Shown in pieces: positions 1-64,000 of a stretch of DNA of 64,000 bases. How positions within the stretch are numbered: the first letter of the stretch is position 1; every line of letters starts with the position of its first letter. The stretch comes from Hyphomicrobiales bacterium. GTDB taxonomy: Bacteria > Pseudomonadota > Alphaproteobacteria > Rhizobiales > Beijerinckiaceae. Where the stretch lies: contig QBLV01000014.1 in NCBI GenBank assembly GCA_003241815.1, forward strand, positions 19,453 through 83,452. The letters are read 5' to 3'. The notes beneath the pieces are model-generated. The model worked only from the letters and a program-made list of their open reading frames with translations. It did not search any database and was not told the origin of the DNA. A program made the position numbers and the translations under genes.

Positions 1-309
1 CTGGTACCGCTTGAAGCGACGCAATACTGGGCGTGTCATGTGAGATTGGGAGTGGCGATAGGATGCCTGCTCGTGCTTCTCACACGGCTTGCTTTTCTGT
101 CACGGGAGCATCGGACGGTTAGAGCGTGGCTGCTGGGTGCCTGCCTGCTTTACGCCCTCCAGATCGGTCTGGGATCAATCGTGAGGGCGCATGACGCGCC
201 GCCCGCGCAACTGCTCCTCCTTTTCAACGATGCGCTGATCTTCGCGCTTGTAGTGGTCGCGCGCGCGAAGATCGCCCGCCAACCGGCTGTGCGCCGGATT
301 CCAAGGTGA
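1..309 (+). CDS. C-terminal part of a hydrophobic, probably membrane, protein; the 5' end lies outside the window
   Basis: Frame 1 is open from base 1 to the stop at 307-309. The product is rich in L/A/V helices. No family recognised. Confidence 0.35.
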   Translation: MVPLEATQYWACHVRLGVAIGCLLVLLTRLAFLSREHRTVRAWLLGACLLYALQIGLGSIVRAHDAPPAQLLLLFNDALIFALVVVARAKIARQPAVRRIPR

Positions 310-313
310 CTCA

Positions 314-1582
314 ATGAAGGTTTTGGTTATCGGCGGCGGGCTGGGCGGCCTATGCCTCGCCCAAGGACTGCGACAGGCCGGTCTGCATGTCTCCGTGTTC
401 GAGCGGCAGGTCAGCCCTTCGGAGAATCTCGCCGGCTACGGAATTCATATTAACCGACATGGTCAACAGGCGCTCAAGGCCTGCCTCCCATCCGAGGGAT
501 GGTCGAGGTTCCGCGAACTCAGCACTAGTGCGGGGACCAAGTTGCACTTTCGCGATGAACAATTGCGTCGTCTCGCGACCCGTGATGAAGCAATCTTGTC
601 GGGCCGGCCTGCCAGTGAAGTCGAACTGCGAGGCGTGGGTCGAATCGAGCTTCGAGAGATCCTGCTCGCGGGACTGATGGAGAGGAGCGACCCCGTCGTC
701 CACTGGGGCAAGACCTTCACGCACTACGAACTTATCGCCGACAATCGCGTCCGCGCGCACTTCGACGACGGTAGCGCTGCGGAAGGCGACCTGCTGGTCG
801 GTGCCGACGCGAGCCATTCGAAGGTCCGGCAGCAATATCTCCCCGATGTTCGTCGCCTTGAGTTGGGTATCCTGGCGATCGCGGGCCGGTATCTCCTCGA
901 CGACGTGCAAACAGCAGCGCTGCCTCCCGAATTGACCGACGGTTCCCTCAACAACGTCGTTCCTGCAGGTCCAGGATGGATGTTCGTTGCGGCCTGGCGC
1001 TCTCGTTCCGCCGACGTCGGGGGCAAACAGCAGGACGCCCAGAATTATGTGATGTGGGCTTATGTCACGCCGCGGTCCGAGCTGGTCGATGTTCCTCAGG
1101 ACAGAGGCCCAGCGGCCTTGCAGAATTTTGTGCTGCAGCGGATCAAAGGCTGGTCCCCCGACCTCAGCAGGCTCGTGCGTGGCGCCGATCCGGAAACCGT
1201 AGCCCCTGTCCCGCTTCGGTCCATGCCGCACCTAGACGCGTGGGCGCCGAGCAACGTCACGCTGATCGGCGATGCCATCCACAACATGACACCTATGGCT
1301 GGGATTGGCGCCAACACCGCTCTTCGGGATGCGCGTGTCCTGCGTGACGCCCTGATTGATGCCGCGGCCGGCAGGCTTTCCATTGTCGATGCCGTCGGCC
1401 GCTATGAGTCCGAGATGCGAGTCTACGCGAATAGGGCGGTCGGGCTGTCGCGCAGGAATGCCGAGAACGCGAGTTCCGAGGCGGGCTTTCCTCGGCGTAT
1501 GTTCCGGCTCGTCCTTCGGCTTGCCCAGGCCTTTCCCCCAGTCATGCGCGCGACGCTGGGCCGTAGCTCGAAGGAGCCCTGA
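314..1582 (+). CDS. FAD-dependent monooxygenase/oxidoreductase (aromatic-ring hydroxylase-like)
   Basis: N-terminal Rossmann dinucleotide motif MKVLVIGGGLGGLCLA...VFER. C-terminal GDAIHNMTPMAGIGANTALRDA motif typical of flavoprotein monooxygenases. 422 aa. Confidence 0.85.
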   Translation: MKVLVIGGGLGGLCLAQGLRQAGLHVSVFERQVSPSENLAGYGIHINRHGQQALKACLPSEGWSRFRELSTSAGTKLHFRDEQLRRLATRDEAILSGRPASEVELRGVGRIELREILLAGLMERSDPVVHWGKTFTHYELIADNRVRAHFDDGSAAEGDLLVGADASHSKVRQQYLPDVRRLELGILAIAGRYLLDDVQTAALPPELTDGSLNNVVPAGPGWMFVAAWRSRSADVGGKQQDAQNYVMWAYVTPRSELVDVPQDRGPAALQNFVLQRIKGWSPDLSRLVRGADPETVAPVPLRSMPHLDAWAPSNVTLIGDAIHNMTPMAGIGANTALRDARVLRDALIDAAAGRLSIVDAVGRYESEMRVYANRAVGLSRRNAENASSEAGFPRRMFRLVLRLAQAFPPVMRATLGRSSKEP

Positions 1583-1642
1583 CGATCGGCGGTCTTTGCG
1601 CCCGATCGGACCGCGTAGAGGTTCCCAAAACTTGAGAGGGCT

Positions 1643-2656
1643 ATGCCAGACCTATCGCTCGATCTGAGATATTTGCGATATGCGCTGGCGGCCTCGCAGC
1701 ATCGTAGCTTCAGGCGCGCGGCTGCGTTCCTCAACGTCGCTCAATCGACGCTCACGCGCCGGATATTGCTGCTCGAGCACCGGGTCGGCTTTCGCATCTT
1801 CGACCGCAGCCCCTGCGGCGTTCGTCTCACGCGGGCGGGCCAACTTTTCCTAGAAGAAGCTTCGACCGGCATGCAACAGCTGGGACAAGCGGTCGAACTC
1901 GCAGCATCGGTCCACAAGGGCGAGCGGGGCGAGCTTCAGGCCGGCGTCCTCGTGCCCTTGGCGGCCGGGCGCCTGCACGTGGCGCTGAAGGAATTTCACC
2001 GGCGACATCCCGAGATTCGTGTGAGCCTGCACGAGGGCTCGTCGGACCAGAACCTTGCGCGGCTGACGACGGGGGAACTGGATGTTTCGTTCCTTCCCGG
2101 AAAGCCGAGGCTGTCGGGACACGCTTCGGCGCTGCTCTGGACCGAGAGCATCTATGTGGCCTTTCCGAGCGACCATCGGCTTGCCGAGTGCGACGAAGCG
2201 CATTGGCACGATCTCAAGGATGAGTTGTTCGTTGTGAGCCAGCAAGGCGTTGGCCCGGAAATCCGAGACTACCTCATCCGCAAGCTTTCCAGCCCTGGCT
2301 TCAGCCCTCAAATCGACGTCCACGACGTCAGTCGCGAAAGCCTGATGAATATCGTCGCGATGGGTTACGGGATCACGCTGGCCAGCGGGTCCAATCTTGG
2401 AAGCCCGCCCGGAATAGTCTTCAGGCCAATCGGCGGTGATCCGGAGCAGCTTGCCCTGACCGCTGTTTGGATGTCGCGGAATTCGAACCCCGCGCTTCAG
2501 CGTCTGCTTTTTCTCGTGAAGGAAGTGGCGTCCGGGAGTCTGCCGGAATTGGTCCGCAAGGAAGCGGGGAAAGTCGCGGTTTTCTTGCTTGGACTCCAGA
2601 GCCTCACCCAGTCTTGTCTCGGCGAGCCCGCGCGAATCCTCGGTCCGTTTGGATGA
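1643..2656 (+). CDS. LysR-family transcriptional regulator with an unusually long C-terminal tail
   Basis: N-terminal LysR HTH (LRYLRYALAASQHRSFRRAAAFLNVAQSTLTRRILLLEHRVGFRIFDR). At 337 aa it is longer than usual. The last ~17 codons overlap the convergent DUF2274 gene. Confidence 0.8.
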   Translation: MPDLSLDLRYLRYALAASQHRSFRRAAAFLNVAQSTLTRRILLLEHRVGFRIFDRSPCGVRLTRAGQLFLEEASTGMQQLGQAVELAASVHKGERGELQAGVLVPLAAGRLHVALKEFHRRHPEIRVSLHEGSSDQNLARLTTGELDVSFLPGKPRLSGHASALLWTESIYVAFPSDHRLAECDEAHWHDLKDELFVVSQQGVGPEIRDYLIRKLSSPGFSPQIDVHDVSRESLMNIVAMGYGITLASGSNLGSPPGIVFRPIGGDPEQLALTAVWMSRNSNPALQRLLFLVKEVASGSLPELVRKEAGKVAVFLLGLQSLTQSCLGEPARILGPFG

Positions 2657-2828
2657 ACCTCTGGACCATCGCCACGACAAGTTTCTCGGGCTCGGGAACG
2701 GTCCCACCTTCCTGCTGCGCGAGGATCTCCGCGTATTGCCGCAAGTCGCGATGAAGGGCCGCAGGCAATTCGATCGAGACCTTGACCGGCTTCTCGTCGG
2801 CCACGGGCCCCAGCTTCAACTTGGCCAT
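2604..2828 (-). CDS. DUF2274-family small protein (commonly follows trbI)
   Basis: 74-aa product MAKLKLGPVADEKPVKVSIELPAALHRDL..YAEILAQ.. matches my recollection of DUF2274. It sits immediately downstream of trbI. Confidence 0.75.
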   Translation of the reverse strand: MAKLKLGPVADEKPVKVSIELPAALHRDLRQYAEILAQQEGGTVPEPEKLVVAMVQRFIQTDRGFARARRDKTG

Positions 2829-2831
2829 GGG

Positions 2832-4052
2832 TCAGCCTCCATAGGGTTCGAGCACGATGTCGCGGGTGACGATGACGCGCACCGGGAATCCCGGGCGGAT
2901 CGTCAGCGTCGGTGCGACATTGAGCTGCCGGCGAACGATCTGTTGACCGGCATCGTTGATCGTGTCCTGCCCGCCATTTCGGATCGCGCTAATCAGACGA
3001 TCATCATCGTTGGTCGCCAGCTCCGCGCCGACGCTTAGCAAAGTCGAGAGTCCTGCCGCCTTTGCCAAGTCCCACCAGTGATAGTCGACGCCGTCCTGAA
3101 GGCCGGCGAACCCTTCGGCGTCCGCACCCGGCTGGCGCTCGAGAACGATGGAGCGGCCATTTGGAAAAATGAGCCGGTTCCAGACGAGCAACACGCGGCT
3201 TTGCCCAAACTGCACGTTGTTATCATACTGACCGATGACGCGTGTGCCTTGGGGTACGAGCAGGATGCGTCCGGTCGGAGTGTCGTAGATGTTTTCGGTG
3301 ACCTGGGCGGTAATCTGGCCCGGCAAGTCGGATCTGATGCCGGTAATCAGCGCCGCCGAGATCACCGCGCCCGCCTGAAGGATGTTAGGTGACGCCGGAG
3401 CGGCGACGCGATCTGGCGCAACCGTCCGACGGTCTGCCGCTGCGTTCAGGAAGGCGTTCTGGCGGTCCTGTGCCGAAGGTGTCGTCGGTGGCGGCGCCAG
3501 CCCGAGGCTGGCCAGGTCGGTCGTCGGCGGCCCCGCCGGCGCTGCTCCCGCCGCAGCGGGTGCGCCCCGGCTTTCCGATCCGGAGAAGAGACGGCTGGTA
3601 AGCGCGGTCTCGATCTCCTGCAGCCTGCGCTGCTCCTCCGGGCTGATGCCTGGATTGGGGGTAGCGATGCCCGGTGCTGGCACGGGCCGGCCGCGGTCCT
3701 GTGCACCGACGATCGGTCGTCCGAGATCGCCAGGCAGTGGCGGCCCAAGGCGAGGCACGCCGCTGTAGTCACGCGGCAGCCCTGCGAGCCCGTCGGCGGT
3801 CGAGCGGTTCTCTGTCGAATAGAGTTCCTCGTTAGGGCGGCCGCCGTCGCGGGTCTGCAGAGCGTAGATCAGGGCGCCCCCGAGTCCGACGCTGGCGACC
3901 AGGCCGACGCCGGCGAGAACCTTTCGGGACAGCCGGGTCACGCGGGGCGGTTCTGCGCGTAGCCGCATTGGCGCGGTGCTGGCCGGCTCGCCGCTCAACG
4001 GCTTCGTGTCGTTGTCAGAGGCTTCTTCGCTGCGGGGTTCGTTGTCGCTCAT
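2832..4052 (-). CDS. trbI: Conjugal transfer protein TrbI (VirB10 family)
   Basis: 406 aa with an N-terminal TM segment, a Pro/Ala-rich linker and a conserved C-terminal VirB10 barrel (GTRVIGQYDNNVQFGQSRVLLVWNRLIFPNG...). 4-bp overlap with trbG. Confidence 0.9.
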   Translation of the reverse strand: MSDNEPRSEEASDNDTKPLSGEPASTAPMRLRAEPPRVTRLSRKVLAGVGLVASVGLGGALIYALQTRDGGRPNEELYSTENRSTADGLAGLPRDYSGVPRLGPPLPGDLGRPIVGAQDRGRPVPAPGIATPNPGISPEEQRRLQEIETALTSRLFSGSESRGAPAAAGAAPAGPPTTDLASLGLAPPPTTPSAQDRQNAFLNAAADRRTVAPDRVAAPASPNILQAGAVISAALITGIRSDLPGQITAQVTENIYDTPTGRILLVPQGTRVIGQYDNNVQFGQSRVLLVWNRLIFPNGRSIVLERQPGADAEGFAGLQDGVDYHWWDLAKAAGLSTLLSVGAELATNDDDRLISAIRNGGQDTINDAGQQIVRRQLNVAPTLTIRPGFPVRVIVTRDIVLEPYGG

Positions 4053-5098
4053 GAGGCCGGCCTCCCGTCTGTGCGGGTGATACGGACGCGCCTCTGGCGA
4101 TCGCCGGACCCGAAGCGCAGTTCCGCCGCGGCGAAGAGACGATCGACGATCATGTGGTGCCCGCGGACCCGAAAGTTCACCAGTTCGGACGTATTGCCCT
4201 CCGGTCCGACGACGAAGAGTGGCGGCATCTCGCCTTGGCCTATGCCGCGCGGGAATTCGATGAACACCTGTCGGCCGTCATCGAAGGCGCGCAGCGGCCG
4301 CCAGGGCGCGCGGTCGCCATCAATGGCGTATCGGAAATTGACGTTGGCGAGATCGACGCCACTCGCCACGGGTTGCGCGGCCTCTGCCTCGGCGTTCTGC
4401 CGGCGCAGCGCGATGAGCTGGTCCTGCGGATACTGCCAAGAGACCGAAGCCATATAGGTTCGCTCGGTAGAGCGAAGCTCCATATGATAGGTGCGCAGGT
4501 TGGTGTTGATGACGAGGTTTGTCATCAGCTCTGCGCGGGTGGGCTTCACGAGGATATGGATCTGGCGCGTCGCACCCGAACCGCTTTCGGTATCGCCGAT
4601 GATCCAGCGCACGGTGTCGCCGGCGGCGACGGGGCCGGACCCGACGAGCTGTTCACCCGGCTGAAGGGCAATGTCGGTAATCTGACCAACGGCGGTGTAG
4701 ACTTGATAGAGCGCGCCCTGCGTGAAGGGATAAACCTGCATGGAGTTGATGAAGCCGTCCCGTACTGGCTGGATACGCGCAGCGGCGTTGGCCTGGTTAA
4801 CCCTCGCGGTGGGATCTGTGGGCTCGGGCGTGCGTCGGGAGGGCTCGACCCGTTGCAGCTGGCCGGGCAGCGGGAGCGGCCGCGGCAGCTCGACTACGGT
4901 GACGGGCGCTGGCGGTTCGACCGTCTGCATGGCGGGAGCCGCGTTATCGTAGGAGATCTCGGGCGGCGGGTTGGTGGTGGCGCAGCCAGCGAGCGCGGTC
5001 GTTGCCAGCAGGACCATCGGGACTGCGGCTCTGCGGAGAGCCGGGAATACGAGTGTGTGTGAAGCCGGATTTCCGGCTGTACGGAAAGACGGCTTCAT
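4049..5098 (-). CDS. trbG: Conjugal transfer protein TrbG (VirB9 family)
   Basis: 349 aa with a lipoprotein-like signal (LLATTALAGC) and VirB9-like body. Position is between trbF and trbI. Confidence 0.9.
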   Translation of the reverse strand: MKPSFRTAGNPASHTLVFPALRRAAVPMVLLATTALAGCATTNPPPEISYDNAAPAMQTVEPPAPVTVVELPRPLPLPGQLQRVEPSRRTPEPTDPTARVNQANAAARIQPVRDGFINSMQVYPFTQGALYQVYTAVGQITDIALQPGEQLVGSGPVAAGDTVRWIIGDTESGSGATRQIHILVKPTRAELMTNLVINTNLRTYHMELRSTERTYMASVSWQYPQDQLIALRRQNAEAEAAQPVASGVDLANVNFRYAIDGDRAPWRPLRAFDDGRQVFIEFPRGIGQGEMPPLFVVGPEGNTSELVNFRVRGHHMIVDRLFAAAELRFGSGDRQRRVRITRTDGRPAS

Positions 5099-5778
5099 TG
5101 CCCAAGCTCCCGAGACCAGTTGATGGCGTTGACGTAGATGCCGAGCGGGTTCGCCCTGAGCCGGTCGGCGTTGCGCGGGATCTGCAACACGATCGTCAGG
5201 ATCGCGGTCCAGCGCGTGGTCTCGGCGAGCTGACCGTTCTCATAGCGGCGCTCGACCCAGGCGACGCGGAAGCTGTCGGGCGACGCTCGAATGACGCTGG
5301 AGACGTCGACGGCGATCTGCTGGCGGCCGACCTTGGTGAACGGGTCGTTTGACCTCGCATAGTCGTTCAGCGCCATCGCTCCGCGATCGGTCGTGAAATC
5401 ATAGGCGCGCAGCCAATTCTGCCGAACGATAATGGCGTCGGCGGGTATCGAGCGGATCTGCTCGATGAAGCGCGCCAGGTGAAAGGCGATCTGCGGATCG
5501 GTCGGACGATAGTCGGCTTCGGCCGGCGCGACGGCCTGAGCCTGTCCAAGCCGATCGACCTGCACCACCCAAGGGACGATCGTTCCGCGTGCCGAATGTA
5601 CGACGAGCGCGGTAGCGAACCCGGCTGACAGGATCAGCGAGCCGAAGGCCATCAGCCGCCAGTTCTTTGCCTGCACGCGCGATGCGCCGATGCGCTCGTC
5701 CCAGACCTGCGCGGCACGCTGATAGGGTGTCTCGGGCTCGGCGGCTTTGCCGTAGTGAGTGGAGGGTCGTTTGAACAT
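5095..5778 (-). CDS. trbF: Conjugal transfer protein TrbF (VirB8 family)
   Basis: 227 aa with a single N-terminal TM and a VirB8-like fold sequence. Overlaps trbG by 4 bp and abuts trbL. Confidence 0.9.
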   Translation of the reverse strand: MFKRPSTHYGKAAEPETPYQRAAQVWDERIGASRVQAKNWRLMAFGSLILSAGFATALVVHSARGTIVPWVVQVDRLGQAQAVAPAEADYRPTDPQIAFHLARFIEQIRSIPADAIIVRQNWLRAYDFTTDRGAMALNDYARSNDPFTKVGRQQIAVDVSSVIRASPDSFRVAWVERRYENGQLAETTRWTAILTIVLQIPRNADRLRANPLGIYVNAINWSRELGQ

Positions 5779-7142
5779 TAGCGATCACCTTCGGAAAGAT
5801 TGACGGAAGAGCCGCCGCCATGCGCGTCGCCGGAACGGACGGCATGGGCCGTGGCCTGGACGGCATGGGTCATGCGTTGCGAGCGGCGCATCCGCTGGGC
5901 CCAGGCCGGCGGCCCGCCAGCGTTCGCGGACCCGGGGGACGCAGCTCCGTCACCGGCGCCATCGCCACCGGCCGAGCCCATGGTGGATGAGCCGCCCGTC
6001 GCTTCGAATGCGGCCTTACCGCCGGCGTTGAAGCTGGAGCGCATGCTCTCGGCGGCACGCGAAGCGGCGCGACGGAGCGGTGAGACAGCAGCACTACCAC
6101 CTGCGCGGGCGACTCCCCCGAGACCGGAAGCAACCCCGGCCGCACCAGATTGGCCGGCTGCGCCGAGGCTGTAAGCGGTAGAGGCGCCGCCTGCGACGGC
6201 TGCGCCGCCGCGAGCGGCCGCGGCCGCACCGCCGGCCAGAGCCACGCCACCGGATGCAGCGGCGCCGACGACGCCAGCGCCTGCCGCGACCATTCCGCCT
6301 GCGGCGAGGCCGGTTCCGACCGCGGCGCCGGCGCTGAGCTGGGGACCGCCGGAGACGATGCCGCTGGCGATGCCGGGGCCGAAAATGCCGAGCCCGAGTA
6401 GCGACAGCGCGGCGAGCACGATCGCCATGGCCTCGTCGATCGTCGGGTTCTGGCCGCCGAAGCCGGACGTGAACTCGGAGAAAAGTGTCGAACCGATGCC
6501 GATGATGACGGCGAGCACGAGAACCTTGATGCCGGACGAGATGACGTTGCCGAGCACGCGCTCCGCCATGAAGGCGGACTTGCCGAAGAGGCCGAAGGGG
6601 ATCAGCACGAAACCGGCGAGCGTCGTCAGCTTGAATTCGATGAGCGTGACGAAGAGCTGGATGGCGAGGATGAAGAAGGCGAGCAGGACCAGCGCCCAGG
6701 CAAGGAACATGCAGGCGATCTGGATGAAGTTCTCGAAAAACGACCAGTAGCCCATCAGGCTGGAGATGGAATCGAGCAGCGGTCGGCCGGCGTCGAGGCC
6801 CGTCTGCGCAACTTTTCCGGGGCGCATGAGATCAGCGGTCGAGAAGCCGGTGCCACTCGCCTTCAGGCCGAGGCCGGCGAAGCTCTCGAAAACGATCCGG
6901 GCGAGGTTGTTCCAGTTGCCGATGATGTAGGCGAAGACGCCGACGAACAGGGTCTTCTTGACCAGCCGCGCCATGATGTCGTCGTCGGCGCCCCAGCTCC
7001 AGAACAGCGCCGCGAGCGTCACGTCGATGACGATCAGCGTCGTGGCGATGAAGGCGACTTCGCCGCTGAGCAGGCCGAACCCGCTGTCGATGTAGCGGGT
7101 GAAGACCTCGAGGAAGTGGTCGATGACGCCGGTGCCGCCCAT
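5778..7142 (-). CDS. trbL: Conjugal transfer protein TrbL (VirB6 family)
   Basis: Polytopic membrane protein starting at MGGTGVIDHFLEVFTRYIDSGF, with a long Gly/Ala-rich C-terminal tail as is usual for TrbL. The 5' extension in the ORF track (to 7322) is Arg/Pro-rich and overlaps the upstream gene, so the internal ATG is preferred. Confidence 0.85.
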   Translation of the reverse strand: MGGTGVIDHFLEVFTRYIDSGFGLLSGEVAFIATTLIVIDVTLAALFWSWGADDDIMARLVKKTLFVGVFAYIIGNWNNLARIVFESFAGLGLKASGTGFSTADLMRPGKVAQTGLDAGRPLLDSISSLMGYWSFFENFIQIACMFLAWALVLLAFFILAIQLFVTLIEFKLTTLAGFVLIPFGLFGKSAFMAERVLGNVISSGIKVLVLAVIIGIGSTLFSEFTSGFGGQNPTIDEAMAIVLAALSLLGLGIFGPGIASGIVSGGPQLSAGAAVGTGLAAGGMVAAGAGVVGAAASGGVALAGGAAAAARGGAAVAGGASTAYSLGAAGQSGAAGVASGLGGVARAGGSAAVSPLRRAASRAAESMRSSFNAGGKAAFEATGGSSTMGSAGGDGAGDGAASPGSANAGGPPAWAQRMRRSQRMTHAVQATAHAVRSGDAHGGGSSVNLSEGDR

Positions 7143-7146
7143 GATG

Positions 7147-7533
7147 CTATCGCGCCTCGTCGAGTTGCGGAGTGTTCGGTGCGGAGGGTGTCGCGGTCGG
7201 CGCTTCGGTCCGCTGCGACTGAGGTGTGAGGCCATCGCGCGGTGGGGGTGGCATGTCCGGCAACCGCTCGGCGGGACGGGCGCCGGGCGCGAGGAAGCGC
7301 TGGCGGTTTTCCGCCCAGGCACGGCGGCATTCCGGATCGCGCGGTCCCTCTTCGCCGAGCGCCTGGCAGCGGATCAAGGCGTCCCGCAGGGGATTGGCCG
7401 GCGCCTCCGCGGCGCGGCCGGACCGCCAGGTCTCGGGCGCCTCCTCTTTCCGGGTCATCTCGATCGCGGTCGCGGTGACCGCGACAGCGACGAACACCAC
7501 GGCGCCGAGTCGGGCGAGCATCTTCCCGTCCAT
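7147..7533 (-). CDS. Putative entry-exclusion protein, TrbK-alt type
   Basis: 128 aa starting at MDGKMLARLGAVVFVAVAVTATA (one TM), with a conserved Cys pair (IRCQALGEEGPRDPECRRAW). Located between trbJ and trbL. Confidence 0.6.
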   Translation of the reverse strand: MDGKMLARLGAVVFVAVAVTATAIEMTRKEEAPETWRSGRAAEAPANPLRDALIRCQALGEEGPRDPECRRAWAENRQRFLAPGARPAERLPDMPPPPRDGLTPQSQRTEAPTATPSAPNTPQLDEAR

Positions 7534-7543
7534 CGCCGTGCCC

Positions 7544-8314
7544 TCAGTTGCCGTTCGGGAACATGCGGGCATTGCCGGGTTGGTAGCCGCTGCCCGGTGT
7601 GAGGAAGCGGCGGCGCTGCTCGCGACCCTGCTCGGCAGCGGCAGCGCGCTCGGCCTCCGATAGGCTCTGGGCGCGGCCGTTGGCAGCGACAACGGCGGTG
7701 AGGTCGGCGAGCTGCTGCGCCTGGAGCGCCAGGAGCTGATTGCCGGCCTGCGTTGCCTGCAACGCGCCCGTCGCGCCCTGGCTCTGGCCGACCAGCGCCG
7801 ACATCTCGCTGCGGTTGGTGTCGATGTTGCCGACGACGCCGGCCTGCACGCGCAGGGCGTCCTGCAAGCCGCCGACGGTGTTCTGCCAGCGCTCGCGCGC
7901 CTGCGTGACGAGCGCCTGATCGGAGGCGGACATCGAGGCGTTGCCGTAGGTTGTCTGGAACGCACGGTCGATCTGCTGGACGTTGAGGGCGATGCCCTGC
8001 GCCTGTTGCAGAAGCTGCTGCGTGCGCTGGACGGACTGCTGAAGTTGCTGGAGCGAGGAGTACGGCAAGCTCGCCAGGTTGCGGGCCTGATTGATCAGCA
8101 TGGTCGCTTCATTCTGAAGCTGGGTGATCTGCTGATTGACCTGCTGGAGCGTGCGCGCCGCCGTCAGCACGTTCTGCGCATAGTTGGTCGGGTCGTAGAC
8201 GATCCACTGCGCGGCCGCGGGCGGCGCGAGGATCGGCGACAGCGCGAGCGGCGCGGCAAGGAGTGCGGCGGTCATGCGCAGCGCGCGCGAGCGGGAACGA
8301 ACGGAACGGGTCAT
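7544..8314 (-). CDS. trbJ: Conjugal transfer protein TrbJ (VirB5-like)
   Basis: Start at MTRSVRSRSRALRMTAALLAAPLALSPILAPPAAAQW (signal peptide), ATGA overlap with the trbE stop. Coiled-coil Q-rich body typical of TrbJ. Confidence 0.85.
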   Translation of the reverse strand: MTRSVRSRSRALRMTAALLAAPLALSPILAPPAAAQWIVYDPTNYAQNVLTAARTLQQVNQQITQLQNEATMLINQARNLASLPYSSLQQLQQSVQRTQQLLQQAQGIALNVQQIDRAFQTTYGNASMSASDQALVTQARERWQNTVGGLQDALRVQAGVVGNIDTNRSEMSALVGQSQGATGALQATQAGNQLLALQAQQLADLTAVVAANGRAQSLSEAERAAAAEQGREQRRRFLTPGSGYQPGNARMFPNGN

Positions 8315-10767
8315 GGGCGTGCCTCCAGATCGGTTTGAGGGGTGACGTTGGTGAGGTTGGCGATGAGGTCGGCGGCCCAGGCGAGCCGATTTTCGGCAAG
8401 CCACTCGGCGAGAAAGCCATCGGTGCCGCTGCGGGCGTGAACCTCAGCGATCAGGGCCTGATGCTGCTTCGAAGAGGCGGCGCAGAGCGCGAGCGCCACG
8501 TCCGAAAGGCCCAGCTCGAACAGCCGGTTTCCCCTGCGGCTCTGGCAGTAATAGTCGCGCTTAGGCATCGCCCGCGCGAGGATTTCGATCTGGCGATCGT
8601 TCAGGCCGAAGCGGCGATAGATGGCGGTTATTTGCGGCTCGATCGCGCGTTCGTTGGGGAGCAGGATGCGCGTCTGGCAGCTCTCGATGATGGCCGGCGC
8701 GATCGCCGAGCCGTCGATGTCGGACAGCGACTGAGTGGCGAAGATGACGCTGGCGTTCTTCTTGCGCAGCGTCTTCAGCCATTCGCGGAGCTGCCCGGCG
8801 AAACCTTCGTCATCAAGTGCGAGCCAGCCTTCATCGACGATCAACAGCGTCGGCCGTCCGTCGAGACGGTCCTCGATGCGATGAAAGAGATAGGCGAGAA
8901 CGGCGGCGGCAGCGCCGGTGCCGATCAGTCCCTCGGTCTCGAAGACCTGAACATTTGCCTCGCCCAGATGCTCGGCCTCGGCATCGAGCAGCCGGCCATA
9001 GGGGCCGCCGACACAATAAGGTCGCAGCGCCTGTTTCAGGTCGTTGGATTGAAGGAGAACGGACAGGCCCGTCAGGGTCCGTTCGCTGACGGGCGCGGAG
9101 GCCAGCGACGACAGCGCCGACCAGAGGTGCTCCTTAACCTCGGGCGTGACCGGTACGCTCTCGCGGCCCAGGATCGCGATCAGCCAGTCGGAAGCCCAGG
9201 CGCGCTCGGCGACGTCATCGATGCGGGCCAGCGGCTGGAGCGACACGCTGTCGTCGGCGCCTTCGGTCAGTCCGCCGCCGAGATCATGCCAGTCGCCCCG
9301 CATCGCGAGGGCTGCGGCCCGGATTGAACCGCCGAAGTCGAAGGCGAAGACCTGCGACTGCGGATAGCGCCGGAATTGCAGCGCCATCAGCGCCAGCAGC
9401 ACCGACTTGCCGGCGCCGGTTGGGCCGACGATCAGCGTATGGCCGACATCGCCGATATGGATGGAAAGCCGGAACGGGGTCGAGCCTTCGGTCTTACCGA
9501 ACAGCAGTGGGGGTGCTGCAAGGTGCTCGTCCCGTTCCGGTCCCGCCCACACCGCTGACAGCGGGATCATGTGGGCGAGATTCAGTGTCGAGATCGGCGG
9601 TTGGCGAACATTGGCGTAGACATGGCCGGGCAGCGACCCGAGCCAGGCGTCTACGGCGTTAATGGTCTCGGGCATCGCCGTGAAGTCGCGGCCCTGGATG
9701 ACCTTCTCGACGAGGCGAAGCTTTTCGGCGGCGATGCGGGGATCGTCGTCCCAAACTGCAATCGTCGCCGTCACATAGGCCTGACCGGCGTAGTCGGCGC
9801 CCAGCTCCTGCAGCGCCATGTCGGCGTCGGCAGCCTTGTTAGCCGCGTCGGTGTCGACCAGGGCTGAAGCCTCGTTGGTCATCACCTCCTTGAGGATGGC
9901 CGCGATCGACTTGCGCTTAGCGAACCATTGCCGCCGGATCTTGGTCAGCAGCTTGGTGGCGTCGGTCTTGTCGAGCAGCACGGCCCGTGTCGACCAGCGA
10001 TAGGGAAAGGCCAGTCGGTTCAGCTCGTCGAGGATGCCGGGCGTGGTCGCGGTCGGGAAGCCGACAATGGTGAGGATGCGCAGATGCGTATCGCCGAGGC
10101 GAGGCTCGAGGCCGCCGGTGAGCGGCTGATCGGCAAGAAGCGCATCGAGGTACATCGGCGTCTCGGGGACTCGGACGCGATGCCTCTTGGTCGAAACCGT
10201 CGAGTGCAGGTAGGTGAGCGTCTCTCCGTCATCGAGCCAGGCGCATTCGGGCATGAAGGCGTCGATGAGCTGGAGGATGCGATCAGTGCGATCGGCGAAT
10301 CCGCGCAGGATCTCATGCGCATCGACGCCGGCGTGGTCGCGGCCCTCGTAGAGCCAGGTCTCGGCGCGCGCCGCATCCTCGGCCGGCGGCAGATAGAGGA
10401 AGGTCAGGAAGTAGCTGGACTCGAAATGCGCCCCGGCTTCCTCGAAGTCGGCCTTGCGTTCGGCGTCGACGAGGCCGGAGGCACTGTCGGCGAACATGCT
10501 GGCGGGATAGGTGGCGGCGCCATGGCGCTGCGCCTCGACGAAGATCGCCCAGCCTGAGCCGAGGCGACGGAAGGCGTTGTTGAGCCGGCCGGCGACTGCG
10601 ACCAGCTCGGCCGGTACTGCACTGTCGAGATCTGGGCCACGAAAGCGCGCGGTGCGCTGCAGGCTGCCGTCCTTGTTCAGGACGATGCCTTCCCCGACCA
10701 AGGCGACCCAAGGGAGGTAGTCGGCGAGCCGGGTGTTGCGGTTGCGATATTCGGCGAGGTTCATCAT
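8311..10767 (-). CDS. trbE: Conjugal transfer ATPase TrbE (VirB4 family)
   Basis: 818 aa with Walker A GPTGAGKS and Walker B LLIVDEGW. Position follows trbD. Confidence 0.95.
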   Translation of the reverse strand: MMNLAEYRNRNTRLADYLPWVALVGEGIVLNKDGSLQRTARFRGPDLDSAVPAELVAVAGRLNNAFRRLGSGWAIFVEAQRHGAATYPASMFADSASGLVDAERKADFEEAGAHFESSYFLTFLYLPPAEDAARAETWLYEGRDHAGVDAHEILRGFADRTDRILQLIDAFMPECAWLDDGETLTYLHSTVSTKRHRVRVPETPMYLDALLADQPLTGGLEPRLGDTHLRILTIVGFPTATTPGILDELNRLAFPYRWSTRAVLLDKTDATKLLTKIRRQWFAKRKSIAAILKEVMTNEASALVDTDAANKAADADMALQELGADYAGQAYVTATIAVWDDDPRIAAEKLRLVEKVIQGRDFTAMPETINAVDAWLGSLPGHVYANVRQPPISTLNLAHMIPLSAVWAGPERDEHLAAPPLLFGKTEGSTPFRLSIHIGDVGHTLIVGPTGAGKSVLLALMALQFRRYPQSQVFAFDFGGSIRAAALAMRGDWHDLGGGLTEGADDSVSLQPLARIDDVAERAWASDWLIAILGRESVPVTPEVKEHLWSALSSLASAPVSERTLTGLSVLLQSNDLKQALRPYCVGGPYGRLLDAEAEHLGEANVQVFETEGLIGTGAAAAVLAYLFHRIEDRLDGRPTLLIVDEGWLALDDEGFAGQLREWLKTLRKKNASVIFATQSLSDIDGSAIAPAIIESCQTRILLPNERAIEPQITAIYRRFGLNDRQIEILARAMPKRDYYCQSRRGNRLFELGLSDVALALCAASSKQHQALIAEVHARSGTDGFLAEWLAENRLAWAADLIANLTNVTPQTDLEARP

Positions 10768-10779
10768 CGGCGTCGCTCC

Positions 10780-11061
10780 TCAAACCGACAGGTGGCCGGG
10801 AATGCGCAGATGCTTGCGCACGACGTCGACGAACTGCGGATCGCGCTTGGCCGCCCAGACAGCCGCGAAATGCCCGACGGCCCAAAGGCCGAGACCGACC
10901 AGCCAGAGGCGCAGGCCAAGGCCGAGCGCGGCGGCCAGCGTGCCGTTGAGAATGGCGAGCGAGCGCGGGGCGCCGCCGAGCAGGATGTGCTCGGTTAGCG
11001 CGCGGTGGACTGGGACCGAGAAGCCCGGCAGCTCGCCGCCATGGTCCGCACCATCGGCCAT
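10780..11061 (-). CDS. trbD: Conjugal transfer protein TrbD (VirB3 family)
   Basis: 93-aa two-TM protein (PVHRALTEHILLGGAPR...) between trbC and trbE. Confidence 0.85.
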   Translation of the reverse strand: MADGADHGGELPGFSVPVHRALTEHILLGGAPRSLAILNGTLAAALGLGLRLWLVGLGLWAVGHFAAVWAAKRDPQFVDVVRKHLRIPGHLSV

Positions 11062-11393
11062 CAGACGAGCGCTCCGCCGCCGAACGAGAAGAACGACAGG
11101 AAGAAGCTGGACGCGGCGAAGGCGATCGAAAGACCGAAGACGATCTGGATCAGCTTGCGCGCGCCGCCCGACGTGTCGCCAAAGGCGAGTGTCAGGCCGG
11201 TGATGATGATGATCATCACCGCGATGATCTTGGCGACCGGCCCCTCGATGGATTCGAGGATGGATTGCAGCGGAGCTTCCCAGGGCATCGACGAACCGGA
11301 CGCGTGGGCGGCGGGCGCGAGCGCCAGCGTGAGGAAGGTGACGGACACGGCCGTTGCGATGTGGCGGCGGATGCGCAGGGCATGCTTGATCAT
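11061..11393 (-). CDS. trbC: Conjugal transfer pilin-like protein TrbC (VirB2 family)
   Basis: 110 aa from [31 protein letters not shown], with a signal peptide and two hydrophobic helices. ATGA overlap with the trbB stop. The longer ORF-track version (to 11804) is an Arg-rich artefact inside trbB. Confidence 0.8.
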   Translation of the reverse strand: MIKHALRIRRHIATAVSVTFLTLALAPAAHASGSSMPWEAPLQSILESIEGPVAKIIAVMIIIITGLTLAFGDTSGGARKLIQIVFGLSIAFAASSFFLSFFSFGGGALV

Positions 11394-12373
11394 GACGGGT
11401 CTCCTGTGAGGGGCTGGATTGCGGGAGTGACGCGGTAGTCGCCGTCGGGGCCGAGGCCCTCGATGCGGGCGAGTTCGGCCAGGCGGCGCGATGCGCCGCG
11501 GCCCGAGAGAACGGCGACGTAATCGATCGTCTCGGCGATCAGCGCGCGCGGGACGGTGACGACGGCTTCTTGGATGAGCTGCTCCATGCGGCGCAGCGCG
11601 CCGATCGCGGTCCCCGCATGGATGGTTCCGACGCCGCCGGGATGGCCGGTGCCCCAGGCCTTCAGCAGATCGAGAGCCTCGGCGCCGCGCACTTCGCCGA
11701 TCGGGATGCGGTCGGGGCGCAGGCGAAGCGAGGAGCGAACAAGATCGGAGAGCGAGGCGACGCCGTCCTTGGTCCGCATGGCGACCAGATTGGGCGCCGC
11801 GCACTGCAGCTCGCGGGTGTCTTCTATCAGGACGACGCGGTCCGAGGTCTTGGACACTTCGGCCAGCAATGCGTTGGTGAGAGTTGTCTTGCCTGTGGAG
11901 GTGCCGCCGGCGACGAGGATGTTGCGTCGGTCGGCGACGGCCTGGCGCAACGTCTCGGCCTGGCCCGCGGCCATGATCCCAGCGGCGACATAATCGTCGA
12001 GCGTGAAGACAGCGACGGCGGGTTTGCGGATCGCAAAGGCCGGCGCTGAGACGACGGGAGGCAGCAGCCCCTCGAACCGCTCTCCCGTCTCGGGCAACTC
12101 GGCCGAAACCCGCGGGGCGCCGGGATGCACTTCAGCGCCGACGTGGTGGGCGACCAGGCGGATGATACGCTCGCCATCGGATGGCGACAGCAGTTCGCCC
12201 GTGTCAGAAAGCCCCTCGGAAAGCCGGTCGATCCAGAGCCGGCCATCGGGGTTGAGCATCACCTCGACGATCGCGGGGTCTTCCAGATACCGGGCGATGG
12301 CGGGGCCGAGGGCGGTGCGCAGCATGCGCGCGCCGCGAAGGATCGCCTCCGATTTCTGGTGATTGGCCGCCAC
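11390..12373 (-). CDS. trbB: Conjugal transfer ATPase TrbB (VirB11 family)
   Basis: 327 aa with Walker [10 protein letters not shown] and the VirB11/PulE-like motif [17 protein letters not shown] start. Confidence 0.9.
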
Positions 12374-12599
12374 GTCGTCCCCGTTCTCTTGCGGGTCCGC
12401 GATGCGCGGCCCTGGATCGGGGACGAGTAGAAGAGTCAGAAATCATGGCCTGACAACAACCGTTATGTGGTCGTCGTACTCTGGCGTACAAAGACAGGCG
12501 AACGGCGGAACGATGAGTTACTTGCCGCCCGAGCCGGACATCCTACCGGCCTGGGCGGGAGGACTATTCCGAGTCGCGGGTGATCGCGGAGGGCATGCC

Positions 12600-13502
12600 T
12601 CAGATCTTCATCGTCTCTGCAAGGAAGTCGACAAACGCGCGTGAAGCTGGCTTTGATGCACGACCGGCGGGGAGAACGGCGTGGACATCGACCATTCCCA
12701 TTTCCCAATCGGCCAGAACGCGGACGAGGCTGCCGTGCTGCAGTTCCGGAGAGCATCCCCAGGTCGATGTCGACGCGATCCCGAGGCCAGCCACGGCGGC
12801 GGTGATGGCTGCTTCATTGACCGAGATGTTGAGAGAGGCGTCGAGACGAACGGAAACAGACTTCCCATGCGAGCGGAAGACCCAGCCATCCGGCCGCATG
12901 CCCGAGGGGCCGAGGATGACCGAATGTGAAGAGAGATCGGCTGGCTTTCTGGGCGCGCCCGCTCGCTCAAGATAGGTGGGAGACGCCACTAGCATCCGCG
13001 GAGAAGTCCCGAGCTTTCTGGCCATCATGCCGGAATCTTCAAGGACGCCAAATCGGAGAGCAACGTCGACGGCCTCGTTGATAAGATCTTGGCGGCGATC
13101 AACAAGCACGAGATCTATTCGTAGCGCTGGATGGGTCCGCATAAACGCGGGTAGCCGCGGAATGAGTTCGCGCATCGCGAAGCTGGTGGTCGCTCCCACG
13201 CGCAGCACACCTCGAAGCTCGCCGTTTCCGCGTATCTCGTGCTCAGCTTCCTCGAGGACCGTCAGTACAGGTTCCACACGAGCCAGATATTGAGCTCCCG
13301 CCTCCGTGAGAGTTACGGCGCGGGTCGAGCGGGTCAGCAGCGTAACCCCGACCTCCTTTTCCAGCGTCGCAATGATGCGGGAGACGGAGGGTTGCGACAG
13401 GCCCACTTCGCGCGCCGCGGCGCCGAAGCTCCCGGTACGAGCGACGCGGCCGAGGAGATATAGCGCGCCCAGCCTATCAGTCATTCGAAATCCGGATTTC
13501 AT
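12600..13502 (-). CDS. LysR-family transcriptional regulator (cargo)
   Basis: 300 aa with HTH GSFGAAAREVGLSQPSVSRIIATLEKEVGVTLLTRSTR. Divergent from the MAPEG/WrbA genes. Confidence 0.9.
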   Translation of the reverse strand: MKSGFRMTDRLGALYLLGRVARTGSFGAAAREVGLSQPSVSRIIATLEKEVGVTLLTRSTRAVTLTEAGAQYLARVEPVLTVLEEAEHEIRGNGELRGVLRVGATTSFAMRELIPRLPAFMRTHPALRIDLVLVDRRQDLINEAVDVALRFGVLEDSGMMARKLGTSPRMLVASPTYLERAGAPRKPADLSSHSVILGPSGMRPDGWVFRSHGKSVSVRLDASLNISVNEAAITAAVAGLGIASTSTWGCSPELQHGSLVRVLADWEMGMVDVHAVLPAGRASKPASRAFVDFLAETMKI

Positions 13503-13581
13503 CTAGTTGTCTGAGCAGGCTACCCAACGAAATCCAAATGATCAATCATCCGGCGCACGATCTGCAAGTTTTAGTCAATAG

Positions 13582-13989
13582 ATGGAGATGTCGTTGGAAG
13601 CGCAGTCCCTAATTTTCGCAGGTATTCTCATCTGGGTTTCGGTCCTTGTGCAGCATGTGAACAACATGAAGACGCGGGGCGCGCAGTTTCTGATGAGCGA
13701 TCGGTCGTCTCCTCTTTCCGAGGACGGACTGACTGGTCGAGCCACACGCGCGTTGCGTAACAACATCGAGTCCGTCGCGATGTACGTGCCGATCGCCGCG
13801 GTCGCGGTCGCCATGCAGGTGTCGACGCCCGTCACCTATTGGTCGGCGCTCACCTGGATCGTCGTCCGGACGACCTTCAGTCTCGGCTATTGGCTCAAGA
13901 TCAATATGCTGCGCTCGCTCTCATGGTTGGTGGGCATGATCGCCATCGCCGCGTTCGCAGTGTCGCTGCTTCAGCAGGCCGCCGCCTGA
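13582..13989 (+). CDS. MAPEG-family membrane protein
   Basis: 135-aa, four-helix membrane protein with an R..N..E-type motif ([15 protein letters not shown]) resembling MAPEG. Confidence 0.65.
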
Positions 13990-14047
13990 ACTGACGCGGC
14001 CCGATTTTCCATCCCCCATAACCACCATCGATCACGGAGAGCGTGTG

Positions 14048-14650
14048 ATGCCGAAGATTCTCGTCCTATACTATTCCAGCTACGGGCACATCGAGCAGAT
14101 GGCCGAGTCCGTTGCTGAAGGCGCGCGCGAAGGCGGTGCCGAGGCAATCGTCAAGCGGGTGCCGGAGATCGTGCCAATCGACGTGGCCACAGCTCACGGC
14201 TTCAAGCTCGATCAGGCGGCTCCGGTCGCCGTGCCGGACGAACTGGCCGATTATGATGGGATCGTCTTCGGGATTCCGACGAGATTCGGAGGGATGGCCG
14301 CGCAGATGCGGAACTTCCTCGATCAGACCGGGGGCCTTTGGCATACCGGAAAGCTGATCGGAAAGGTCGCTTCGATCTTCACCTCATCGGCGACGCTTCA
14401 CGGCGGTCAGGAGGCGACGATCTTGACGAGCATTCCCACGCTCCTTCACCACGGTATGATCTTCGTCGGCCTGCCTTACAGCAACACGGACTTGATGCAG
14501 CTTGACGAGGTGAGCGGCGGAACGCCCTACGGCGCCAGCACGCTGTCCGGGACCGACAACAAACGCCAACCGAGCGCTCGCGAGCTCGGTCTCGCCAGCG
14601 CGCAAGGCAAGTTCGTGGCGGACGTCGCGCGTCGGCAAAGCGCGGCATGA
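14048..14650 (+). CDS. wrbA: NAD(P)H:quinone oxidoreductase WrbA (flavodoxin-like)
   Basis: [26 protein letters not shown]... and [21 protein letters not shown] are classic WrbA motifs. Confidence 0.9.
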
Positions 14651-14721
14651 TATTCGGCCCGGCGCGACGGCCAGCGCGTAGGCGCCATCAACGCCGGGCA
14701 TTCGACCAATCGCCGCCTCAT

Positions 14722-16194
14722 CTACACACGGCGGCGCTGGCAGATATCATAGTGCTGCGCCCATGGACGCACGCGCTCGAAGGCCGCACAAGCTCCCATC
14801 AGTCTCGCGTCGTCCAGACGGCGGCCGATGAGTTGCAGGCCGACAGGCAGTCCACCAACGAGGCCAGCGGGAAGTGATGCCGCCGGATTGCCTGTGAGAT
14901 TGGTGAGGTAAGTTAGGCACCAGCCGATCAGCGGATCGACTTCGACCTCGTCGATACGGTCAGGGCCCAAGGTCTCGCCGTGCGGTCCATTTTCCACGGG
15001 CAAACAGGCAACGGTCGGGCAAGCGATGATATCGACGCTCAGGAGCGCCCGCTGCAATCCGTCGAACGCCGCAGTGCGCGTAAGCTGATCTTGGCGGAGG
15101 TCGAGCTCCGTCAGCGCATTGGCGCGATCGATCCACATCCAAATCTGCTCGGGGAGCTCGGCCCCGTGATCGCGGGCGAGATCCAGTCCGTTGCGCTTGA
15201 AGCGCTCGATCGCACCGGCCATTCGCATGCCGACGAGGCGGCACCAAAGCTCTGTGAGGGCTCGATGGGACGGAAGTTGCACTTCGATCGGAACGATCTC
15301 CGCCCCGAGCGTAGCGAGCGCGCTTGCCGCATCATGGACATGCTCGGCGATCTCGCGGTTGACTGGATAGATACCCAGGTCAGGCGTGAAGCCGATCCTG
15401 ACGCCTGCCATTGAGCGAGATTTCGCGCCCGGCAAATCGATGTCGGCGGGCAGGCTGAACAACTCAGCCGGATCGAAGGCCATGAGCGTCTGCAAGGCGA
15501 GAGCGCCGTCCTCGACGGTGCGGGTGATCGCGCCGGTATAGGCGAAATTGGTGAGTTCAAAAGCGTTCTGCTGGGCCGCCGCGCTCGGGACTCGGCCGTA
15601 CGACGGTTGGAAGCCGAAGGTATTGCACCAGGCTGAAGGAATCCTGATCGAGCCCCCACCGTCGGTGGCTCCACCGATCGGCACCATTCCATCGGCCACT
15701 GCGGCCGCGCTGCCCCCGGACGATCCCCCGCTGTTGCGGGCGGGATCAAACGGATTACGCGTCGGGCCGTGCACGGGGTTGTCGCAGGTGCCGCGGAAGC
15801 CGAAAACCGGGCTGTTGGTCGCACCGACCACGATCGCGCCGGCCTGCTCCATCTTCGTCGGGAAATAGGACGCCGACTTTTGCGGCAGAGCCTGGAGGGC
15901 GCGGATGCCGCCGAGGGTCGAGGGCCAGCCGGGATAGCTGTTGAAGAGATCCTTCATCGCGACAGGTACGCCGGCGAGAGGTCCGACGTCTTCACCCCTG
16001 GCGATGCGTTCCTCAAGGCGTTTGGCGGCGGCCAGGGCACCTTCGGGATCGACGTGGACAAAGGCGTTGAGGGAGGGGTTGCGTGTCTCGATGCGATCAA
16101 GCGCCGCGCGGACGCTTTCTGTCGGGGAGAGATCCTTGGCGCGCACACGTCGCCCAATCTCTGATGCACTTAATGTTTCGAGCGTATCCGGCAT
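14722..16194 (-). CDS. Amidase (amidase-signature family)
   Basis: 490 aa with the AS-family Gly/Ser-rich signature GGSSGGSAAAVA and a conserved K...S-S context. Confidence 0.9.
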   Translation of the reverse strand: MPDTLETLSASEIGRRVRAKDLSPTESVRAALDRIETRNPSLNAFVHVDPEGALAAAKRLEERIARGEDVGPLAGVPVAMKDLFNSYPGWPSTLGGIRALQALPQKSASYFPTKMEQAGAIVVGATNSPVFGFRGTCDNPVHGPTRNPFDPARNSGGSSGGSAAAVADGMVPIGGATDGGGSIRIPSAWCNTFGFQPSYGRVPSAAAQQNAFELTNFAYTGAITRTVEDGALALQTLMAFDPAELFSLPADIDLPGAKSRSMAGVRIGFTPDLGIYPVNREIAEHVHDAASALATLGAEIVPIEVQLPSHRALTELWCRLVGMRMAGAIERFKRNGLDLARDHGAELPEQIWMWIDRANALTELDLRQDQLTRTAAFDGLQRALLSVDIIACPTVACLPVENGPHGETLGPDRIDEVEVDPLIGWCLTYLTNLTGNPAASLPAGLVGGLPVGLQLIGRRLDDARLMGACAAFERVRPWAQHYDICQRRRV

Positions 16195-16352
16195 GGGTAG
16201 TCCTCATGGATAGAGGTTGATCTCAGGGTGGCATGGCTGTCGCGGTGTATGAGGTATGGTAATGTACAGTACCAGACGTATTTGAGCGAACTGCTCTTGG
16301 TCAAGAGGTGCTCCGATGCATGTCGGTCGCAGAAAGGGCTTAGACCACGGCG

Positions 16353-16787
16353 TCAGTCAGTGCTCGGCGGCCCGTCGATCTCTTCGGATATTTCTTGGCG
16401 GAGCTTGGGTCCGTTCGCGAGCCTGCGGCCAAGCGCCGTGACGAACGCCTCGTAGCGTTCGCCGGCTTTCGCGCGCGCTGCCTGGGCGGCAGGTTCCGGC
16501 AGCGCCGGAGTTGTGCTGAGCCAGAAGCGCACGAAGATAGCCAGTGTCTCGACCGCGATCCCGAGGTCGCGCTCCATCCGGCTAAGGCGTCGATCGACCA
16601 GGTCGAGACGTTTCGTGGTTGCCGCTTCCTGCCGTTCGGCGGCATCCGGCGAAAGGAAGGAGGCGATGCCGGCTTCCGCGATCAACGACAGTGAGTGCCC
16701 GCCTCGGGCGGCATGAGCGGCAAGTGCCCGCATGACGTCAGGTTCGAGATAGACTGAGAGCCGTTGCTTCTTGGGCGCTTTCGCCAT
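16353..16787 (-). CDS. Ribbon-helix-helix (CopG-like) protein of the transfer region
   Basis: Start at MAKAPKKQRLSVYLEPDVMRALAAHAARGGHSLSLIAEAGI (RHH motif), located just after traG. An alternative upstream start at 16814 is possible. Confidence 0.7.
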   Translation of the reverse strand: MAKAPKKQRLSVYLEPDVMRALAAHAARGGHSLSLIAEAGIASFLSPDAAERQEAATTKRLDLVDRRLSRMERDLGIAVETLAIFVRFWLSTTPALPEPAAQAARAKAGERYEAFVTALGRRLANGPKLRQEISEEIDGPPSTD

Positions 16788-16797
16788 CCCTGCCTCC

Positions 16798-18786
16798 CTA
16801 GAGCTCAATGCCATCGCCCGGATCGAGCGAGGCTTGGCGGGCGACCTGGCGCATGGTCTGGTTCATCCGGCTGAGGCGCGCGGAATCCTCATCGGCGTCA
16901 TCTCGAGGATCGATCTCGAACTCGTTTTCGATCGGCGCCTTTCGCTCGGCCGGCGTCCCTCGACTGAGTTCAGGCTGGTGCCGGCGCTCGGAGTCCGTGG
17001 TGTCCTCCTCTTCGGAAGCGGGATCTCCGTTCGTCGCCGTCGACAAGGTCGGCCTGGCTGGAAGGGGCAGCGTGCTCCAGTCGTCAGGTCGGGCCGTGGT
17101 CGGCTTGGCGGCGTTCGGCGGCATCAGGATGCGCTCCTGGAACCGGCGATCTTCATAGTATCGCGCCTTCTTCGCGCGGATCGGCGGCGTCCCGGCTACC
17201 ATGACGATCTCATCCGTTGGAGGAAGCTGCATGATCTCGCCGGGTGTCATAAGCTGCCGCGCCGTCTCCGAGCGCGACACCATCATGTGGCCCAGCCAGG
17301 GCGACAGGCGATGTCCGGCGTAGTTCTTCATGGCTCGCATCTCGGTCGCTGTGCCGAGGGCGTCGGACACACGCTTGGCCGTGCGCTCGTCATTGGTGGC
17401 GAAGCTGACGCGCACATGGCAGTTGTCGAGGATCGAGTTGTTCGGTCCGTAGGCCTTCTCGATCTGGTTCAGCGACTGCGCGATGAGGAACGCTTTCAGC
17501 CCATACCCGGCCATGAAGGCGAGAGCGCTTTCGAAGAAGTCGAGACGGCCAAGCGCCGGAAATTCATCAAGCATAAGGAGCAAGCGGTGGCGATTGCCCC
17601 TCGCCTGCAGATCCTCAGTTAACCGTCGCCCGACCTGATTGAGGATCAGACGGATGAGCGGCTTGGTGCGGTTGATGTCTGAGGGTGGGACGACGAGGTA
17701 GAGAGTCGTCGGATGCTTGCCTCCGACAATGTCGGCGATCCGCCAGTCGCAGCGCCTTGTGACCTCGGCGACGACGGGATCGCGATAGAGACCTAGGAAC
17801 GACATGGCGGTCGAAAGCACCCCCGACCGTTCGTTGTCGGATTTGTTCAGTAGCTCGCGGGCGGCGCTCGCGATCACGGGATGCGGGCCCGCCTCGCCCA
17901 GGTGAGCTGTCTTCATCATTGCAGCGAGCGTCGATTCGATCGGCCGCTTCGGATCGGAGAGGAAGGCGGCGACGCCGGCCAGGGTCTTGTCGGCCTCGGC
18001 GTAGAGGACGTGCAGGATCGCGCCGACCAGCAGCGCGTGACTGGTCTTTTCCCAGTGGTTCCTCTTCTCCAGCGAGCCTTCCGGGTCGACCAGGATGTCG
18101 GCGATGTTCTGAACGTCGCGGACCTCCCACTCGCCGCGGCGCACCTCGAGCAGCGGATTGTAAGCGGCCGACTTCGCATTTGTCGGACCGAAGAGGAGCA
18201 CGCGGCCATGGCGAGCGCGATAGCCGGCTGTGAGCGTCCAGTTCTCGCCCTTGATGTCGTGAACGATCGCGGAGCCTGGCCAGGTCAGGAGCGACGGAAC
18301 GACGAGGCCCACGCCCTTGCCGGAACGCGTCGGCGCGAAGCACAGCACATGCTCGGGGCCGTCATGTCGAAGATAGTCGCGCTCGTGTTTGCCGAGCACG
18401 ACGCCATCCGGACCGAGCAGGCCCGCAGCCTTCACCTCTTCCGGCCGCGCCCAGCGGGCCGAGCCATAGGTCTCGACGTTTTTCGCTTCGCGTGCCCGCC
18501 ACACCGACATGCCGATCGCGACGGCGATGGAGATGAAGCCACCCGACGCGGCGATATAGGCGCCCTCGACGAAGATCGGCGGCGCATAGGCGTCGTAGAA
18601 ATACCACCACCAGAAGAAGGCGGGCGGATAGTAGATCGGCCAGCCCGCCAGTTCGAACCAGGGCAGTCCGAGCTGAGGTTGGAAGCCGAGACGATAGGCC
18701 GTCCATTGTGTCGCGCCCCAGGTCGTCATCAACACGATCAGGAAGACGGTGAGGATCTGACCCCAGAGGATTTTCGTCGCCGACAT
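16798..18786 (-). CDS. traG: Type IV coupling protein TraG (VirD4 family)
   Basis: 662 aa with N-terminal TM helices, Walker A-like FAPTRSGKGVGLVVP and the conserved LLMLDEFPALG motif. Confidence 0.95.
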   Translation of the reverse strand: MSATKILWGQILTVFLIVLMTTWGATQWTAYRLGFQPQLGLPWFELAGWPIYYPPAFFWWWYFYDAYAPPIFVEGAYIAASGGFISIAVAIGMSVWRAREAKNVETYGSARWARPEEVKAAGLLGPDGVVLGKHERDYLRHDGPEHVLCFAPTRSGKGVGLVVPSLLTWPGSAIVHDIKGENWTLTAGYRARHGRVLLFGPTNAKSAAYNPLLEVRRGEWEVRDVQNIADILVDPEGSLEKRNHWEKTSHALLVGAILHVLYAEADKTLAGVAAFLSDPKRPIESTLAAMMKTAHLGEAGPHPVIASAARELLNKSDNERSGVLSTAMSFLGLYRDPVVAEVTRRCDWRIADIVGGKHPTTLYLVVPPSDINRTKPLIRLILNQVGRRLTEDLQARGNRHRLLLMLDEFPALGRLDFFESALAFMAGYGLKAFLIAQSLNQIEKAYGPNNSILDNCHVRVSFATNDERTAKRVSDALGTATEMRAMKNYAGHRLSPWLGHMMVSRSETARQLMTPGEIMQLPPTDEIVMVAGTPPIRAKKARYYEDRRFQERILMPPNAAKPTTARPDDWSTLPLPARPTLSTATNGDPASEEEDTTDSERRHQPELSRGTPAERKAPIENEFEIDPRDDADEDSARLSRMNQTMRQVARQASLDPGDGIEL

Positions 18787-18812
18787 GGCGGGGCACTCCT
18801 TTCTTGGTTGGG

Positions 18813-20552
18813 CTACATGCCGAGGCCGCGATTGCGGCCGAAGCTCCAGTCGACGCCGCCGCCGCCGCGCGAGACGCCGGAGACGTGCTGGCCGAGCTGA
18901 CGTTCGAGAGAGGGCGACCAGGGCACGAGCTGGAAGCCGAGGCCGTCGTCGATCATGGCGAAGCGGCCGGACGCGAGTGCGAAGCGCTGGCGATAGGTGC
19001 CCGCCACATACTCGCCCGTTCCGGCTTTGGAGAATTGGCGACCGGTCTCGGCAGCGAGCTTTTCTCCGAGAGCCTCCACCTCGCGCTGTCTGAGCGTGTC
19101 GATCAGGCCGGGCGAGAAGCTGACACCGCGCGCTTGCCGCTCGCCGAGACCCTGGCCCACAAGATGCTCGGCGCGCTTGTCCAACGCCTCGCGCACTTCT
19201 GCGCCGAACCCGGCGCTACCTAGGGCCAGCGGATTTCTGGCGATCGCCTGTCTGTCGAGCCAAGTGGCGCCGGTGGCATGAATCTGTCGCTCGATGTCGA
19301 GATCTGAGCGGACGGCGAGCGCGACGCGATGATGCCCCTGTGCATCGTTGAACTTGCGCAGCTCCACGATCGAGCCCGGCGCACTATCGCCGGCAGCGTC
19401 GAGATCGGGCAGCTTGATGTGGTGGGTGCGCCCGTCGGTGCCGTCGACCACGGCGTAGGCGGTGCCCTTCAGCTCGTCGTCGAGACCGCGATCGACCAGT
19501 CGGCCGACGACAGGATCGTTGATGCTCTCGCCGGCTAGCACATAGCTGGCGGCACCGCGCTCGATACCGCGTTCCGTCAGGCCGCGATGAATGCGCTTGA
19601 TGATGTCTCCACGTTCGCCGAGCTCGCGCAGCGTAGCCTCGGCATTCTCGGACACGACCCATTGGCCGGGGCCGACCAGATCAGCGAGACCGAGCGTCTC
19701 GAGCTTCCGCAGCCGGCCGACTTTCATCGCGTGGAATTCGTCCGGCTGGCGGTCGGGGTGCGGGGCAAGATCGACGACGCCGGTGCGATAGGCATCGCGG
19801 GCAAGCTGGCGGTCGAGGTTGGTCCAGCGCTCAGCCTCGATCTGGCGTTCGAGGTTTCGGCGGATCTCGTGATCGGTGCGCGGCCCGAGCTCCTGGGTGA
19901 CTAGATCCTGCGCGCGGGCGCGCATGCCTTCCTTGATGTAGTCGCGGGAGATGACGAGGTCCTGGCCATCATCGGTGCGTCCGCGCAGGATGATATGGAC
20001 GTGGGGATTGTCGGTGTTCCAGTGATCGACGCCGACCCAGTCGAGCTTGGTGCCGAGGTCCTTCTCCATCTGCCCCATCAGGTCGCGGGCATAGGTCTTG
20101 AGGTCGGACATCTCCGTCGCGTCCTCGGGTGAGACGATGAACCGGAAATGATGCCGGTCGTCCTGGGTTCGCTCGGCGAACGCCTTCGGATCGGCATCGT
20201 CGGTCTCGGGACCGAATAGCCGTGCATTCTCTCCATCGCGCGTCACGCCCTCGCGCTTGAGGTAGCTGAGGTGCGCGCTGAGCGGCGCGGCCCGAGCGCC
20301 ATGGCGGACGACGCGAGTCTTGATGACCGTGTTGCGCGATCGGCTCGTGAGCAGCCGGTTGGCCTGGACGGTCGCGCGCTGGCCGCGCCCGAAGCGCGAC
20401 CGGTTGCCCGAGCTGATCTTGCCGGAGCGCGAGACGCTGCCGCCGGCGCGCTGCGCGGCCGCCAACGCCTGCGCGATGAAGGGCCGCGCCTGCTGCGCCC
20501 GGGTCGAGCGGATGCGGCCTGGCCGGATGCGGAAATCGTCTTCGCCGCTCAT
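18813..20552 (-). CDS. Conjugative relaxase (MobA/VirD2-type N-terminus with a long C-terminal domain)
   Basis: Preferred start is MSGEDDFRIRPGRIRS. It has the HxDxxxPHVH-type 3-His motif (VDHWNTDNPHVHIILRG). The ORF-track 5' extension to 20690 lacks similarity and runs into the intergenic region. Confidence 0.88.
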   Translation of the reverse strand: MSGEDDFRIRPGRIRSTRAQQARPFIAQALAAAQRAGGSVSRSGKISSGNRSRFGRGQRATVQANRLLTSRSRNTVIKTRVVRHGARAAPLSAHLSYLKREGVTRDGENARLFGPETDDADPKAFAERTQDDRHHFRFIVSPEDATEMSDLKTYARDLMGQMEKDLGTKLDWVGVDHWNTDNPHVHIILRGRTDDGQDLVISRDYIKEGMRARAQDLVTQELGPRTDHEIRRNLERQIEAERWTNLDRQLARDAYRTGVVDLAPHPDRQPDEFHAMKVGRLRKLETLGLADLVGPGQWVVSENAEATLRELGERGDIIKRIHRGLTERGIERGAASYVLAGESINDPVVGRLVDRGLDDELKGTAYAVVDGTDGRTHHIKLPDLDAAGDSAPGSIVELRKFNDAQGHHRVALAVRSDLDIERQIHATGATWLDRQAIARNPLALGSAGFGAEVREALDKRAEHLVGQGLGERQARGVSFSPGLIDTLRQREVEALGEKLAAETGRQFSKAGTGEYVAGTYRQRFALASGRFAMIDDGLGFQLVPWSPSLERQLGQHVSGVSRGGGGVDWSFGRNRGLGM

Positions 20553-20570
20553 GGCCGAAGTCCCGCACAT

Positions 20571-20600
20571 CGCGCGATCGCGCGGATATCCTTGGCGAAA
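20571..20600 (+). promoter_or_regulatory. Candidate oriT core: 14-bp perfect palindrome CGCGCGATCGCGCG followed by a GATATCCTTGG nick-region-like sequence
   Basis: Read directly from the sequence, 19-48 bp upstream of the relaxase start. ATCCT(T/G) resembles the YATCCTG nick cores of P-type and Ti systems. GGATATCC is itself palindromic, so the strand assignment is tentative. Confidence 0.35.
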
Positions 20601-20796
20601 TGACTGATGCGCAGGCTGCTCCCATCGAGCGCACCGCGCGCCAGTGCCCCATAAGTCTCTGAAAAAACACGACCGCACCAAGCCGCACATCGCCGGCTTT
20701 TATCTCGCCATCGTGCGGTTGTGCTGTCGGCTTCTCCTCTCCAGACCGCCCTTAGTCCGCCAGAACACGCCACAATGCGAAGGGGTGCGAACGCGG

Positions 20797-21558
20797 TCAT
20801 CGCGGGCCACCGGAGACGCTGCGGGCAACGAAAAGGCCATCGGTGCGCGAAGCCACCGCATCTTGACTGCGCTCCGGGGCCGCCGCCGTGGTGGCGTCTG
20901 ACTCGCCCTCAGAATGCAACGGCACGGCAGGCCCACTGCCAGCCGACTGCACGACGAAGAGCGGCGCTCGCGTCCAAGCGAGCGGATCAGCGGCCGCCAC
21001 CGTGACGGGGCTGGTGAGTTCACCGCCACCGACCAGAGGCGCGAGCGTCGCGACATAGGCACGCGTTTCGGCAGGCAATGGGCGGCCAGCGAGATACTCT
21101 TCGTAGCGGCCCGGACCGGCGTTGTAGGCCGCCAGGAAGCCGGGCGATCCATAGCGATCGTGCATCTCGCGCAGATACGCAGCGCCCGCCAGGATGTTGT
21201 CGCGCGGATCGTAGGGATTGCTGCCGAGCCGGTGGCGGATGCGCAAGTCAGCCCAAGTGGCGGGCATGACCTGCATCAGGCCCATCGCGCCGGCCGACGA
21301 GATGGCGCGCACGTCGCCAGCGCTTTCGACGCGCATCACGGCGCGGATCCAAGCCTCGGGAACGCCGAACCGCTGCGCCGCCTCGGCGATAAAGGCGCCA
21401 TAGGGATCGCTGCGTGGCGGCCGCTCGACCTGCGTCTGCTGGGCGTGGGCAGTGCTCACGGCCGGCGCAGCGAGGACCAGGCCGGCAAGGAGAAGGAGGG
21501 CTGCACGTCGGAGGGTGATCCTCCCTCCGACGACAGACTGATGGCGCGCGATGGTCAC
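20797..21558 (-). CDS. Lytic transglycosylase (SLT domain), T4SS-associated
   Basis: 253 aa with a signal peptide and SLT motifs (VMRVESAGD...AGAMGLMQVMP...AGAAYL). Confidence 0.85.
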   Translation of the reverse strand: MTIARHQSVVGGRITLRRAALLLLAGLVLAAPAVSTAHAQQTQVERPPRSDPYGAFIAEAAQRFGVPEAWIRAVMRVESAGDVRAISSAGAMGLMQVMPATWADLRIRHRLGSNPYDPRDNILAGAAYLREMHDRYGSPGFLAAYNAGPGRYEEYLAGRPLPAETRAYVATLAPLVGGGELTSPVTVAAADPLAWTRAPLFVVQSAGSGPAVPLHSEGESDATTAAAPERSQDAVASRTDGLFVARSVSGGPR

Positions 21559-21561
21559 CGT

Positions 21562-21909
21562 TCAGTCCCGCTCGCCGCGCTTCGGCGGGCGATTCCAATG
21601 CAGCCCCCAGGTGGACTTGTCGTCCGCAGACAGGAACAGATTGGCGCGGATCGGATGGGCGAAGGTCGGATCGTCGAGTTGCAGCGAGACATACTCGCCG
21701 GCCTTCTCGCCGGTGCGCTTCCATCCCGCGCCGATCTCCGCGCCGGTCTCGTTGCTCATGGTGTCGAGCACATGGACGCGGAAGTCGGGTGCGTTTTCCG
21801 CATCTGATGGCTCGGCCGCGACGATGATGATGTCCTGATGCAAGGACAGCGTCGTGAGGTGGCCGATGAAGCCATCGTTCTCGCGCGCAAATTGACCGAT
21901 TACGGGCAT
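21562..21909 (-). CDS. DUF736-family protein (copy 1)
   Basis: 115 aa: MPVIGQFARENDGFIGHLTTLSL...YVSLQLDDPTFAHPIRANLF. Paralogous to 27114-27440. Confidence 0.85.
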   Translation of the reverse strand: MPVIGQFARENDGFIGHLTTLSLHQDIIIVAAEPSDAENAPDFRVHVLDTMSNETGAEIGAGWKRTGEKAGEYVSLQLDDPTFAHPIRANLFLSADDKSTWGLHWNRPPKRGERD

Positions 21910-21955
21910 TGGTCGTCTCCTTCAGATCGCGGTGGACAGGGTCATGGGCGCGCCG

Positions 21956-22501
21956 TCACCGCGTCGGCGCGCGCCAAACGAAGCGGCCGTCGCCGTCCTC
22001 GTCGGTGTAGAGAGGGGTGGCTCGGCCGATTACGGTGGAGGCCGGAAGAGGGCCGAAGTAGCGGCCGTCGAGGCTGTCGCGGACCTGCCAGTTCATCAGG
22101 AACAGTTCGCCGGCCGCGACCAGTCGGCAGCCCTGCCAGACGGGGAGCGGGCGGCCGTGACGATCGCGATCGCGCGCGTCGCCCATCGGCACGCCGTCGA
22201 CCGTGAGGGCAAGCCCGGTCCGGCAGACCCGCTGTCCCGGTAACGCGGCGACGCGCTTCAACAGCGGCACGCCGCGCGGGAGGTAGCCGCCATCGGACAG
22301 GAAGGTTGCGAGCGGCTCGGGCGCGTCGACGGCCACCAGATCGGTCACGTCGAGGCCGCCTGCATCGCCGATCGTGTAGAAGCCGACCGGCGTGCTGGCG
22401 GACGCGTTCCAGATCAGGCGCGGCGCGAACGAAGCGATCGAGGCGAAGCCGAGAAGGGACACGGCCGCCGTCGTGACGATGGCGTAGGAGAGCCGGGTCA
22501 T
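21956..22501 (-). CDS. traF: S26-family signal peptidase, conjugative TraF type
   Basis: 181 aa with an N-terminal TM, and SASTPVGFY and NSLDGRYFGP-like S26 motifs. 4-bp overlap with the upstream gene. Confidence 0.8.
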   Translation of the reverse strand: MTRLSYAIVTTAAVSLLGFASIASFAPRLIWNASASTPVGFYTIGDAGGLDVTDLVAVDAPEPLATFLSDGGYLPRGVPLLKRVAALPGQRVCRTGLALTVDGVPMGDARDRDRHGRPLPVWQGCRLVAAGELFLMNWQVRDSLDGRYFGPLPASTVIGRATPLYTDEDGDGRFVWRAPTR

Positions 22502-23019
22502 GCGCCGATCTCCCGGCGCAGCAGGAAGGCGCGGTGCTGGCGCGGACCATAAGCGCGCGGCGCTTCGCCGACCGTCAGACGGTTATGGACGTGACGCCAA
22601 TGGTCCGGCGAGACCTCGATCGGGTCGATGCCGCGCGCCTCGATGGCATCGACGACCTGGAGCACGCGCTCCACCTTCGGCCAGCCATCGACATGCAGCA
22701 GAACCTCTGCGCCGGGCGTCACCGTCGCGACGGTCTGGCAGGGCGCGCCACGCTCGACCGTTCGCAGGATGTCGAGCCGCGACAGCACGGTGCCGTGCTC
22801 GTTCGCCGCCCAACGCACCAGCGCGAAAACGCTGCCGGGAAGGAAGAAGAGGATGCGGCGGCGGCGATCGAGGATCTGCTCGCGCCGCTCGCGGCCAAAG
22901 CGAATCCAGTGCTCCGTCTGCTTCTCGATCCAGACGAGTTCGACCTGGGTGAGCGCTTCGGGCGGCGGCTCGGCGGTAGCACCGCCGGCGCGCATTGGCG
23001 CGGCGACAAGGCCGGTCAT
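22498..23019 (-). CDS. DUF2840-like conserved ICE protein
   Basis: 173 aa starting at MTGLVAAPMRAGG, with ATGA overlap onto the RHH gene stop. The order parA, small RHH, this gene, traF matches related elements. The family name is from memory. Confidence 0.65.
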   Translation of the reverse strand: MTGLVAAPMRAGGATAEPPPEALTQVELVWIEKQTEHWIRFGRERREQILDRRRRILFFLPGSVFALVRWAANEHGTVLSRLDILRTVERGAPCQTVATVTPGAEVLLHVDGWPKVERVLQVVDAIEARGIDPIEVSPDHWRHVHNRLTVGEAPRAYGPRQHRAFLLRREIGA

Positions 23020-23270
23020 TGTCCTTCTCCTGACGGGGGTGGGAATTCGCGCTCGAACAGCGCGCGCAACATGTCGGCGACCGTTTGGCCGCGCTGAAAG
23101 GCGGCGATCTTGATGCGACCGCGCATGTCGGTGGTGACGTCGATCGTCAGCCGGGCCGAGTAATCCTCGGCCGCCTGGCCGCGGGCGGCGTGGCGGTCGG
23201 GCGCCTTGATCCAGTCTTCGGGATCGGCGGGACGGGCCGCAAAGCTGCGCTTCGGGGACCGTTCGCTCAT
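23016..23270 (-). CDS. Small ribbon-helix-helix partition/centromere-binding-like protein (ParG-like)
   Basis: 84 aa from MSERSPKRSF..., C-terminal RLTIDVTTDMRGRIKIAAFQRGQTVADMLRALF (RHH). Its start overlaps the parA stop. Confidence 0.6.
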   Translation of the reverse strand: MSERSPKRSFAARPADPEDWIKAPDRHAARGQAAEDYSARLTIDVTTDMRGRIKIAAFQRGQTVADMLRALFEREFPPPSGEGQ

Positions 23271-23905
23271 GCGCCGATCCTCGCGACTTCCGCCGCGAGC
23301 GCAGCGATCTCGCGCGCGCCGGGGCAATCCTCGTCCTGCTCGGCAGCGAGCCGGCCGGTCTGCACGACATCCGCGAAGACGATGCGTTGGCCGATCGTGG
23401 TCGAGAGCAAGGGCGGGTCGTGGTCTGCCAGTGTCTCGGCAGTCTCGCGCGCCAAGACCGTGCGCGCCGCGCAGCGGTTGAGCACGAAGCGGGCGGCGAG
23501 CTGCGGGCGATAGATGCGCGCCTCGCCGAGCAGCGCGAGCATCTCGGCCGAGGCCCAGCCATCGAGCGGCGACGGCTGCACCGGGATCAGCACGAGGTCG
23601 GCCGCGAGCAGTGCCGAGCGCATGAGGCCGGCGACGCGCGGCGGGCCGTCGATGACGACATGGTCGGCGTCGCGGGCCAGCTCCGGCGCTTCACGGTGCA
23701 GCGTGTCGCGGGCCAGGCCGACGACACCGAACAACCGCTCCAGCCCCTCCCGGCTACGCTGCTGGGACCAGTCGAGCGCCGAGCCCTGCGGATCGGCGTC
23801 AATCAGCGTGACGCGCTGTCCACGGCGAGCCCATTCGCCGGCGAGGTGAAGGGCAAGCGTCGTCTTGCCGACGCCGCCCTTCTGGTTGAGCAGCGCGACG
23901 ATCAT
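23267..23905 (-). CDS. parA: ParA-family partition ATPase
   Basis: 212 aa with the deviant Walker A NQKGGVGKTT and the DADPQGS motif. Confidence 0.9.
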   Translation of the reverse strand: MIVALLNQKGGVGKTTLALHLAGEWARRGQRVTLIDADPQGSALDWSQQRSREGLERLFGVVGLARDTLHREAPELARDADHVVIDGPPRVAGLMRSALLAADLVLIPVQPSPLDGWASAEMLALLGEARIYRPQLAARFVLNRCAARTVLARETAETLADHDPPLLSTTIGQRIVFADVVQTGRLAAEQDEDCPGAREIAALAAEVARIGA

Positions 23906-24040
23906 GACGGTCTCCCGGCGATCGGGGACTCGTCCACAGCGGCCGAAAACGGCGGTCGCGTTAGAAAGATTCCGTAGGAATCTAGGTTAGATAAGTTACG
24001 GGGCTCGCAAGCTGCTGATTCAGCGCGAGGAATCGACGAT

Positions 24041-24109
24041 TCCGGTCCCCGATAGCACGAGAGTCCGGTCCCCGATGGCACGATAGTGCCAGTCCCTGAT
24101 AGCACGAGA
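24041..24109. repeat. Three tandem ~22-bp direct repeats (iteron or centromere-like) between repA and parA
   Basis: TCCGGTCCCCGATAGCACGAGA (24041-24062), TCCGGTCCCCGATGGCACGATA (24064-24085) and CCAGTCCCTGATAGCACGAGA (24089-24109). Period is about 23 bp. Confidence 0.7.
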
Positions 24110-24113
24110 CGAT

Positions 24114-25001
24114 TCACAGCTTATCCCCAGGGCGAGTTGTCGATCGGCGACGGCGGCGCGGGATGCCGAGCGCGTCGGGATCGGTCGGCACAAAGGACAG
24201 GATTTCCGGACCGCCGAGGCACTGCTCGATGGTCAGCCGGTAGCCGGGCAGCGGTTGGCGGCGAACGATGTCGCGCAGGTCGTAGGCGAAGTGCTTGAGC
24301 GGCGAGAGGCTGCCGGACTTGGCGTGGAGGTGCGGAAAATCGAAGCTCCAGCCGAACTCCTGTTTGCCGCCATGCTTGCGCACGAGGCGATAGAGCCAGC
24401 GCTCCAGCCCGCCCGTCAGACCGAAATAGTTGCGGTCGATGGTAAGCACGAGCGCGTCGTCGAGCACCGCGCCGTAGAACCAGTCGGGGACGATCAGCTC
24501 GAGGCCGAGCGGCCGGCCGCGATGGTCGGCGCGCTCCTTCCATTCGTTGATCCAGGAGAAGCGGTGCATCCGCCGTTCGGTCGGCTGGCGGATCGAGGTC
24601 GCCACCGTGGTCGATTGAAGGCGGTCGAGTGCGGCCTTCAGACGGTCGTAGTCGCGAAGCGACACGCCGCGACCGATGAAGTTGAGGATTTCGTACGGGG
24701 TTGTCGCCATCAGCCGCGACGGCCGCAGACCGACGTCGCGCGCCTCGACGATTTGCGAGGCAGCCCAGATCAGGACGTCGGCGTCCCAGATTGTGGCCAT
24801 GCCGTGCTCGGGCACGGCTTCGACGCGGATCTTCACCGAGCCGGCCTTGAAGTCGATCGGCGCGAGGCGCTTCGACTTCGCGAGCGAGAAGAAGGGGTAG
24901 GCCATGAGGTCCTGCGCATCGCGCGGCGCGAGATCGCCGGGCAGCGCCCGGAACAGATCGAGCTGCGCGCGCTCATCGTGATGGTTGTGGCGAGACAACA
25001 C
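24114..25001 (-). CDS. repA: Replication initiator protein A (RepA family)
   Basis: 295 aa with DLFRALPGDLAPRDAQDLMAYPFFSLAKSKR..., characteristic of the replication initiator A family found in ICEs and plasmids. Confidence 0.85.
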   Translation of the reverse strand: MLSRHNHHDERAQLDLFRALPGDLAPRDAQDLMAYPFFSLAKSKRLAPIDFKAGSVKIRVEAVPEHGMATIWDADVLIWAASQIVEARDVGLRPSRLMATTPYEILNFIGRGVSLRDYDRLKAALDRLQSTTVATSIRQPTERRMHRFSWINEWKERADHRGRPLGLELIVPDWFYGAVLDDALVLTIDRNYFGLTGGLERWLYRLVRKHGGKQEFGWSFDFPHLHAKSGSLSPLKHFAYDLRDIVRRQPLPGYRLTIEQCLGGPEILSFVPTDPDALGIPRRRRRSTTRPGDKL

Positions 25002-25012
25002 GGCCGGTTGCC

Positions 25013-25294
25013 TCAGCGTGGGAAGCGGCCGGCAGCGGCGGGCGAAGCTGCCTGGCGCTTGGCCGGCAAAACGGTGCCGCCGCGCGGATCGGAAGTAGAG
25101 GTGACGAGACCGCGATCCGCCCAGGCCTGGAGGTCGTCGACGGAATAGACCACGCGACCGCCGAGCTTCCGATACGTCGGACCGGTGCCGTAAGTGCGAT
25201 GCTTTTCGAGGGTGCGCTCTGAAAGACCGAGAAAGCGGGCGGCTTCCTGGGTTCTCAAGTATCGTGTCGGTAGATTGGCGGCGTTTTCGGCCAT
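25013..25294 (-). CDS. Helix-turn-helix DNA-binding protein, excisionase/AlpA-like
   Basis: 93 aa: YLRTQEAARFLGLSERTLEKHRTYGTGPTYRKLGGRVVYSVDDLQAWA is an MerR/excisionase-type winged HTH. Confidence 0.8.
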   Translation of the reverse strand: MAENAANLPTRYLRTQEAARFLGLSERTLEKHRTYGTGPTYRKLGGRVVYSVDDLQAWADRGLVTSTSDPRGGTVLPAKRQAASPAAAGRFPR

Positions 25295-25420
25295 GATAGG
25301 ACCTCCGTGGTCTCGCGGGCGGCCGCTGAAAGGGAGCGGCGGGTTGCGAGCACGGTGGCGAGGCGTCGGCGCCTGCGACAGAAACGAAGTTAGATAGTTA
25401 TTTTCGACACCAAGGCCGCT

Positions 25421-26035
25421 TCAGCGAGAGCGTCTGGGGCGACGGAGAATGTTGCGGTATCCGCCGCGCACGAATGCCATGCCGTCCCTGGCGAGCCGGA
25501 TCGTGGTTTCGCGAATAGGGCTTTCGATCCACGTCTTTGCGTCGTGCTTGATGTTGGGAAAGAGCTGTTCCGCAATCTGCCGGTAAGTCGCCCCTAGCTC
25601 GCGCGCGTCAACGGCGCGCAACATCTGGCGCGCGCGTCCGCGCCTCTGCCGTGTAATGCGCGGATCGGGCGGAACTCGTTTGCCGAACATCGCATGCCAA
25701 AGTCGTTCGATAGCGGTGAGGCGGTCTGGCGTCATTTCGTCGAAGATGACAAATGCACCAAGAGGGCGCGTGTCTGGCGCATCCGCTATGGCGACGTCGT
25801 AGAGCTCGCCGTGCAGAGTGAGGCGAAGCACGGTCTCATCAAGCTCGATAATGGAGTGCGCGTGAAGCGTCTCAGCGCTAACGCGGAGGCTTCCTGCAGG
25901 GCTTGGCCCGGCGATGAACGGAAGCGTCGCGGGGTCTATTTCCGGGGTCCAGAAGACCGGCTGAATAAGCGCCGAATGCTGAGGATCTACGACGAAATCG
26001 CAACCCCCATTGTTCGGCGAATTCGCGGGCGACAT
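25421..26035 (-). CDS. DUF2285-domain segment of an FseA-like transfer activator (downstream frame)
   Basis: Sequence ...ALIQPVFWTPEIDP... and C-terminal ATYRQIAEQLF...W...TTIRLARDG..FVRGGYRNIL. It overlaps the DUF6499 ORF in the +1 frame. Confidence 0.8.
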   Translation of the reverse strand: MSPANSPNNGGCDFVVDPQHSALIQPVFWTPEIDPATLPFIAGPSPAGSLRVSAETLHAHSIIELDETVLRLTLHGELYDVAIADAPDTRPLGAFVIFDEMTPDRLTAIERLWHAMFGKRVPPDPRITRQRRGRARQMLRAVDARELGATYRQIAEQLFPNIKHDAKTWIESPIRETTIRLARDGMAFVRGGYRNILRRPRRSR

Positions 26036-26186
26036 CCTCTGTCAACCGCCCGATAGCGACCAACTCCCGATACGACTTTCTGTAATCGGGATTTCGGCGC
26101 AGGAACTCCCAGGCAAGATCGCCCGGAGTCAATTTGTCGATATAGTCATAGGCGGCATCAGACCGCCAACTCTCATCCTCGGACAT
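25878..26186 (-). CDS. DUF6499-domain segment of an FseA-like transfer activator (upstream frame); the tail after WGLRF is probably not translated
   Basis: MSEDESWRSDAAYDYIDKLTPGDLAWEFLRRNPDYRKSYREL...EQWGLRF, followed by an Arg/Ser-rich nonsense tail. Confidence 0.75.
   Translation of the reverse strand: MSEDESWRSDAAYDYIDKLTPGDLAWEFLRRNPDYRKSYRELVAIGRLTEDVAREFAEQWGLRFRRRSSAFGAYSAGLLDPGNRPRDASVHRRAKPCRKPPR
25990..26000 (-). promoter_or_regulatory. Candidate +1 programmed ribosomal frameshift site (CGA UUU C GUC) joining the DUF6499 and DUF2285 frames
   Basis: Minus-strand reading: tgg ggg ttg cga ttt c gtc gta gat cct gives ..WGLRF then VVDPQ.. after skipping one C. tRNA-Phe could re-pair from UUU to UUC. 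Confidence 0.5.
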
Positions 26187-26304
26187 CCTCCGCGACCTCC
26201 GCGCACTGTTTTACAACGCGAGTTATGCGGCGGATACGATTCCCGGTTGAATGGATGGCGGGAAGAACCGAGTCGCCATTACGTGATGCGGATTGTGCAT
26301 CACC

Positions 26305-26649
26305 TCAGTGCAAGCGGCCTTGTAGAAGTTGGCAAAAGCCGCTGGTCGTCATCCATTTCGCGCGATCGAGATGGTTCGTGTAGATGCGCAGAGCGCGTTC
26401 AGGATCCGCTTTCGCGTCGAGACCGAAGAGAACTTCGACGACTTCGCGCCAGTCTGCGCTTGCCGCGTCCGCGTCGAGCAGGCGGGCGTATAGTTTGAGG
26501 TGCGCCTCGTCATAGGCGGTCAGTGCGGCCCCCGCCGGCGGCTGATCCAGGAAATCGTCTTTCGTCACCACATCCCCCGGTCGCGAGATGTATCCAAATT
26601 GGAGGGAATTGTTAACCGTGATTTGATCGGAATGATGACGCAAGCCCAT
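26305..26649 (-). CDS. Small single-domain protein with a DUF2285-like C-terminus (QseM-like antiactivator candidate)
   Basis: 114 aa. The C-terminus DWREVVEVLFGLDAKADPERALRIYTNHLDRAKWMTTSGFCQLL parallels the W/LF/R/GY..LL pattern of the neighbouring DUF2285 domain. Confidence 0.55.
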   Translation of the reverse strand: MGLRHHSDQITVNNSLQFGYISRPGDVVTKDDFLDQPPAGAALTAYDEAHLKLYARLLDADAASADWREVVEVLFGLDAKADPERALRIYTNHLDRAKWMTTSGFCQLLQGRLH

Positions 26650-26688
26650 GATGCGAGAAGGCGTGGCGACGCCGCGACCTGTCGAACC

Positions 26689-26931
26689 TCAGGCTTCCTT
26701 CTTCCCCTCAACGAGCAGCACTCCCTTGCCCTGATCGGAACTCAGGAAGACGATGCCAGCGCGTTCGAACGCCCGTCTCACCTCATCACGCGTGCTCTCA
26801 TAGACCTCCAGGCCACTGGAGGATTCGAGGCGCTTGAGCGCGGTCAATGATACTCGGGCCTTGTCAGCGAGCGTCTCCTGCGTCCAGCCCAGCAACGCGC
26901 GTGCGGCCCGTGATTGTCGGGCGGTGATCAT
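26689..26931 (-). CDS. XRE-family helix-turn-helix regulator (QseC-like position)
   Basis: 80 aa: ARQSRAARALLGWTQETLADKARVSLTALKRLE is an XRE HTH. GGAGGTG lies 9 nt upstream of the ATG. Confidence 0.85.
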   Translation of the reverse strand: MITARQSRAARALLGWTQETLADKARVSLTALKRLESSSGLEVYESTRDEVRRAFERAGIVFLSSDQGKGVLLVEGKKEA

Positions 26932-26940
26932 GCATGATCA
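26925..26940. promoter_or_regulatory. Perfect 16-bp palindrome TGATCATGCATGATCA overlapping the XRE start codon
   Basis: Read directly from the sequence. It covers the ATG (26929-26931) and the spacer to the SD. Confidence 0.5.
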
Positions 26941-26974
26941 CCTCCCACTCGGACCTACGCGCACGCCAGAACTA

Positions 26975-26989
26975 CGACTATAATAGTCG
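26975..26989. promoter_or_regulatory. Operator-like palindrome CGACTAT-A-ATAGTCG (copy a), contains TATAAT
   Basis: Perfect 7+1+7 inverted repeat, 44 bp upstream of the XRE gene start. Related copies lie at 43061-43075 and 45788-45802. Confidence 0.55.
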
Positions 26990-27080
26990 CCCTCGCTCGG
27001 GCTGGCCACTCAAAAGCGGCTGTTTGATCAAGCGGGCGGCCAAAGCCGAGCTATCTGATTCGGTTTAGCGCGTTGGAAGA

Positions 27081-27112
27081 GCCCCGGCCCTTTCGGCCGG
27101 GGCCCTTCGGGC
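27081..27112 (-). terminator. GC-rich hairpin(s) just downstream of the DUF736 copy 2 stop
   Basis: GCCCCGGCC-CTTTC-GGCCGGGGC (9-bp stem) overlapping GGCCC-TTC-GGGCC. There is no strong U-tract, so the intrinsic terminator call is moderate. Confidence 0.45.
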
Positions 27113-27113
27113 C

Positions 27114-27440
27114 TTAGTCGCCGCGCCGACCGTTGGGACGGGACCAGATCAGCGAGAAGGTTTCTTCGCCCTCGTCATCGAAGAGGTTGGCGTAGATCGG
27201 GGCGTTGAAGCTCGGATCGTCGAGCTTGAGGCCCAGATAGTCGCGGCCTTCGTTGGAGCGCTTGGACCATGCGGCGCCGATCTCGGCGCGGCCGACCAGG
27301 ACCCGGTGGCTGGGGGCGTTCTCGCCGGTGGCGCGCTGGTCGGGGACGATGCGCACGTTCTTGGCCTGGACGCTGAGGGTGACGATTTCGCCGGTGAACT
27401 CGTTCGAGCCGGTCTTCTTGAAGGTGCCGATGGTCGCCAT
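27114..27440 (-). CDS. DUF736-family protein (copy 2)
   Basis: 108 aa from MATIGTFKKTGSNEFTGEIVTLSVQAKNVRIVP...YLGLKLDDPSFNAPIYANLF. The ORF-track 5' extension was rejected. Confidence 0.85.
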   Translation of the reverse strand: MATIGTFKKTGSNEFTGEIVTLSVQAKNVRIVPDQRATGENAPSHRVLVGRAEIGAAWSKRSNEGRDYLGLKLDDPSFNAPIYANLFDDEGEETFSLIWSRPNGRRGD

Positions 27441-28002
27441 TGTAAGTCTCCGTTTTCCGTTCCCGAGCCCGCACCATTGCGGCCTCGATGGCGATCGGCA
27501 GGCCGGAGGCGATCGACGGCGCACCCCGAAGGGGCCTGACAGCTAAGGAGGGCTTTCTTGTCTCGCGAGGAATGGCGGCGCAGCCGGCAGGGGAAGAAAG
27601 TTTGACGCGGCTGTTGCGTCATAGGCGATCGAGGCGCAGCCGGCCTTCGGCCAGATCAGGCCATTGAAGAGGCCGTTTGGAGCGGTCGAGGTACGGTCAG
27701 ATAACGGAGAAGATGCGGCCAACCCGCATCGGCAAGCCGGCGTCACGCCCTGCTCACAGGCGTCGTCTCCTCCCACCAGGCCGACGCGGCTGCATCCTGC
27801 CCCCCCGCGCCACCACGGAGATCGCGCCGTCGGATGTCCGGCGGCCGCTGAGAGATGACTCTATCCCTGCAGCGCCTCAGCGAAGACCGCCCTTCCGGGC
27901 CCAGCGCAGATCCGCGCCGCACACGCCCATCGCTCCGACATGAGACGATGGGGGCGACCGCGATCACGGCTGCCTTGATCCTACTGCCGGCAATGACGCA
28001 GG

Positions 28003-28446
28003 TTAGGCCCGGGCAAGGTCCCGGCCGGACAGGGCCGGAGCCGCCGCCATTCCAGCGACCCGCACGAACGCGGTGATGCCGACCGCGACCGCGCCAATGA
28101 CGGAGAACGCAATCTGCCACGCGTCGGACGGCATCAGGTGCTTCACGATGCCATGGGTGGCGTGAAAGCCGGCGATCGCCGCCGGCGCAACGAAGGCAGT
28201 GGCGACGATCAGCTTCAGCCACATGGGCCGCACGAGAGTGATGAGCAGATGCCCGACGGCGAGCGTGGCCGCCGCCGCTATGGAGCCGATTAGAATGGCG
28301 CCCGGGATTCCAGCGCCCGTTCCGTGCGCCCAGGCGCCCGCGGTCACGCCGACGAACGCCGGCAGTGCAAAGACGGCCAGCGTGAACAGCAGCCAGCAAA
28401 GCATGCCGATGGCCGCGAGGGATGCAAGTATTGCGAGGATGATCAT
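28003..28446 (-). CDS. Hypothetical polytopic membrane protein
   Basis: 147 aa from MIILAILASLAAIGMLCWLLF with four hydrophobic helices. GGAG lies upstream of this ATG. The longer ORF-track form is unlikely. Confidence 0.6.
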   Translation of the reverse strand: MIILAILASLAAIGMLCWLLFTLAVFALPAFVGVTAGAWAHGTGAGIPGAILIGSIAAAATLAVGHLLITLVRPMWLKLIVATAFVAPAAIAGFHATHGIVKHLMPSDAWQIAFSVIGAVAVGITAFVRVAGMAAAPALSGRDLARA

Positions 28447-28585
28447 AGTGGTGGACTCCGTAAGAAAGGTCTGACGGTTGCGCCACCACCACCACCACGG
28501 CGCGCCCGAACTATAGCTGAAAATTGACTGCGCCGGGAGCGGAAATCGCGTGCGACTTCCGCGCGGCGGCGCCGGTTCGCCCCGG

Positions 28586-28753
28586 TCATGGGGCGAAGGG
28601 ATCGATCTCATGAACGATCGCGGCGATGTCGCCGTCGTATTCACTGGCGGGCGTGACCGACAGCGTCCCGTCGCCAGCCTGGAAGATGATAATGGCTGCC
28701 ATCAGCGTGGTGGCGAGGCTGAATGCGAAAGCTTGAGCTTGATTGAGGGACAT
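28586..28753 (-). CDS. Hypothetical small protein (55 aa)
   Basis: The internal ATG is preceded by AGGAG at an appropriate spacing. One hydrophobic helix. No family recognised. Confidence 0.4.
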   Translation of the reverse strand: MSLNQAQAFAFSLATTLMAAIIIFQAGDGTLSVTPASEYDGDIAAIVHEIDPFAP

Positions 28754-29161
28754 CTGACCGGCTCCTGTCTTGGAGGCGGGAGGCCATCTCCCGCGCGACA
28801 GGCGCCCGATGTGTCCGGCCGGGGGCCGCAATCACCGCGCAGGCGAAGCTGGAGCGGCGGCATGCTCGCATAGCCGACCCTTTACGGGTTGATGGCGTCA
28901 GGCCAGCGGCTGGACCAAGGATTAGCGCAATGGACGCGGGTGATGGTTTCACGCCATGACCGGGCCTCGATGAAACCCCCGTTCAATGCTTTAGTTCTGT
29001 AACAGTGCTTTGCTTGAGACACTATTGCTCGTGGCGGGCTCGGCCTTGCCAGGCCAGCGATAGAATTAGAGCAAGCGCCCATGGTCCACAGATAGTGACT
29101 TTGTTACGTCTGAAGCGCACAGTGATTGCGCGAGCGTAAGCTGCACGCTTCTCGAGGTGAT

Positions 29162-29767
29162 ATGAGTACGGCAACCGAGGACGGCTCTAACGGATATGAG
29201 GCTGTCGCAGACATCTACGTTGCAGGACGAGGCACCCGTTCTCCCGTAGGCGACTCGGTCGGTGCCGCGGTCGTGAGAGCTTGGGCGAACGGCTTTCCAC
29301 GCGACGCGACGGTGCTCGACCTCGGCTCCGGCCCCGGTGAACCGAGCACGAGAATTTTGCAGGAGGCCGGTCTCACCACCTATGCTGTCGATGCGTCACC
29401 GACCATGGTCGCTGCGTTCCGCGAGCGGTACCCGGGTGTGCCGATCGAGCGAAACACCGTAGAGGCCTCGGAGTTCTTCAACCGGACCTTTAGCGGCGTG
29501 CTTGCCTGGGGTCTGTTGTTCTTGCTCGACCCGGCAAGCCAAGCGCTCGTCATTGAAAAGGTGGCGCGCGCGCTAAAGCCGGAGGGGCGCTTTCTCTTCA
29601 CCGCGCCCCGGGAGCCCCTTAAATGGCTGGACGGCATGACCGGGCGCCCGTCGGAATCCCTTGGTGGGCGCACATATGAGCAACTGCTACGCGATGCTGG
29701 ACTCATGTGGGTGGCCGATACTGAAGACGAGGGTGGGAACCACTATTACTTTGTCGAGAAGGTCTAG
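29162..29767 (+). CDS. Class I SAM-dependent methyltransferase (cargo)
   Basis: Motif I VLDLGSGPGEPS and downstream AVDASPTMV. The ATG at 29162 is preceded by GAGGTGAT. Confidence 0.8.
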   Translation: MSTATEDGSNGYEAVADIYVAGRGTRSPVGDSVGAAVVRAWANGFPRDATVLDLGSGPGEPSTRILQEAGLTTYAVDASPTMVAAFRERYPGVPIERNTVEASEFFNRTFSGVLAWGLLFLLDPASQALVIEKVARALKPEGRFLFTAPREPLKWLDGMTGRPSESLGGRTYEQLLRDAGLMWVADTEDEGGNHYYFVEKV

Positions 29768-29828
29768 ATCCGATCTGCGTTTCGGATCGATTGGTGCCTT
29801 TGTGGTCATTCCTACGGGGGGACGGCGC

Positions 29829-30764
29829 TCAGGCGCCGCCTCCCTTCGGGCGGAAGTCGAACAGCGGGATGCCGAGCTTCCTCGCCTTGTCGGCGAGATT
29901 GTCCTGAATGCCGGTGCCGGGGAAGATGATCACTCCGATCGGCAGGATGTCGAGCATCTGATCGTTGCGCTTGAATGGTGCAGCCTTGGCGTGTTTCGTC
30001 CAGTCGGGGGCGAAGCCGACCTGCGGCACCTTGCGGGCGTCAGCCCATTTCGCCGCGATCTTCTCGGCGCCTTTGGGCGACTTGCCGTGGAGCAGCACCA
30101 TGTCGGGGTGCTTGGCGTGGACCTGATCGAGCTTGGCCCAGATTAGGTGGTGATCGTTGAAGTCGAGCCCGCCAGTGAACGCGATCTTTGGACCTGCGGG
30201 CAGCAGCACCTGATTGTCGGCGCGCTTCTTGGCTGCGAGGAAGTCGCGGCTGTCGATCATCGCCGAGGTCATGTTGCGATGGCTGACCATTGATCCGCTG
30301 CGCGGTCGCCAGTTCGATCCGGTGTGGCGCTCGTAGTGTTCGGCGGCCTGGTCGCGCATCAGCTCGAAGGCGTTGCGCCGTTCGATCATGGTCTGGCCCT
30401 CGGCCGTCAGGCGTTCTAGCTCGACGGCCTTCACTTCGCTGCCGTCCTGTTCGCGCTGGCCGCGGCGCTGCGCCTGCTCATTGTCGTCCAACTCGCGCTC
30501 GATCCGTTCGTTGGCCCGGTGGAAAACGTTGACGGTCGACCAGAGGAGATCGTCGAGGTCGGGCTCGAGGCGGGTGTCTTCCAGCGTGGCGATCAGGGCG
30601 TCGAAGATGTCGGCGATGGCGCCAGCGACAAGGTCGCCCTCCGGAAGCGGTCGTGGATCGGGTTCATCCGTGAAGGGACGGTAGCCGTAAAGCTGGAGTT
30701 CGCTCAGGACATGGTCGGTGGGGGAAGAGGCGTGGTGCGGTTCGTAGTCGTCGTGCTCGCTCAT
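29829..30764 (-). CDS. DUF2493-domain protein (conserved ICE backbone)
   Basis: The C-terminal region IAFTGGLDFNDHHLIWAKLDQVHAKHPDMVLLHGKSPKGAEKIAAKWA... matches DUF2493 as I remember it. Start at MSEHDDYE. Confidence 0.7.
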   Translation of the reverse strand: MSEHDDYEPHHASSPTDHVLSELQLYGYRPFTDEPDPRPLPEGDLVAGAIADIFDALIATLEDTRLEPDLDDLLWSTVNVFHRANERIERELDDNEQAQRRGQREQDGSEVKAVELERLTAEGQTMIERRNAFELMRDQAAEHYERHTGSNWRPRSGSMVSHRNMTSAMIDSRDFLAAKKRADNQVLLPAGPKIAFTGGLDFNDHHLIWAKLDQVHAKHPDMVLLHGKSPKGAEKIAAKWADARKVPQVGFAPDWTKHAKAAPFKRNDQMLDILPIGVIIFPGTGIQDNLADKARKLGIPLFDFRPKGGGA

Positions 30765-31078
30765 GGGATGCTCCGTCGGTTCGACCGCGACCCTCGCGGC
30801 CTTCATGGCGACGAAAGCCGGCGGGCGGGCCGGGCCTGCACCCGCAGCGAAGCGGAGGGCCGGAGCGCAGCGGAGGATGACGAAGGCGGGCTATTTTGCC
30901 TCGCGATGGAAAGCGGCCTCTGGCCGCGCCGGAAAATAGTCCACCGCAGGCATTGCGGGTCCGGGCCGTTTGCTGGCCGATCGCCCTCTCGAAGGCCGGG
31001 GCGCGGTTCTCTCCGACCTGGGGATTATCCGAGCGACGACGACAACGGCGCTCCCGCCGTCTGCCTTCTCCTGCCGGC

Positions 31079-32116
31079 CTATGCCGCCAGCGCCATGAAG
31101 CGTGCGACGTCCTGTGGCGCGATCTGCGCCTGGGCCGCTGCCCGGAGGCTGTCCAAACCCGCCACGCGGAGATCCTCGTTGAAATCGCCCAGCTCCGGCG
31201 AGATGACGATCGCCTCGATCCCGGCTTCGTTCGCCCGTTCGATAAGAGTATCGCGCGCCCCGTCACCGGCCGGATCGTTGTCGCGGACGATGTAGAGCCG
31301 CCGCAGCGTGTCGGGGAAAAGGAAGGCGGCGAGATGAGCCGCCGAGAGCGCGGCCAACATCGGCATGTCGGGAAGGACCTGGCGGAGCGACAGCACCGTT
31401 TCGATGCCTTCGCCGGCCGCCATCACCTCGCCACCGATGCCGAAGCGCACAGCGTTGCCGAGAAGATCTCCCATTGCCCGCCTCGGCGTATCGATCGGCG
31501 CCTTGTCCCTGCGGCGGGGATCGAGCCAGGTGCGATGCGCCCCGGTGATCTTGCCGTCGAGGTCGGTGACTTCAGCGATCATCGCCGGCCAGGTCTCGGT
31601 CGGAGAATGCTCGTCGGGCCGATAGTAGCAGCGCGGGTGGAAATGCAGGCTTCCGGTTCCGCGTAAATCCGTAATGCCGCGTTCCCGCAAATACGCCTGT
31701 ACGAGCGTACCGTAGATTGGCTGCGCCATGTGAACCAGCCGGCGTGCCGCTTCGGGGGAGCCATGCGGGGCCGGGCTTTGCCGCTGGTGCTGGCGGGCCT
31801 CCGGTTCCGGTTGAGGCATCGACAGGAAGGTCCGGGCCTCGTCGGCGACGTCCTTGAAATCGACCAGGCCGCAGCTTTCCCGGATGACGTCGAGAAGATC
31901 GCCATGTTCGCCTGTCGCCGCGTCGGTCCATTTGCCGGCTGGACCTTTGGGCGAGTCCTTGAGCCGGACATACATCGAGCGGCCGGGCGTGTTGCGTGCG
32001 TCGCCGACCAGCCAATAGCCGCCCTCGCGGCGGCCGCTGGAGAGATAATGCCGGCACACCGCCTCGGCCTGGCGGCCGAGACTTTGCGCGAGATCGGAAG
32101 CGTCCTGACGTGCCAT
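31079..32116 (-). CDS. Toprim-domain protein (primase-like, DUF7146-type N-terminus)
   Basis: 345 aa from MARQDASDLAQSLGRQAEAVCRHYL. Toprim motifs EGIETVLS and YIVRDNDPAGDGA. ATGA overlap with the upstream 1440-aa gene. Confidence 0.75.
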   Translation of the reverse strand: MARQDASDLAQSLGRQAEAVCRHYLSSGRREGGYWLVGDARNTPGRSMYVRLKDSPKGPAGKWTDAATGEHGDLLDVIRESCGLVDFKDVADEARTFLSMPQPEPEARQHQRQSPAPHGSPEAARRLVHMAQPIYGTLVQAYLRERGITDLRGTGSLHFHPRCYYRPDEHSPTETWPAMIAEVTDLDGKITGAHRTWLDPRRRDKAPIDTPRRAMGDLLGNAVRFGIGGEVMAAGEGIETVLSLRQVLPDMPMLAALSAAHLAAFLFPDTLRRLYIVRDNDPAGDGARDTLIERANEAGIEAIVISPELGDFNEDLRVAGLDSLRAAAQAQIAPQDVARFMALAA

Positions 32117-35100
32117 CACGCGGCCTCCCGCTCGGAGATGCGCGCCACCGGGAAGGTGTCGAGCAGCTTGGCGAGGATGCTTGGCCCGGTGGCGTCGACC
32201 GGCACGAAGAAGCGGAGCTTCCACGAGATGATCTCGCTGAAGAGACCATAGGCCCGCAGCCGGTCCCGCATCGCATCGGTGAAGCCAGCCAGCTCCAGCC
32301 GCTGGGCGCTCATGACACGCGCGCGGCGGAGCTGAAGGCCATCGGCGAGATCGAGGATCGTCGTGCCGTCCATCAGCGCAGTGAAGGCTTGTTCCGGGGT
32401 CAGCGACGCGGCGCCCGTGGTGACGGCGTTCGACGCCCACGCTGGCGACACGCGCCGGCCGATGATGCGCTCGCCGGCATCGGTCTGGAGCCGGTAGACG
32501 CGGCTCGACTCGTTCGGCAGGCGCTTCCAGATCGGCAGCAGCAGCCCGGCGACGATGTGGATCGTGCTGTCCGAGAACTCGGGCACGTCATTCAGTTCGG
32601 CCCACCACGCGGCGGCGAAGGCGGCGCGATCGGCTTCCTCCCAATGGCTCTCGTCCATCATGCGCAGCGGGGCATAGTGTTGCTCCATCGGCCGGATCAG
32701 GCTGACGCGGCGCTCGATCTCGCCATCGTCGAGCATCATCGACGGTGCCGGTATCTGGACGGCGGCGCGGCCGGAGCGGCCATTGACCAGGAGCCGTGCG
32801 CGGGGATCGGAGAGATGGTCGAGCGCATCTGCCAGGCTCGTCGGCCGATTGCGCTCCCGGCGGGTGATGGTGAGCAGCCGCGTTTCCGCGCCGGTGCCCG
32901 GGTGCGTGTGGATCACCTGAGCGTCGGTGACGATGAAGCTCTCGGCCTGAAGCGTCTCCAGACCGAGGTCATAGACGCCGCTGCGGATCGCGCCTTCGAC
33001 CTTGGCGGTCAGCAGCTGCTCGAACGCCGTGAACAGCACGCCCTGCAGTTCGATGGTGAGCGCCAGCAGCCGGTTGAGGAAGGTGGTGATCGGCGGCAGC
33101 TCGTCCTTGATGCCGTTGTCGTCCATGAGTTTCAGCCCGGTGGCGGACTCGAAGCGGTCGAGCGAGCAGCCCTCCACCTTGCCACGGACGAGCAGCAGAT
33201 AGAGCTGGCGCAGCGCATCGCGGGCATAGGGACTTTCCAGATTGTCCTCCGGCCGGAACAAGCCTTGGCCACCGGTCTGGCGCTGCCCGCGCGTGATGGC
33301 GCCGAGCGTGTCGAGCCGGCGCGCGATCGTCGAGAGGAAGCGCTTCTCGGCCTTCACGTCGCTGGCGATCGGCCGAAAGAGCGGCGGCTGCGCCTGGTTG
33401 GTGCGGTTGGTGCGGCCGAGCCCCTGGATCGCCGCGTCAGCCTTCCAGCCCGGCTCCAGGAGATAATGGATGCGGAGGCGCTGGTTCTTTGCCGCAAGGT
33501 CGGCGTGGTAACTGCGGCCGGTGCCGCCGGCGTCCGAGAAGACGAGGATGCGCTTCTGGTCGTCCATGAAGGCGGCTGCCTCGGCGAGATTTGCCGCACC
33601 CGCCCGGTTCTCGACGGCGAGGCGCTCGCCCTTTCGCACCACGCGCCGCGAGCGGCCGGTGACTTCTGCGACGACATCGGTCCCAAACCGTTGGACGATC
33701 TGGTCGAGGGCGCCGGGAACGGGCTCCAGCGATGCGAGCCGCTCGATCAGTTCGTCGCGACGGGCGACGGCTTCCCGGCTCTCGACAGGCTGGCCGTCCC
33801 GGTAAACCGGCCGCGACGACAGATTGCCCTCGCTGTCCGAGAACGGCTCGTAGAGCTGCACCGGGAAGGAATGGGCGAGATAGTCGAGGACATATTCGCG
33901 CGGCGTGATGTCGACGCGCACGTCGTTCCATTCCTCGGTCGGGATCTCGGCCAGGCGCCGTTCCATCAGCGCCTCGCCGGTCGAGACGATCTGGATGACG
34001 GCGGTGTGCCCGGCGGCCAGGTCCTGCTCGATCGAGCGGATCAGCGTCGGCGTCTTCATGCTGGTCAGGAGATGGCCGAAGAAACGCTGCTTGGCGCTCT
34101 CGAAGGCCGACCGCGCGGCCGCCTTCGCCTGCCGGTTCAGCGTGCCGCTGTCGCCGGTGATGTTGGCGGCCTGCATCGCCGCGTCGAGATGATTGTGGAT
34201 GATGGCGAAGGCGCCGGCATAGGCGTCGTAGATGCGGGTCTGCTCGGGCGTGAGCTGGTGCTCGACCAGTTCGTATGCGACGCCGTCATAGGAGAGCGAC
34301 CGGGCCGTGTAGAGGCCGAGCGCGCGCAGGTCGCGGGCGAGCACCTCCATGGCCGCGACGCCGCCGTTTTCCACGGCTTCGACGAACTCGGCGCGATTGG
34401 CGAAGGGGAAATCGTCGCCGCCCCATAGGCCGAGCCGCTGGGCATAGGCGAGATTGTGGACGGTCGTCGCGCCGGTCGCCGAGACGTAGACGACGCGGGC
34501 GCCCGGCAGCGCGTGCTGGAGCCGAAGCCCCGCACGGCCTTGCTGCGACGGGGCCACGTCGCCCCGTTCGCCTTTGCCGCCGCCGGCGTTCTGCATCGCG
34601 TGGGACTCGTCGAAAATGACCACTCCATCAAAGTCGGAGCCCAACCATTCGACGATCTGCTTGACCCGCGAAAGCCTCTCCCCACGGTCGTCGGACCGTA
34701 GCGTAGCGTAGGTGGTGAATAGGACGCCTTCGTTCAGCCGGATGGGCGTGCCTTGCGGGAAGCGCGACAGCGGCGTGACCAGCAGGCGCTCCATGCCGAG
34801 CGCCGACCAGTCGCGTTGCGCGTCCTCCAGCAGCTTGTCAGATTTCGAAATCCAGACGGCTTTGCGGCGACCCTGGAGCCAGTTGTCGAGGATCACACCG
34901 GCCGATTGGCGGCCTTTGCCGGCGCCGGTGCCGTCGCCAAGCATGAAGCCCCGGCGGAAGCGGACGGCGTTCGGCGCATCGTCCGGCGCGGCGGTGACGA
35001 GATCGCCGGTTTCGTCCACGGTCCATGCGCCGGCGAGATATTCGCCATGGGCCTCACCGGCATAGATCACCGTCTCGAGCTGGGCGTCGGACAGCAGGCC

Positions 35101-36438
35101 ATCGGCGACGATCGCGGCCGGAAGGGTCGGGCGATAACTCGGCTTGGGCGGCGCGACCGACGCCATGGCGGCCGATTGCACCAATTTGGTGGGATGGGCC
35201 TGCGCGCCGGGGATGCGGATCGACTGGAGCGAAAAGGCCTCGTAGATCGAGTCCGACAGGCGGCGACCCTCGGGCGGCGTCCACTCGACCGTCTCGTAGT
35301 CCAGCGGCACAGCTTCGATCTCAGCCGTGCGCCGGGCGGGCGTGGCGGCTGCGACCCGGGCGAGATAGCCGCGAACGGTGCGCGGCGCGGCGTCTGGAGC
35401 GGCTTTCGGCAGCGCGACGGCCATGCGCGGGGGCAAGTCCCGCTCGATCCAGGCGAGCAGTGTCGCCACGTCGGGGGCGATGCCGGGGGATGCGGGGAAG
35501 CGAGCCACGTCCTCGGCGGGCGCCTTGTCGATGACGGTTAGGCGGGTTTCGATCGTGGTGCCGTGCTTGGCATAGACCGAGCCCGCGATCGCCGCGGTGA
35601 ACACGACGCGGCCGCGCTCCTGCAGCCGGACGAAGCTGTCGCGCCAGGCTGGCAGCTCGGGCGAGAAATTCGCGCCGGTGATTGCGACCAGCCGGCCGCC
35701 GGGCGCGAGCCGTGCCAGCGCCGAAGCGATGTGGCGATAGGCGGCGTCCGCGACGCGCCCTGAGACGTTCGCCATGACCGAAAACGGCGGGTTCATGATG
35801 ACGACGCTGGGGATGGCGGCGCGATCCAGATGATCGTCGATCTGAGCGGCGTCGAAGCGCCTGACGGCGATGGCCGGAAAGAGCGAGGCGAGAAGATCGG
35901 CGCGGGTCTCGGCCAGCTCGTTGAGGATGAGGTCGCAGCCGACCATCTCCGCGAGAACCGCGAGCAGGCCCGTGCCGGCCGAGGGCTCCAGCACCCGGTC
36001 GGCGGGCGTGAGCGACGCGGCGGTCAAAGCCGTCAGGCCGAGCGTTGTCGGGGTCGAGAACTGTTGAAGCGCCTGAGCTTCCTCGGACCTGCGCGTGTGG
36101 GTCGGCAGCAGACCGGCGATCTTGGTCAGTGCGGCGAGCCGTGCGGCCGGAGACGCGGCTTTGCGGAAAAGCGGCTTTCCGTATTTGCGCAGGAACAGGA
36201 CGGTGGCCGCTTCGCAGGCGTCGTAGGCTGTCTTCCAGTCCCAGGCGCCGGCGGCATCGGAGGCGCCGAAGGCCTGCTCCATGACGGAGCGCAGGATCGC
36301 GGCGTCGATCGCGCGGCCCTGTTCGAGATGAGGAAGAAGATCGCCGGCTGCGGCGAGGATTGCGGATGCCGGAGGCGCGTAGGGCGCGAGCGAAAGCGTG
36401 GCCGCCGGAGCGGCTCGGGAGGCGGAAGCGCGAAGCAT
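32116..36438 (-). CDS. Large bifunctional N6-adenine DNA methyltransferase / strawberry-notch-like helicase
   Basis: 1440 aa. N-terminal MTase motifs (VLEPSAGTGLL; VVIMNPPF). Central P-loop GDGTGAGKGRQ and DEAH-like FDESH of Sbno/SNF2-related helicases. Confidence 0.85.
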   Translation of the reverse strand: MLRASASRAAPAATLSLAPYAPPASAILAAAGDLLPHLEQGRAIDAAILRSVMEQAFGASDAAGAWDWKTAYDACEAATVLFLRKYGKPLFRKAASPAARLAALTKIAGLLPTHTRRSEEAQALQQFSTPTTLGLTALTAASLTPADRVLEPSAGTGLLAVLAEMVGCDLILNELAETRADLLASLFPAIAVRRFDAAQIDDHLDRAAIPSVVIMNPPFSVMANVSGRVADAAYRHIASALARLAPGGRLVAITGANFSPELPAWRDSFVRLQERGRVVFTAAIAGSVYAKHGTTIETRLTVIDKAPAEDVARFPASPGIAPDVATLLAWIERDLPPRMAVALPKAAPDAAPRTVRGYLARVAAATPARRTAEIEAVPLDYETVEWTPPEGRRLSDSIYEAFSLQSIRIPGAQAHPTKLVQSAAMASVAPPKPSYRPTLPAAIVADGLLSDAQLETVIYAGEAHGEYLAGAWTVDETGDLVTAAPDDAPNAVRFRRGFMLGDGTGAGKGRQSAGVILDNWLQGRRKAVWISKSDKLLEDAQRDWSALGMERLLVTPLSRFPQGTPIRLNEGVLFTTYATLRSDDRGERLSRVKQIVEWLGSDFDGVVIFDESHAMQNAGGGKGERGDVAPSQQGRAGLRLQHALPGARVVYVSATGATTVHNLAYAQRLGLWGGDDFPFANRAEFVEAVENGGVAAMEVLARDLRALGLYTARSLSYDGVAYELVEHQLTPEQTRIYDAYAGAFAIIHNHLDAAMQAANITGDSGTLNRQAKAAARSAFESAKQRFFGHLLTSMKTPTLIRSIEQDLAAGHTAVIQIVSTGEALMERRLAEIPTEEWNDVRVDITPREYVLDYLAHSFPVQLYEPFSDSEGNLSSRPVYRDGQPVESREAVARRDELIERLASLEPVPGALDQIVQRFGTDVVAEVTGRSRRVVRKGERLAVENRAGAANLAEAAAFMDDQKRILVFSDAGGTGRSYHADLAAKNQRLRIHYLLEPGWKADAAIQGLGRTNRTNQAQPPLFRPIASDVKAEKRFLSTIARRLDTLGAITRGQRQTGGQGLFRPEDNLESPYARDALRQLYLLLVRGKVEGCSLDRFESATGLKLMDDNGIKDELPPITTFLNRLLALTIELQGVLFTAFEQLLTAKVEGAIRSGVYDLGLETLQAESFIVTDAQVIHTHPGTGAETRLLTITRRERNRPTSLADALDHLSDPRARLLVNGRSGRAAVQIPAPSMMLDDGEIERRVSLIRPMEQHYAPLRMMDESHWEEADRAAFAAAWWAELNDVPEFSDSTIHIVAGLLLPIWKRLPNESSRVYRLQTDAGERIIGRRVSPAWASNAVTTGAASLTPEQAFTALMDGTTILDLADGLQLRRARVMSAQRLELAGFTDAMRDRLRAYGLFSEIISWKLRFFVPVDATGPSILAKLLDTFPVARISEREAA

Positions 36439-36639
36439 GGAGGATACCTCGAAAGAGCGGGAGACGGACGAGCCGGCCCCGCGCTCTCTCTCGACCGGAC
36501 GGGCTCAAACCCGTCCCGGCCGACCTCTTCCTCTAAGATGTGGCCCTTGCGTCACATCTCTGGTAATGGTCCGTACCCCTAAGGACAAAACCAGGAAACA
36601 GCGCTGCGAATCTGTGCGGCAAAGCGAAAGGCCGCTCCC

Positions 36640-37743
36640 GTGAGTAGTGAGAATGACAGCAAGCTTCATCTGGGTGTTCGAGATACGCCGCTTGCCACGG
36701 GGCCTTCCGCGTTGACGTCCGGACATGAAGCGTCTGCGCCAGCGCTGGCGGTTGCCGATGCTGCGGAGATCGATCCCGATCCACGTGATTGGCTCGCGGC
36801 AATTATCGCGGGATCGGACGACGCAATCATCAGCAAGGATTTAGAGGGCAATATCCGCAGCTGGAATCGTGGCGCCGCTCGGCTGTTCGGTTATACGTCC
36901 GAAGAAGCTGTCGGCCGGCCAATTACCATCCTCATCCCCGATGAGCGACTCGGGGAAGAGCCAAAGATTTTGGACGAAATCCGACATGGGCGGCGCGTCG
37001 AACAATTCGAGACGCAACGCCGGCGTAAGGATGGCGCACTGATAGATCTGTCGTTGACAATTTCTCCAATTCACAACGAGCGCGGTGTGATTGTCGGGGC
37101 ATCGAAAATCGCCCGCGACGTCACCGAGCGGCAACGCGCCCAGGAGACGCAACGCCTCCTGTTCGGAGAAATGCAGCACCGTATCAAGAATCTGTTCGCG
37201 TTAACCGCTGGCATCGTCACCCTCAGCGGAAGATCGAACGCAAGCACTGACGAGGTGGTACGCACGATTCATGAGCGGCTCGGCGCGCTTGCTCGTGCTC
37301 ACGATCTGACGATTTCCGATTGGGCAAGCGAGACGATCCGCGAGCAGGCTGCTGACTTGCGAAATTTGGTTCGGGCAATTCTCGAGCCCTATGACGGCGA
37401 AGGTCAGATCGCCGTCGAGGGGATCGCCGCCACCGTCCACGGCAAAGCGCTGACGAACATGGCGCTGGTGCTTCATGAACTCGCCACCAACGCTGCAAAA
37501 TATGGCGCACTGTCTGGTCCGGAAGGACGTCTCGATGTTGGCATCGCCGAACATGAAGGCGAGATAAAGCTGACATGGGCGGAGACGTGCGGGCGAGAGA
37601 TATCGCGTCCCGCCGCGGAGGGGTTCGGCAGTCGCCTCGAACGGAGCCTATGCGCAGCCCTTGGAGCGACCGTCGATCGAGATTGGCGCGCAAATGGGCT
37701 TTGCATCGTCATTACGGTGCCAAAGAAAGGGCTCGAGGGATGA
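36640..37743 (+). CDS. PAS-domain sensor histidine kinase, HWE/HisKA_2 type
   Basis: PAS S-box (DAIISKDLEGNIRSWNRGAARLFGYTSEEAVGRPI), H-box EMQHRIKNLFA and N-box HELATNAAKYGAL. GTG start. No adjacent response regulator. Confidence 0.85.
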   Translation: MSSENDSKLHLGVRDTPLATGPSALTSGHEASAPALAVADAAEIDPDPRDWLAAIIAGSDDAIISKDLEGNIRSWNRGAARLFGYTSEEAVGRPITILIPDERLGEEPKILDEIRHGRRVEQFETQRRRKDGALIDLSLTISPIHNERGVIVGASKIARDVTERQRAQETQRLLFGEMQHRIKNLFALTAGIVTLSGRSNASTDEVVRTIHERLGALARAHDLTISDWASETIREQAADLRNLVRAILEPYDGEGQIAVEGIAATVHGKALTNMALVLHELATNAAKYGALSGPEGRLDVGIAEHEGEIKLTWAETCGREISRPAAEGFGSRLERSLCAALGATVDRDWRANGLCIVITVPKKGLEG

Positions 37744-37893
37744 TCTCTCGGAGCGGCCTTGGCCTGGCGTGTCCGACACCTCTGCTGGGTGCATTGCGCA
37801 GCGGCCCGGGCTGGACGTCGCAACACTCCTTAAAGGTCGCGGCGTGTCGCGTGACACCGAGTTCGTTGGGCCAGTGAAGAAAGCGAGGCGAGA

Positions 37894-38256
37894 GTGATGA
37901 GCGGAAGAGCGATCGGCACGGTTGCGGCCGTCTGTTTATTGATCGGCTTTGGGGCTGGCTTTGTCCTGCGCCCGGTCATTTCTCCGGTGTCGGCATCGCC
38001 AGCTGTCGCCGCCGGAGTGGCCCAGCCGAGTGAAGACGAGGCCACGGCGGCGGTACGACGTCATCGGCTGTTCACTGGGACATCGCTCGCGGACGCCACT
38101 CTGAAGCTCGGTGATTGTTCGCCAGGCGGCGTGGGACCCGGCGTGACCTGCATGACGCAGCTCGTCATGGACCCGACGAAGGCCGGAGCGGCTCCGCAGA
38201 ACCGCCCGATCGGCTTTGCGCGGATCAACGGCCAGTGGGAAGTCGCGGTCTGGTAG
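37894..38256 (+). CDS. Hypothetical membrane-anchored or exported protein
   Basis: 120 aa with an N-terminal TM (AIGTVAAVCLLIGFGAGFVL). No family recognised. Confidence 0.5.
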   Translation: MMSGRAIGTVAAVCLLIGFGAGFVLRPVISPVSASPAVAAGVAQPSEDEATAAVRRHRLFTGTSLADATLKLGDCSPGGVGPGVTCMTQLVMDPTKAGAAPQNRPIGFARINGQWEVAVW

Positions 38257-38391
38257 CGGCGGGCCAGACCCGATGATGTGGGCACTACACCTACGCTGTA
38301 GCACTCCAATCGTAGCCGAACATGCTTGCCGTGAACGCCGCAGCCAACATGCCCGGTCGGCGCAAGGTGGCGATAGAATGTGGGGTGAAAC

Positions 38392-38658
38392 GTGGCGCTG
38401 AATGGCAGGGTTTTCGGAGCGCTGTTTGCGCTCGCATGGTTTTGGATATGGGCGGCCCATGTGGCGACCGGTTTGCTCGACCGCCTGATTGCTGCTGCAC
38501 CCAGTGGGTGGACCTCTGCGATCGTGAGAGCACTCGACTCTTTCACGCGGGAATTATTGGTACAGCCGTTAGGCCGATCGCTTGCTGCGGCCGTGTTGGT
38601 TCTGGCTGGCGTCGCCCTGGCGGCGTTCCTCTACAAAACGAAGGCAGAATCAGCATGA
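38392..38658 (+). CDS. Hypothetical small two-TM membrane protein
   Basis: 88 aa with a GTG start and hydrophobic helices at both ends. Its stop overlaps (ATGA) the start of the next gene. Confidence 0.45.
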   Translation: MALNGRVFGALFALAWFWIWAAHVATGLLDRLIAAAPSGWTSAIVRALDSFTRELLVQPLGRSLAAAVLVLAGVALAAFLYKTKAESA

Positions 38659-39305
38659 GCAAGCCAACGGTGTGGGCAAGCAGCGTGATGGTAAGTATCT
38701 ACGGAAAGATGTTTTTCCGAAATGCTCTAGACTTCGACGAAGGCCCCGTCGATCCCAGGTTGCAGGGCTCCCGCGGCCGCAATGAAGCGGGTGAAGTGCT
38801 TTCCGCCGAAAGCTTTCCACCGGAAATCTGGGGCGTGCGCGGTCGCAAAGATTACGAGTCCCTACCTGATATTTTCATGGGCTATGGTCCCTGGATAGTA
38901 TCTAGGGCGGCGGCCGACGTGATACAGCAGTTTGACATCGGTCAAGGCCAATTCTTTACTATCCGTGTGTTGAAGAAAGATCGAAAGACGCCGATACCGG
39001 GGGAATGGCTCTGCATCAATTTCGGTAATGTAAAAACAGCCTATTTGGGGGGCGGAAGAGACCCTACTCCCTACATCGAGGCCCCAACTATTCGACACGC
39101 CATGCCTTATCCGGTGCAGGATAACATGCTGATGGTGAGTGCCGACGCGCTGGAAGGTCCCGACATTTGGGTCGATCCGCAAATCCGGGACACTTTCTTC
39201 GTCAGCGGTCGCTTGGCGAAGGGATTGAAGGATGCAGGTGTAGCCCGCGCTTTCGGGTTCAAGAGGTGCAAGATAGTCGATAGCGCAACGGGGACGGCGA
39301 CATAA
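38655..39305 (+). CDS. Imm11/DUF1629-like protein (polymorphic-toxin immunity family), tentative
   Basis: 216 aa from MSKPTVW. Duplicated pattern LPDIF..GPWIVSRAAADVI..F and GPDIWVDP...FFVSGRLAKGLKDAGV resembles Imm11 as I recall it. GC content is visibly lower here. Confidence 0.5.
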   Translation: MSKPTVWASSVMVSIYGKMFFRNALDFDEGPVDPRLQGSRGRNEAGEVLSAESFPPEIWGVRGRKDYESLPDIFMGYGPWIVSRAAADVIQQFDIGQGQFFTIRVLKKDRKTPIPGEWLCINFGNVKTAYLGGGRDPTPYIEAPTIRHAMPYPVQDNMLMVSADALEGPDIWVDPQIRDTFFVSGRLAKGLKDAGVARAFGFKRCKIVDSATGTAT

Positions 39306-39396
39306 CGTCAATCACGCGAGTTCGCTCACCGCTATCGCTGTCATTGCGGATATGCTGGCGTAGACCGCGGCGGCTGTTAAGTGCGGACGGAGGCGT

Positions 39397-39819
39397 GTGG
39401 CGGGCGACATCGATCGCGAACTGGCGGCTGTATTCCTCGCAAATGGCGAAGGTTTTCTGACGGGCGCGGACAGGGCCGATCGCGAGGGTGCGGGGGAGAT
39501 CTGCTACGCGATCGCCATCGCCACCGAGCTGGCGCTGAAGGCATTCCTCGTCGCACAGGGCTGGAGCGACGATCGCTGTCGCCGTGATGTCCGCCACGAT
39601 CTGCAAAAGGGACTGGCCTTTGCCGAGGCCGCAGGCCTCAAGACAGTGGCCGGGTTGGACGGGATCGTCACCGTGCTGAACGCCTATTATCCGAAGCATG
39701 CCTTCGACAGCTTCGTCGTTCCGGCGGGCGACACCGCGTTTCCGTCCAGGGCGCACGCGATTGTTGCGGACCTCTTTGAGAGTGTCCGCCCTCAGGTCAA
39801 GGCCTCCGGCGGGCGGTAA
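39397..39819 (+). CDS. HEPN-domain protein
   Basis: 140 aa, all-helical, with ATELALKAFLVAQGW....RRDVRHDLQKGL (Rx4H motif in the canonical HEPN context). GGAGG lies upstream of the GTG start. Confidence 0.65.
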   Translation: MAGDIDRELAAVFLANGEGFLTGADRADREGAGEICYAIAIATELALKAFLVAQGWSDDRCRRDVRHDLQKGLAFAEAAGLKTVAGLDGIVTVLNAYYPKHAFDSFVVPAGDTAFPSRAHAIVADLFESVRPQVKASGGR

Positions 39820-40016
39820 AGTTCGAAGGGATTACCGTCGGCCAGATGGCCAAACGGGGTGAACACGTAGTCGCCGTCATCGCGCCCGACGGCGCAGATA
39901 ACGTAACGGGTCTCGCCCGTTGCGATTTCGGTGCATTCCATCAGCGCCAGATCGCCGCTCGTCGCGGCGCTCAGCAAGGTTTGGAAGTTGGTGCGAGCGT
40001 GATCGGGAATGCTCAT
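39792..40016 (-). CDS. Conserved hypothetical small protein (ICE backbone)
   Basis: 74 aa with high-GC3 codon usage. 4-bp overlap with the upstream gene 40013-40426. Confidence 0.6.
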   Translation of the reverse strand: MSIPDHARTNFQTLLSAATSGDLALMECTEIATGETRYVICAVGRDDGDYVFTPFGHLADGNPFELYRPPEALT

Positions 40017-40426
40017 CGCGCCCCTCCGTCGGGAAGCCTATCGGCGAGCCAGCGCCCAGTGCTGATCCATTCGAGCGTCCGGCCCGTCGATAGATCGAGG
40101 ACATGGGCGCCGCCCGAGAAGCCGTCGACGACGGGGTCCGAAGCGATGCTCGCCCATTGGAATCCCCAGCGCCCTGTCAGGCCGAAGGCATCGGCGCAGC
40201 GCGTCACGAAGGTGATGGCGAGCTGCTGGTCTGCGCTGCCGGCATCGCGCAGCCACAGGCGGGCCGGTCCGTACTCGGGTGAAAGCGAGAGCAGGAACGG
40301 TTCGGCCGGCGGGTCTTCGCGGGCGTTTTCGGCGATCAGCGCAGTGTAGATGTCGAAGGCGCGCGCCGCGTTGGCGGCGGTGCCGATGTCGAGCAGGCAG
40401 GAAAAGCGGGTGAGAAAATCGGTCAT
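40013..40426 (-). CDS. Conserved hypothetical protein (ICE backbone)
   Basis: 137 aa with a good coding pattern. First gene after the terminator at 40441-40468. Confidence 0.6.
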   Translation of the reverse strand: MTDFLTRFSCLLDIGTAANAARAFDIYTALIAENAREDPPAEPFLLSLSPEYGPARLWLRDAGSADQQLAITFVTRCADAFGLTGRWGFQWASIASDPVVDGFSGGAHVLDLSTGRTLEWISTGRWLADRLPDGGAR

Positions 40427-40440
40427 GGCGGGCTCCTGAA

Positions 40441-40468
40441 ACGAAAAAGCCCGGCGCTGGGCCGGGCT
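40441..40468 (-). terminator. Rho-independent terminator
   Basis: Minus strand: AGCCCGGC-CCAGC-GCCGGGCT (8-bp GC stem) followed by TTTTTCGTTTC, directly downstream of the 72-aa gene. Confidence 0.75.
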
Positions 40469-40491
40469 CGGGGGGATCGAACGTGCTCGGG

Positions 40492-40710
40492 CTAGTAGCC
40501 GAACTGCCAGGACGGCCAGGCCTGGCCGTCGTCGGCGGCTCGCACGGCATCGTCGAGGTAGGCGGGGTCACCCTCGACGACGGTGGGATCGCGGACTGGC
40601 GTCTCGTCGATGACGGTGACGCGGGCAACGAGCCCGTCTTCGACCTCGACATGCACGGGCACGAGATATCGGAAGACGACGCGCCGGGGCGCTGGGCTGG
40701 ATTGCGACAT
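40492..40710 (-). CDS. Conserved hypothetical small protein downstream of the ParB-like gene
   Basis: 72 aa from MSQSSPAPRRVVFRYLVPVHVEVEDGLVARVTVIDETPV. The ORF-track upstream extension overlaps the ParB-like gene end. Confidence 0.55.
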   Translation of the reverse strand: MSQSSPAPRRVVFRYLVPVHVEVEDGLVARVTVIDETPVRDPTVVEGDPAYLDDAVRAADDGQAWPSWQFGY

Positions 40711-40769
40711 GGCGCAGCTCCTTGGTTGGAGGGATAGGCGGAGCGGCCGAAGCCGCCCCGCCTGCGCGA

Positions 40770-42896
40770 TCACTCGGCCGCGACGAGTTGGCGTTCGTCG
40801 TCTTCGCCGGCCGGGTCCTCGTCATCGCCCGCGAGGAAGTCGGGCAGCTCCGCGCCGTCATCCTCGCCGCCGGTCTGGGTTTCCGGCGTGGACGTGTCGG
40901 CCTCGGCCACCAGGCGCAGCGGTTCCGGCAGCCAGCCGGTGTCGGCCAGCAGGCGCTCGGCCTCCTTGGCCATGTCGCCCTTCTTCAGATGGTCGATAAG
41001 CTGCGCGGCCTGTTCGCCGGCTCCCTCGCGGACGGCCTGAAGGATGCGGGGTTTGGTGACCCGGTTGAGGTAGTTGCCGAAGGTCGGACGCCAGCCGGCT
41101 TCGACCAGATCGAGCCCGGTCGCCAGAGTCAGGCGGTCGGCCTGGGCGAGCCGCATCTCGAGCGTGTGCTGCGACACGCCGCCAGCGCTATGCGGATTCG
41201 GACGCTCGTAGAGCGCGTTCACGCCATAGCTGACGCAATGTGCCAGGAGTGCCATCCGGCTGGCGTCGTCCAGGCCCGCGAGCCAGTCCCACAGGGCGAC
41301 GTCCTCCTTCGGGATGTCGCCCGCCCAAGCGGCGTGGCGGTCCTGCACCGCGCGTGCGGACGGGCTGTCCTTCAGCGCATCGTCCTGGGCCGGGAAGAAG
41401 ACGTGCTTCACCCCGGCTTCCATGGCGCCCGTATACATGCGGGTCATGAAGGTGTCCGAGACAAGCTTGTGGAGCAGCGCCGTCATGGCGACGTGCGGAT
41501 TCTCCGCGACGGCGTTCCGAAGCGCGAGCGTGCGGTACGCCGTCAGCTCGACCACAAGGCGCTCCGGCAGCGGCTTGATGACGCCGTCGTCCTCGTCGTC
41601 CTCGGGCTCGGCAGGCTGGCCACCGATGGTGATGACCGCCCGCTGCACCACGGGCTCGGCCGGATCGCCGCCGGCGTCCACGTCGGTCTCGCCCTCAGCC
41701 TCGATCGGCGCTTCGTCCTCGGCCCGCACATAGCCGCGGTCGATGTCGAGGCTGCCGTCGTGGGCGATGCTGATGAAGACGCCCGCGCGGGGGATGTCGT
41801 CCGCCTCGAAGCGTACCGGCCTGGTCTCGAAGGCGGCGATCGCCGTCTCGATCTCGCCGAGGCGCTGATCGACCTCATCCGGCAGCTCGTCGGCGCCTTC
41901 ATATTCGGCCTCGAGCTTCTGATATTCGGCGTTGAGCGCCTCGATGGTCGCCTGTTCCTCGGCCGAGAGGTCGAGCGGTTCGCCCTGCAGCTCGCGCAGG
42001 CCCCGCGTGGCGTCATAGGGGAAGCTGACCGCGACCTCGATCCACTTCCACCCTTCGGCGGCGATCGTCTCGGCCGTGGCCTTCAGTTTCTCCGCGACCA
42101 GTCGGTCGAGCAGGCCTGCGTCCTGGAGCCAGCCGCCATCGTCGGACTGGAAGAGATCGCGCATGGTGACGCCGCCGGCCGCCTCATAGGCGTCGACGCC
42201 TAGGAAAACGGCCCGCTTGTCCGAGGCGCGCACGGTGGTCTCGGTGAGCATGCGCCGGATTTGGTAGGGCTCCTTCGACCACGCATCCTTGATCGCGTCC
42301 CAGACCTGTTCCTGGCGGGCATGGTCGTTGGACACGGTGAAGGCCATGAGCTGCTCCAGCGTCATGCCGTCCTCGGCATAGACGTCGAGCAGCGCGGGCG
42401 ACGCGGACGCCAGCCGCAGTCGCTGCTTCACGACCTGGGCCGGCACGAAGAAGGCCGCGGCGATCTCCTCCTCGCTCATGCCCTTGTCGCGCATGTCCTG
42501 GAAGGCGCGATACTGGTCGAGGGGATGGAGCGGCGCGCGCTCGATATTCTCGGCAAGCGAGACCTCCTCGGCGAGGATGGCGCTGTCGCGCTCGCGCACC
42601 ACGCAGGGCACCGGCGCGATCTTGGCGAGGCGCTTCTGCTTGACCAGCATCTCCAGCGCCCGGAAACGGCGGCCGCCGGCGGGCACCTCGAACATGCCGG
42701 TCTCGTTGCCCTCGGCGTCAGCGACGGGAACGACGCTGAGGCTCTGGATCAGGCCGCGTCGTGCGATCGAGGCCGCCAGGTCGTCGATCGAGACGCCGGC
42801 CTTCACGCGCCGGACGTTCGACTGGCTCAGGACCAGCTTGTTGAAGGGAATGTCGCGCGAGGACGACAGGACGATCTTTTGAGCTGCAGTAGCCAT
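40770..42896 (-). CDS. ParB/Spo0J-like nuclease-domain protein (large ICE ParB-like protein)
   Basis: 708 aa. N-terminal ParB box (IPFNKLVLSQSNVRR...GLIQSLSVVP...VPAGGRRFRALEML). Confidence 0.88.
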   Translation of the reverse strand: MATAAQKIVLSSSRDIPFNKLVLSQSNVRRVKAGVSIDDLAASIARRGLIQSLSVVPVADAEGNETGMFEVPAGGRRFRALEMLVKQKRLAKIAPVPCVVRERDSAILAEEVSLAENIERAPLHPLDQYRAFQDMRDKGMSEEEIAAAFFVPAQVVKQRLRLASASPALLDVYAEDGMTLEQLMAFTVSNDHARQEQVWDAIKDAWSKEPYQIRRMLTETTVRASDKRAVFLGVDAYEAAGGVTMRDLFQSDDGGWLQDAGLLDRLVAEKLKATAETIAAEGWKWIEVAVSFPYDATRGLRELQGEPLDLSAEEQATIEALNAEYQKLEAEYEGADELPDEVDQRLGEIETAIAAFETRPVRFEADDIPRAGVFISIAHDGSLDIDRGYVRAEDEAPIEAEGETDVDAGGDPAEPVVQRAVITIGGQPAEPEDDEDDGVIKPLPERLVVELTAYRTLALRNAVAENPHVAMTALLHKLVSDTFMTRMYTGAMEAGVKHVFFPAQDDALKDSPSARAVQDRHAAWAGDIPKEDVALWDWLAGLDDASRMALLAHCVSYGVNALYERPNPHSAGGVSQHTLEMRLAQADRLTLATGLDLVEAGWRPTFGNYLNRVTKPRILQAVREGAGEQAAQLIDHLKKGDMAKEAERLLADTGWLPEPLRLVAEADTSTPETQTGGEDDGAELPDFLAGDDEDPAGEDDERQLVAAE

Positions 42897-43060
42897 CGGG
42901 ATGTACTCCGCGACGGGCGGCCGAGAGCCTCTCTCTCGACCTCCAACCCGTCACGAAAATCCCGTCCCCCCTCTTACTCTCTGCTTTCGGCGCGGACGCC
43001 CGCGACAACCGAACCGATCCGGATACGGTCGAGACAATCTCCGCTGGCTTTGACCTGGGG

Positions 43061-43075
43061 CGACCATAATAGTCG
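43061..43075. promoter_or_regulatory. Operator-like palindrome CGACCAT-A-ATAGTCG (copy b, one mismatch)
   Basis: 165 bp upstream of the ParB-like start and about 75 bp upstream of the plus-strand ORF 43150. Shares ATAATAGTCGCCCT with copy a. Confidence 0.5.
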
Positions 43076-43149
43076 CCCTACCGTGGCGGCGCTATCGGCC
43101 TCCGCAATGTTCACGTGCGTCGGATCGGCCGGGCGCTCGGATCGATCGG

Positions 43150-43464
43150 ATGGAGGCGATGAACAAAACGAAGAAACCGGCATCCTTGCGCAGCTGGATC
43201 GCGACGCTCGGCCTACGACGTTCACAGCCGAAGCTCTCCGCCGTCGAGCGCGCCCTGGTCGGTGCCAATGGCAAGGCGCTGACCATGCTGGTCACCGCGT
43301 TGCAGGCGCGCGGCCACTTGGAAGTGGAGGAATTCTCCAACCTGCTCGGGATCTTCAGCGTGGTCGTTGGAGACGACGACGATCTGGAAGGCGCGATCCT
43401 CGCCATCTGGGCTGCGACGCTGAAGGAGAGTCTGAGGGGACCGACATCGCCCGTCGATCCGTAG
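43150..43464 (+). CDS. Hypothetical small protein (only plus-strand ORF in this backbone segment)
   Basis: 104 aa with GC3-rich codon usage consistent with real coding. No family recognised. Start could be 43150 or 43159. Confidence 0.45.
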   Translation: MEAMNKTKKPASLRSWIATLGLRRSQPKLSAVERALVGANGKALTMLVTALQARGHLEVEEFSNLLGIFSVVVGDDDDLEGAILAIWAATLKESLRGPTSPVDP

Positions 43465-43513
43465 AGGCGTAAGGCCGTAAAGTCGGATCAGCGTATCGCC
43501 GGTTCTACGGTCG

Positions 43514-44293
43514 TCACGAGGCGCGGAGCTGACCGCCTTGACCGGCGAGCGGATCGATGCGGCGGACAATGACGGGACGCGTGTTGGCGGCCTGGGCAAG
43601 CTGCTCGATCAGCGAAAGGTCCGATTCGGAGCATTCGCCGCGGACATCGATCTCAACCCAATGATCGCTGCGGGCGACGTCGAAGTCGCGCAGGCGGTGA
43701 TGGGACGATGTGTAGAAGCTCTCGTTCTGGCCGAGCAGCCGGGCGCGCGAGGTGAGGAAGAGGATGCCCGAGCCGAGGTTGCCGCAGAACAGCAACTCGT
43801 CGGTCGGGCTGGTGTCGGGACCGCCGCCGACCAGCTTGCGTCCGATCTGGCGGAAGGCCTCGTTGAACGTGGCGGGATTGGCGGTGATCCGCGCCTGGGA
43901 TCTCTGATGGAATACCCAGGGCGGCCGGTCTGGATCAAGGCGGCCGACTGCGATCTGATGGAGGAAGTCCGCGAAGCTCGCCGGATCAGCCGGATATGGG
44001 CATGTCCGCCATAGCCCCCGCACCTTGGCGCGCAGCAGATCGGGCAACGCGAAGAGCCTGGCCCGCGCCTCGCGCCAGCGCCTGGCGCGGGCGTCGCGCT
44101 GGTCATGCTCGCGTTCGTCCCACCAGACATGGCGGCGGGCCATCTCCTCGTCGACGCCGTGCTGCCGCGCGGCGATGGCGTCGGCGAAGAGCGGCAGCGC
44201 CTCCCGCTCGAGGTGCTGCTTGCGGAGGAACGCCGCGCGTTTGCGCGGCGTCTCCCGATAGGCGGTAGGCCGGGGCCAGCGACGGAAGCGCAT
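43514..44293 (-). CDS. Conserved hypothetical protein (ICE backbone, downstream of ardC)
   Basis: 259 aa. Its start abuts or overlaps the stop of the upstream 105-aa gene. No domain recognised. Confidence 0.65.
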   Translation of the reverse strand: MRFRRWPRPTAYRETPRKRAAFLRKQHLEREALPLFADAIAARQHGVDEEMARRHVWWDEREHDQRDARARRWREARARLFALPDLLRAKVRGLWRTCPYPADPASFADFLHQIAVGRLDPDRPPWVFHQRSQARITANPATFNEAFRQIGRKLVGGGPDTSPTDELLFCGNLGSGILFLTSRARLLGQNESFYTSSHHRLRDFDVARSDHWVEIDVRGECSESDLSLIEQLAQAANTRPVIVRRIDPLAGQGGQLRAS

Positions 44294-44610
44294 CAGATCG
44301 CCTCCCGCGCTTCGCGAATGGAGCTTTCGGAATCGTCGAAGATCTCCAGCGCGTCGGTTTCAGGCGCATCGCGGTCGAAGAGGATGTACTCGGCGCCGAG
44401 GCGCCGAGCATAGGCTTTGATCGCCTGGAGATCGCCAGGTTGGTCCTCAAGCTCGCCTTCATCCACCCAGACGAACCAGCCGTAGGGTGTCGATGAGATC
44501 AGCTCCTCGCCGCGTTCGGCATGCCGTTCGAGATAGACGCGCGAAGCGGAGGACAGGTGGATAGTCGAGCAGTCGAGAAAAGGCCGTAGAGGATAAGCGA
44601 TCGTGGTCAT
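44293..44610 (-). CDS. Conserved hypothetical small acidic protein
   Basis: 105 aa. 4-bp overlap with the ardC stop. Confidence 0.6.
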   Translation of the reverse strand: MTTIAYPLRPFLDCSTIHLSSASRVYLERHAERGEELISSTPYGWFVWVDEGELEDQPGDLQAIKAYARRLGAEYILFDRDAPETDALEIFDDSESSIREAREAI

Positions 44611-45569
44611 GCCGCCCTCCGTTTAAGCTCGATATCGGCGGCCAGCGCTGGCGCGCCGGTCTCGGGCGCATGGGCGAGCAGCCAGTCGGCTGCCTTGCTC
44701 GCTTGGCTGGCGGCGCGGACGATAGCGCGATTGTCCTCGCGCAGAACCTCCAGCCACGATCCGAGATAGTCCGCGTGCCGTACGGTCGGAACGATGCCGA
44801 GCGAGGCGCAGCAGAAGGCCGCGTTCATCTCCGCGACCAGCTCCTCGAAGGCGTATTTCTTGGTGCCGAAGGCGCCGGTCATGTCGCGGCCGAGCCGGGA
44901 TGGATGGCCCGTTGCGTGGCCGAGCTCGTGCAGCGCCGTGCGGTGCCAGTTGATGGGATCGAAATAGGCCTGGGGCGGTGGGACTTGGACGTAATCGAGC
45001 GCCGGGACATAGAAGGCCCGGTTGCCGCCGATGCGGAAGTCGATGGCCGTCGAGCGGATCAGAGCCTCGACCTGCGGCTCGACCAGCCCCGGCGGCGGTG
45101 GCGGCGCGACCGTGGCGATATCGTCCGGCAGGTTCTCGCACTGCGCGGCGTTGAACACCGTGAAGCGCTTCAGGAACGGGATCGCCTGGGCGTCCTCGCC
45201 GGTCTCGCGGGCTCGGCGCTTCTCGCCGTCCGGCACGAAGCGATCGGCATAGACGACGGTCGTGCCGCGCTCGCCCTTGCGGACATTACCGCCGAGAGCC
45301 AGCGCCTGGCGGAAGGTGAGCCAGCTCTGGCCCGGGAAGCCGTGTTCGACGACGGCGCCCCATAGGATCAGGACATTGATCCCCGAATAGTGCCGGCTGG
45401 TGGCGGCGTTCCTCGGCATGGCGAGGGGCGCCTTCGCCGCGGCGGTCCCCCATGGCTGGACCCATGGGACGCGTCCGGCTTCCAGCTCGCCGATGATCTT
45501 GCCGGTGATTTCGTCGTAGAGGCTCGTCCGGTCCTGGCCGGCGCGAACGGTTGCGGTCTTTCTGGACAT
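44607..45569 (-). CDS. ardC: ArdC-like antirestriction protein (ssDNA-binding N-domain plus zincin metalloprotease)
   Basis: 320 aa with LYDEITGKIIGELEAGRVPWVQPW... (ArdC N-domain) and the HELGHATGH zinc-binding motif. Confidence 0.88.
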   Translation of the reverse strand: MSRKTATVRAGQDRTSLYDEITGKIIGELEAGRVPWVQPWGTAAAKAPLAMPRNAATSRHYSGINVLILWGAVVEHGFPGQSWLTFRQALALGGNVRKGERGTTVVYADRFVPDGEKRRARETGEDAQAIPFLKRFTVFNAAQCENLPDDIATVAPPPPPGLVEPQVEALIRSTAIDFRIGGNRAFYVPALDYVQVPPPQAYFDPINWHRTALHELGHATGHPSRLGRDMTGAFGTKKYAFEELVAEMNAAFCCASLGIVPTVRHADYLGSWLEVLREDNRAIVRAASQASKAADWLLAHAPETGAPALAADIELKRRAA

Positions 45570-45787
45570 CGCGGATCTCCGCGACGGGCGCCGGAAGCTC
45601 TCTCCCCGCTCTCAACCCGTCACGGCAAAGCCGGTCCGCACTCTCACTCTAGGGGGCGTTGCGGGGATCTCCCCGCAGAAGGGGTCGGCCGAGACGCGAG
45701 GCTCGGCCGCAGGGGAAGGCTTTCCCCTCATATCGACGTGATTAATTCGACTTTTAGCATCTCGATTACCACGCCGTTTACCGGCCA

Positions 45788-45802
45788 CGACTATTATAGT
45801 CG
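45788..45802. promoter_or_regulatory. Operator-like palindrome CGACTAT-T-ATAGTCG (copy c); reads TATAAT on the minus strand
   Basis: Perfect 7+1+7 inverted repeat, 219 bp upstream of the ardC start. Confidence 0.55.
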
Positions 45803-45821
45803 CACCTCTCGTATAAATGAG

Positions 45822-47741
45822 TTGTCAGGCGGGTGTTCGTTGCTGCGCATCCAGAATGAAATACTACGGATGATCGCAGACGGCGAACCGCTCGATGACA
45901 CAGCGCGGCAGATCTGCGTTCTCGTCGAGGCCGAACTGCCGGGCACGATCTGCTCGATCCTGGTCGTGGACCGCGCCGGACTGCTCCACCCGCTTGCGGC
46001 CCCGAGTCTCCCCGACGACTACTCCGAGGCTCTCGACGGAATGGTGATCGGCCCTGAGGTCGGCGCCTGTGGAACTGCGGCATATCTTCGGGAAGTCGTG
46101 ATTATCGAAGACATGACCGTTGATCCCCGTTGCGCGAAGTTTGCGTCGCGGATCGACGGCCTTGGCGTGACGGCATGTTGGTCGCTGCCGATCCTAAACG
46201 ATGAAAGGAACACGGTCGCAGTCCTCGGGCTCTATCACCGCGACAGGCATTACCCGGGTAAAGCTGAGCGCGAGCTCGCGGAAGCGTGCGTGGACCTCTG
46301 CGCCATCGCGCTCCGTCGCAACGAGCGGATCGCCGATCGGGAGCGTCGTGCGAACATCGACGCCCTGACGGGTCTTCCAAATCGATCTGCCTTCGAAACC
46401 GCCATGGCGAACATACCCTGCGACGAGATCGGATCGTGGGGACTGTTCATCCTGGACCTGGACAACCTCAAGGTCGTCAACGACACCTTCGGCCATCTCG
46501 CCGGCGACGCCCTGATACGCACCGCCGCAAGTCGGATCTCCCATGTGATGGCGCCTGACATCACCTTTCGGCTTGGCGGAGATGAGTTCGCGGTCATCAT
46601 GCAGTCGCCCGAGCTGCTGAGCGATCTCGACGCGGCGGCCGCGCGTATCTTCGCGGCGCTCGAACTGCCAGCGCCTTGCGAGGGCCACATGGTCGTCCCC
46701 CGCGCGACGATCGGGGGGGCGGTTCTCGCGCAAGGAGAGGCGACGGCGATCGCCGTGAGCGAAGCCGCCGATTTCGCGCTTTACCACGCGAAGGAGACCG
46801 GGCGCGGCGGTTTCGTCCGCTATTGGCCGGGCATCGGTAGCCGCATCACGCGGAGGCGGGATGCCATTCGAGATGTTGCGGGGGCGCTTAAGGACGATCG
46901 TATCGAGGCGCACTACCAGCCCGTGGTGCGCTTGGACACAGGCGAGATCATCGGCCTCGAGGCGCTTTGCAGAATGCGTACGGTCGATGGTGACTTGATC
47001 ACCGCGGCCGATTTCCATGAGGCGACGACGGACGCCCATGTCGCCGCAGAACTGACAGAACAGATGCTCGCGGCCGTAGCTGGAGATATCCGCCATTGGC
47101 TGGATAGTGGGATTCCGGTCCAGCACGTCGGCATCAACGTGTCGACGGCGGATTTCTACACTGGGAGCATCGGAAAGAAGTTCGAGAGCGCATTTGATCG
47201 CGCGGGTGTTTCGTTGAAGCACTTGGTGCTTGAGGTTAGCGAAGATGTGTATCTCGGACGGCGCGATCGCGTCGTCGCGAAGGAGATTGAATCCCTGCGC
47301 GCGGCTGGCGTCCTCGTCGCGCTCGATGATTTTGGGACGGGATACGCCTCTCTGACGCATCTGCTGAGTGTTCCCGTCGATATCATCAAGATTGATCAGA
47401 CCTTCGTCGCTCGCTTGTGGCCGGAGGATCCGAGCATGGTGATCGTCGAGGGTTTGATCGATATCGCCAGACGCCTCGATATTCGGGTTGTAGCCGAAGG
47501 TATTGAGACCGAGGTGCAGGCAAGCCAACTCTGGTCGATGGGCTGCCATCTCGGCCAAGGTTTCGCCTTTGCCAGGCCTGGAGACCGCGTGACGACGGAG
47601 CGGCTTCTGCGCCGGCACGCGCAGGGAATGGGTGGAACGGTTCCTCTCTATCCGGTTTCCCTACAGGCCCCCGCGAGCTCGAATGGCTCGGTGCCCGAAC
47701 AGAAGCTGGCGAGTCCACATCGTCGCGCATCTGTCGGCTAA
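45822..47741 (+). CDS. GAF-GGDEF-EAL signalling protein (diguanylate cyclase/phosphodiesterase)
   Basis: GAF-like N-terminus, GGDEF (FRLGGDEFAV), and EAL motifs (GLEALCRMR; DDFGTGYASL). Start uncertain: TTG 45822 or 45840, or ATG 45870. The ORF-track start at 45390 lies antisense within ardC and was rejected. Confidence 0.85.
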   Translation: MSGGCSLLRIQNEILRMIADGEPLDDTARQICVLVEAELPGTICSILVVDRAGLLHPLAAPSLPDDYSEALDGMVIGPEVGACGTAAYLREVVIIEDMTVDPRCAKFASRIDGLGVTACWSLPILNDERNTVAVLGLYHRDRHYPGKAERELAEACVDLCAIALRRNERIADRERRANIDALTGLPNRSAFETAMANIPCDEIGSWGLFILDLDNLKVVNDTFGHLAGDALIRTAASRISHVMAPDITFRLGGDEFAVIMQSPELLSDLDAAAARIFAALELPAPCEGHMVVPRATIGGAVLAQGEATAIAVSEAADFALYHAKETGRGGFVRYWPGIGSRITRRRDAIRDVAGALKDDRIEAHYQPVVRLDTGEIIGLEALCRMRTVDGDLITAADFHEATTDAHVAAELTEQMLAAVAGDIRHWLDSGIPVQHVGINVSTADFYTGSIGKKFESAFDRAGVSLKHLVLEVSEDVYLGRRDRVVAKEIESLRAAGVLVALDDFGTGYASLTHLLSVPVDIIKIDQTFVARLWPEDPSMVIVEGLIDIARRLDIRVVAEGIETEVQASQLWSMGCHLGQGFAFARPGDRVTTERLLRRHAQGMGGTVPLYPVSLQAPASSNGSVPEQKLASPHRRASVG

Positions 47742-47795
47742 TGATTGCCGCACGTGGCATGAGGTGTGGTTCTTCGCGAGCGCAGAGGCGTGGAC

Positions 47796-48209
47796 ATGTT
47801 GACGATGAGACAGCGCGTTGCCGCCTACATAATCGCTCTCGTTGCGTTCGGCGTTCTTGACGCCGCAATCATCTTTTCGTTCGGAGCCCGGTCCTACAAG
47901 ACCACATTGGGCGACGTGCTCGCCGAGCAACCTCATATCTGGCCGGTTCTCGTATTTTATCCGCTTTTCATCTTCGGACTTTGCCACTTCGCGGTTTTTC
48001 CCGCGTTGCGGGCCCGAAATAGGACCGTCGCCGCCAGCAACGGCGCAATCTACGGCCTTTGTACCTACGGCACCTATGCGCTGACGTGTTACGCCGCGAT
48101 CCGCAACTGGAGCCTCCAGCTTGCCTTGACGGACATTTGCGGGGGCACGCTGATTGGCGCCGCTGTCGCGCTGTTCGCTTATCTTGGCGCCGCGCGGATC
48201 AGAGTTTAG
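47796..48209 (+). CDS. DUF2177-family membrane protein
   Basis: About 137 aa with four TM helices. The pattern AAYIIALVAFGVLDAAI...YGLCTYGTYALT...W matches DUF2177 as I recall it. Confidence 0.65.
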   Translation: MLTMRQRVAAYIIALVAFGVLDAAIIFSFGARSYKTTLGDVLAEQPHIWPVLVFYPLFIFGLCHFAVFPALRARNRTVAASNGAIYGLCTYGTYALTCYAAIRNWSLQLALTDICGGTLIGAAVALFAYLGAARIRV

Positions 48210-48227
48210 GTCAACCGGGGGCTGAAA

Positions 48228-48252
48228 CTGCCGGCGAGCGGGCCGCCGGCAG
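48228..48252. terminator. Hairpin between convergent genes; possible terminator, best for the minus-strand gene
   Basis: CTGCCGGCG-AGCGGGC-CGCCGGCAG (9-bp stem). The minus-strand side is followed by TTTCAG. Confidence 0.5.
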
Positions 48253-48272
48253 TGAAGTCAAATTCGGGCGGA

Positions 48273-48653
48273 TCAGGGCTGGGCGATGTGCCAGGCGCCG
48301 TTGAGGAATCCGTCGCCAGTGATGTCGCCCGGCTTCTTGTCCTTCGTCCAAGTGTAGAGCGGATGGCCCTTGTAGGCCCACTGACGCGAGCCGTCATCGC
48401 GCACGACGACAGTGTAGCTGGCCGCTGATTGTGCGTCGGCGGCGGCCGCAAGCGGAGGCCAGTTGACGGCGCACGGACCGTTGCAGGCCGACTTGCCGTC
48501 GGAGTCCTTGTCAAAGGTGTAGAGCGTCATTCCGTGTGCGTCGATGAGGGTCCGCCCCTTCGCTGTGTCGCCGACCATGGCGGGATCGGCGGCGAACGCC
48601 GCGGTGGAAGCCGAAAGGATGATGGCTGCTGCGAATAGTGTCTTGGTGATCAC
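48273..48653 (-). CDS. Secreted COG4315-type protein (Yx(FWY)xxD repeat lipoprotein family)
   Basis: 126 aa with a signal peptide. Repeats LYTFDKDSDGKSACNGPCAVNWPP and LYTWTKDKKPGDITGDG. Confidence 0.8.
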   Translation of the reverse strand: MITKTLFAAAIILSASTAAFAADPAMVGDTAKGRTLIDAHGMTLYTFDKDSDGKSACNGPCAVNWPPLAAAADAQSAASYTVVVRDDGSRQWAYKGHPLYTWTKDKKPGDITGDGFLNGAWHIAQP

Positions 48654-48820
48654 GATGTGCTCCTACTGAGGTGGTGACCGTAGTGAGACAACGACGTCGC
48701 CGATTTATTCCGAGCGGCAGTAGCTTTTTCAGACAGCCAAGAAAATTCGAGGGGAATGGAATAAAGGAGAGGCTGTGCTGTCTACCGCTCCAATGCACTG
48801 AGCACGGAGCGACCATAGCA

Positions 48821-49213
48821 ATGAAGATCAACAAAGGCGGTGCGATCGTTCTCGCGATCTGCACCTTTGCCATGGCTGGAAACACGGCGATGGCGCAGCA
48901 ACATCATCCTGGCGCGGCGACCAGCGAGCGCTCACAGGAAGCGCAGGCCTTCCAAGCCGACAACGACACAGCCATGGCGCGAATGATGGCGGCCATGCAT
49001 GTCGAGCCTACCGGCGACGTCGACCGCGACTTCCTCGTGATGATGATCCCGCATCATCAGGGCGCAATCGACATGGCCAAGGCGCTGCTGCGCTCCGGCC
49101 GCAATGAGACGGTCCGCCGTCTCGCGCAGGAAATCATCGTCACTCAGGAAGACGAGATCCGGGCAATGCGCATGGCGCTGGCCGACCAGAAGAACGCGGG
49201 GATCCAACCATGA
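48821..49213 (+). CDS. DUF305-family periplasmic protein (metal/copper-stress associated)
   Basis: 130 aa from MKINKGGAIVLAICTFAMAG (signal), with DRDFLVMMIPHHQGAIDMA and EIIVTQEDEIRAM motifs. Confidence 0.8.
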   Translation: MKINKGGAIVLAICTFAMAGNTAMAQQHHPGAATSERSQEAQAFQADNDTAMARMMAAMHVEPTGDVDRDFLVMMIPHHQGAIDMAKALLRSGRNETVRRLAQEIIVTQEDEIRAMRMALADQKNAGIQP

Positions 49214-50688
49214 GGCGCTCGACTATGAAACATCACCTTCTCGCACTGACATTGCTCCTGGGCACCGCGCTTGTCCCGGCGAGTCAGGCGTTCGCCGGCC
49301 AGGCGCCGCGCGCATCGGCCACGGAAGACATTCCGGTGAGCCACCGTGACCGCGTTTACGCCGCCGAGCAGTTCTCGAACACTGTCTCGGTGATCGATCC
49401 GGCAAACAATGCGCTGCTCGGCGTCATCCGGCTCGGCGATCCGCAGCCGGCAAATCTCAGTCCGCTCTATCGCGGGCAAGTGCTGGTGCACGGGCTCGGT
49501 TTCTCGCCTGATGGCAAGACGCTCGCCGTCGTGTCGATCGGCTCCAACTCGGTGACCTTCATCGATACCGCCACCAATGCCGTGAAGGCGACCACCTATC
49601 TCGGCCGCTCACCGCATGAGGCGTTCTTCACGCCCGATGGTCGCGAGCTCTGGGTCACGGTGCGCGGCGAAGACTATATCTCGGTCATTGACCCGACGAC
49701 ATTCGCCGAGAAGACCCGCATCCGCGTGCCGGCCGGCCCCGGCATGCAGATATTCTCGCCGGACGGCGAATACGGCTATGTCTGCTCTTCCTTCACGGCC
49801 GAGACCGTGGTGATCCGCCGAGCCGATCATCAGATCGTCGGACATATCAAGCAGGACTCGCCGTTCTGCCCGAACATCGCTGCAAGCCCGGACGGACGGC
49901 AGGTCTGGCTGACGCTGAAGGATATCGGGCGTGTGATGGTGTTCGATGCCAAGCCACCATTCTCGGTGCTGCGTACCATCGACACAGGCCCACTCACCAA
50001 CCACGTCAACTTCGCGAAGACCATGGCGGGCACCTTCGCCTATGTCACGGTTGGCGGCCTCGATGCGATCAAGGTCTTCCGCACCGATACGTTCGAGCAG
50101 ACGGCGCTGATCCACGTGGGCAAGCTGCCGCATGGCCTCTGGCCCTCGGGCGACGGCACGCGGATCTATGTCGGCATCGAGAACGCCGACAAGGTGGCGG
50201 CGATCGACACGGCGACGAACCGGGTCATCGCCGAGATCTCGGTCGGACAGGCACCCCAGGCGCTGGTCTATGTGCCGCGCGCCGTCACGGCGGATGAGGG
50301 CACGTCGGGCCTTCAGCCACTCGGCGTTGCGGGCAAGGCGAGCCTGCTGTCGCTCACGGCGGTCGGGCCCTCCGTTACGGAGCGGGGGACCAGTGTCTCG
50401 CTGTTCGACCAGGGTCTCACTCAGGTGCTGCAGGCGGCCGTCGCCGGGCTGGAGCCGCGCAAGCCCTATGTGCTGGCGCTCGCTGACAAGCCGGACGGCT
50501 CCGGACAGATAGAGCCGCTCGCGGCCTTCATGACCAACCCGGCGGGCTCGGCTGTGGTCAACGCGGTCGGTCCGATCCGGCAGGTGGTCGGCGACGCCGC
50601 AGACGATCGCCGCCGCTATCTCGTCATCGTGCCCGGCACGGCGTCGGAACATGGAGCGCCGGTTCAGGTACAGTCTCGCGCATCCTGA
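49210..50688 (+). CDS. YVTN-family beta-propeller repeat protein, exported
   Basis: 492 aa with a signal peptide and repeated ..SPDG..L/YV.. blades (FSPDGKTLAVV, FTPDGRELWV, FSPDGEYGYV, ASPDGRQVWL, PSGDGTRIYV). ATGA overlap with the DUF305 gene. Confidence 0.8.
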   Translation: MRRSTMKHHLLALTLLLGTALVPASQAFAGQAPRASATEDIPVSHRDRVYAAEQFSNTVSVIDPANNALLGVIRLGDPQPANLSPLYRGQVLVHGLGFSPDGKTLAVVSIGSNSVTFIDTATNAVKATTYLGRSPHEAFFTPDGRELWVTVRGEDYISVIDPTTFAEKTRIRVPAGPGMQIFSPDGEYGYVCSSFTAETVVIRRADHQIVGHIKQDSPFCPNIAASPDGRQVWLTLKDIGRVMVFDAKPPFSVLRTIDTGPLTNHVNFAKTMAGTFAYVTVGGLDAIKVFRTDTFEQTALIHVGKLPHGLWPSGDGTRIYVGIENADKVAAIDTATNRVIAEISVGQAPQALVYVPRAVTADEGTSGLQPLGVAGKASLLSLTAVGPSVTERGTSVSLFDQGLTQVLQAAVAGLEPRKPYVLALADKPDGSGQIEPLAAFMTNPAGSAVVNAVGPIRQVVGDAADDRRRYLVIVPGTASEHGAPVQVQSRAS

Positions 50689-50706
50689 GCGGCGTAAGGA
50701 GGCGGC

Positions 50707-51237
50707 ATGCAGGACATGATGGCCATCGTCGAACCACTGATCCCGTCGCTGCGGCGCTACGCGCGCAGCCTGCTTCGGGATCAGGTCTCGGCCGACGACC
50801 TGGTGCAGGATTGCCTCGAGCGGGTAATCGGCCGTTGGCATCAGCGGCGGGCCGATGGCGATGCGCGGACCTGGGTCTTTACCATCCTGCATAACCTGGC
50901 CATCAACCGGATGCGGCAAACGGCACGGCGGGGCGTGCATGTGCCGGTGGACGATACCAGCGAGACCGCCTTCGCCACGCCGCCGACGCAGGAGGATCAG
51001 CTCCACCATCAGGCGGCGCTGACGGCGCTCGCGGCTCTTCCTGAAGACCAGCGCAGCGTGCTGCTGCTCATCGGCGTCGAGGACCTGTCCTACGCCGAGG
51101 CGGCCGCGGTGCTCGGCGTTCCGCTCGGCACGGTGATGTCGCGCCTGTCGCGCGCCCGGCAGCGGCTCGCGCAATTGATCGAAGAAGGACCGGCGCGCTC
51201 GGCAACGACGGGACCTGGCCTGAGGAGGGTAAAATGA
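50707..51237 (+). CDS. ECF-type RNA polymerase sigma factor
   Basis: 176 aa with region 2 (DDLVQDCLERV...W.FTILHNLAINRMR) and region 4 (LPEDQRSVLLLIGVEDLSYAEAAAVLGVPLGTVMSRLSRAR). Confidence 0.9.
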   Translation: MQDMMAIVEPLIPSLRRYARSLLRDQVSADDLVQDCLERVIGRWHQRRADGDARTWVFTILHNLAINRMRQTARRGVHVPVDDTSETAFATPPTQEDQLHHQAALTALAALPEDQRSVLLLIGVEDLSYAEAAAVLGVPLGTVMSRLSRARQRLAQLIEEGPARSATTGPGLRRVK

Positions 51238-52010
51238 GCCGTCCGATCAGTGAGGACGATCTTCACGCCTATGTCGACGGGGCCTTGTCCGGCGCCCGCC
51301 GCGTGGACGTGGAAGCCTATCTCGAACGCAACCCCGAGGTGGCGGAGCAATATGCGCGCTTCGGCCGGCAGCGGGAGACGTTGCGCGCGGCACTTGGGCC
51401 GATCGCCGCCGAACCGGTGCCGCCGCAGCTCAACCTCGCGCACTTGGTGGCTGCGCGGCGCCAGTCGAGCTGGACCGGCTGGCGCGGCGCTGTCGCGGCC
51501 TGTCTGCTTCTGCTCGTCGGCGGTGCTGGAGGGTGGTCGCTGCGCAGCATCGGCACCGAGCCGAGCGTCGGGATCAATGCGCTCGCCCAGGAAGCCTCCT
51601 ACGCCTATGCGGTATTCGGGCAGGACAAGGGCCGGCCCGTCGAGATCAATGCGGCCGACAGCACCGCGCTGGTGCGCTGGGTCGAGAACCGGTTGTCGCG
51701 CCAGATCTCGGTTCCTGACCTCTCGCAGGCCGGCTATCGCTTCATGGGTGGGCGAGTTGTCGCGACCCCGAATGGCGCCGCTGGGCTTCTGATGTACGAT
51801 GATGCACAGGGCGCGCGCATCGCGATCCTAATGCGTCCCATGATGCGCGACCAGAACGCCCCGATGGCGGAGCACCGTGAAGGGGATGTTGTCGGCTACG
51901 CCTGGGCGGACAATGGCATGGGATATAGTCTCGTCGGAGGAAACTCGGCTGCTAGTCTTCTCCATCCAGTCGCTGACGAAGCGCGGCGACAGATGCGCTC
52001 GCGGACTTAA
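51234..52010 (+). CDS. Anti-sigma factor (single-pass membrane)
   Basis: 258 aa with an N-terminal anti-sigma motif (DLHAYVDGAL....VEAYL..NPE), a central TM and a periplasmic domain. 4-bp overlap with the sigma gene. Confidence 0.8.
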   Translation: MSRPISEDDLHAYVDGALSGARRVDVEAYLERNPEVAEQYARFGRQRETLRAALGPIAAEPVPPQLNLAHLVAARRQSSWTGWRGAVAACLLLLVGGAGGWSLRSIGTEPSVGINALAQEASYAYAVFGQDKGRPVEINAADSTALVRWVENRLSRQISVPDLSQAGYRFMGGRVVATPNGAAGLLMYDDAQGARIAILMRPMMRDQNAPMAEHREGDVVGYAWADNGMGYSLVGGNSAASLLHPVADEARRQMRSRT

Positions 52011-52055
52011 TCACGGCGCCTGACGGCACCGTTGAGTAGCGTGAGGTTTGCAGGC

Positions 52056-55000
52056 TCAGCGGAAATCGCGCGTTTTGACCTTGATCGTGTCGATGTGGAG
52101 GTCGGGGATGAAGATGTCGCGGGTCCGCACGGTCCTCGATGGCTGGCCGCGTGGATCGGGCGTCGGTGAGCCGTGATGAAACTCGTCGCCCCGTCCATGG
52201 GGCAACGGAAAGGCGGTGTCGCGTTCACCGACGCTGGCCAGCTCCGCCGAAAGATCTGTCAGCCGCTGTGCGACGAGATGGACCACTTCGCCCTCGCGCT
52301 GGACGCGGCCGCGCACCGCGATCATGCCGGCCGACAGAATTGTGCGGCGGTTTTGCTCGAAGACCTTGGGCCAGACCACGAGGTTGGCGATCCCGCTCTC
52401 GTCTTCGAGCGTGATGAACATGACGCCCTTGGCGCTGCCGGGCCGTTGCCGCACCAGCACGATGCCGGCCGCCTCCAGCCATCGGCCGTCCTTTGCGTCC
52501 ATCGCCTCCTGGCAGGAGACCATACGACGGCGGCGCAGTTCCGGGCGCAGGAACGAGACCGGATGGTCGCGCAGCGACAGGCTGATATGCCGGTAGTCCT
52601 CGACGACTTCACCGCCCGCCGTCATCGGGCGCAGGATGACGGCCGGTTCGGCGACCTCGGGCACGATCTCCGTCTCGCGTGCCGACGCAGCGGCGAAGAG
52701 CGGAAGCGGCTCGTCGCGCAGCGCCTTGATCGCCCATAGCGCCTCACGGCGTGCCAGACCGAAGGGCGGGCGAAACCCGTCCGCTTCGGCGATTTGGGTG
52801 AGCGCCGCGACGGGCACGCCGGCCCGACGCCAGAGATCATCGACCGAGCCGAAGGGCTGGTCCGCCCTGGCCGTGACGATCGCCCCGCCGTGGGCATTGG
52901 CGAGGCCTTTGACCATGCGCAGCCCCAGGCGAACGGCGAACCGCTCCTCGCTGCCGGTGGGCTCGAGTGTGCAGTCCCACCGTGACGCGTTGGCGCAGAC
53001 CGGCCGGATCTCGACGCCATGATCGCGCGCGTCACGGACGATCTGGGCCGGCGCGTAGAAGCCCATGGGCTGGCTGTTCAGCAGCGCGGCGCAGAAGATT
53101 TCCGGGTGCCAGCATTTCAGCCAGGCCGACGCGTAGGCGATCAGCGCAAAAGAGGCTGCGTGGCTTTCCGGAAATCCGTAACTGCCGAACCCCTCAAGTT
53201 GCTTGAAGGTCTGCTCGGCAAACGCCTGCTCGTAGCCGTTGGAGACCATGCCGGCGATCAGCTTGTCGCGGAAATGCGAGACGCCGCCGGTGAACTTGAA
53301 GGTGGCCATCGACTTGCGAAGCATATCGGCCTCTCCGGGGGTGAAGCCGGCGCATTCGATGGCGACGCGCATCGCCTGCTCCTGAAAGAGCGGCACGCCG
53401 AGCGTCTTGCCGAGCACTTTCTCCAGTTCGGGCTTCGGATAGTGGACGGGCTCGAGGCCCTCCCGGCGACGAAGATACGGATGCACCATGTCGCCCTGAA
53501 TCGGACCGGGCCTGACGATCGCGACCTGGACGACGAGATCGTAATAGGTGCGCGGCTTCAGGCGCGGCAGCATCGACATTTGCGCCCGGCTCTCGATCTG
53601 GAAGGTGCCGAGCGTGTCGGCTTTTCGGATCATCGCGTAGGTGCGCGGGTCCTCGGCCGGGATGGAGGCGAGATCGAGATTGACGCCCTTGTGCTCGGCC
53701 AGGAGATCCAGCCCTTTCTTCATGCAGGTCAGCATCCCGAGCGCCAGGACGTCGACCTTCATGAACTTGAGGGCGTCGATATCGTCCTTGTCCCATTCGA
53801 TGACCTGCCGGTCCTTCATCGCGGCCGGTTCGATCGGCACGAGGTCGTCGAGCCGGTCATGGGTCAGCACGAAACCGCCGGGATGTTGGCTGAGATGGCG
53901 CGGCGCGCCCATGAGCTGCCGGGCGAGGTCGAGCGTCAGGCGAAGGCGGCGATCGGCGAGATTGAGGTTCAGCTCTTCGACGTGCTTCTGTTCAACGCCT
54001 TCCTCCGACCAGGCCCAGACCTGCGACGACAAGGTGCCGATCAGGTCCTCTGGCAAGCCGAGCGCCTTGCCAACATCCCGCAACGCGCCCTTCGTGCGAT
54101 AGCGGATGACGGTCGAGCAGAGCGCGGCGTGGTCGCGGCCGTAGGTGTCGAACACCCACTGCATGACGATCTCGCGCCTCTCATGCTCGAAATCGACGTC
54201 AATGTCGGGCGGCTCGCGCCGCTCCTCGCTGACGAAGCGCTCGAAGAGAAGATCGTTGCGGCCGGGATCGATCGACGTGATGCCGAGGACATAGCAGACC
54301 GCAGAGTTGGCGGCGGATCCACGGCCCTGGCAAAGGATGTCCTTCGATCGCGCGAAGCGGACGATCGAATTGACGGTCAGAAAATACGGCGCGTAATAGA
54401 GCTTCTCGATCAGCCGAAGCTCATAGTGGAGCGCGGCGGTCACGCTGTCAGGCACGCCTTCGGGATAACGCTCGACGGCGCCTTCCCAAGTGAGCTTCGC
54501 CAGCGTCTCCTGCGGCGTAAGGGCAGGATCGTCACGTTCTTCGGGATACTGGTAGGCCAGCTCGTCGAGGCTGAAGCGGCAGCGGTCTGCGATCTGCAGG
54601 GTTCGGGCGAGCGCTTCGGGATAGCGGCTGAAGAGACGGTGCATCTCCTCGGGCGGCTTGATGTAGCGGTCGGCGTGACGCTCCCGGCGGTCGCCGATCG
54701 TGTCGATCGTGACGTTGTGCCGGATGCAGGAAACGACGTCCTGAAGGATGCGGCGGGCGGGCTCGTGGAAGAGGACGTCGTTCGTCACCACGGTCGCGAC
54801 CCGCATCTGGATGGCCAGGTTCGACAGCTCGTGAAGGCGGAGCTGGTCGTTGGGGCGGCGACGCAGTGTCAAAGCCAGGTAGGCCCGATCGCCAAACGCA
54901 TCGCGCAGGCGGCGCAGCCGAAGGCCGCATTCGTCATCGGCGAGATCCGGCACGAGCACGGCGATCAAGCCTTCGCCGTAGGCCACGAGGTCCTGCCATT

Positions 55001-55328
55001 CGAGCACGCACTTCGCCTTTCCGCCGCGCCGCTTGCCGAGGGACAGCAGCCGGCAGAGTCGGGAATAAGCTGGTCGGTCGGTTGGATAGACCAGCACAGA
55101 CATGCCGTCGGTGAGGTCGAGACGGCAGCCGACAATCAGGCGAACCCCGGTTGTTTTCGCCGCCTCGTGAGCCCGGACGATGCCGGCGAGCGAATTCCGA
55201 TCCACCACGGCCAGCGCTTCGATCCCGCCGAGCGCGGCCTGGGCGAACAGCTCCTCACAGGACGACGCCCCTCGCAGAAAGCTGAAATGCGAGGTGACCT
55301 GAAGCTCGACGTAACGGGGCTCGCTCAT
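52056..55328 (-). CDS. dnaE2: Error-prone DNA polymerase DnaE2 (ImuC)
   Basis: 1090 aa from [22 protein letters not shown] (PHP domain) with Pol III alpha core motifs. ATGA overlap with the imuB stop. Confidence 0.95.
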
Positions 55329-56845
55329 CCAAACACCCCGTGGATGAACCAGCGGTGCGAACCCGTGGCGGTGTCCTCGCCGTCGCCGGCGCGAAACAGC
55401 CAGTAGCGTTCGCCGGCGTCGTCCTCGACCCGGAAATAGTCGCGGACGGCGGCCAGCTCGGCATCGCGCTTCCACCATTCGCCGAACACGCGCTCCGGAC
55501 CGTCGCCACGCCGAAGGCGGCGGCGGATGCCGCGCCAGGTGAACGACACCGGTGGATGGTCGGGAAGCAACGCCACCGTCTCGACCGGCTCAGGGGCCGG
55601 CAGAAGGCGGGAGGGCCGCGGCCAATGGCCGGGCCAACCCGCTCCCGTATCGGCCGCCATCGCCGGGATACGACAGACAGACCGCTCCGGAACATCGCTG
55701 GCGACCGGTGCAAGCCGATAGAGGGCACGCTCGCCCACGCGGTTCATCAAGGTGTCGATGAGATCGGAGACGTCCGGGGTGCTCTCCTCGACCAGCGAGC
55801 TGACGATCTGCTTGCGCTCGAGCGGCTCGGCGACGCTCGCCGCAAGTGTCATCACCTCGATGCCGAAGCCGGGCGAGATGGTTTCGATTTTGTCGCACAG
55901 GAGGCGCGTCAACCGCTTCGCGTCGCGGACCGGCGTGGCCATGCCGACCCGCACGGCCTGGGCCCGGCTGTCGACGCGATGGCAGATGAGATCGAGCCGG
56001 CGAGCGCCGAGGCCGCCTGCCTCCAGGCGTTCGCAGAGCTGGGTGACGAGCTTGCCGATGTAGCGGGCGATGGTCTCGGCCGCGCCGATCGGTTCGGCGA
56101 AGGCGCGGCGTACCTCGATGAGATCGGCCGGGCGAACCGGCTCGATGAGTTCTGCCGCGGCGCCCAAGGCCTGGTCCAAACGTCTGCCGAGTTCGGGGCC
56201 GAAGCGAAGGGTGAGCGGCGCGCGCGGCTGTGCCAGAAGATCGCCGACCGTACGGAAGCCGAGCGTGCGCAGCGCCGCGATGGTGCGAGCCGGAATGCGC
56301 AACGCCTCAAGCGGCAACCGCTCCACGACGGACGGCCCGTGGCCCTCTGGCGCTATGACGGCCGGCTGCGCCGAGAACCGGGCCAACGCGTGGGCTGCTC
56401 CCCAGGTGTCGGCGATCGCGCCTCTCGCGGCGATCCCCGACATGGCGAGGCGACCAATTAAGCCGTCCAGCATGACGGTTTCACCGCCGTGGAGGTGATC
56501 GGCCCCTGTCGAGTCGATGATAAGGCCGTCAGGCGGATCTGGGGCGACGATTGGTGCGTAACGGAGAAGCCACACCGCCAGACGCTCAAGCGCCTCGGCG
56601 TCGGCTGGCGGATCGGCATCCTGCACGAGGAGACCCGGCACCAGGACCTGCGCCTTGGTAACGGGCATGCCGGCTCGCAGGCCGGCGGCCTGGGCCGCAG
56701 CATCCGCCGCCAGCACCACCCGCCTGTTCCCGTCGCGGCCAATTAGGACGAGCGGCGCCTCAGCCGGAGGCGCCGCGTCGCCAGCCTTCCGCCGAAGCCG
56801 GTCCGTGGACCAGTTCGGCAGGAAGAGCGAGACGACCCGTGTCAT
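55325..56845 (-). CDS. imuB: ImuB, Y-family polymerase-like protein of the mutagenesis cassette
   Basis: 506 aa from [19 protein letters not shown], with GGAGG upstream. Position is between imuA and dnaE2. Confidence 0.9.
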
Positions 56846-57512
56846 CGCACGCCTCCAACTCGAAATCTGCACTTTCACCCGCTCGCGCGCGGATAAGTTC
56901 AACTAGCCAGCGTGCGCGACCCACGCCGGGAACGGGTAGCGGCGTCGAGGGCAGCACGGAGACGCGCCAGCGCGTCATCGCCGCGGTCGGCTGGCCGAAA
57001 TCCGTCGCTTCCGTTTGTCGTCGCCAGCGCCGCAGGGCGATTCCGAGCGAGCCGCTGCCTTCAGCTGCCAGCTGCAGGCGTCTCGACGCCGTCATCGAAA
57101 GGCGAGCGACCTCGCCGATTACGGCCCCGAGGCCGCCGTGGCGCAATCCTTCTTCCATACAGGCGAGCACGGTCTTGTCGTCGCCGGCTTCGAGGTAGAT
57201 CACGCGGTCGCTTGCGAGGCCCGCCTGGGCAATGGCGGGCGCGAACAGGTCGGCGCGCGTGATGCACCAAAGGATTTTGCCCTTGGTGCGGGCGGCAAGG
57301 CCTGCGCCGAACGACGCAGCAGCCGCGCCATCGACGGCGCCGTTACCTCCGCCGGCGATTTCATGCAGCGCGCCGAGTGCGAGGCCACCGCCAGGAAGTC
57401 GTGAGTCTACCTCGGTGATCCCGAAGGGGAGTACCGATTTGGCGCGCCGGCTTCTGCCTTCGATCTTCTCGATCTGCGCGCGCAATGACTCTATGGCGGG
57501 CTCGGGCCGCAA
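56760..57512 (-). CDS. imuA: ImuA (RecA/SulA-like) protein of the mutagenesis cassette
   Basis: 250 aa: ...LPFGITEVDSRLPGGGLALGALHEI... Apparent TTG start. Overlaps the imuB start, as is common. Confidence 0.85.
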   Translation of the reverse strand: MRPEPAIESLRAQIEKIEGRSRRAKSVLPFGITEVDSRLPGGGLALGALHEIAGGGNGAVDGAAAASFGAGLAARTKGKILWCITRADLFAPAIAQAGLASDRVIYLEAGDDKTVLACMEEGLRHGGLGAVIGEVARLSMTASRRLQLAAEGSGSLGIALRRWRRQTEATDFGQPTAAMTRWRVSVLPSTPLPVPGVGRARWLVELIRARAGESADFELEACDDTGRLALPAELVHGPASAEGWRRGASG

Positions 57513-57549
57513 GCTGCTTGTTGACCTCCGGGAACAGGTTCGGCATCAT

Positions 57550-57564
57550 GTTCTCTATTTGTTC
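57550..57564. promoter_or_regulatory. Alphaproteobacterial LexA (SOS) box GTTC-N7-GTTC
   Basis: GTTCTCTATTTGTTC, a perfect direct-repeat SOS box 38 bp upstream of imuA, in the divergent region shared with the OLD-nuclease gene. Confidence 0.8.
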
Positions 57565-57727
57565 TTCGTTATCGACGCAGGAGTCAAGGGTCGATCCGCA
57601 TGACCCGGTTACTGAGCGGCTCTGCTTGGCCGGAGGGGATAGTTTTAAGTGTCGGAAAGCAAAATAGAGTTGTTAGCGGCCGGATAGTCGCGAAAAGTGT
57701 AACAAAGAGCTGGGGGGGGGGAATGAG

Positions 57728-59803
57728 ATGCGAATCAAACATGTCGAAATCGAAAACTTCAGGCTTCTGCGGCATGTCGCGATTGGGCTGGAAGAGAGAA
57801 CGACGCTCATTGTCGGGCGCAACAACAGCGGCAAGACCTCAATCGCAGAGCTTTTTCGACGGCTCCTTTCCGAGCGAGCCCTGTCGTTCAAGCTCGAGGA
57901 TTTTTCTCTGGGATGTCATGAGTGCTTCTGGACGGCCTTCGATGCATTCCGTGGCGGCGCTGCACAGTCCGACGTTCTAGCTCATCTCCCATCGATCACC
58001 ATCACGCTCGATATCGCCTATGATGTCGATGCTCCTGACCTCGGACCGCTCAGCGATTGCATCATCGATCTCAATCCGGATTGCTCGGACGCTCGTCTCG
58101 TTCTCACGTTCGGAGCCCGAGCGACAGCGGCCGAAACGCTTTTCGCGGGGATCGTGGCGCCGGGTGACGACATCGCCGCTGACCGTCTTGCTTTGTTTCG
58201 TGCTCTCGGGAGCCGACTGCCGGCGGCTTACGCCTCATCGCTCGAAGCGGTCGATCCCAATGATCCGACCAACCGTAAGAGTCTGGAGCCCAAAACTCTC
58301 ACCGCGCTGATCCACGGCGGCTTTATCAACGCGCAGCGCGGGCTTGATGATGACACCCATCGTGAGCGCGATGTGCTGGGCAAAGTCGTGGAGGTGCTGT
58401 TTCAGTCAGCGCTGACCGATCCGCTGGACCCGGAGAAGCGCACGACTGCGGAACAATTGAAGGCAGCCGTGGAGCAGATCCAAGGCGATCTGCACGCGGG
58501 CTTCAATGCAAAGCTGACCTCGTTGCTGCCCACGTTCGATTTATTCGGCTATCCCGGCCTAGCTGACCCCGGCCTCGTCACCGAAACAAGTTTCGATGTC
58601 GACAAGCTCCTAAATGACCACACCAAGGTCCGGTATGTCGGCGTCAACGGCGTCACGCTACCCGAGACATATAACGGCCTGGGCGTCCGCAATCTCGTCT
58701 ACATGCTTTTGCAACTGCTGCGCTTCTTTCGGGAGTACCAAGCTACGCCGGCAGCCGCTGGGGTACATTTGGTGTTCATTGAGGAGCCTGAGGCTCATCT
58801 GCACCCCCAGATGCAGGAAGTTTTCATACGTCAGCTCGATCAGATCGCGAACGCATTCGTTTCGCAGTTAAACGAGAACCGTCCTTGGCCCGTCCAGTTC
58901 GTAGTCACCACGCATTCTCCGCATATGGCGAACGAAGCACGCTTCGAGGCGATGCGGTATTTCCTGTCTGTCGCCGACGGCGAAGGCCTTCGACGTTCCG
59001 TCGTCAAAGATTTGCGACAGGGCATGGGAAACGCGACAGCGCCTGATCGAGAATTCCTGCATCAATACTTGACCCTGACGCGTTGCGATCTGTTCTTCGC
59101 AGACAAGGCTGTTCTGATCGAGGGTACGTCGGAGAGGCTCTTACTCCCGGCGATGATCCGTAAGACCGACGCGGCCGCCCCCGGTGAACCGCAGCTTGGC
59201 AGCCAGTACCTGACGGTGATGGAAGTGGGTGGTGCCTATGCACACCGGTTTTTCGACCTTCTCTCTTTCCTCGAATTGCGTGCGCTGATCATCACCGACA
59301 TCGACGCCGTTAAGCCAAATGAGCAGGGCAAGCGCTTGGCCGTGCCCGTCGCGGAAGGCGAGTTCACCAGCAACGGCTGCATCAAGGCGTGGTTCGATAA
59401 TGCGGTGTCGCCGGCTGCCCTTCTAGCCAAGGCGCCCGCTGACAAGATTGTTGGCTGTCGCCGACTGGCCTACCAGGTTCCGGAGGAAGATGGCGGCCCC
59501 TGCGCACGTAGCTTCGAAGACGCGTTCATTCTAGCCAATCCGGAGCGTTTTCCGCTCGGCGACGGGGACGTCGCCGCTCTCGCTTACCAGCATGCGGCCG
59601 AACAGAAGAAGTCGAGCTTCGCCCTTGAGCATGCGATCGAACATACCGATTGGACCGTTCCTCGTTACCTCGCAGAGGGTTTACGCTGGCTCGCGCAGGG
59701 CAATCCTGCCCCTGTCGTGCCGCCGCCCGCTGTCGCTGTGCAGATAGTAGCGGGGCTTGCCGGCGTGGAGGTGAATGTTGCCGAGGTAGGCGACAATGGC
59801 TGA
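57728..59803 (+). CDS. gajA: OLD-family ATPase/Toprim nuclease (class 2, GajA-like)
   Basis: 691 aa with Walker A GRNNSGKTS, Walker B/D-loop LVFIEEPEAHLHPQMQ, TTHSPHM, Toprim Glu AVLIEGTSERLLLP and DxD IITDIDAV. Confidence 0.8.
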   Translation: MRIKHVEIENFRLLRHVAIGLEERTTLIVGRNNSGKTSIAELFRRLLSERALSFKLEDFSLGCHECFWTAFDAFRGGAAQSDVLAHLPSITITLDIAYDVDAPDLGPLSDCIIDLNPDCSDARLVLTFGARATAAETLFAGIVAPGDDIAADRLALFRALGSRLPAAYASSLEAVDPNDPTNRKSLEPKTLTALIHGGFINAQRGLDDDTHRERDVLGKVVEVLFQSALTDPLDPEKRTTAEQLKAAVEQIQGDLHAGFNAKLTSLLPTFDLFGYPGLADPGLVTETSFDVDKLLNDHTKVRYVGVNGVTLPETYNGLGVRNLVYMLLQLLRFFREYQATPAAAGVHLVFIEEPEAHLHPQMQEVFIRQLDQIANAFVSQLNENRPWPVQFVVTTHSPHMANEARFEAMRYFLSVADGEGLRRSVVKDLRQGMGNATAPDREFLHQYLTLTRCDLFFADKAVLIEGTSERLLLPAMIRKTDAAAPGEPQLGSQYLTVMEVGGAYAHRFFDLLSFLELRALIITDIDAVKPNEQGKRLAVPVAEGEFTSNGCIKAWFDNAVSPAALLAKAPADKIVGCRRLAYQVPEEDGGPCARSFEDAFILANPERFPLGDGDVAALAYQHAAEQKKSSFALEHAIEHTDWTVPRYLAEGLRWLAQGNPAPVVPPPAVAVQIVAGLAGVEVNVAEVGDNG

Positions 59804-61562
59804 CGGTCCAGAGAGCCCCGCTGACGCTGCTGGTCGCGTCGCGCTTGAACGGATGTTCGCCTGCCTTGACGAAGGCAGAAGTTTTCGGTTGGAGGCGGGC
59901 GCTGGTGCCGGCAAAACCTATTCACTGGAAAGGGCCCTTCGCCGGCTGATTGACGGACGAGGGACTGACTTGGTCCGCCGCCGCCAGCAGGTCGGCTGCA
60001 TCACTTACACGAACGTCGCCAAGGACGAGATTATCTCGCGCATTCAGGCTCACCCGGCCGTGCGGCCGGAGACGGTCCATGGCTTCTGCTGGTCGATCCT
60101 CCAGGACTTTCAGGCAACATTGCGGGGATTCGTGCCGCAACTTCCCGGCTGGCCGGAAAGGTTAGAGCCCGCTGGGGGAATCGGCGCTCGTAGAGTTCAT
60201 TACGAACTGGGTTACCCGAGCGTCAGCGAAGACCAGGTGACCATTCGGCACGAAGACGTGCTCGCGTTGATGATCGAGGCAATGGCCCTTCCGAAGTTTC
60301 GCTCCGTCCTGACCGCACGATACCCAGTGATTCTAGTCGACGAGTACCAGGACACGGACGCTGCCTTTGTCGATGCGTTGAAGACCTGGTTTCTCGATAA
60401 GGGCGAAGGACCGCTGATTGGTCTGTTCGGGGATCATTGGCAGAAGATCTACGGTGACGGGTGTGGATCCGTGGAGCACGCGGCGCTTGAGGTGATCGAT
60501 AAGAACGCAAACTTTCGCTCGGTGGACCCGATCGTACAGGTGCTGAACAGAATGCGGCCGGAACTGCCGCAAATGGTGAGCGAGCCCGATGCGCCAGGCG
60601 AGGCGCGCGTCTTTCACACAAACGCTTGGCCGGGCGCACGGCGGACCGGACAAGGCGGAGGGCATTGGACGGGCGACACGAGCCCAGAGGCTGCGCGAGC
60701 CTATTTCAGCCACATCAAGGAACGGCTGAGCGATGAAGGATGGGACTTCGCGGTTGGCAAGACCAAGATATTGATGCTCAGTCACAGCGTGCTCGCTCGC
60801 GAGCAGGGTTACGCAAGCATCCCGTCAATCTACGGCCAGTTCAATGATCCGTGGCTGAAGAAGGACGATCCGCACATCAAGTTTCTCGCGGATCACCTTG
60901 AACCTGCCTGTGCTGCGTTCGAGGCGCTCCGCTACGGCGAGATGTTCGAGTCCTTTGGAACGGGGATGCCCCGCATTCGGAAGCATTTGGACAAGGTCGC
61001 ATGGGCCGAGACGATGACGGCGCTGATGGCGTTGAGGAACACCGGATCCATCGGCGATGTGATCGATTTTATCGCCGCGCAGCCGCATATGAGGCTGCCG
61101 GACGCGGTCGAGGAACGCGAGAAGAAGCTAGCAGACGTCGGTGCCGAACCTGTCGAGGGCGAGTCGCGGCGTGTCACTCAGTTGCGCAAATTGCGGCAGG
61201 TCGCTTACGCAGAACTGATAGCGCTGGATCGGTTCATCGACGGTCACACGCCGTTCGCCACGAAGCATGGAGTGAAGGGAGCGGAATTCGAGAACGTGCT
61301 CGTTGTGGTCGGCCGAGGATGGAACAAGTATAATTTCGCCCAGATGCTCGAATGGAGCGACGGTGGGCCGCCGGCCGACAAAGTCGAGTTTTTCGAGAAC
61401 AACCGAAACCTGTTTTATGTCGCCTGCTCCCGGCCGAAGGTCCGCTTGGCGCTGCTCTTCACACAGATTCTGAATGCAAACGCCTTGGGAAAACTGACGG
61501 CTTGGTTTGGCGCAGCGAATGTCATTGCACTCCCGGCGGACCCGGAGGTCGCGCAAGCATGA
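59796..61562 (+). CDS. gajB: UvrD/Rep-family SF1 helicase (GajB-like)
   Basis: 588 aa with Walker A EAGAGAGKTYS and motif II ILVDEYQDTD, and the late motif KHGVKGAEFENVLVV. 8-bp overlap with the OLD gene. Confidence 0.8.
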   Translation: MADGPESPADAAGRVALERMFACLDEGRSFRLEAGAGAGKTYSLERALRRLIDGRGTDLVRRRQQVGCITYTNVAKDEIISRIQAHPAVRPETVHGFCWSILQDFQATLRGFVPQLPGWPERLEPAGGIGARRVHYELGYPSVSEDQVTIRHEDVLALMIEAMALPKFRSVLTARYPVILVDEYQDTDAAFVDALKTWFLDKGEGPLIGLFGDHWQKIYGDGCGSVEHAALEVIDKNANFRSVDPIVQVLNRMRPELPQMVSEPDAPGEARVFHTNAWPGARRTGQGGGHWTGDTSPEAARAYFSHIKERLSDEGWDFAVGKTKILMLSHSVLAREQGYASIPSIYGQFNDPWLKKDDPHIKFLADHLEPACAAFEALRYGEMFESFGTGMPRIRKHLDKVAWAETMTALMALRNTGSIGDVIDFIAAQPHMRLPDAVEEREKKLADVGAEPVEGESRRVTQLRKLRQVAYAELIALDRFIDGHTPFATKHGVKGAEFENVLVVVGRGWNKYNFAQMLEWSDGGPPADKVEFFENNRNLFYVACSRPKVRLALLFTQILNANALGKLTAWFGAANVIALPADPEVAQA

Positions 61563-62185
61563 CCAACTGCGTCCGTCCCGTCACAACTGTCGCTGCTTCA
61601 AAGTCTTTATCCACGGAAGAACTGGATTTCACGGGACTCTCAGAACCCGACGCGCGCAACGTGAGGGCGGCCATCGCCGCTGGCGATAACTTTCACGGCT
61701 ACATACCGTCGGAAAGTCTGCACTTCACCATCCGGAACTACCGCCGTCTCGCCTCTCTCCAAGCGCTCGAGGCGGCTTGGCTCGACGCGTATGTACATGC
61801 TGCGCACTTCCAGCCTTATGGTGTCGAGGCGATCAAAGCTGTGTTTGATGCGTGTGACCGGGATCGTCTTCTTGAGTTGAAGCCGCTGGGCGAAATTGCC
61901 AATATTGAGCGTGGTGGACGGGTGACCCTTTTCCGCGGTTGCGCAGGTCCTGTCCACCACATGGGCATGTCGTGGACGCCATCGCTCGATAAGGCGATCT
62001 GGTACGCGGCCCACCACGCCGAATTCTACGGACTGGACAATCGGGCGGTCTACGTGTCGACAGTCTCGGTGGCGGAAATCTACTGCAGCCTCGACCACTA
62101 TGATTGCGATGTCATTGTCCACCCGAGCAAAGCATGGCGCGTGGAGGTGCCGGCTGAGGAGTATCGATTGGACCGCGATCGCTGA
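61559..62185 (+). CDS. Unknown protein, third gene of the OLD/UvrD operon
   Basis: 208 aa from MTNCVRPVTT, with ATGA overlap onto the helicase stop. No family recognised. It contains LFRG...MSWTPS...DCDVIVHP. Confidence 0.6.
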   Translation: MTNCVRPVTTVAASKSLSTEELDFTGLSEPDARNVRAAIAAGDNFHGYIPSESLHFTIRNYRRLASLQALEAAWLDAYVHAAHFQPYGVEAIKAVFDACDRDRLLELKPLGEIANIERGGRVTLFRGCAGPVHHMGMSWTPSLDKAIWYAAHHAEFYGLDNRAVYVSTVSVAEIYCSLDHYDCDVIVHPSKAWRVEVPAEEYRLDRDR

Positions 62186-62203
62186 CCAACGGGGTGCTTG
62201 TTC

Positions 62204-63367
62204 CTACGATCTGCGCGATGGCCTGGTCACGCGGGTTCTGGTTGAGCGTGGAAGAGCCGGTGGCTTCGTGGCGGTTAGAAGCGCCTCCTCGGCCAATTTC
62301 TGCGGGCTCATGTACTCCATGCGCTCTGCGATGTAGGCACCGAGGAGCTTTGCATCGTTCGCGCTCGGCATCGGTTTGGCATAGAGGAGCGGGAGGAAGG
62401 ATGTAAGCGCCAGACGGTAGAGCGGCGCGGCGTATTCGAACACTGTCCGTTGGGGAAGCGGAAGGATCAACTTCGTGCGGTCGACTGGATTTCCGTGCAG
62501 GAAATCGTTTCTGCAGTCGTAGAGGGCTTGATAGACCCAAGACGCCAGCGTTCGTTTGACCTTGGTCTTTCCCCCCGTGTCATGGGCTAGCGCGGCGCTG
62601 GCCGCGATTGTCCACGGCGTCTTTTCGATCAGCTCGAACACCTTGTCGCGATTGGCTTGGCCGCTTCCGCCGGGATGGACGAGGATCTCGAATGCACTGA
62701 CCCATAGCGAGACCACGCGCCCGACATCATAGAACGTGGTGTCCGTTCCGGCCGGTAGGAGCGAGGCGTTATAGGCCATGTTCAACGAGCGCATAAGAAC
62801 GATGTCCTCCCATGCTGCCTCGGCGGCCTCATAACGCCGCATCCAGCGCGCCAAGAGCGCGGCAAGCAGCGGTTGGTCGATGTCGTTTTCGTCGACGGGC
62901 GTGCGGAAGATTGCGGGCGACGACTGACCTTTGAAGCTTGCAACCTCGTGTGTGCCAAGGATCGCCGGCGTGCTGCCGATGACATCTTCATAGTGGCGAT
63001 CGAGCATCCAAGGATAGATCGCGAAAGCCTCACCGAACATGACGCGATGTCCGCGACGATGACGCAGTTCGAGCGCCCGACCACAGGTCGTTGTCGCGAT
63101 CGCGATGAGATCACGGAAGCTCGCTAGCGCGGAAATGTCGAGAAAGGCCGGCGGTGCTGCTGAATGCACCAACAAAACGGAGGGCTCGAACTTCTGCCCG
63201 AAATTGTCGGAGAACCGATTGAGGAAGCGGCGGAACATGGGCTGTGCGCGCTTGATCGCGGCAACTCGCGGGTCATGGGCCGGCGCGAGTGCGGCGATGT
63301 CGCAGCCAATCGCCGCCTGGAGCGGGATATTCGGCAATACGAAGACAGGGGTCCAGCCAGCGGTCAC
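62204..63367 (-). CDS. Unknown protein with a C-terminal HEPN-like domain (RNDFLHG)
   Basis: 387 aa with a GTG start overlapping the upstream stop (TAGTG). It has VSLWVSAFEILVHP...LYDCRNDFLHGNP, and the Rx4H motif lies at 62495-62512. Confidence 0.6.
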   Translation of the reverse strand: MTAGWTPVFVLPNIPLQAAIGCDIAALAPAHDPRVAAIKRAQPMFRRFLNRFSDNFGQKFEPSVLLVHSAAPPAFLDISALASFRDLIAIATTTCGRALELRHRRGHRVMFGEAFAIYPWMLDRHYEDVIGSTPAILGTHEVASFKGQSSPAIFRTPVDENDIDQPLLAALLARWMRRYEAAEAAWEDIVLMRSLNMAYNASLLPAGTDTTFYDVGRVVSLWVSAFEILVHPGGSGQANRDKVFELIEKTPWTIAASAALAHDTGGKTKVKRTLASWVYQALYDCRNDFLHGNPVDRTKLILPLPQRTVFEYAAPLYRLALTSFLPLLYAKPMPSANDAKLLGAYIAERMEYMSPQKLAEEALLTATKPPALPRSTRTRVTRPSRRS

Positions 63368-63864
63368 TAGGCTGTCGCTTCGGGTAGATGAGCTTCAGCC
63401 TCTCTCAGGCAGCGATCCCAAAACGTCAGGGCTTCTCGGATTTTCGGGAGGATTGGTCGTCCCTCGGCATCGCGCAGCTTGGCGGAGTCGAAGGCAGCGA
63501 CATGCGAGACGCCATCGGGCACGCCGGGGTCGGCTACCACTGCGATGGTGTCGAAGGCATTGTTGCGAAGCTCAAGCCCGCCCTGGAACTCCTTGAGCAG
63601 CACGTTGCGCGCCGGCTCAATAAACTCCCGGAAAATCGGAGCCTCCTTCCACTCCCGCCATTTCGCTGCGCTCCAGGATTGGCGCCGGTCATCCGCGCAA
63701 TCGACCTTGTCGAACACGTGCCCGATGGACCGGAGCAAAGCGATGATCGCAATGTACTGCGACTGATATTCGGCGACTGGCCGCATCATGCTGTCGTAGC
63801 GCTCAAACCGAACGACAAGATCGGTCACGAAGTTGAGTTGCGCGCGCGCCACCAGCATGGTCAT
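63367..63864 (-). CDS. Unknown helical protein, middle gene of the HEPN operon
   Basis: 165 aa. Its ATG overlaps (ATGA) the stop of an upstream partial gene. No family recognised. Confidence 0.55.
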   Translation of the reverse strand: MTMLVARAQLNFVTDLVVRFERYDSMMRPVAEYQSQYIAIIALLRSIGHVFDKVDCADDRRQSWSAAKWREWKEAPIFREFIEPARNVLLKEFQGGLELRNNAFDTIAVVADPGVPDGVSHVAAFDSAKLRDAEGRPILPKIREALTFWDRCLREAEAHLPEATA

Positions 63865-64000
63865 AGCGCGCGGAACGCCGACTCGATGTCGGCGGCAGTG
63901 TTGCTGTCGTCGAAGCTGTGCAAGACGGCTCCGGTTTGCGTGCGGTCCCGGATCTCGATTTTCTCGGCCGTGTGATTGTAGGCGAAGACGTAGGTGTTCC
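63861..64000 (-). CDS. 3' end of an unknown gene continuing beyond the window (first visible gene of the HEPN operon)
   Basis: My own translation of the minus strand gives an open frame ending ...NTYVFAYNHTAEKIEIRDRTQTGAVLHSFDDSNTAADIESAFRAL*. The stop at 63861-63863 overlaps the next ATG. Confidence 0.45.
   Translation of the reverse strand, partial: NTYVFAYNHTAEKIEIRDRTQTGAVLHSFDDSNTAADIESAFRAL

Follow-up and report, generated by a model that had tools for sequence, protein, structure and literature searches.

Two overlapping minus-strand open reading frames (ORFs) of the window, by which we mean the whole analysed stretch of 64,000 nucleotides, are, judged from the sequence, very probably a single gene, fseA. 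It would encode an FseA-type master activator of a conjugative element and be expressed by a +1 frameshift. This reading draws on the anatomy and conservation of the locus, on frame-specific selection, on single-ORF relatives that are colinear with the fusion, on the fold, and on what the partner genes encode. The parts of the gene are as follows.

25878..26186, minus strand: ORF A (msi172-like), 102 aa, TAG stop, PF20109 (formerly DUF6499)
25421..26035, minus strand: ORF B in its annotated extent, 204 aa, PF10074 (formerly DUF2285)
25994..26009, minus strand: probable +1 programmed frameshift site UGG GGG UUG CGA UUU C, a conserved motif (PMC4755241, PMC10359603)
25421..25993, minus strand: +1-frame part of fseA (msi171-like), codons 65-254 and the stop, encoding a middle beta domain and an extended-turn HTH domain (DUF2285/PF10074)

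The ORFs overlap by 158 nt (25878..26035), with ORF B in the +1 frame relative to ORF A. The translation of ORF A runs MSEDESWRSDAAYDYIDKLTPGDLAWEFLRRNPDY...AREFAEQWGLRF, and then RRRSSAFGAYSAG... up to the TAG. It contains the AWEFLRRN motif at residues 25-32, and its Pfam match to PF20109 (82 bits, residues 7-65) ends where WGLRF ends. Only codons 1-64 (26186..25995) belong to FseA; the 0-frame tail past the junction consists of 38 codons, is Arg/Ser-rich, and has a pI of 11.9. ORF B, which matches PF10074 with 105 bits, reads MSPANSPNNGGCDF-VVDPQHSALIQPVFWTPEIDP..., with NGGCDF directly before VVDPQHSALIQPVFWTPEIDP, and its annotated start at 26035 appears to be an artefact of the open +1 frame. 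In the conceptual +1 fusion, both Pfam domains, PF20109 and PF10074, are present, and the DUF2285 region (fusion residues 148-254) has a pI of 11.7 and a net charge of +13. Neither of the two protein alignments of relatives shows any variation at R31, within AWEFLRRN, or at D193, within RAVDAR. These residues match the interdomain Arg-Asp pair R37/D210 of FseA, as assigned by motif position (PMC10359603) and by the RovC alignment. All features that define the FseA family and its recoding site at the sequence level appear to be present.

Read along the minus strand, the site consists of TGG (W60, 26009..26007), GGG (26006..26004), TTG (26003..26001), CGA (26000..25998) and TTT (F64, 25997..25995), followed by the skipped C (25994) and by GTC (V, 25993..25991). 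Its elements are a G-rich, Shine-Dalgarno (SD)-like UGGGGG, a 6-nt spacer, the slippery P-site codon UUU, and the skipped C. Several codons of the site are minor ones in the genes of the window (GGG, 14% of Gly; TTG, 7% of Leu; CGA, 9% of Arg; TTT, 18% of Phe codons). CGU, which occupies the A site in frame 0, makes up 10% of the Arg codons in the window's genes and is thus no more than moderately rare, so that there appears to be no obvious 'hungry codon' at this position, nor is there a stop. The stimulatory role of the SD-like GGGGG is uncertain, because it lies 6 nt from the slippery codon, compared to 3 nt in prfB. According to Jowsey et al. (PMC10359603), the element may instead stall ribosomes. 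An RNAalifold analysis of 29 diverse loci found no conserved stimulatory RNA structure around the shift site (-6.7 kcal/mol, covariation absent). The fused product is predicted to comprise 254 aa (roughly 28 kDa), with the junction peptide ...EQWGLRFVVDPQHSALIQPVFWTPEIDPATLPFIAGPSPAGSLR. The predicted tryptic peptide over the junction is FVVDPQHSALIQPVFWTPEIDPATLPFIAGPSPAGSLR, and a chymotryptic alternative spans ...WGLRF-VVDPQ...

The sequence-only reading had already assigned the DUF6499 and DUF2285 domains, which is borne out by the Pfam scores of 82 and 105 bits. It had also described an ORF A that passes from WGLRF into an Arg/Ser tail and a +1-frame ORF B with a 158-nt overlap, in agreement with the coordinates and translations, and its junction, CGA UUU C GUC, is indeed what is read at 26000..25991.

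The frame offset is a property of the family and goes far beyond chance. A scan with one genome per species gave 63 loci, 62 of them with both halves. The loci are spread over numerous genera of alphaproteobacteria, among them Rhizobium, Brucella, Brevundimonas, Azospirillum, Methylobacterium and Sphingomonas. The +1 offset occurs at the identical codon in every one of the 62 two-half loci, which are 33.5-100% identical in the C-terminal part: the DUF6499 match ends at a nucleotide x and the DUF2285 match begins at x+2. Together with the window, these loci provide 63 sequences with 46 distinct 76-nt junctions, across which TGGGG and TTT-C are invariant. The codon preceding TTT varies (CGA, TCT, TGT, TAT, TGC), and so does the encoded amino acid. 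All 50 distinct sequences use TTT and have C as the skipped base, whereas both synonyms occur at two further invariant Phe positions of the gene (TTC 31 / TTT 19 and TTC 46 / TTT 4). The conservation of the site thus exceeds what the encoded amino acids demand. The C-terminal parts of two loci, L046 and L003, are truncated, and these loci have truly decayed further downstream.

The pattern of variation changes frame at the same point. Upstream of the junction, the entropies of the three codon positions in frame 0 are 0.41/0.26/1.02, with the wobble at position 3. Downstream, the most variable position is position 3 of the +1 frame, which is position 1 of frame 0 (0.90-0.95, compared to 0.46 and 0.43 for the others), so that the three-base periodicity shifts phase exactly at the junction. 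Because the wobble phase switches there, the 0-frame tail is not selected as a protein, and purifying selection appears to act in the +1 frame after the site. Without exception, the closest 120 proteins in a database of 5.8 billion sequences (54-98% identity) come from DUF2285-only ORFs, with lengths of 158-234 aa that mostly lie near 200. In each of the 16 of these proteins that were aligned, the artificial N-terminus shows the +1 reading of AAUGGGGGUUGCGAUUUC, as NGGCDF or with slight variation.

Further support for a single protein comes from relatives that are not split. Exhaustive HMMER searching and alignment identified many single-ORF relatives of 244-270 aa that are 27-34% identical to the fusion and match its residues ~4-252 in one stretch. 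Colinearity over the junction is free of gaps, with WGLRF-L-ADP or WGLRF-P-VDP in single-ORF relatives and WGLRF-V-VDP here, followed by VFW. The sequence-only reading had held that single-ORF proteins continue directly from WGLRF and had proposed an alignment with fused DUF6499-DUF2285 homologues. The gap-free x-xDP...VFW of the relatives agrees with the former, and in the alignment the junction is colinear at WGLRF. The fused product is also predicted to fold as one protein. An AlphaFold2 model of the fusion, built with 50 such relatives, has a pLDDT of 92 (95-97 over residues 51-80) and a pTM of 0.90. Its sole significant fold match in the PDB, according to Foldseek, is the single-chain RovC (6xz5; 244 columns, E 2.7e-7, TM 0.56/0.65), with a sequence match on both sides of the junction. 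The model has the three domains seen in RovC and in the published FseA model.

Viewed in isolation, the split would look exactly the same if one extra base had entered a single ORF through a sequencing or assembly error, or if a recent 1-nt indel had turned the gene into a pseudogene, and a few relatives (L046, L003) are indeed decayed further downstream. The probability of this explanation is nevertheless negligible. Contigs from four independent runs, representing different organisms and metagenomes, have 0 gaps over 25300..26300; one of the four (X17) is flagged as probably RNA ('RNA?'). A contig of Sphingobium chlorophenolicum NBRC 16172 is 99.7% identical over 6,663 bp, again with no gap. 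Moreover, every one of the 62 loci with both halves, down to ~34% identity, shares the offset, and purifying selection acts in the +1 frame past the site. The indel-free independent assemblies and the identical offset in 62 loci together rule out a sequencing error, one of the two explanations that the sequence-only reading had named as able to undo it. Polymerase slippage on the T and G runs, which would yield a minority of in-frame mRNAs, appeals to the short homopolymers of the site (GGGGG, TTT) and to the database fragment P0122, whose QWGCDFAADP looks like the product of a run that is one G short. However, runs of about 7-9 or more identical bases are normally required for transcriptional slippage to be productive (reviewed in PMC5009743), and the X17 contig covers 25933..26300 without an indel, although contigs hide rare variants. 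Given such short runs and an RNA-derived contig free of indels, transcriptional slippage is unlikely, with a very slim chance of being correct. The invariant UUU followed by C fits tRNA re-pairing rather than polymerase slippage, and the work on R7A assigns the event to the ribosome.

A different possibility is that the DUF6499 protein of ORF A and an independently initiated DUF2285 protein from ORF B assemble into a non-covalent activator; separate polypeptides were the second explanation that the sequence-only reading had named as able to undo it. The window does have a +1-frame ATG at 26035. A complex in trans is physically conceivable, because the DUF6499 and DUF2285 domains touch in the FseA and RovC models and QseM, a DUF2285 domain alone, binds DUF6499 in trans (PMC10359603). 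Yet the start is not conserved: ATG, GTG and TTG are all missing from 11 of 43 distinct upstream contexts, ATG is present in only 12, and an SD-like motif in only 6. In the window itself, GAGG abuts the ATG without any spacer. Since neither start nor SD is conserved, independent initiation of ORF B is disfavoured. It would also leave the invariant UUU-C and the exact frame offset unexplained, and in R7A the fused protein has been detected and the fused gene is the active form (PMC4755241). We consider that two separate chains have a small chance of being the correct explanation, and prefer one recoded gene.

The genes around fseA are those expected of its regulatory partners. The neighbouring features, together with a candidate binding site, are the following.

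25013..25294, minus strand: rdfS homologue (HTH_17 excisionase / recombination directionality factor), PF12728, 93 aa, adjoining fseA downstream
25382..25409, minus strand: candidate FseA box, TGTCGA (25409..25404), 16-nt spacer, TCGTTT (25387..25382)
26305..26649, minus strand: qseM homologue, a small DUF2285-only protein, 114 aa, acidic, net charge -4, pI 5.6, adjoining fseA upstream
26689..26931, minus strand: XRE/HTH_3 regulator, PF01381, directly upstream of qseM on the same strand

The RdfS homologue matches the crystal structure of RdfS from ICEMlSymR7A (PDB 8DGL) with an E-value of 1.9e-11 over 66 aligned residues, with ~43% identity. Its gene is presumed to be the first of an FseA-activated operon, rdfS-repA-parA-DUF2840-traF... 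The QseM homologue matches the NMR structure of R7A QseM (PDB 7UQT; E 1.4e-16, residues 33-109, ~43% identical), and its score against PF10074, 21 bits, is below the cut-off. A direct BLASTP comparison of this small DUF2285 protein with FseA gave no significant match, and its identity as QseM therefore rests on the 7UQT match. [quoted passage not shown] The position of the XRE regulator is conserved in relatives (81-94% identity), and it is a possible counterpart of QseC, a protein described in PMC8789080. The gene order DUF736-XRE-qseM-fseA-rdfS-repA is kept in about 60 loci. In the region 24900..27100, the sole sigma-70-like match is at 27008..26980, upstream of the XRE gene. The consensus scan of this region gave no match 5' of fseA or rdfS, which is expected for an activator-dependent promoter and is uninformative.

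The conjugation genes in the window encode TrbB/E/L/F/G/I, a TraG coupling protein, a MobA/VirD2-DUF3363 relaxase and a TraF S26 peptidase. Further genes of the element encode DUF2840, ParA, RepA (PF10134), a ParB-like protein, a Strawberry-notch-type helicase and DUF736. The element is a Tn4371-like (trb/traG/RepA/ParA) integrative and conjugative element (ICE), parts of which may lie outside the window. A scan of 41 ORFs, which covered part of the small ORFs, gave no Pfam match to LuxR or to an autoinducer synthase (LuxI), so that the upstream signal either differs from that of R7A or lies outside the window. A Gabija defence pair is located at 57728..61562. Near-identical sequence is carried by 20 public sequencing runs, in which 95% or more of the 31-letter words sampled from the 1-kb stretch of the locus are present. 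The locus would be the on/off switch of a conjugative element with cargo genes that is found nearly unchanged in many soil, water and sludge runs.

The published FseA box comprises two inverted hexamers, 15-16 bp apart (PMC10359603). The candidate box of the window ends 87 nt 5' of the rdfS-like ATG, a distance that is fixed across loci. Most relatives have a perfect inverted repeat, TGTCGA-N15/16-TCGACA, at the same distance, whereas the subgroup of the window has TGTCGA-N16-TCGTTT/C with a degenerate right half. Because the right half is TCGTTT and not TCGACA, the link between FseA and rdfS is less clean in the window than in most relatives. The half-site variant of the box co-varies with the variant of the FseA C-terminal helix; the two are physically linked. 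The leader of rdfS is predicted to form a hairpin and, possibly, an anti-SD pairing. A conserved structured leader was considered and discarded, with a covariation term of 0.02 and one compensatory pair in a region that is too conserved for covariation.

By comparison with the published mechanism and its conservation (PMC4755241, PMC10359603, PMC5009743), the gene would be expressed as follows. Ribosomes would read the DUF6499 frame as far as Phe64. In a minority of them, tRNA-Phe, which reads UUU by wobble in the P site, would re-pair on UUC in the +1 frame. These ribosomes would skip C25994 and continue into the middle domain and the DUF2285 DNA-binding domain to produce the 254-aa FseA, while non-slipping ribosomes would produce the 102-aa DUF6499 protein with its non-conserved basic tail. 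We infer slippage and its efficiency, binding of FseA to the box and antagonism by QseM. Full-length FseA would bind the inverted-hexamer box 5' of the rdfS homologue and activate the excision and transfer genes, and the adjacent QseM homologue would act as a second brake by sequestering the DUF6499 domain of FseA. In R7A, shifting accounts for 4-13% of translation events (PMC4755241), and the split gene reaches 0.8% of the promoter activation achieved by the fused gene. If the ICEMlSymR7A data can be transferred, a low shift efficiency would keep the activator scarce and conjugation low, and the site would throttle transfer.

The genes of the cassette differ in how well they are conserved. 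The median identity to the window is 63% for the C-terminal part of FseA and 75% for QseM, compared to 92% for RdfS and 95% for RepA. Divergence is far faster in FseA and QseM than in the neighbouring genes, and it is correlated between the two (Spearman 0.72). Two different variants can be present within single genomes or MAGs (L044/L059, L034/L060). It is tempting to imagine a compact, quorum-sensing-independent XRE-qseM-fseA-rdfS cassette in this clade of RepA/ParA-bearing Tn4371-like ICEs, in which FseA, QseM and the box half-site co-diversify to make co-resident elements orthogonal, and in which the abundant non-shifted DUF6499 protein is a decoy for its own QseM, with the frameshift setting the ratio of decoy to activator. 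Taken jointly, these propositions are doubtful. If they were true, the frameshift would tune the decoy:activator ratio rather than merely reduce the yield. The hints of regulatory orthogonality, as read from sequence comparison, are the only part of the present analysis that might exceed the literature.

The sequence-only reading had regarded the locus as an independent example of programmed frameshifting. This did not hold up, because the site is the same inherited UGGGGG...UUUC site of the FseA family (PMC4755241, PMC10359603). In a curated set of 4,709 FseA homologues, drawn from alpha-, beta- and gamma-proteobacteria, about 61% are divided at the conserved +1 site, and they are routinely misannotated (PMC10359603). 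The supplements of that paper contain no Sphingobium entries or species lists. The sequence-only reading therefore correctly recognised a recoding event that was already known, in a family member not characterised before. The locus adds nothing new on recoding mechanisms, as the frameshift, the site, its conservation and the regulatory logic were published in 2015-2023. For annotation, the locus should be described as one recoded CDS, the complement of the join of 25421..25993 and 25995..26186. Relatives in public databases are represented as ~200-aa DUF2285 proteins with spurious N-termini.

The closest known system, FseA (msi172-msi171) of Mesorhizobium japonicum/loti ICEMlSymR7A, was reportedly described by Ramsay et al. 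(2015, PNAS). The R7A system with its partners QseM and RdfS is the subject of PMC4755241, PMC10359603 and PMC11963761, and we compared it by its published description. Common to both are the DUF6499 + DUF2285 architecture with AWEFLRRN, the +1 site UGGGGG encoding WGL and then UUUC, the interdomain Arg/Asp pair, the QseM and RdfS homologues, and, as a candidate in the window, an inverted-hexamer box 5' of rdfS. The gene arrangements are different. In the window, XRE-qseM-fseA-rdfS-repA-parA-DUF2840-traF...relaxase-traG-trb are contiguous and co-directional. In R7A, in contrast, fseA belongs to the TraR-activated traI2 operon and converges with qseM, from which qseC diverges; rdfS is located elsewhere. 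The XRE gene of the window is not divergent from qseM, unlike the QseC gene in R7A. Likewise, fseA of the window follows qseM on the same strand, and R7A-type TraR/TraI control was not found among the 41 ORFs scanned. The distance from box to ATG is 87 nt in the window, compared to ~62-67 nt for the proximal hexamer in R7A. Finally, the element of the window is a RepA/ParA-bearing Tn4371-like ICE, whereas that of R7A is a symbiosis island.

RovC of Yersinia (PDB 6xz5) combines a DUF6499-like domain with DUF2285 in the same overall fold, and its sequence is similar in AWExLRRNP and in WG...DP...VFW. Unlike the protein discussed here, it is encoded by a single ORF without a frameshift, is only ~16% identical, regulates a chromosomal T6SS as an activator of its genes, and is hexameric. 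With regard to recoding, the site resembles that of prfB (RF2), where the P-site tRNA also slips +1 to a better or equal codon (CUU-U there, UUU-C here) and where an SD-like G-rich element is found upstream. In prfB, however, a 0-frame stop occupies the A site, the SD spacer is 3 nt long, and the shift is autoregulatory and highly efficient. The site discussed here has a sense codon (CGN) in the A site and a spacer of 6 nt, and the efficiency of the R7A homologue is low (4-13%).

In the module that extends from DUF736 to RepA, the conjugation activator FseA and the presumed antiactivator QseM evolve far more rapidly than the neighbouring proteins. Among the related alphaproteobacterial loci L002-L063, the median identity to the window is 63% for the C-terminal part of FseA and 75% for QseM, compared with 84% for the N-terminal part of FseA, 92% for the excisionase RdfS and 95% for RepA. 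Divergence of the C-terminal part of FseA is correlated with that of QseM in these loci (Spearman correlation 0.72). Two divergent variants can be present together: L044 and L059 come from a single MAG, and L034 and L060 are both from Azospirillum sp. B4.

The candidate FseA box, a pair of inverted hexamers, lies at 25382..25409 in the window and in the fseA-rdfS intergenic region of L002-L063. Its right half-site reads either TCGACA/CCGACA or TCGTTY/CCGTTC, and in the window and these loci the variant co-varies with the type of the FseA C-terminal helix, which is either of the WVGDPIREITIRLARDGMKLV type or of the W[VID]E[NS]P[VI]R...[AS][FY]V type. The co-variation is consistent with a co-evolving specificity of FseA for its box, a reading that is confounded by the physical linkage of the two elements.

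The rdfS leader (25295..25381, (-) strand) and its counterparts in L002-L063 are extremely conserved. One element of the leader is a GC hairpin (CCGCCGCT-loop-AGCGGC), in which L063 carries a single compensatory change. In addition, CCACCGUG is predicted to pair with CACGGAGG, which would occlude the Shine-Dalgarno sequence of rdfS. Across the window and L002-L063 there is no covariation support for the structure, as the variation is too small. The leader might act as a translational brake, or as a site of RdfS autoregulation.

Several copies of fseA depart from the usual form. The part in the +1 frame, usually about 190 codons, is shortened to 141 codons in Phyllobacterium salinisoli (L046) and to 86 codons in Aurantimonas endophytica (L003), at ~6194..6700 of the locus. 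The frameshift site is intact in both, and both are probably decaying copies. P0122, a protein fragment of 118 aa from the representative library, reads ...FAEQWGCDFAADPRTSALIQPIFWTPQVDP, with the frames fused as if GGGGG were one G short. Past the fused stretch, its sequence diverges again. Either a natural in-frame variant or a homopolymer read error may account for P0122. Finally, the contig of S. chlorophenolicum NBRC 16172 (L001) is 99.7% identical to the window as far as 26086, and the terminal 143 nt of the contig (L001:1-143) do not align to window positions 26087 and above. As a result, the first 33 codons of the DUF6499 frame (ORF A) are missing from the L001 assembly. The mismatch is probably due to an assembly break or an insertion.

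A cargo block (12400..16350) is inserted between traG/CopG-like (16353..18786) and trbB (11390..12373), and the stretch 45390..55478 lies outside the conjugation genes. The window also encodes a complete anti-phage defence pair.

13582..13989, (+): MAPEG protein, cargo block
14045..14650, (+): WrbA-like FMN reductase, cargo block
14722..16194, (-): amidase, cargo block
45390..47741: GAF-GGDEF-EAL protein, beyond the conjugation genes
50707..52010: ECF sigma factor and putative anti-sigma partner, beyond the conjugation genes
52056..55478, (-): DnaE2-like error-prone polymerase III alpha subunit, beyond the conjugation genes
57728..61562, (+): Gabija pair (PADLOC), consisting of GajA (691 aa, OLD-like ATPase and TOPRIM, 955 bits) and the overlapping GajB (588 aa, UvrD-like helicase, 878 bits)

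Neither a tRNA gene nor an integrase was identified within the 64-kb window, and therefore the ends of the ICE could not be placed.

Upstream of fseA, and on the same strand, lie two further genes.

26305..26931, (-): qseM homologue (QseM by PDB 7UQT, E 1.4e-16) and XRE regulator

The region has just one sigma-70-like match (27008..26980), and its position ahead of the XRE gene suggests that XRE, qseM and fseA form a single transcript. In ICEMlSymR7A, the Mesorhizobium element, qseM is oriented divergently from qseC and convergently with fseA, whereas in the window the XRE gene, qseM and fseA are co-directional.

Follow-up and report, generated by a model that had tools for sequence, protein, structure and literature searches.

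Gabija defence operons (PADLOC profiles PDLC00063 and PDLC00113) encode an ABC ATPase with a Toprim nuclease, GajA, followed directly by an SF1 helicase, GajB. This pairing is the one used to define class 2 OLD systems (OLD plus UvrD-like helicase; PMC7049728). In type II Gabija, a protein named GajC (Liu-DS1), described as a split MazF-like nuclease, takes the place of GajA (PMC13069673). Here we describe a locus with the ordinary gene order, ABC ATPase and Toprim nuclease directly before the helicase, which differs from other Gabija in that its subclade has an appended third gene, called gene C below. The locus resembles type II Gabija in encoding an extra, non-canonical protein beside a GajB-like helicase, but here GajA is present and C has no MazF match in PDB fold searches. 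We considered and rejected the identification of C with the GajC of the literature, which is a different protein (PMC13069673), and that name should not be reused for gene C.

Two other groups of described proteins are relevant to the third gene, and both are compared with it below. T4 ModA and ModB (Pfam: PF26816) are ADP-ribosyltransferases (ARTs) of about 200 amino acids with a helical N-terminal part. ADP-ribosyltransferase toxins, such as DarT, CmdT and ParT, are found in toxin-antitoxin and defence systems, and there are defence systems whose effector modules are swappable.

The GajA/GajB Pair

The window, i.e., the whole stretch of DNA that we analysed, comprises 64,000 nucleotides of a Hyphomicrobiales contig. 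Three overlapping open reading frames lie on its + strand: gajA (57728..59803; 691 amino acids), encoding an OLD-family ABC ATPase with a Toprim nuclease; gajB (59796..61562; 588 amino acids), encoding a UvrD-like SF1 helicase; and gene C (61559..62185; 208 amino acids when read from the ATG overlapping the stop of gajB), which belongs to an unannotated family. The coordinates and junctions given in an earlier, sequence-only reading of this DNA were verified: gajA and gajB overlap by 8 bp (...GACAATGGCTGA), and gajB and C by the 4 bp ATGA (...GCAAGCATGACC).

The same reading had assigned the first two products to Gabija (class 2 OLD plus UvrD), and profile searches bear this out. Both PADLOC profiles are matched over their full length: GajA aligns to PDLC00063 (E = 6.2e-288) with residues 1-670 on profile positions 1-674 of 679, and GajB to PDLC00113 (E = 7.1e-265) with residues 4-580 on positions 4-577 of 579. 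GajA also matches the Pfam domains AAA_15 (E = 4.4e-50), AAA_21 and SMC_N, has a readable P-loop (GRNNSGKT, residues 30-37), and covers the entire OLD-like_TOPRIM domain with residues 456-526 (PF20469; E = 1.3e-15, positions 1-67 of 67), while GajB matches UvrD-helicase (PF00580; E = 8.9e-19). The 8-bp overlap is common to the relatives of this pair, and most of the related loci that we checked keep the junction ATGGCTGA. The dN/dS ratio is 0.04-0.07 for GajA and 0.05-0.08 for GajB. Relatives of the pair are found in defence-island and plasmid contexts with Shedu, AbiE and Qat.

The solved Bacillus GajA is only a distant relative (8jq9; E = 1e-5), as is the class 1 OLD protein 6p74 (E = 3e-11); GajB has no match among the PDB sequences. 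GajA is 113 amino acids longer than the solved Bacillus chain (578 amino acids), in agreement with the excess of about 100 given in the sequence-only reading. Because the best PADLOC profiles have 679 and 579 positions, the length of GajA and GajB is typical of their subtype. In the literature searched, we found no experimental data on this GajA/GajB subtype. Judging from these matches, the pair seems likely to be a complete, ordinary two-gene Gabija of a long subtype that PADLOC already models, a judgement made jointly with the overall explanation given below. As a recognised subtype, the pair offers nothing new; the useful result is the third gene.

Gene C Is a Conserved, Translationally Coupled Gene

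Close homologues of C form 171 clusters, and an exhaustive profile search finds 715 clusters in the superfamily. Its dN/dS is 0.17-0.26 (pairs among loci L002, L021 and L025), which indicates purifying selection, and at the protein level it evolves 3-4 times faster than GajA and GajB. A Shine-Dalgarno-like GGAGG (61544..61548, + strand) lies in the 3' end of gajB, with the ATG of C at 61559, 10 nt downstream. These observations confirm C as a genuine conserved gene, translationally coupled and under purifying selection. An alternative reading of 277 amino acids from an ATG at 61352 is present; it is not supported by the homologues, which start at or after the ATGA position. We also set aside two small ORFs in related loci: one of 68 amino acids that overlaps the end of C in L021/L025 and is poorly conserved, and one of 87 amino acids in L049/L050 that is the 3' part of a frameshifted C.

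The sequence-only reading could place the third ORF in no recognisable family, and this stands: Pfam, PADLOC and NCBIfam contain no match, and scans of 49 and 55 members of the family at permissive thresholds add none. The only match in PHROGs is phrog_4776, of unknown function (E = 1.3e-4). Profile searches of the PDB with full-length and domain-only alignments return chance antibody matches or nothing, a second search, made with the domain profile, yields unannotated proteins only, and Foldseek against BFVD returns only uncharacterised phage proteins. The ten longest members of the superfamily contain no Pfam domains and so provide no informative fusions. One UniRef entry, identical to protein P0095, is named "RES domain-containing protein"; when P0095 and 48 relatives were run against Pfam with hmmscan, no RES match appeared at E ≤ 5, and we rejected this assignment.

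Resemblance of Gene C to ADP-Ribosyltransferases

The AlphaFold2 model of C is confident (pLDDT 92.6) and predicts two domains: an all-helical N-terminal domain (residues approximately 29-115; 61643..61903, + strand) and a C-terminal α/β domain (residues 116-208; 61904..62182) that appears similar to R-S-E ADP-ribosyltransferases. In the N-terminal domain, N60, L64 and E71 hardly vary throughout the superfamily. In the C-terminal domain there are three motifs, R126-G127 (61934-61939), S138-W-T140 (61970-61978) and D182-x-D184 (62102-62110). R126, W139, T140 and A146 are invariant in the superfamily, and S138 is kept in 53 of 55 members. In the model, R126 lies on the strand 121-129 and S138 on the strand 138-140, after which comes a helix (143-157). 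The acidic motif is E-x-E in 45 of the 55 superfamily members and D-x-D in the window protein; among 49 close homologues, 37 have DD, 11 have EE and 1 has a mixed pair, i.e., both acidic residues change together from EE to DD.

A profile-profile comparison (hhalign) relates C to the T4 ModA/ModB family with 81% probability (E = 1.2e-5), the confident part covering 36 columns. A local rerun gave a score of 34, compared with 11.5 ± 2.0 for column shuffles (maximum 18.5; z approximately 11). The alignment with ModB is colinear, pairing R126-G127 with R73-G74, S138 with S99, and D182-x-D184 with E171-x-E173, the last of these only within the extended, low-confidence part. The two families share the order and spacing of the motifs: an Arg-Gly on the first strand, a Ser-x-Thr with a helix after it in which Ala and Phe/Tyr are conserved, and an acidic-x-acidic motif that precedes a strand. 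The size of about 200 amino acids and the helical N-terminal part are also common to both. They differ in that C has a shorter spacing from R to S (12-16 amino acids), has DxD in the window's clade in place of ExE, and is found in bacterial defence islands as well as in phages; ART activity of C is a prediction.

Other comparisons do not confirm this relationship. C has no Pfam match at E ≤ 10, PF26816 included, and Foldseek searches of the PDB with the full and domain-only models find nothing significant (best E = 0.9), the ART-fold matches being Arr-2 (E = 1.4), TreTu (E = 5.3) and a NADase within E 1.4-5.3. By standard criteria, the assignment to the ADP-ribosyltransferases is weak; taking the conserved motifs and the profile comparison together, C is probably a divergent ADP-ribosyltransferase-like module.

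It is possible to read C as non-enzymatic instead, an adaptor, regulator or decoy in which the pattern of R, S and acidic residues arose by convergence. The lack of a significant Foldseek match to a solved ART, the lack of a Pfam ART match, and the replacement of the classical ExE by DxD in the window's clade would fit such a protein. However, R126, S138, T140 and the acidic pair are conserved at about 25% identity across the superfamily, in the manner of an active site, and the hhalign score lies far above the shuffles, with three motifs colinear with ModB. We regard a non-enzymatic C as very improbable.

Like DarT, CmdT, ParT and the swappable effectors, C is small, looks catalytic, is found with many sensor NTPases and occurs on mobile elements. 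It differs from them in being a separate gene rather than a fused domain, and in having no cognate antitoxin or macrodomain neighbour; it often stands alone. Because no antitoxin-like partner is seen, C is unlikely to be a constitutively active toxin.

Distribution of Gene C

We are interested in whether C recurs with Gabija. Approximately 38 distinct C loci have usable flanks, and about 8 of them are linked to Gabija; some 80% lie elsewhere. The upstream partners there include NACHT with a kinase, two kinds of SMC/ABC ATPase, QatABCD with PIN, HipA and three unknown families, and C is also found beside LmuA (Lamassu). In about a dozen loci, C is alone or follows the housekeeping genes guaA/guaB. 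The start of C overlaps the upstream stop as [A/G]TGA with six unrelated partners. More remote relatives adjoin integrases, sit at a prophage end or are carried by phages. DNA homology between contexts is limited to the ORF; on this ground we rejected the idea of a mobile cassette in which flanks are conserved along with C. That C is so often coupled to NTPase and kinase partners points to its working with the protein before it rather than being indifferent to it, which weighs against the add-on reading favoured below.

Among Gabija loci, the distribution of C is narrow. In the GajB tree, the C-bearing loci form one subclade, and the GajAB-linked C proteins are monophyletic. C accompanies GajAB in the window, L002, L018, L021 and L025; it is truncated in R. 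indicum (L062), frameshifted in L049/L050, degraded in L047, and absent from L060, L061, L063 and L059. The last of these, nested beside the window in the tree, is the closest GajAB relative, a two-gene operon without C on a plasmid of Sphingomonas NBWT7 (GajA 89% and GajB 86% identical). Plasmids of Ketogulonicigenium, Sphingobium and Rhizobium sp. 11515TR also carry two-gene operons without C. The sequence-only reading had asked whether the third gene recurs next to GajA homologues; we find this in one subclade only, and an intact C is missing from all 34 plasmids that carry a GajB homologue. Within the subclade, the ATGA junction of gajB and C is kept in L002, L021, L025 and L062, and DNA homology is colinear through all three genes in L021, L025 and L050. 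C and its ATGA coupling have been retained under purifying selection over approximately 18-20% divergence of GajA and GajB, which a functional partnership would explain as well. In L018, gajB is interrupted and C is intact. As part of the same overall explanation, an ancestor of this Gabija subclade probably captured C once, and the gene was later lost or decayed in several descendants.

Possible Roles of Gene C

Taken as a whole, the explanation that we favour, and consider reasonably probable, is that the locus is a standard Gabija with a portable add-on, C, which is neither a core nor a Gabija-specific component. GajA and GajB would carry out their usual DNA-end sensing and nicking. C belongs to a large family that lacks annotation and is linked to mobile elements and defence islands. 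Its start codon tends to join the stop of the same-strand upstream gene ([A/G]TGA), so that synthesis of C would be tied to that of whichever defence protein lies before it. Its activity would most likely be NAD+-dependent: C would either ADP-ribosylate a target in the phage or the host, or hydrolyse NAD+. C may be an optional extra effector that cooperates with GajAB, or a self-sufficient module riding on Gabija expression.

The sequence-only reading had proposed a three-component variant of Gabija. In its full form this means that C is integrated with GajAB, as a second effector triggered by GajAB or as a specificity or regulatory subunit, and is needed for full defence. A single acquisition followed by co-inheritance, the conserved ATGA coupling, the low dN/dS of C and the colinear homology of the three genes all speak for it, and the coupling of C to other NTPase-type sensors is what one would expect of a shared effector. 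Against this, the closest GajAB relative lacks C and the plasmid homologues have no intact copy; C has decayed beside intact GajAB (L062, L049/L050), and has stayed intact beside an interrupted gajB (L018); the majority of its family is away from Gabija; and it evolves several-fold faster than its neighbours. The part of the proposal that survives is that C is coupled, conserved and co-inherited in one subclade, but it is not confined to Gabija, and its close relatives do without it. The evidence named in advance as speaking against the proposal, absence of the ORF beside close homologues together with a lack of purifying selection, was found only in part: C is absent beside close GajAB homologues, yet under purifying selection. 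We consider an obligate three-component system unlikely.

At the opposite extreme, C could be an autonomous single-gene module (for defence, superinfection exclusion or counter-defence) that lacks a promoter and inserts at operon ends for transcription, with no mechanistic tie to its neighbour. In the window no promoter-like site was found on the + strand before C, as such a module would predict, and the loci in which C is solitary or behind guaA/guaB, the remote relatives at integrases and a prophage end, the phage homologues, and the restriction of inter-context homology to the ORF are all in keeping with it. But start/stop overlap with six unrelated partners goes beyond what simple read-through calls for, and suggests that coupled synthesis has been selected; moreover, NTPases and kinases are over-represented among the partners that can be identified. 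We rate full autonomy as quite unlikely, somewhat more so than the three-component system.

It is tempting to extend the portable add-on reading to the whole C family (about 700 clusters at 50% identity), as ART-like accessory effectors that are added by translational coupling to many sensors, NTPases or kinases, which are themselves unrelated (Gabija, NLR-like NACHT, SMC-like ATPases, Qat, HipA). This generalisation is tentative, and we would rate it as doubtful though conceivable. If it were true, the family would be a portable second arm that upgrades defence systems or backs up a primary effector inhibited by phage. In any case, this is a sizeable and wholly unannotated family, with a predicted fold that is confident yet unlike anything solved, an ART-like catalytic signature, and a habit of lying, translationally coupled, at the 3' end of defence operons that differ widely, as well as on mobile elements. 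Should C prove to use NAD+ as an active enzyme, it would represent a new, portable module of defence or counter-defence, and a clean test case for how accessory effectors are recruited and then discarded. Near-identical Gabija operons with and without C, such as those of the window and the Sphingomonas plasmid, are natural pairs in which its role is directly testable.

Surroundings of the Operon

The operon lies on an island of approximately 9 kb that carries Xis and Int and is inserted beside imuA-imuB-dnaE2. The minus-strand genes upstream are consistent with this SOS mutagenesis cassette, which had been recognised earlier: the imuB product matches PF00817 (IMS), and the identities of imuA and dnaE2 come from reading the sequence. 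A search for att repeats of the island found none, and its left junction shares no direct repeat with the tRNA-like fragment that lies at the integrase end. That fragment is absent from the window, and ARAGORN and Rfam find no intact tRNA or tmRNA at the integrase end.

The convergent operon noted earlier downstream of C is present (62204..63864, - strand) and consists of ORFs for proteins of 387 (62204..63367) and 165 amino acids (63367..63864). Neither has a family match in PADLOC, Pfam, NCBIfam or PHROGs, and the defence-like character given to them in the sequence-only reading is at most putative. The convergent stop codons of C and the 387-amino acid gene are 18 bp apart, with no terminator-like site found between them. 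The contigs in which the two genes accompany C (L017, L071-L074) are near-identical, and no other C or GajAB locus has them; they are context only, outside the Gabija operon.

At the other end of the operon, DNA homology with other Gabija loci starts at 57711-57741. A LexA-type box, which may affect gajA, lies nearby. Before gajA we read a G-rich, putatively ribosome-binding region of gajA (57712..57727, + strand), a run of ten G followed by AATGAG. A G-rich tract is found 5' of gajA in every related locus; it is G10 in the window and L073, versus G5TG3 in L071, L072 and L074, which are otherwise approximately 99.9% identical.

Operon Architecture and Assignment to Gabija

The operon consists of three forward-strand open reading frames, found exactly where the sequence-only reading had placed them: gajA (57728..59803, 691 amino acids), gajB (59796..61562, 588 amino acids), and a third gene, here called C (61559..62185, 208 amino acids). 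The sequence also bears out the overlaps it had claimed, 8 bp at the gajA/gajB junction (ATGGCTGA, shared by most related loci that were compared) and 4 bp (ATGA) at the gajB/C junction; GGAGG lies 10 nt upstream of the C start. An alternative 277 amino acid reading of C from 61352 finds no support among homologues, because their starts fall at the ATGA position or later.

GajA matches the PADLOC GajA model PDLC00063 end to end (E-value 6e-288; residues 1–670 of 691 on model positions 1–674 of 679), and GajB matches the GajB model PDLC00113 (E-value 7e-265). Together with the Pfam domains AAA_15 and OLD-like_TOPRIM in GajA and UvrD-helicase in GajB, these matches identify a Gabija pair, as had been proposed. 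No NCBIfam equivalog was found for either protein, and GajB has no sequence match in PDB. Purifying selection on both genes is strong (dN/dS 0.04–0.08). The unusual length remarked on earlier is real, GajA exceeding the solved Bacillus GajA (578 amino acids; only distant similarity, E-value 1e-5) by 113 amino acids, but such lengths are usual in a subtype already covered by PADLOC. Judged by homology, the operon belongs to Gabija, and with the appended gene C it is a variant seen in one subclade.

Resemblance of C to ADP-Ribosyltransferases

A word-indexed search finds 171 clusters of C homologues, the majority alphaproteobacterial, with others as far afield as cyanobacteria and Arcobacteraceae, and an exhaustive profile search finds 715 clusters at 50% identity, almost all of them stand-alone proteins of about 200 amino acids. 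As a refutation, the sequence-only reading had named a third gene that is absent or unconserved beside close GajA/GajB homologues and free of purifying selection; on the latter count the Gabija-linked copies, at dN/dS 0.17–0.26, say otherwise. C is under purifying selection, more relaxed than that on gajA and gajB, and with its homologues and the ATGA overlap it holds up as a real gene translationally coupled to gajB. It was also rightly described as having no recognizable family: there is no match in Pfam, PADLOC, or NCBIfam, even with 49 or 55 members scanned at E-values up to 5–10, the homologue clusters carry no Pfam domain, and we found no description of the family in the literature. The name “GajC” is taken by a different, MazF-like protein, which stands in for GajA in “type II Gabija” (PMC13069673).

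The AlphaFold2 model of C is confident (pLDDT 92.6), with a helical N-terminal part (residues 29–115) and a C-terminal domain (121–195) of order beta-beta-alpha-beta-beta-beta-beta. Across the superfamily (approximately 25% identity), R126-G127, S138-W139-T140, A146, and the acidic pair 182/184 are invariant or nearly so, as are N60 and E71 in the helical part; the consensus reads YRGvaG...G.SWT.SLD.AcWFA...R.E.EFI..P. The two acidic residues switch in concert. The pair is E-x-E in 45 of 55 superfamily members; of 49 close homologues, 37 have D-x-D, 11 have E-x-E, and a single one is mixed.

In this residue pattern and in the order of secondary structure, C resembles the R-S-E class of ADP-ribosyltransferases (ARTs), which includes T4 ModA and ModB (Pfam PF26816). 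For comparison we fetched T4 modA and modB and collected ModB relatives, all with PF26816. In profile–profile comparison the C domain matches the ModA/ModB alignment with 81% probability (E-value 1.2e-5) and ModB alone with 65%; a local rerun scores 34, against 11.5 ± 2.0 (maximum 18.5) for 80 column-shuffled controls and 8.7 for a reversed alignment. The confident core places R126-G127 on ModB R73-G74 and S138 on the invariant S99, and an extension outside this core places D182-x-D184 on E171-x-E173. Other findings speak against the assignment: Pfam ART models do not match C, and Foldseek of C against solved structures returns nothing significant (best E-value 0.9), with ART-fold proteins (Arr-2, TreTu, fungal NADase) only among noise-level matches. 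Unlike classical ARTs, the C of the window has Asp at the site of the catalytic Glu. Weighing these comparisons, we lean towards C being an ART-like protein with an NAD+-using activity. A UniRef label, “RES domain-containing protein,” on UniRef100_A0ABV0KTZ9 (the sequence of one C homologue, P0095) is set aside; Pfam hmmscan shows no such domain.

Genomic Neighbors and History of C

Is C a dedicated third component of Gabija? Of the earlier three-gene proposal, Gabija and a real, coupled third gene stand, but the dedicated component does not: the closest GajAB relative lacks C, and only about eight of approximately 38 C loci are Gabija-linked (duplicates and short contigs removed from 16 genomic and 42 metagenomic loci). 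GajA/GajB lie upstream of C only in the window, the near-identical L017, and L002, L021, L025, L050, L049, L018, and L047. Elsewhere the same-strand upstream gene or neighbor is a NACHT protein preceded by a kinase (L003/L023, L004, L030), an SMC-like ABC ATPase of approximately 1000 amino acids (L007, L028, L029), an 887 amino acid ABC ATPase (L006, L008), QatABCD followed by a PIN protein (L001, L019; QatA E-value 8e-303, QatC 1e-195), HipA (L011/L046), or one of three families without annotation (183, 210, and 805 amino acids). Other copies have no same-strand neighbor; among these is a copy transcribed divergently from Lamassu LmuA (L036/L037). Six unrelated upstream genes share an [A/G]TGA start/stop overlap with C: GajB, NACHT, HipA, and the 183, 210, and 805 amino acid families. 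Several C homologues lie immediately 3' of guaA or guaB (L005, L010, L015, L022, L054), pointing to gua 3' ends as an insertion hotspot for C-carrying elements. Remote superfamily members directly adjoin integrases or stand at a prophage end, and the C-terminal domain matches phrog_4776 (a phage family of unknown function), mycobacteriophage hypothetical proteins, and a Gordonia phage model in BFVD.

The 210 amino acid protein recurs with C (L007:1247-5482, L028, L029, L032:6075-7267, L033) in two arrangements: followed by the SMC-like ATPase and then C (L007, L028), or joined straight to C by an ATGA overlap (L032, L033). These loci may be a separate candidate system of which C is a constant member.

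From the side of Gabija, a tblastn search of 72,556 plasmids yields 34 records for GajB, 11 of them at 76–86% identity, and for C one record, a fragment only. The annotated regions of Sphingomonas sp. NBWT7, Ketogulonicigenium vulgare, and Sphingobium SYK-6 hold plain two-gene operons, the first being the closest relative of the window (GajA 89%, GajB 86%). Rhizobium indicum keeps the ATGA overlap with gajB in a 76 amino acid open reading frame that has the first 55 or so residues of C and then unrelated sequence. In a neighbor-joining GajB tree the C-bearing loci form one subclade, with the C-less Sphingomonas operon nested beside the window and outer branches that lack C; in the corresponding C tree the Gabija-linked proteins form one clade. 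One capture followed by repeated loss is the simplest history, the losses being by deletion (L059, the NBWT7 plasmid), truncation (L062, R. indicum), frameshift (L049/L050), and decay (L047). Conversely, in L018:3925-7210 gajB is interrupted by a 473 amino acid opposite-strand open reading frame, probably an insertion element, while C downstream is intact. Intact GajAB can therefore persist without C, and C without GajAB.

Homology and the two-gene relatives argue that GajA/GajB would be a self-sufficient Gabija system. C would be produced together with them by translational coupling, to judge from the junction, and would add an optional NAD+-dependent activity, either directed at a target in phage or host or exercised as a stand-alone module. 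C is unlikely to be a constitutively toxic enzyme, as it has no antitoxin-like neighbor. It is tempting to speculate that the conserved helical domain may serve target recognition or autoinhibition. The interest of the locus stems from the promiscuous, putatively ART-like C family and not from Gabija itself.

As a separate observation, the Gabija subtype in L059, L002, and L025 repeatedly adjoins AbiEi/AbiEii, Shedu, a YhaN-family SMC-like ATPase, Qat, and an Mrr-like nuclease, as if plasmids and islands of alphaproteobacteria drew on a common, reshuffling pool of defense-island genes.

Genomic Setting

GC content falls from approximately 0.69 to 0.59 at about 57.5 kb and does not recover before the window ends. 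Contigs with an identical C protein reach beyond the window and show, in order, imuB, the imuA region, and gajA-gajB-C; convergent on these a 387 amino acid gene, a 165 amino acid gene (neither with a family match), and a VCH_CASS14 protein; then an HTH_37/Gp49 toxin–antitoxin-like pair, an HTH_17 excisionase-like gene, and a 471 amino acid tyrosine integrase (window 62204-64000 and beyond, L071:8055-12795). Near-identical contigs part approximately 230 bp past the integrase, at the tRNA-3'-end-like sequence GGTTCGATTCCGGCCAGGGGCACCA, which marks out an integrative island of about 9.3 kb carrying Gabija and C; no intact tRNA or matching (att) repeat was found. The stops of C and the 387 amino acid gene are 18 bp apart (window 62186-62203), with no terminator-like hairpin between them, and transcription of the two convergent operons may collide or overlap.

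DNA homology with other Gabija loci starts no more than about 17 nt from the gajA start, so no shared promoter moves with the operon. The 215-bp divergent region common to imuA and gajA contains GTTCTCTATTTGTTC (window 57550-57564), a GTTC-N7-GTTC direct repeat, which we take to be a LexA box in its alphaproteobacterial form. It is 38 nt from the imuA start, on the upstream side, and precedes the ATG of gajA by 164 nt, and it presumably controls imuA-imuB-dnaE2. A G-tract in the ribosome-binding region of gajA (window 57712-57721) reads G10 in the window and in L073, whereas contigs L071, L072, and L074, otherwise approximately 99.9% identical, have the one-base-shorter G5TG3; it may be a mutable tract that influences Gabija expression.

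Follow-up and report, generated by a model that had tools for sequence, protein, structure and literature searches.

A predicted HEPN RNase gene, usually found alone, shares an operon with a mobile VCH_CASS14 gene pair in an alphaproteobacterial defence island

The three-gene operon and its island

At the end of the window (the whole 64,000-nucleotide stretch of Hyphomicrobiales DNA analysed here), three minus-strand genes with overlapping stop and start codons lie beside a Gabija system, which raises the question of whether they form one defence system or a chain of separable modules. The last gene of the operon (62204..63367, minus strand, GTG start) encodes a 387-aa protein, a predicted RNase effector with an alpha/beta N-terminus and a predicted HEPN C-terminus. 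It is preceded by a 165-aa gene (63367..63864, minus strand, ATG start) encoding a helical protein, and by a partial ORF (63861..>64000, minus strand), of which the window holds the last 45 codons and the stop, the remainder lying outside. The stop of the partial gene overlaps the 165-aa start in the sequence ATGA, and the 165-aa stop overlaps the 387-aa start in TAGTG; these ORFs match the translational coupling described in the original prediction. Promoter and terminator scans gave nothing informative.

Contigs extending the window past position 64000 (L001) allowed us to recover the first gene, which encodes a 113-aa protein whose end is identical to the 45 C-terminal residues in the window. 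The full-length protein matched PF18315, VCH_CASS14 (96.6 bits, E=1e-27; gathering cut-off 26.7), and this was its only Pfam match. The partial ORF is the 3' end of this gene (CASS14 below), and the 165-aa gene is the second member of a CASS14-165 pair. The original prediction had recognised neither the N-terminal region of the 387-aa protein nor either of its partners; this stands for the N-terminal region and the 165-aa protein, but not for the truncated gene.

On the plus strand, we found GajA (57728-59803; PADLOC E=6e-288) and GajB (59796-61562; PADLOC E=7e-265), with Pfam matches to AAA_15, OLD-like TOPRIM and UvrD. A 208-aa gene (61559..62185, plus strand) overlaps the GajB stop and belongs to the context outside the operon; its product had no match in Pfam, NCBIfam, PADLOC or PDB sequences. 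Its stop at 62185 and the 387-aa stop converge with exactly 18 bp between them, so that the ORF coordinates bear out the claimed distance between the ends of the two operons. We rejected the 387-aa operon as a part of Gabija, since complete copies of GajA and GajB lie on the other strand, convergent with the three-gene operon, and the 387-aa family occurs mostly without Gabija.

Beyond the window, the extending contigs carry HigBA-like genes, an AlpA-like gene and a P4-type integrase. The island of ~9.4 kb comprises the integrase, the AlpA-like gene, the HigBA-like pair, CASS14, the 165-aa and 387-aa genes and the convergent Gabija. Its left end at ~L001:6425 is placed only from flank divergence between contigs, and the search for att sites found no tRNA and no convincing flanking direct repeat. 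The GC content is 0.58-0.61 across 57.5-64 kb of the window versus 0.64-0.70 across 50-57.5 kb. The locus is indeed lower in GC than its surroundings, as had been proposed, but the low-GC tract also spans Gabija and therefore marks the whole island, not the three-gene operon alone. The adjoining Gabija, the integrase and HigBA-like pair beyond the window and the defence neighbours of homologues (below) agree with the suggested mobile defence-island setting.

The 387-aa protein is a predicted HEPN RNase

The candidate catalytic Rx4H motif of the 387-aa protein is RNDFLHG at residues 286-292 (R286, H291, G292; 62492..62512, minus strand). In alignment A1, which holds 51 sequences with 32-59% identity to the window protein (A1 numbering equals protein numbering minus 1), R286, H291 and G292 were invariant in 51/51 members, and N287 and the F were at least 90% conserved. 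Shuffled sequences are expected to contain Rx4H alone 0.73 times each, and RNxxxHG appears in ~0.1% of shuffles. The AlphaFold (AF2) model of the protein (pLDDT 94.5, pTM 0.92) comprises an N-terminal domain of ~residues 1-165 (62873..63367, minus strand), alpha/beta by DSSP on the model, and a predicted HEPN domain of ~residues 166-366 (62270..62872, minus strand), defined by A1 and DSSP on the AF2 model. In A1 numbering, the latter consists of helix 1 (185-200, FRSLNMA), helix 2 (211-228), an insert with a beta-hairpin (229-272), helix 3 (273-289), which ends in the motif, and helix 4 (308-323). In the model, a loop runs from the motif to the next helix, the helix/hairpin insert separates helix 2 from the motif helix, and the Glu of helix 2 is at least 90% conserved.

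From the survey of Anantharaman et al. 2013 (PMC3710099), HEPN proteins carry Rx4-6H with a polar N, D or H right after the R, and a four-helix core with the motif at the end of helix 3, an insert between helices 2 and 3 and an acidic residue in helix 2. The 387-aa family has this motif, with invariant R286 and H291 and the conserved N287, and the predicted model agrees with this topology at the level of secondary structure. The Rx4H signature with Asn and Gly noted in the original prediction is therefore conserved among homologues and, in a model of high confidence, lies where HEPN domains normally have it. The kinship with Abi-type and Cas13-type HEPN RNases that had been read from it is a resemblance of motif only, as no profile or fold search ties the 387-aa protein to a specific HEPN family.

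The 387-aa protein had no match in Pfam, NCBIfam, PADLOC or PDB sequences. Pfam at E<=10 returned nothing for the window protein or four close homologues, and PADLOC returned nothing for the window protein at E<=1 and nothing relevant for the 51 family members. Foldseek with the full-length model against PDB and BFVD found no significant match and no HEPN (best E 0.58 and 0.1, TM ~0.1). The Pfam HEPN_Apea profile matched 2 of the 51 members weakly (E of at least 0.033), and several close homologues carry the UniRef label 'Apea-like HEPN domain-containing protein'. The structure and profile searches proposed earlier thus placed neither the 387-aa nor the 165-aa protein in a catalogued system (Pfam, PADLOC, PDB, Foldseek). 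With no Pfam, PADLOC or fold match, the HEPN assignment of the 387-aa protein draws on motif and topology only. Such a lack of any significant fold or profile match to a HEPN, together with an hhalign comparison against the possibly HEPN-like 165-aa family that found nothing, would suit a protein in which the conserved R and H serve another helical enzyme or a binding function. We consider this very improbable, as the RN..HG residues are invariant with a polar residue after the R, an acidic residue lies in the expected helix, the insert falls between the second and third helices and the motif stands at a helix end; the divergent HEPN of ApeA likewise needed GT-align to locate its closest HEPN relative, as its authors described.

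In the N-terminal domain, W4, P11, D31, R33, F51, P61, R84-D85, P118-W119 and D163 are conserved in A1, and no relatives were found in Pfam, PDB or Foldseek. By analogy with ApeA and DARNA, it may be a sensor or regulatory domain, and the lack of a structural relative raises the possibility that it responds to an infection cue of a new kind.

The 387-aa gene usually stands alone

We collected 693 homologues of the 387-aa protein, nearly all full length (360-400 aa), and the family comprises at least 1124 clusters at 50% identity. It is mostly alphaproteobacterial, with members in Acidobacteriota, gammaproteobacteria and myxobacteria, and many of the homologous genes have low GC3. Using tblastn and HMM searches, we found that 78 of the 80 species-level loci had a 387-aa homologue without a 165-aa or CASS14 gene inside 8 kb, and these partnerless homologues include relatives at 79-80% identity. 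On the sampled loci by which defence-gene enrichment was judged, the neighbours included AbiEii/AbiEi, AbiV, YhcG, type I R-M, AbiH, Gabija, PDC-S54 and integrases.

The genes upstream of solo 387-aa genes are mutually unrelated (UvrD, PIN_8, Mrr, LysR, HAD, integrase, PDC-S54). A conserved upstream partner was rejected, as the candidate ORFs, from an ORF calling that is crude in high-GC loci, are alike only in small groups and have unrelated domains. Fifteen plasmid records hold family members, 9 of them conjugative, and the gene is monocistronic on a Sinorhizobium plasmid and on pRL8 of Rhizobium. On the Sinorhizobium plasmid, the intergenic space of 78 nt leaves no room for an upstream RNA antitoxin or repeat. 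A phage origin of the 387-aa and 165-aa genes is unlikely, with the former in 0 of 50,697 phage records and only 2 IMG/VR contigs and the latter in none. We conclude from sequence that the 387-aa gene belongs to a large and uncharacterised family of predicted HEPN RNases, the genes of which as a rule stand alone in bacterial defence islands. Should its members prove to be active HEPN defence enzymes, the family would be a widespread single-gene system absent from current catalogues (no match in PADLOC 2.0).

CASS14 and the 165-aa gene form a mobile pair

VCH_CASS14 is a Vibrio cholerae integron-cassette protein, and its structure (PDB 3IMO) shows a dimer of alpha+beta sandwich fold, with a basic surface and a hydrophobic pocket that is conserved; the structure paper assigned no function. 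That paper does not link CASS14 to a 165-aa gene or to HEPN or Fic genes downstream, and we did not find such a link elsewhere in the literature. In Acidibrevibacterium, CASS14-165 stands alone, inserted as a two-gene segment of low GC with housekeeping genes on either side. In other loci, the pair is followed by Fic (in several contexts, among them Pectobacterium, where the flanks differ), by a pair of 223-aa and 251-aa genes, the 223-aa product being DUF5677-like, or by ParB_N. CASS14 and the 165-aa gene were each also found singly. By its genomic distribution, CASS14-165 is an autonomous mobile two-gene module. This gives PF18315, a fold solved in 2013, its first genomic context and ties it to toxin-type effectors in mobile islands.

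The 165-aa protein has 88 homologous clusters, and G48, D55, W69, W72, R86, K91 and G95 are invariant in its family alignment (A2). It had no match in Pfam, NCBIfam, PADLOC or PDB sequences. Foldseek with its AF2 model (pLDDT 90.1) against PDB gave only non-significant matches (E 0.5-3.4), many of them to HepT HEPN toxins (6m6u, 5yep, 7bxo, 8xeh, 8xdj). We rejected the protein as a paralogue of the 387-aa HEPN domain (hhalign probability 0.3%). The order of the pair, a small upstream gene and then a helical protein of ~130-165 aa, is like that of HepT-MntA; however, CASS14 has no nucleotidyltransferase match and the 165-aa family has R-N-x3-K instead of Rx4-6H. An identity with HepT-MntA was rejected, given the missing NTase, the lack of Rx4-6H at the R86/K91 site and the non-significance of the HepT fold matches.

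Promiscuous antitoxin or adaptor modules that pair with many toxin types are known from the Panacea/PanA concept. CASS14-165 resembles them in that it precedes different toxin-type genes by lineage (HEPN, Fic and the 223-aa DUF5677-like gene). It differs in that both of its genes also occur alone, and the likeness is one of gene arrangement only. As a tentative and rather unlikely reading, the pair may be a promiscuous front end, a sensor/regulator or neutraliser, that has repeatedly captured effectors of HEPN, Fic AMPylase-type and DUF5677-like kinds. If true, it would be a new modular architecture of defence or TA and would suggest what the VCH_CASS14 fold, with its conserved ligand pocket, does: it may sense a small molecule. 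On this reading, the 165-aa protein could be a HEPN-like pseudo-enzyme carrying RNx3K.

The same contexts bear on whether the array is an addiction or TA array that stabilises the island and does not act against phage, with the 387-aa and possibly the 165-aa proteins as toxins neutralised by CASS14 and/or the 165-aa protein, in series with the HigBA-like pair. HEPN and Fic are classic toxin domains that directly follow CASS14-165, TA modules (HigBA-like, TacAT, VapBC) adjoin the pair or the triad, CASS14 derives from a Vibrio integron cassette and has a basic dimer surface, and the lone two-gene insertion resembles a TA cassette. However, solo 387-aa genes have no adjacent antitoxin candidate, as on the Sinorhizobium plasmid, and the single occurrences of CASS14 and of the 165-aa gene do not fit neatly with the pair being a simple toxin-antitoxin system. 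We regard a TA array as unlikely, and since a TA module can also act in abortive infection, this alternative is partly a relabelling.

Two modules joined in one operon

The full triad was found in three contexts with different flanks: this island, Agrobacterium rhizogenes (97/94/89% identity for CASS14/165/387) and groundwater contigs (96/76/77%). The 165-387 junction without CASS14 was found at loci L095, L096/97 and L008, the last with 46% identity for the 165-aa and 78% for the 387-aa protein. The 165-linked 387-aa genes occupy separate places in both trees, and the subclades of the 165-aa protein track their downstream gene. Judged from these sequences, the 165-387 adjacency arose at least two times. 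In ICE-like loci, both modules are present 2-4 kb apart.

With these data, we considered an obligate three-component system in which CASS14, the 165-aa and the 387-aa proteins act jointly, for example as sensor, adaptor and effector. The overlapping stop and start codons, the conservation of the unit with different flanks in Agrobacterium and the groundwater contigs down to 76-77% identity and the subclades that follow the downstream gene would all be expected of it. The 78 of 80 species-level loci without both partners, including the close relatives at 79-80% identity, the monocistronic plasmid copies and the occurrence of 165-387 without CASS14 and of CASS14-165 without the 387-aa gene argue against it, and we hold it to be improbable. 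The three-gene unit of the original prediction thus recurs exactly, and with different flanks, but it is not obligate; its synteny elsewhere is found in a subset of three contexts and not in the family as a whole.

From the integrase to the 387-aa gene, all genes are co-directional, with overlaps or gaps <=50 nt whatever their function. Such packing could be pure coincidence, the three genes being functionally unrelated cargo; both modules are autonomous elsewhere, and the ICE-like loci point to shared hot spots. We judge this quite improbable, as the junction is kept across three flanking contexts and the 165-387 adjacency has arisen repeatedly (L008).

The reading that we prefer, with a probability of about 0.55, is that two mobile modules, each autonomous, were joined end to end in a single operon with translational coupling and do not form an obligate three-gene system. 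It follows from the usual solo occurrence of the 387-aa gene elsewhere and the separate mobility of CASS14-165 that two independent modules lie in one operon. For annotation, the lesson is that close translational coupling in a compact island is not enough to define a system. The repeated tight or overlapping junctions of the triad and of 165-387 argue for some functional interaction, which the description as independent modules underplays. The 387-aa protein is plausibly a HEPN effector of defence or abortive infection that is encoded by a single gene, and it is joined here to an accessory or TA-like pair.

In the mechanism that we propose, module A, the 387-aa protein, would be a self-sufficient single-polypeptide HEPN RNase, its N-terminal domain predicted to pack against the C-terminal HEPN domain. 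By analogy with ApeA, DARNA/PD-T7-3 and PrrC/RloC, it would be held inactive in uninfected cells, possibly by autoinhibition. Its HEPN domain may dimerise to form a composite R286/H291 active site, and its non-catalytic domain may sense an infection-linked cue. Once activated, it would cut RNA of the cell, with tRNA anticodon loops or mRNA as the most probable targets, and the presumed defence phenotype would be an aborted infection. Module B, CASS14 (113 aa) with the 165-aa protein, is a separate cassette repeatedly found directly upstream of toxin-type genes (HEPN, Fic). It would most likely serve as an accessory regulatory or TA-like unit and not as a subunit that the HEPN enzyme requires. 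Interaction between the two modules is putative.

Comparison with known HEPN systems

Like the 387-aa protein, ApeA is a single polypeptide of defence islands with non-catalytic N-terminal region(s) and a C-terminal divergent Rx4H HEPN. However, ApeA, at ~580 aa, has three domains, with a helical one at the N-terminus, a Mid domain and a HEPN that is split, whereas the 387-aa protein has a ~165-aa alpha/beta N-terminal domain and a predicted HEPN. ApeA forms decamers or dodecamers. We rejected an identity of the two, since the window protein had no match in PADLOC or to Pfam HEPN_Apea (PF18739), its architecture differs and Foldseek found no PDB match. An 'ApeA/BMEI1217' family is named in the 2013 HEPN survey (PMC3710099).

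DARNA/PD-T7-3, PrrC/RloC, AbiV and AbiF are likewise single-gene HEPN RNases with a sensing or regulatory domain that act in abortive infection; DARNA cleaves tRNA anticodon loops upon sensing SSB-bound ssDNA. In DARNA, the HEPN is N-terminal and a Pds5-like domain is C-terminal, whereas the HEPN of the 387-aa protein is C-terminal, and in PrrC/RloC the HEPN is fused to ABC ATPases (PMC3710099). None of the PADLOC models for DARNA, PrrC, RloC, AbiV and AbiF matches the 387-aa protein, and in several loci AbiV-type HEPN genes are separate neighbours of its homologues.

Operon and genomic island

The ORF calls gave three minus-strand genes joined by TAGTG and ATGA overlaps, as the original prediction had them: a 387-aa ORF with a GTG start (62204-63367), a 165-aa ORF (63367-63864) and an ORF leaving the window (63861 to beyond 64000, 45 residues inside). 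The stop of the 387-aa ORF lies 18 bp from that of the last plus-strand gene downstream of GajB, confirming the reported distance to the convergent Gabija-side operon. In PADLOC, GajA (E=6e-288) and GajB (E=7e-265) were unambiguous. A 208-aa gene (61559-62185, plus strand) shares a 4-nt overlap with the GajB stop and therefore looks like the third gene of the Gabija operon at this locus; its protein had no Pfam, NCBIfam or PADLOC match, and the Xanthobacter Gabija locus (L005), 82-83% identical, is without it. The low GC noted for the operon was found, with a fall from 0.64-0.70 to 0.58-0.61 near 57.5 kb, but it persists to the window end, so that the tract spans Gabija as well.

Several metagenomic contigs, 99.9% identical to the window, encode an identical 387-aa protein, one public copy of which is named as from a Hyphomicrobiales MAG. 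On the contigs extending past 64000 the first gene was recovered in full; its 113-aa product has a C-terminus identical to the window's 45 residues and matches Pfam PF18315 VCH_CASS14 (E=1e-27; CASS14 below). Both partners had been called unrecognisable, which thus holds for the 165-aa protein, negative in Pfam scans, but not for CASS14. Farther 5' are HTH_37 and Gp49 genes by Pfam (a HigBA-like pair), an HTH_17 (AlpA-like) gene and a 471-aa P4-type tyrosine integrase, all co-directional with the operon, with overlaps or gaps of at most 50 nt. Where contigs differ in their left flanks, their sequences part about 230 nt 5' of the integrase. This divergence and the GC step suggest an island of about 9.4 kb; we looked for a tRNA and an att repeat at its ends and found neither.

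A mutagenesis cassette, imuA-imuB-dnaE2 (52056-57512, minus strand), adjoins the island. The imuA-side flank is common to the contigs L001, L003 and L004, and the integrase side varies. In Pseudaminobacter (L087/L088, 1-4998), a CASS14-165 module lies directly 3' of imuB-dnaE2; this vicinity may be a common insertion hot spot, or the cassette may be co-mobile.

The 387-aa protein

The 387-aa family comprised 693 matches in a 90%-clustered database and at least 1124 clusters at 50% identity (E≤0.001), nearly all of 360-400 aa and aligned over their full length. We aligned 51 diverse sequences of the family that share 32-59% identity with the window protein. Residues 286-292 read RNDFLHG; R286, H291 and G292 were invariant, as predicted for a catalytic motif, and N287 and F289 were at least 90% conserved. 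The blocks FRSLNMA and LWVSAFEIL.HP, N-terminal of the motif, and several residues of the N-terminal region were also conserved. The AlphaFold2 model from this alignment (pLDDT 94.5, pTM 0.92) has an alpha/beta N-terminal and a helical C-terminal domain. RNDFLHG stands at the end of a helix, from which a loop leads into the following one; the helix two before the motif helix has a conserved Glu, with a helix/hairpin insert between. This arrangement is the HEPN topology of a reference survey (PMC3710099). Motif and topology together indicate that the protein is likely a HEPN protein, in agreement with the first reading.

Foldseek searches of the model against PDB and BFVD, and profile searches of PDB sequences, returned nothing significant, and no relatives of the N-terminal domain were detected in Pfam, PDB sequence or Foldseek searches. 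PADLOC 2.0 gave no relevant match to the protein or the 51 members, in line with its proposed absence from catalogued systems. Some close homologues are labelled 'Apea-like HEPN domain-containing protein' in UniRef; Pfam HEPN_Apea matched 2 of the 51 members (E≥0.033) and neither the window protein nor four close homologues. The enzyme ApeA, about 580 aa long, has three domains, assembles into decamers or dodecamers, and cuts tRNA anticodon loops when activated by 5'-phosphorylated deoxydinucleotides. We rejected membership of ApeA, since the two-domain architecture of 387 aa differs and the Pfam and PADLOC models were unmatched. In DARNA/PD-T7-3 the HEPN domain is N-terminal, whereas here it is C-terminal. 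The protein plausibly belongs to the known class of single-protein HEPN Abi-type effectors. By analogy with ApeA, DARNA and PrrC, it would be an autoinhibited, dimeric HEPN RNase; infection would release it through the novel N-terminal domain, and the ensuing RNA cleavage would lead to abortive infection.

Neighbourhoods of the 387-aa gene

A one-genome-per-species scan gave 140 confirmed matches, of which the best 80 loci were kept. By tblastn and HMM, a 165-family gene occurred within 8 kb in two of these 80: directly upstream of the homologue in L008 (46% identity), and in L005 within a non-adjacent CASS14-165 pair 3 kb downstream. The other 78 argue against an obligate three-gene system. 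The commonest neighbour cluster occurred in 14 of 81 loci, and the genes directly 5' were mutually unrelated (UvrD helicase, PIN_8, Mrr, LysR, HAD hydrolase, integrase, acyl-CoA dehydrogenase, PDC-S54). AbiEii/AbiEi, AbiV, YhcG nuclease, type I R-M, Gabija and integrases recurred, and this, with the Gabija, integrase and HigBA-like genes of the present island, supports the proposed defence-island setting. On a conjugative Sinorhizobium plasmid the homologue is monocistronic amid VapBC, AbiV and AbiH; on pRL8 it has a DUF488 gene on one side and an IS30 element on the other. The GC3 of many homologues was well below that of flanking ORFs. Two IMG/VR contigs carried the family, and the phage records searched gave zero matches. 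Its mostly partnerless occurrence, varied neighbours, plasmid copies and low GC3 mark the 387-aa gene as autonomous, mobile and linked to defence islands.

PDC-S54, a PADLOC candidate single-gene system (E=4e-145), ends at, or at most about 15 nt from, the homologue start in two Bradyrhizobium loci (L051, 6760-7998; L077, 6753-7973). Just 3' of many close homologues lies a convergent pair of about 228 aa, then 510-560 aa (L007, 9149-11400, minus strand; equivalents in L005, L006, L009-L011, L015, L021, L022, L030 and L144). These genes, found in 14 and 11 loci respectively, had no Pfam or PADLOC match and may form another uncharacterised island module.

Contexts of the 165-aa gene and CASS14

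The 165-aa model (pLDDT 90.1) is a bundle of helices into which a beta-hairpin is inserted. Foldseek gave nothing significant, about 10 of the top 50 matches being HepT-type HEPN toxins (E 0.5-3.4, TM 0.25-0.41), and hhalign against the 387-aa family was negative. The family-invariant R86-N87-x3-K91 lies at a helix end; its position is HEPN-like, but it has K where HEPN motifs have H. As a lead, the protein may be a HEPN-like domain in which Lys replaces the catalytic His.

The family comprised 88 clusters. Synteny of all three genes, proposed as a check, was found in Agrobacterium rhizogenes (CASS14 97%, 165 94%, 387 89% identity; flanked by TacAT with type I R-M and, at the opposite end, by a TIR protein) and on groundwater contigs (96/76/77%; flanks YhcG and a HigBA-like pair), but seen from the 387 side it was rare. 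The 165-387 genes without CASS14 follow a HipA kinase gene or a 226-aa gene, besides L008. In the HipA locus (L097, 3595-6661) the kinase gene overlaps the 165 start and 165 overlaps the 387 gene, a tightly coupled array of three toxin-type or partner genes.

In several ICE-like loci of alphaproteobacteria, and with different flanks in Pectobacterium, CASS14-165 is followed by a Fic gene (229 aa in the former); elsewhere it precedes a 223-aa and 251-aa pair adjoining imuB-dnaE2. Acidibrevibacterium has a stand-alone CASS14-166 insertion between housekeeping genes (GC 0.59 versus 0.67-0.71). The 165-aa gene alone follows Hachiman or a CAP12-type TIR gene. Across 165-linked loci CASS14 was far more conserved (80-97% identity) than the 165-aa protein (46-94%). 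In trees without support values, the downstream partner type was largely clade-specific for 165 (neighbour-joining), 387-linked 165 proteins fell in two distant places, and 165-linked 387 members took three separate positions among solo genes.

The simplest account is that the operon joins two autonomous modules, a single-gene HEPN effector and the CASS14-165 pair. The join is stable enough to have reached several islands, and it arose more than once, a hint that it may bring a functional advantage even though neither partner is obligatory. The pair may be a regulator, a neutraliser or its own TA-like cassette; of all the leads, its recurrence 5' of toxin-type genes is the most novel. In L089 (279-4406) and L090 the pair, as CASS14-161, lies between anti-restriction ArdC and a large ParB_N protein. 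This setting looks like a conjugative-element leading region and therefore raises establishment or anti-defence as an alternative role. CASS14 can also stand alone or have a different second gene, as in Methylocystis (L152, 4001-5644), where CASS14, DUF2513 and VapBC (RHH_1/PIN) are inserted between murC and murB of the dcw (cell-wall/division) cluster.
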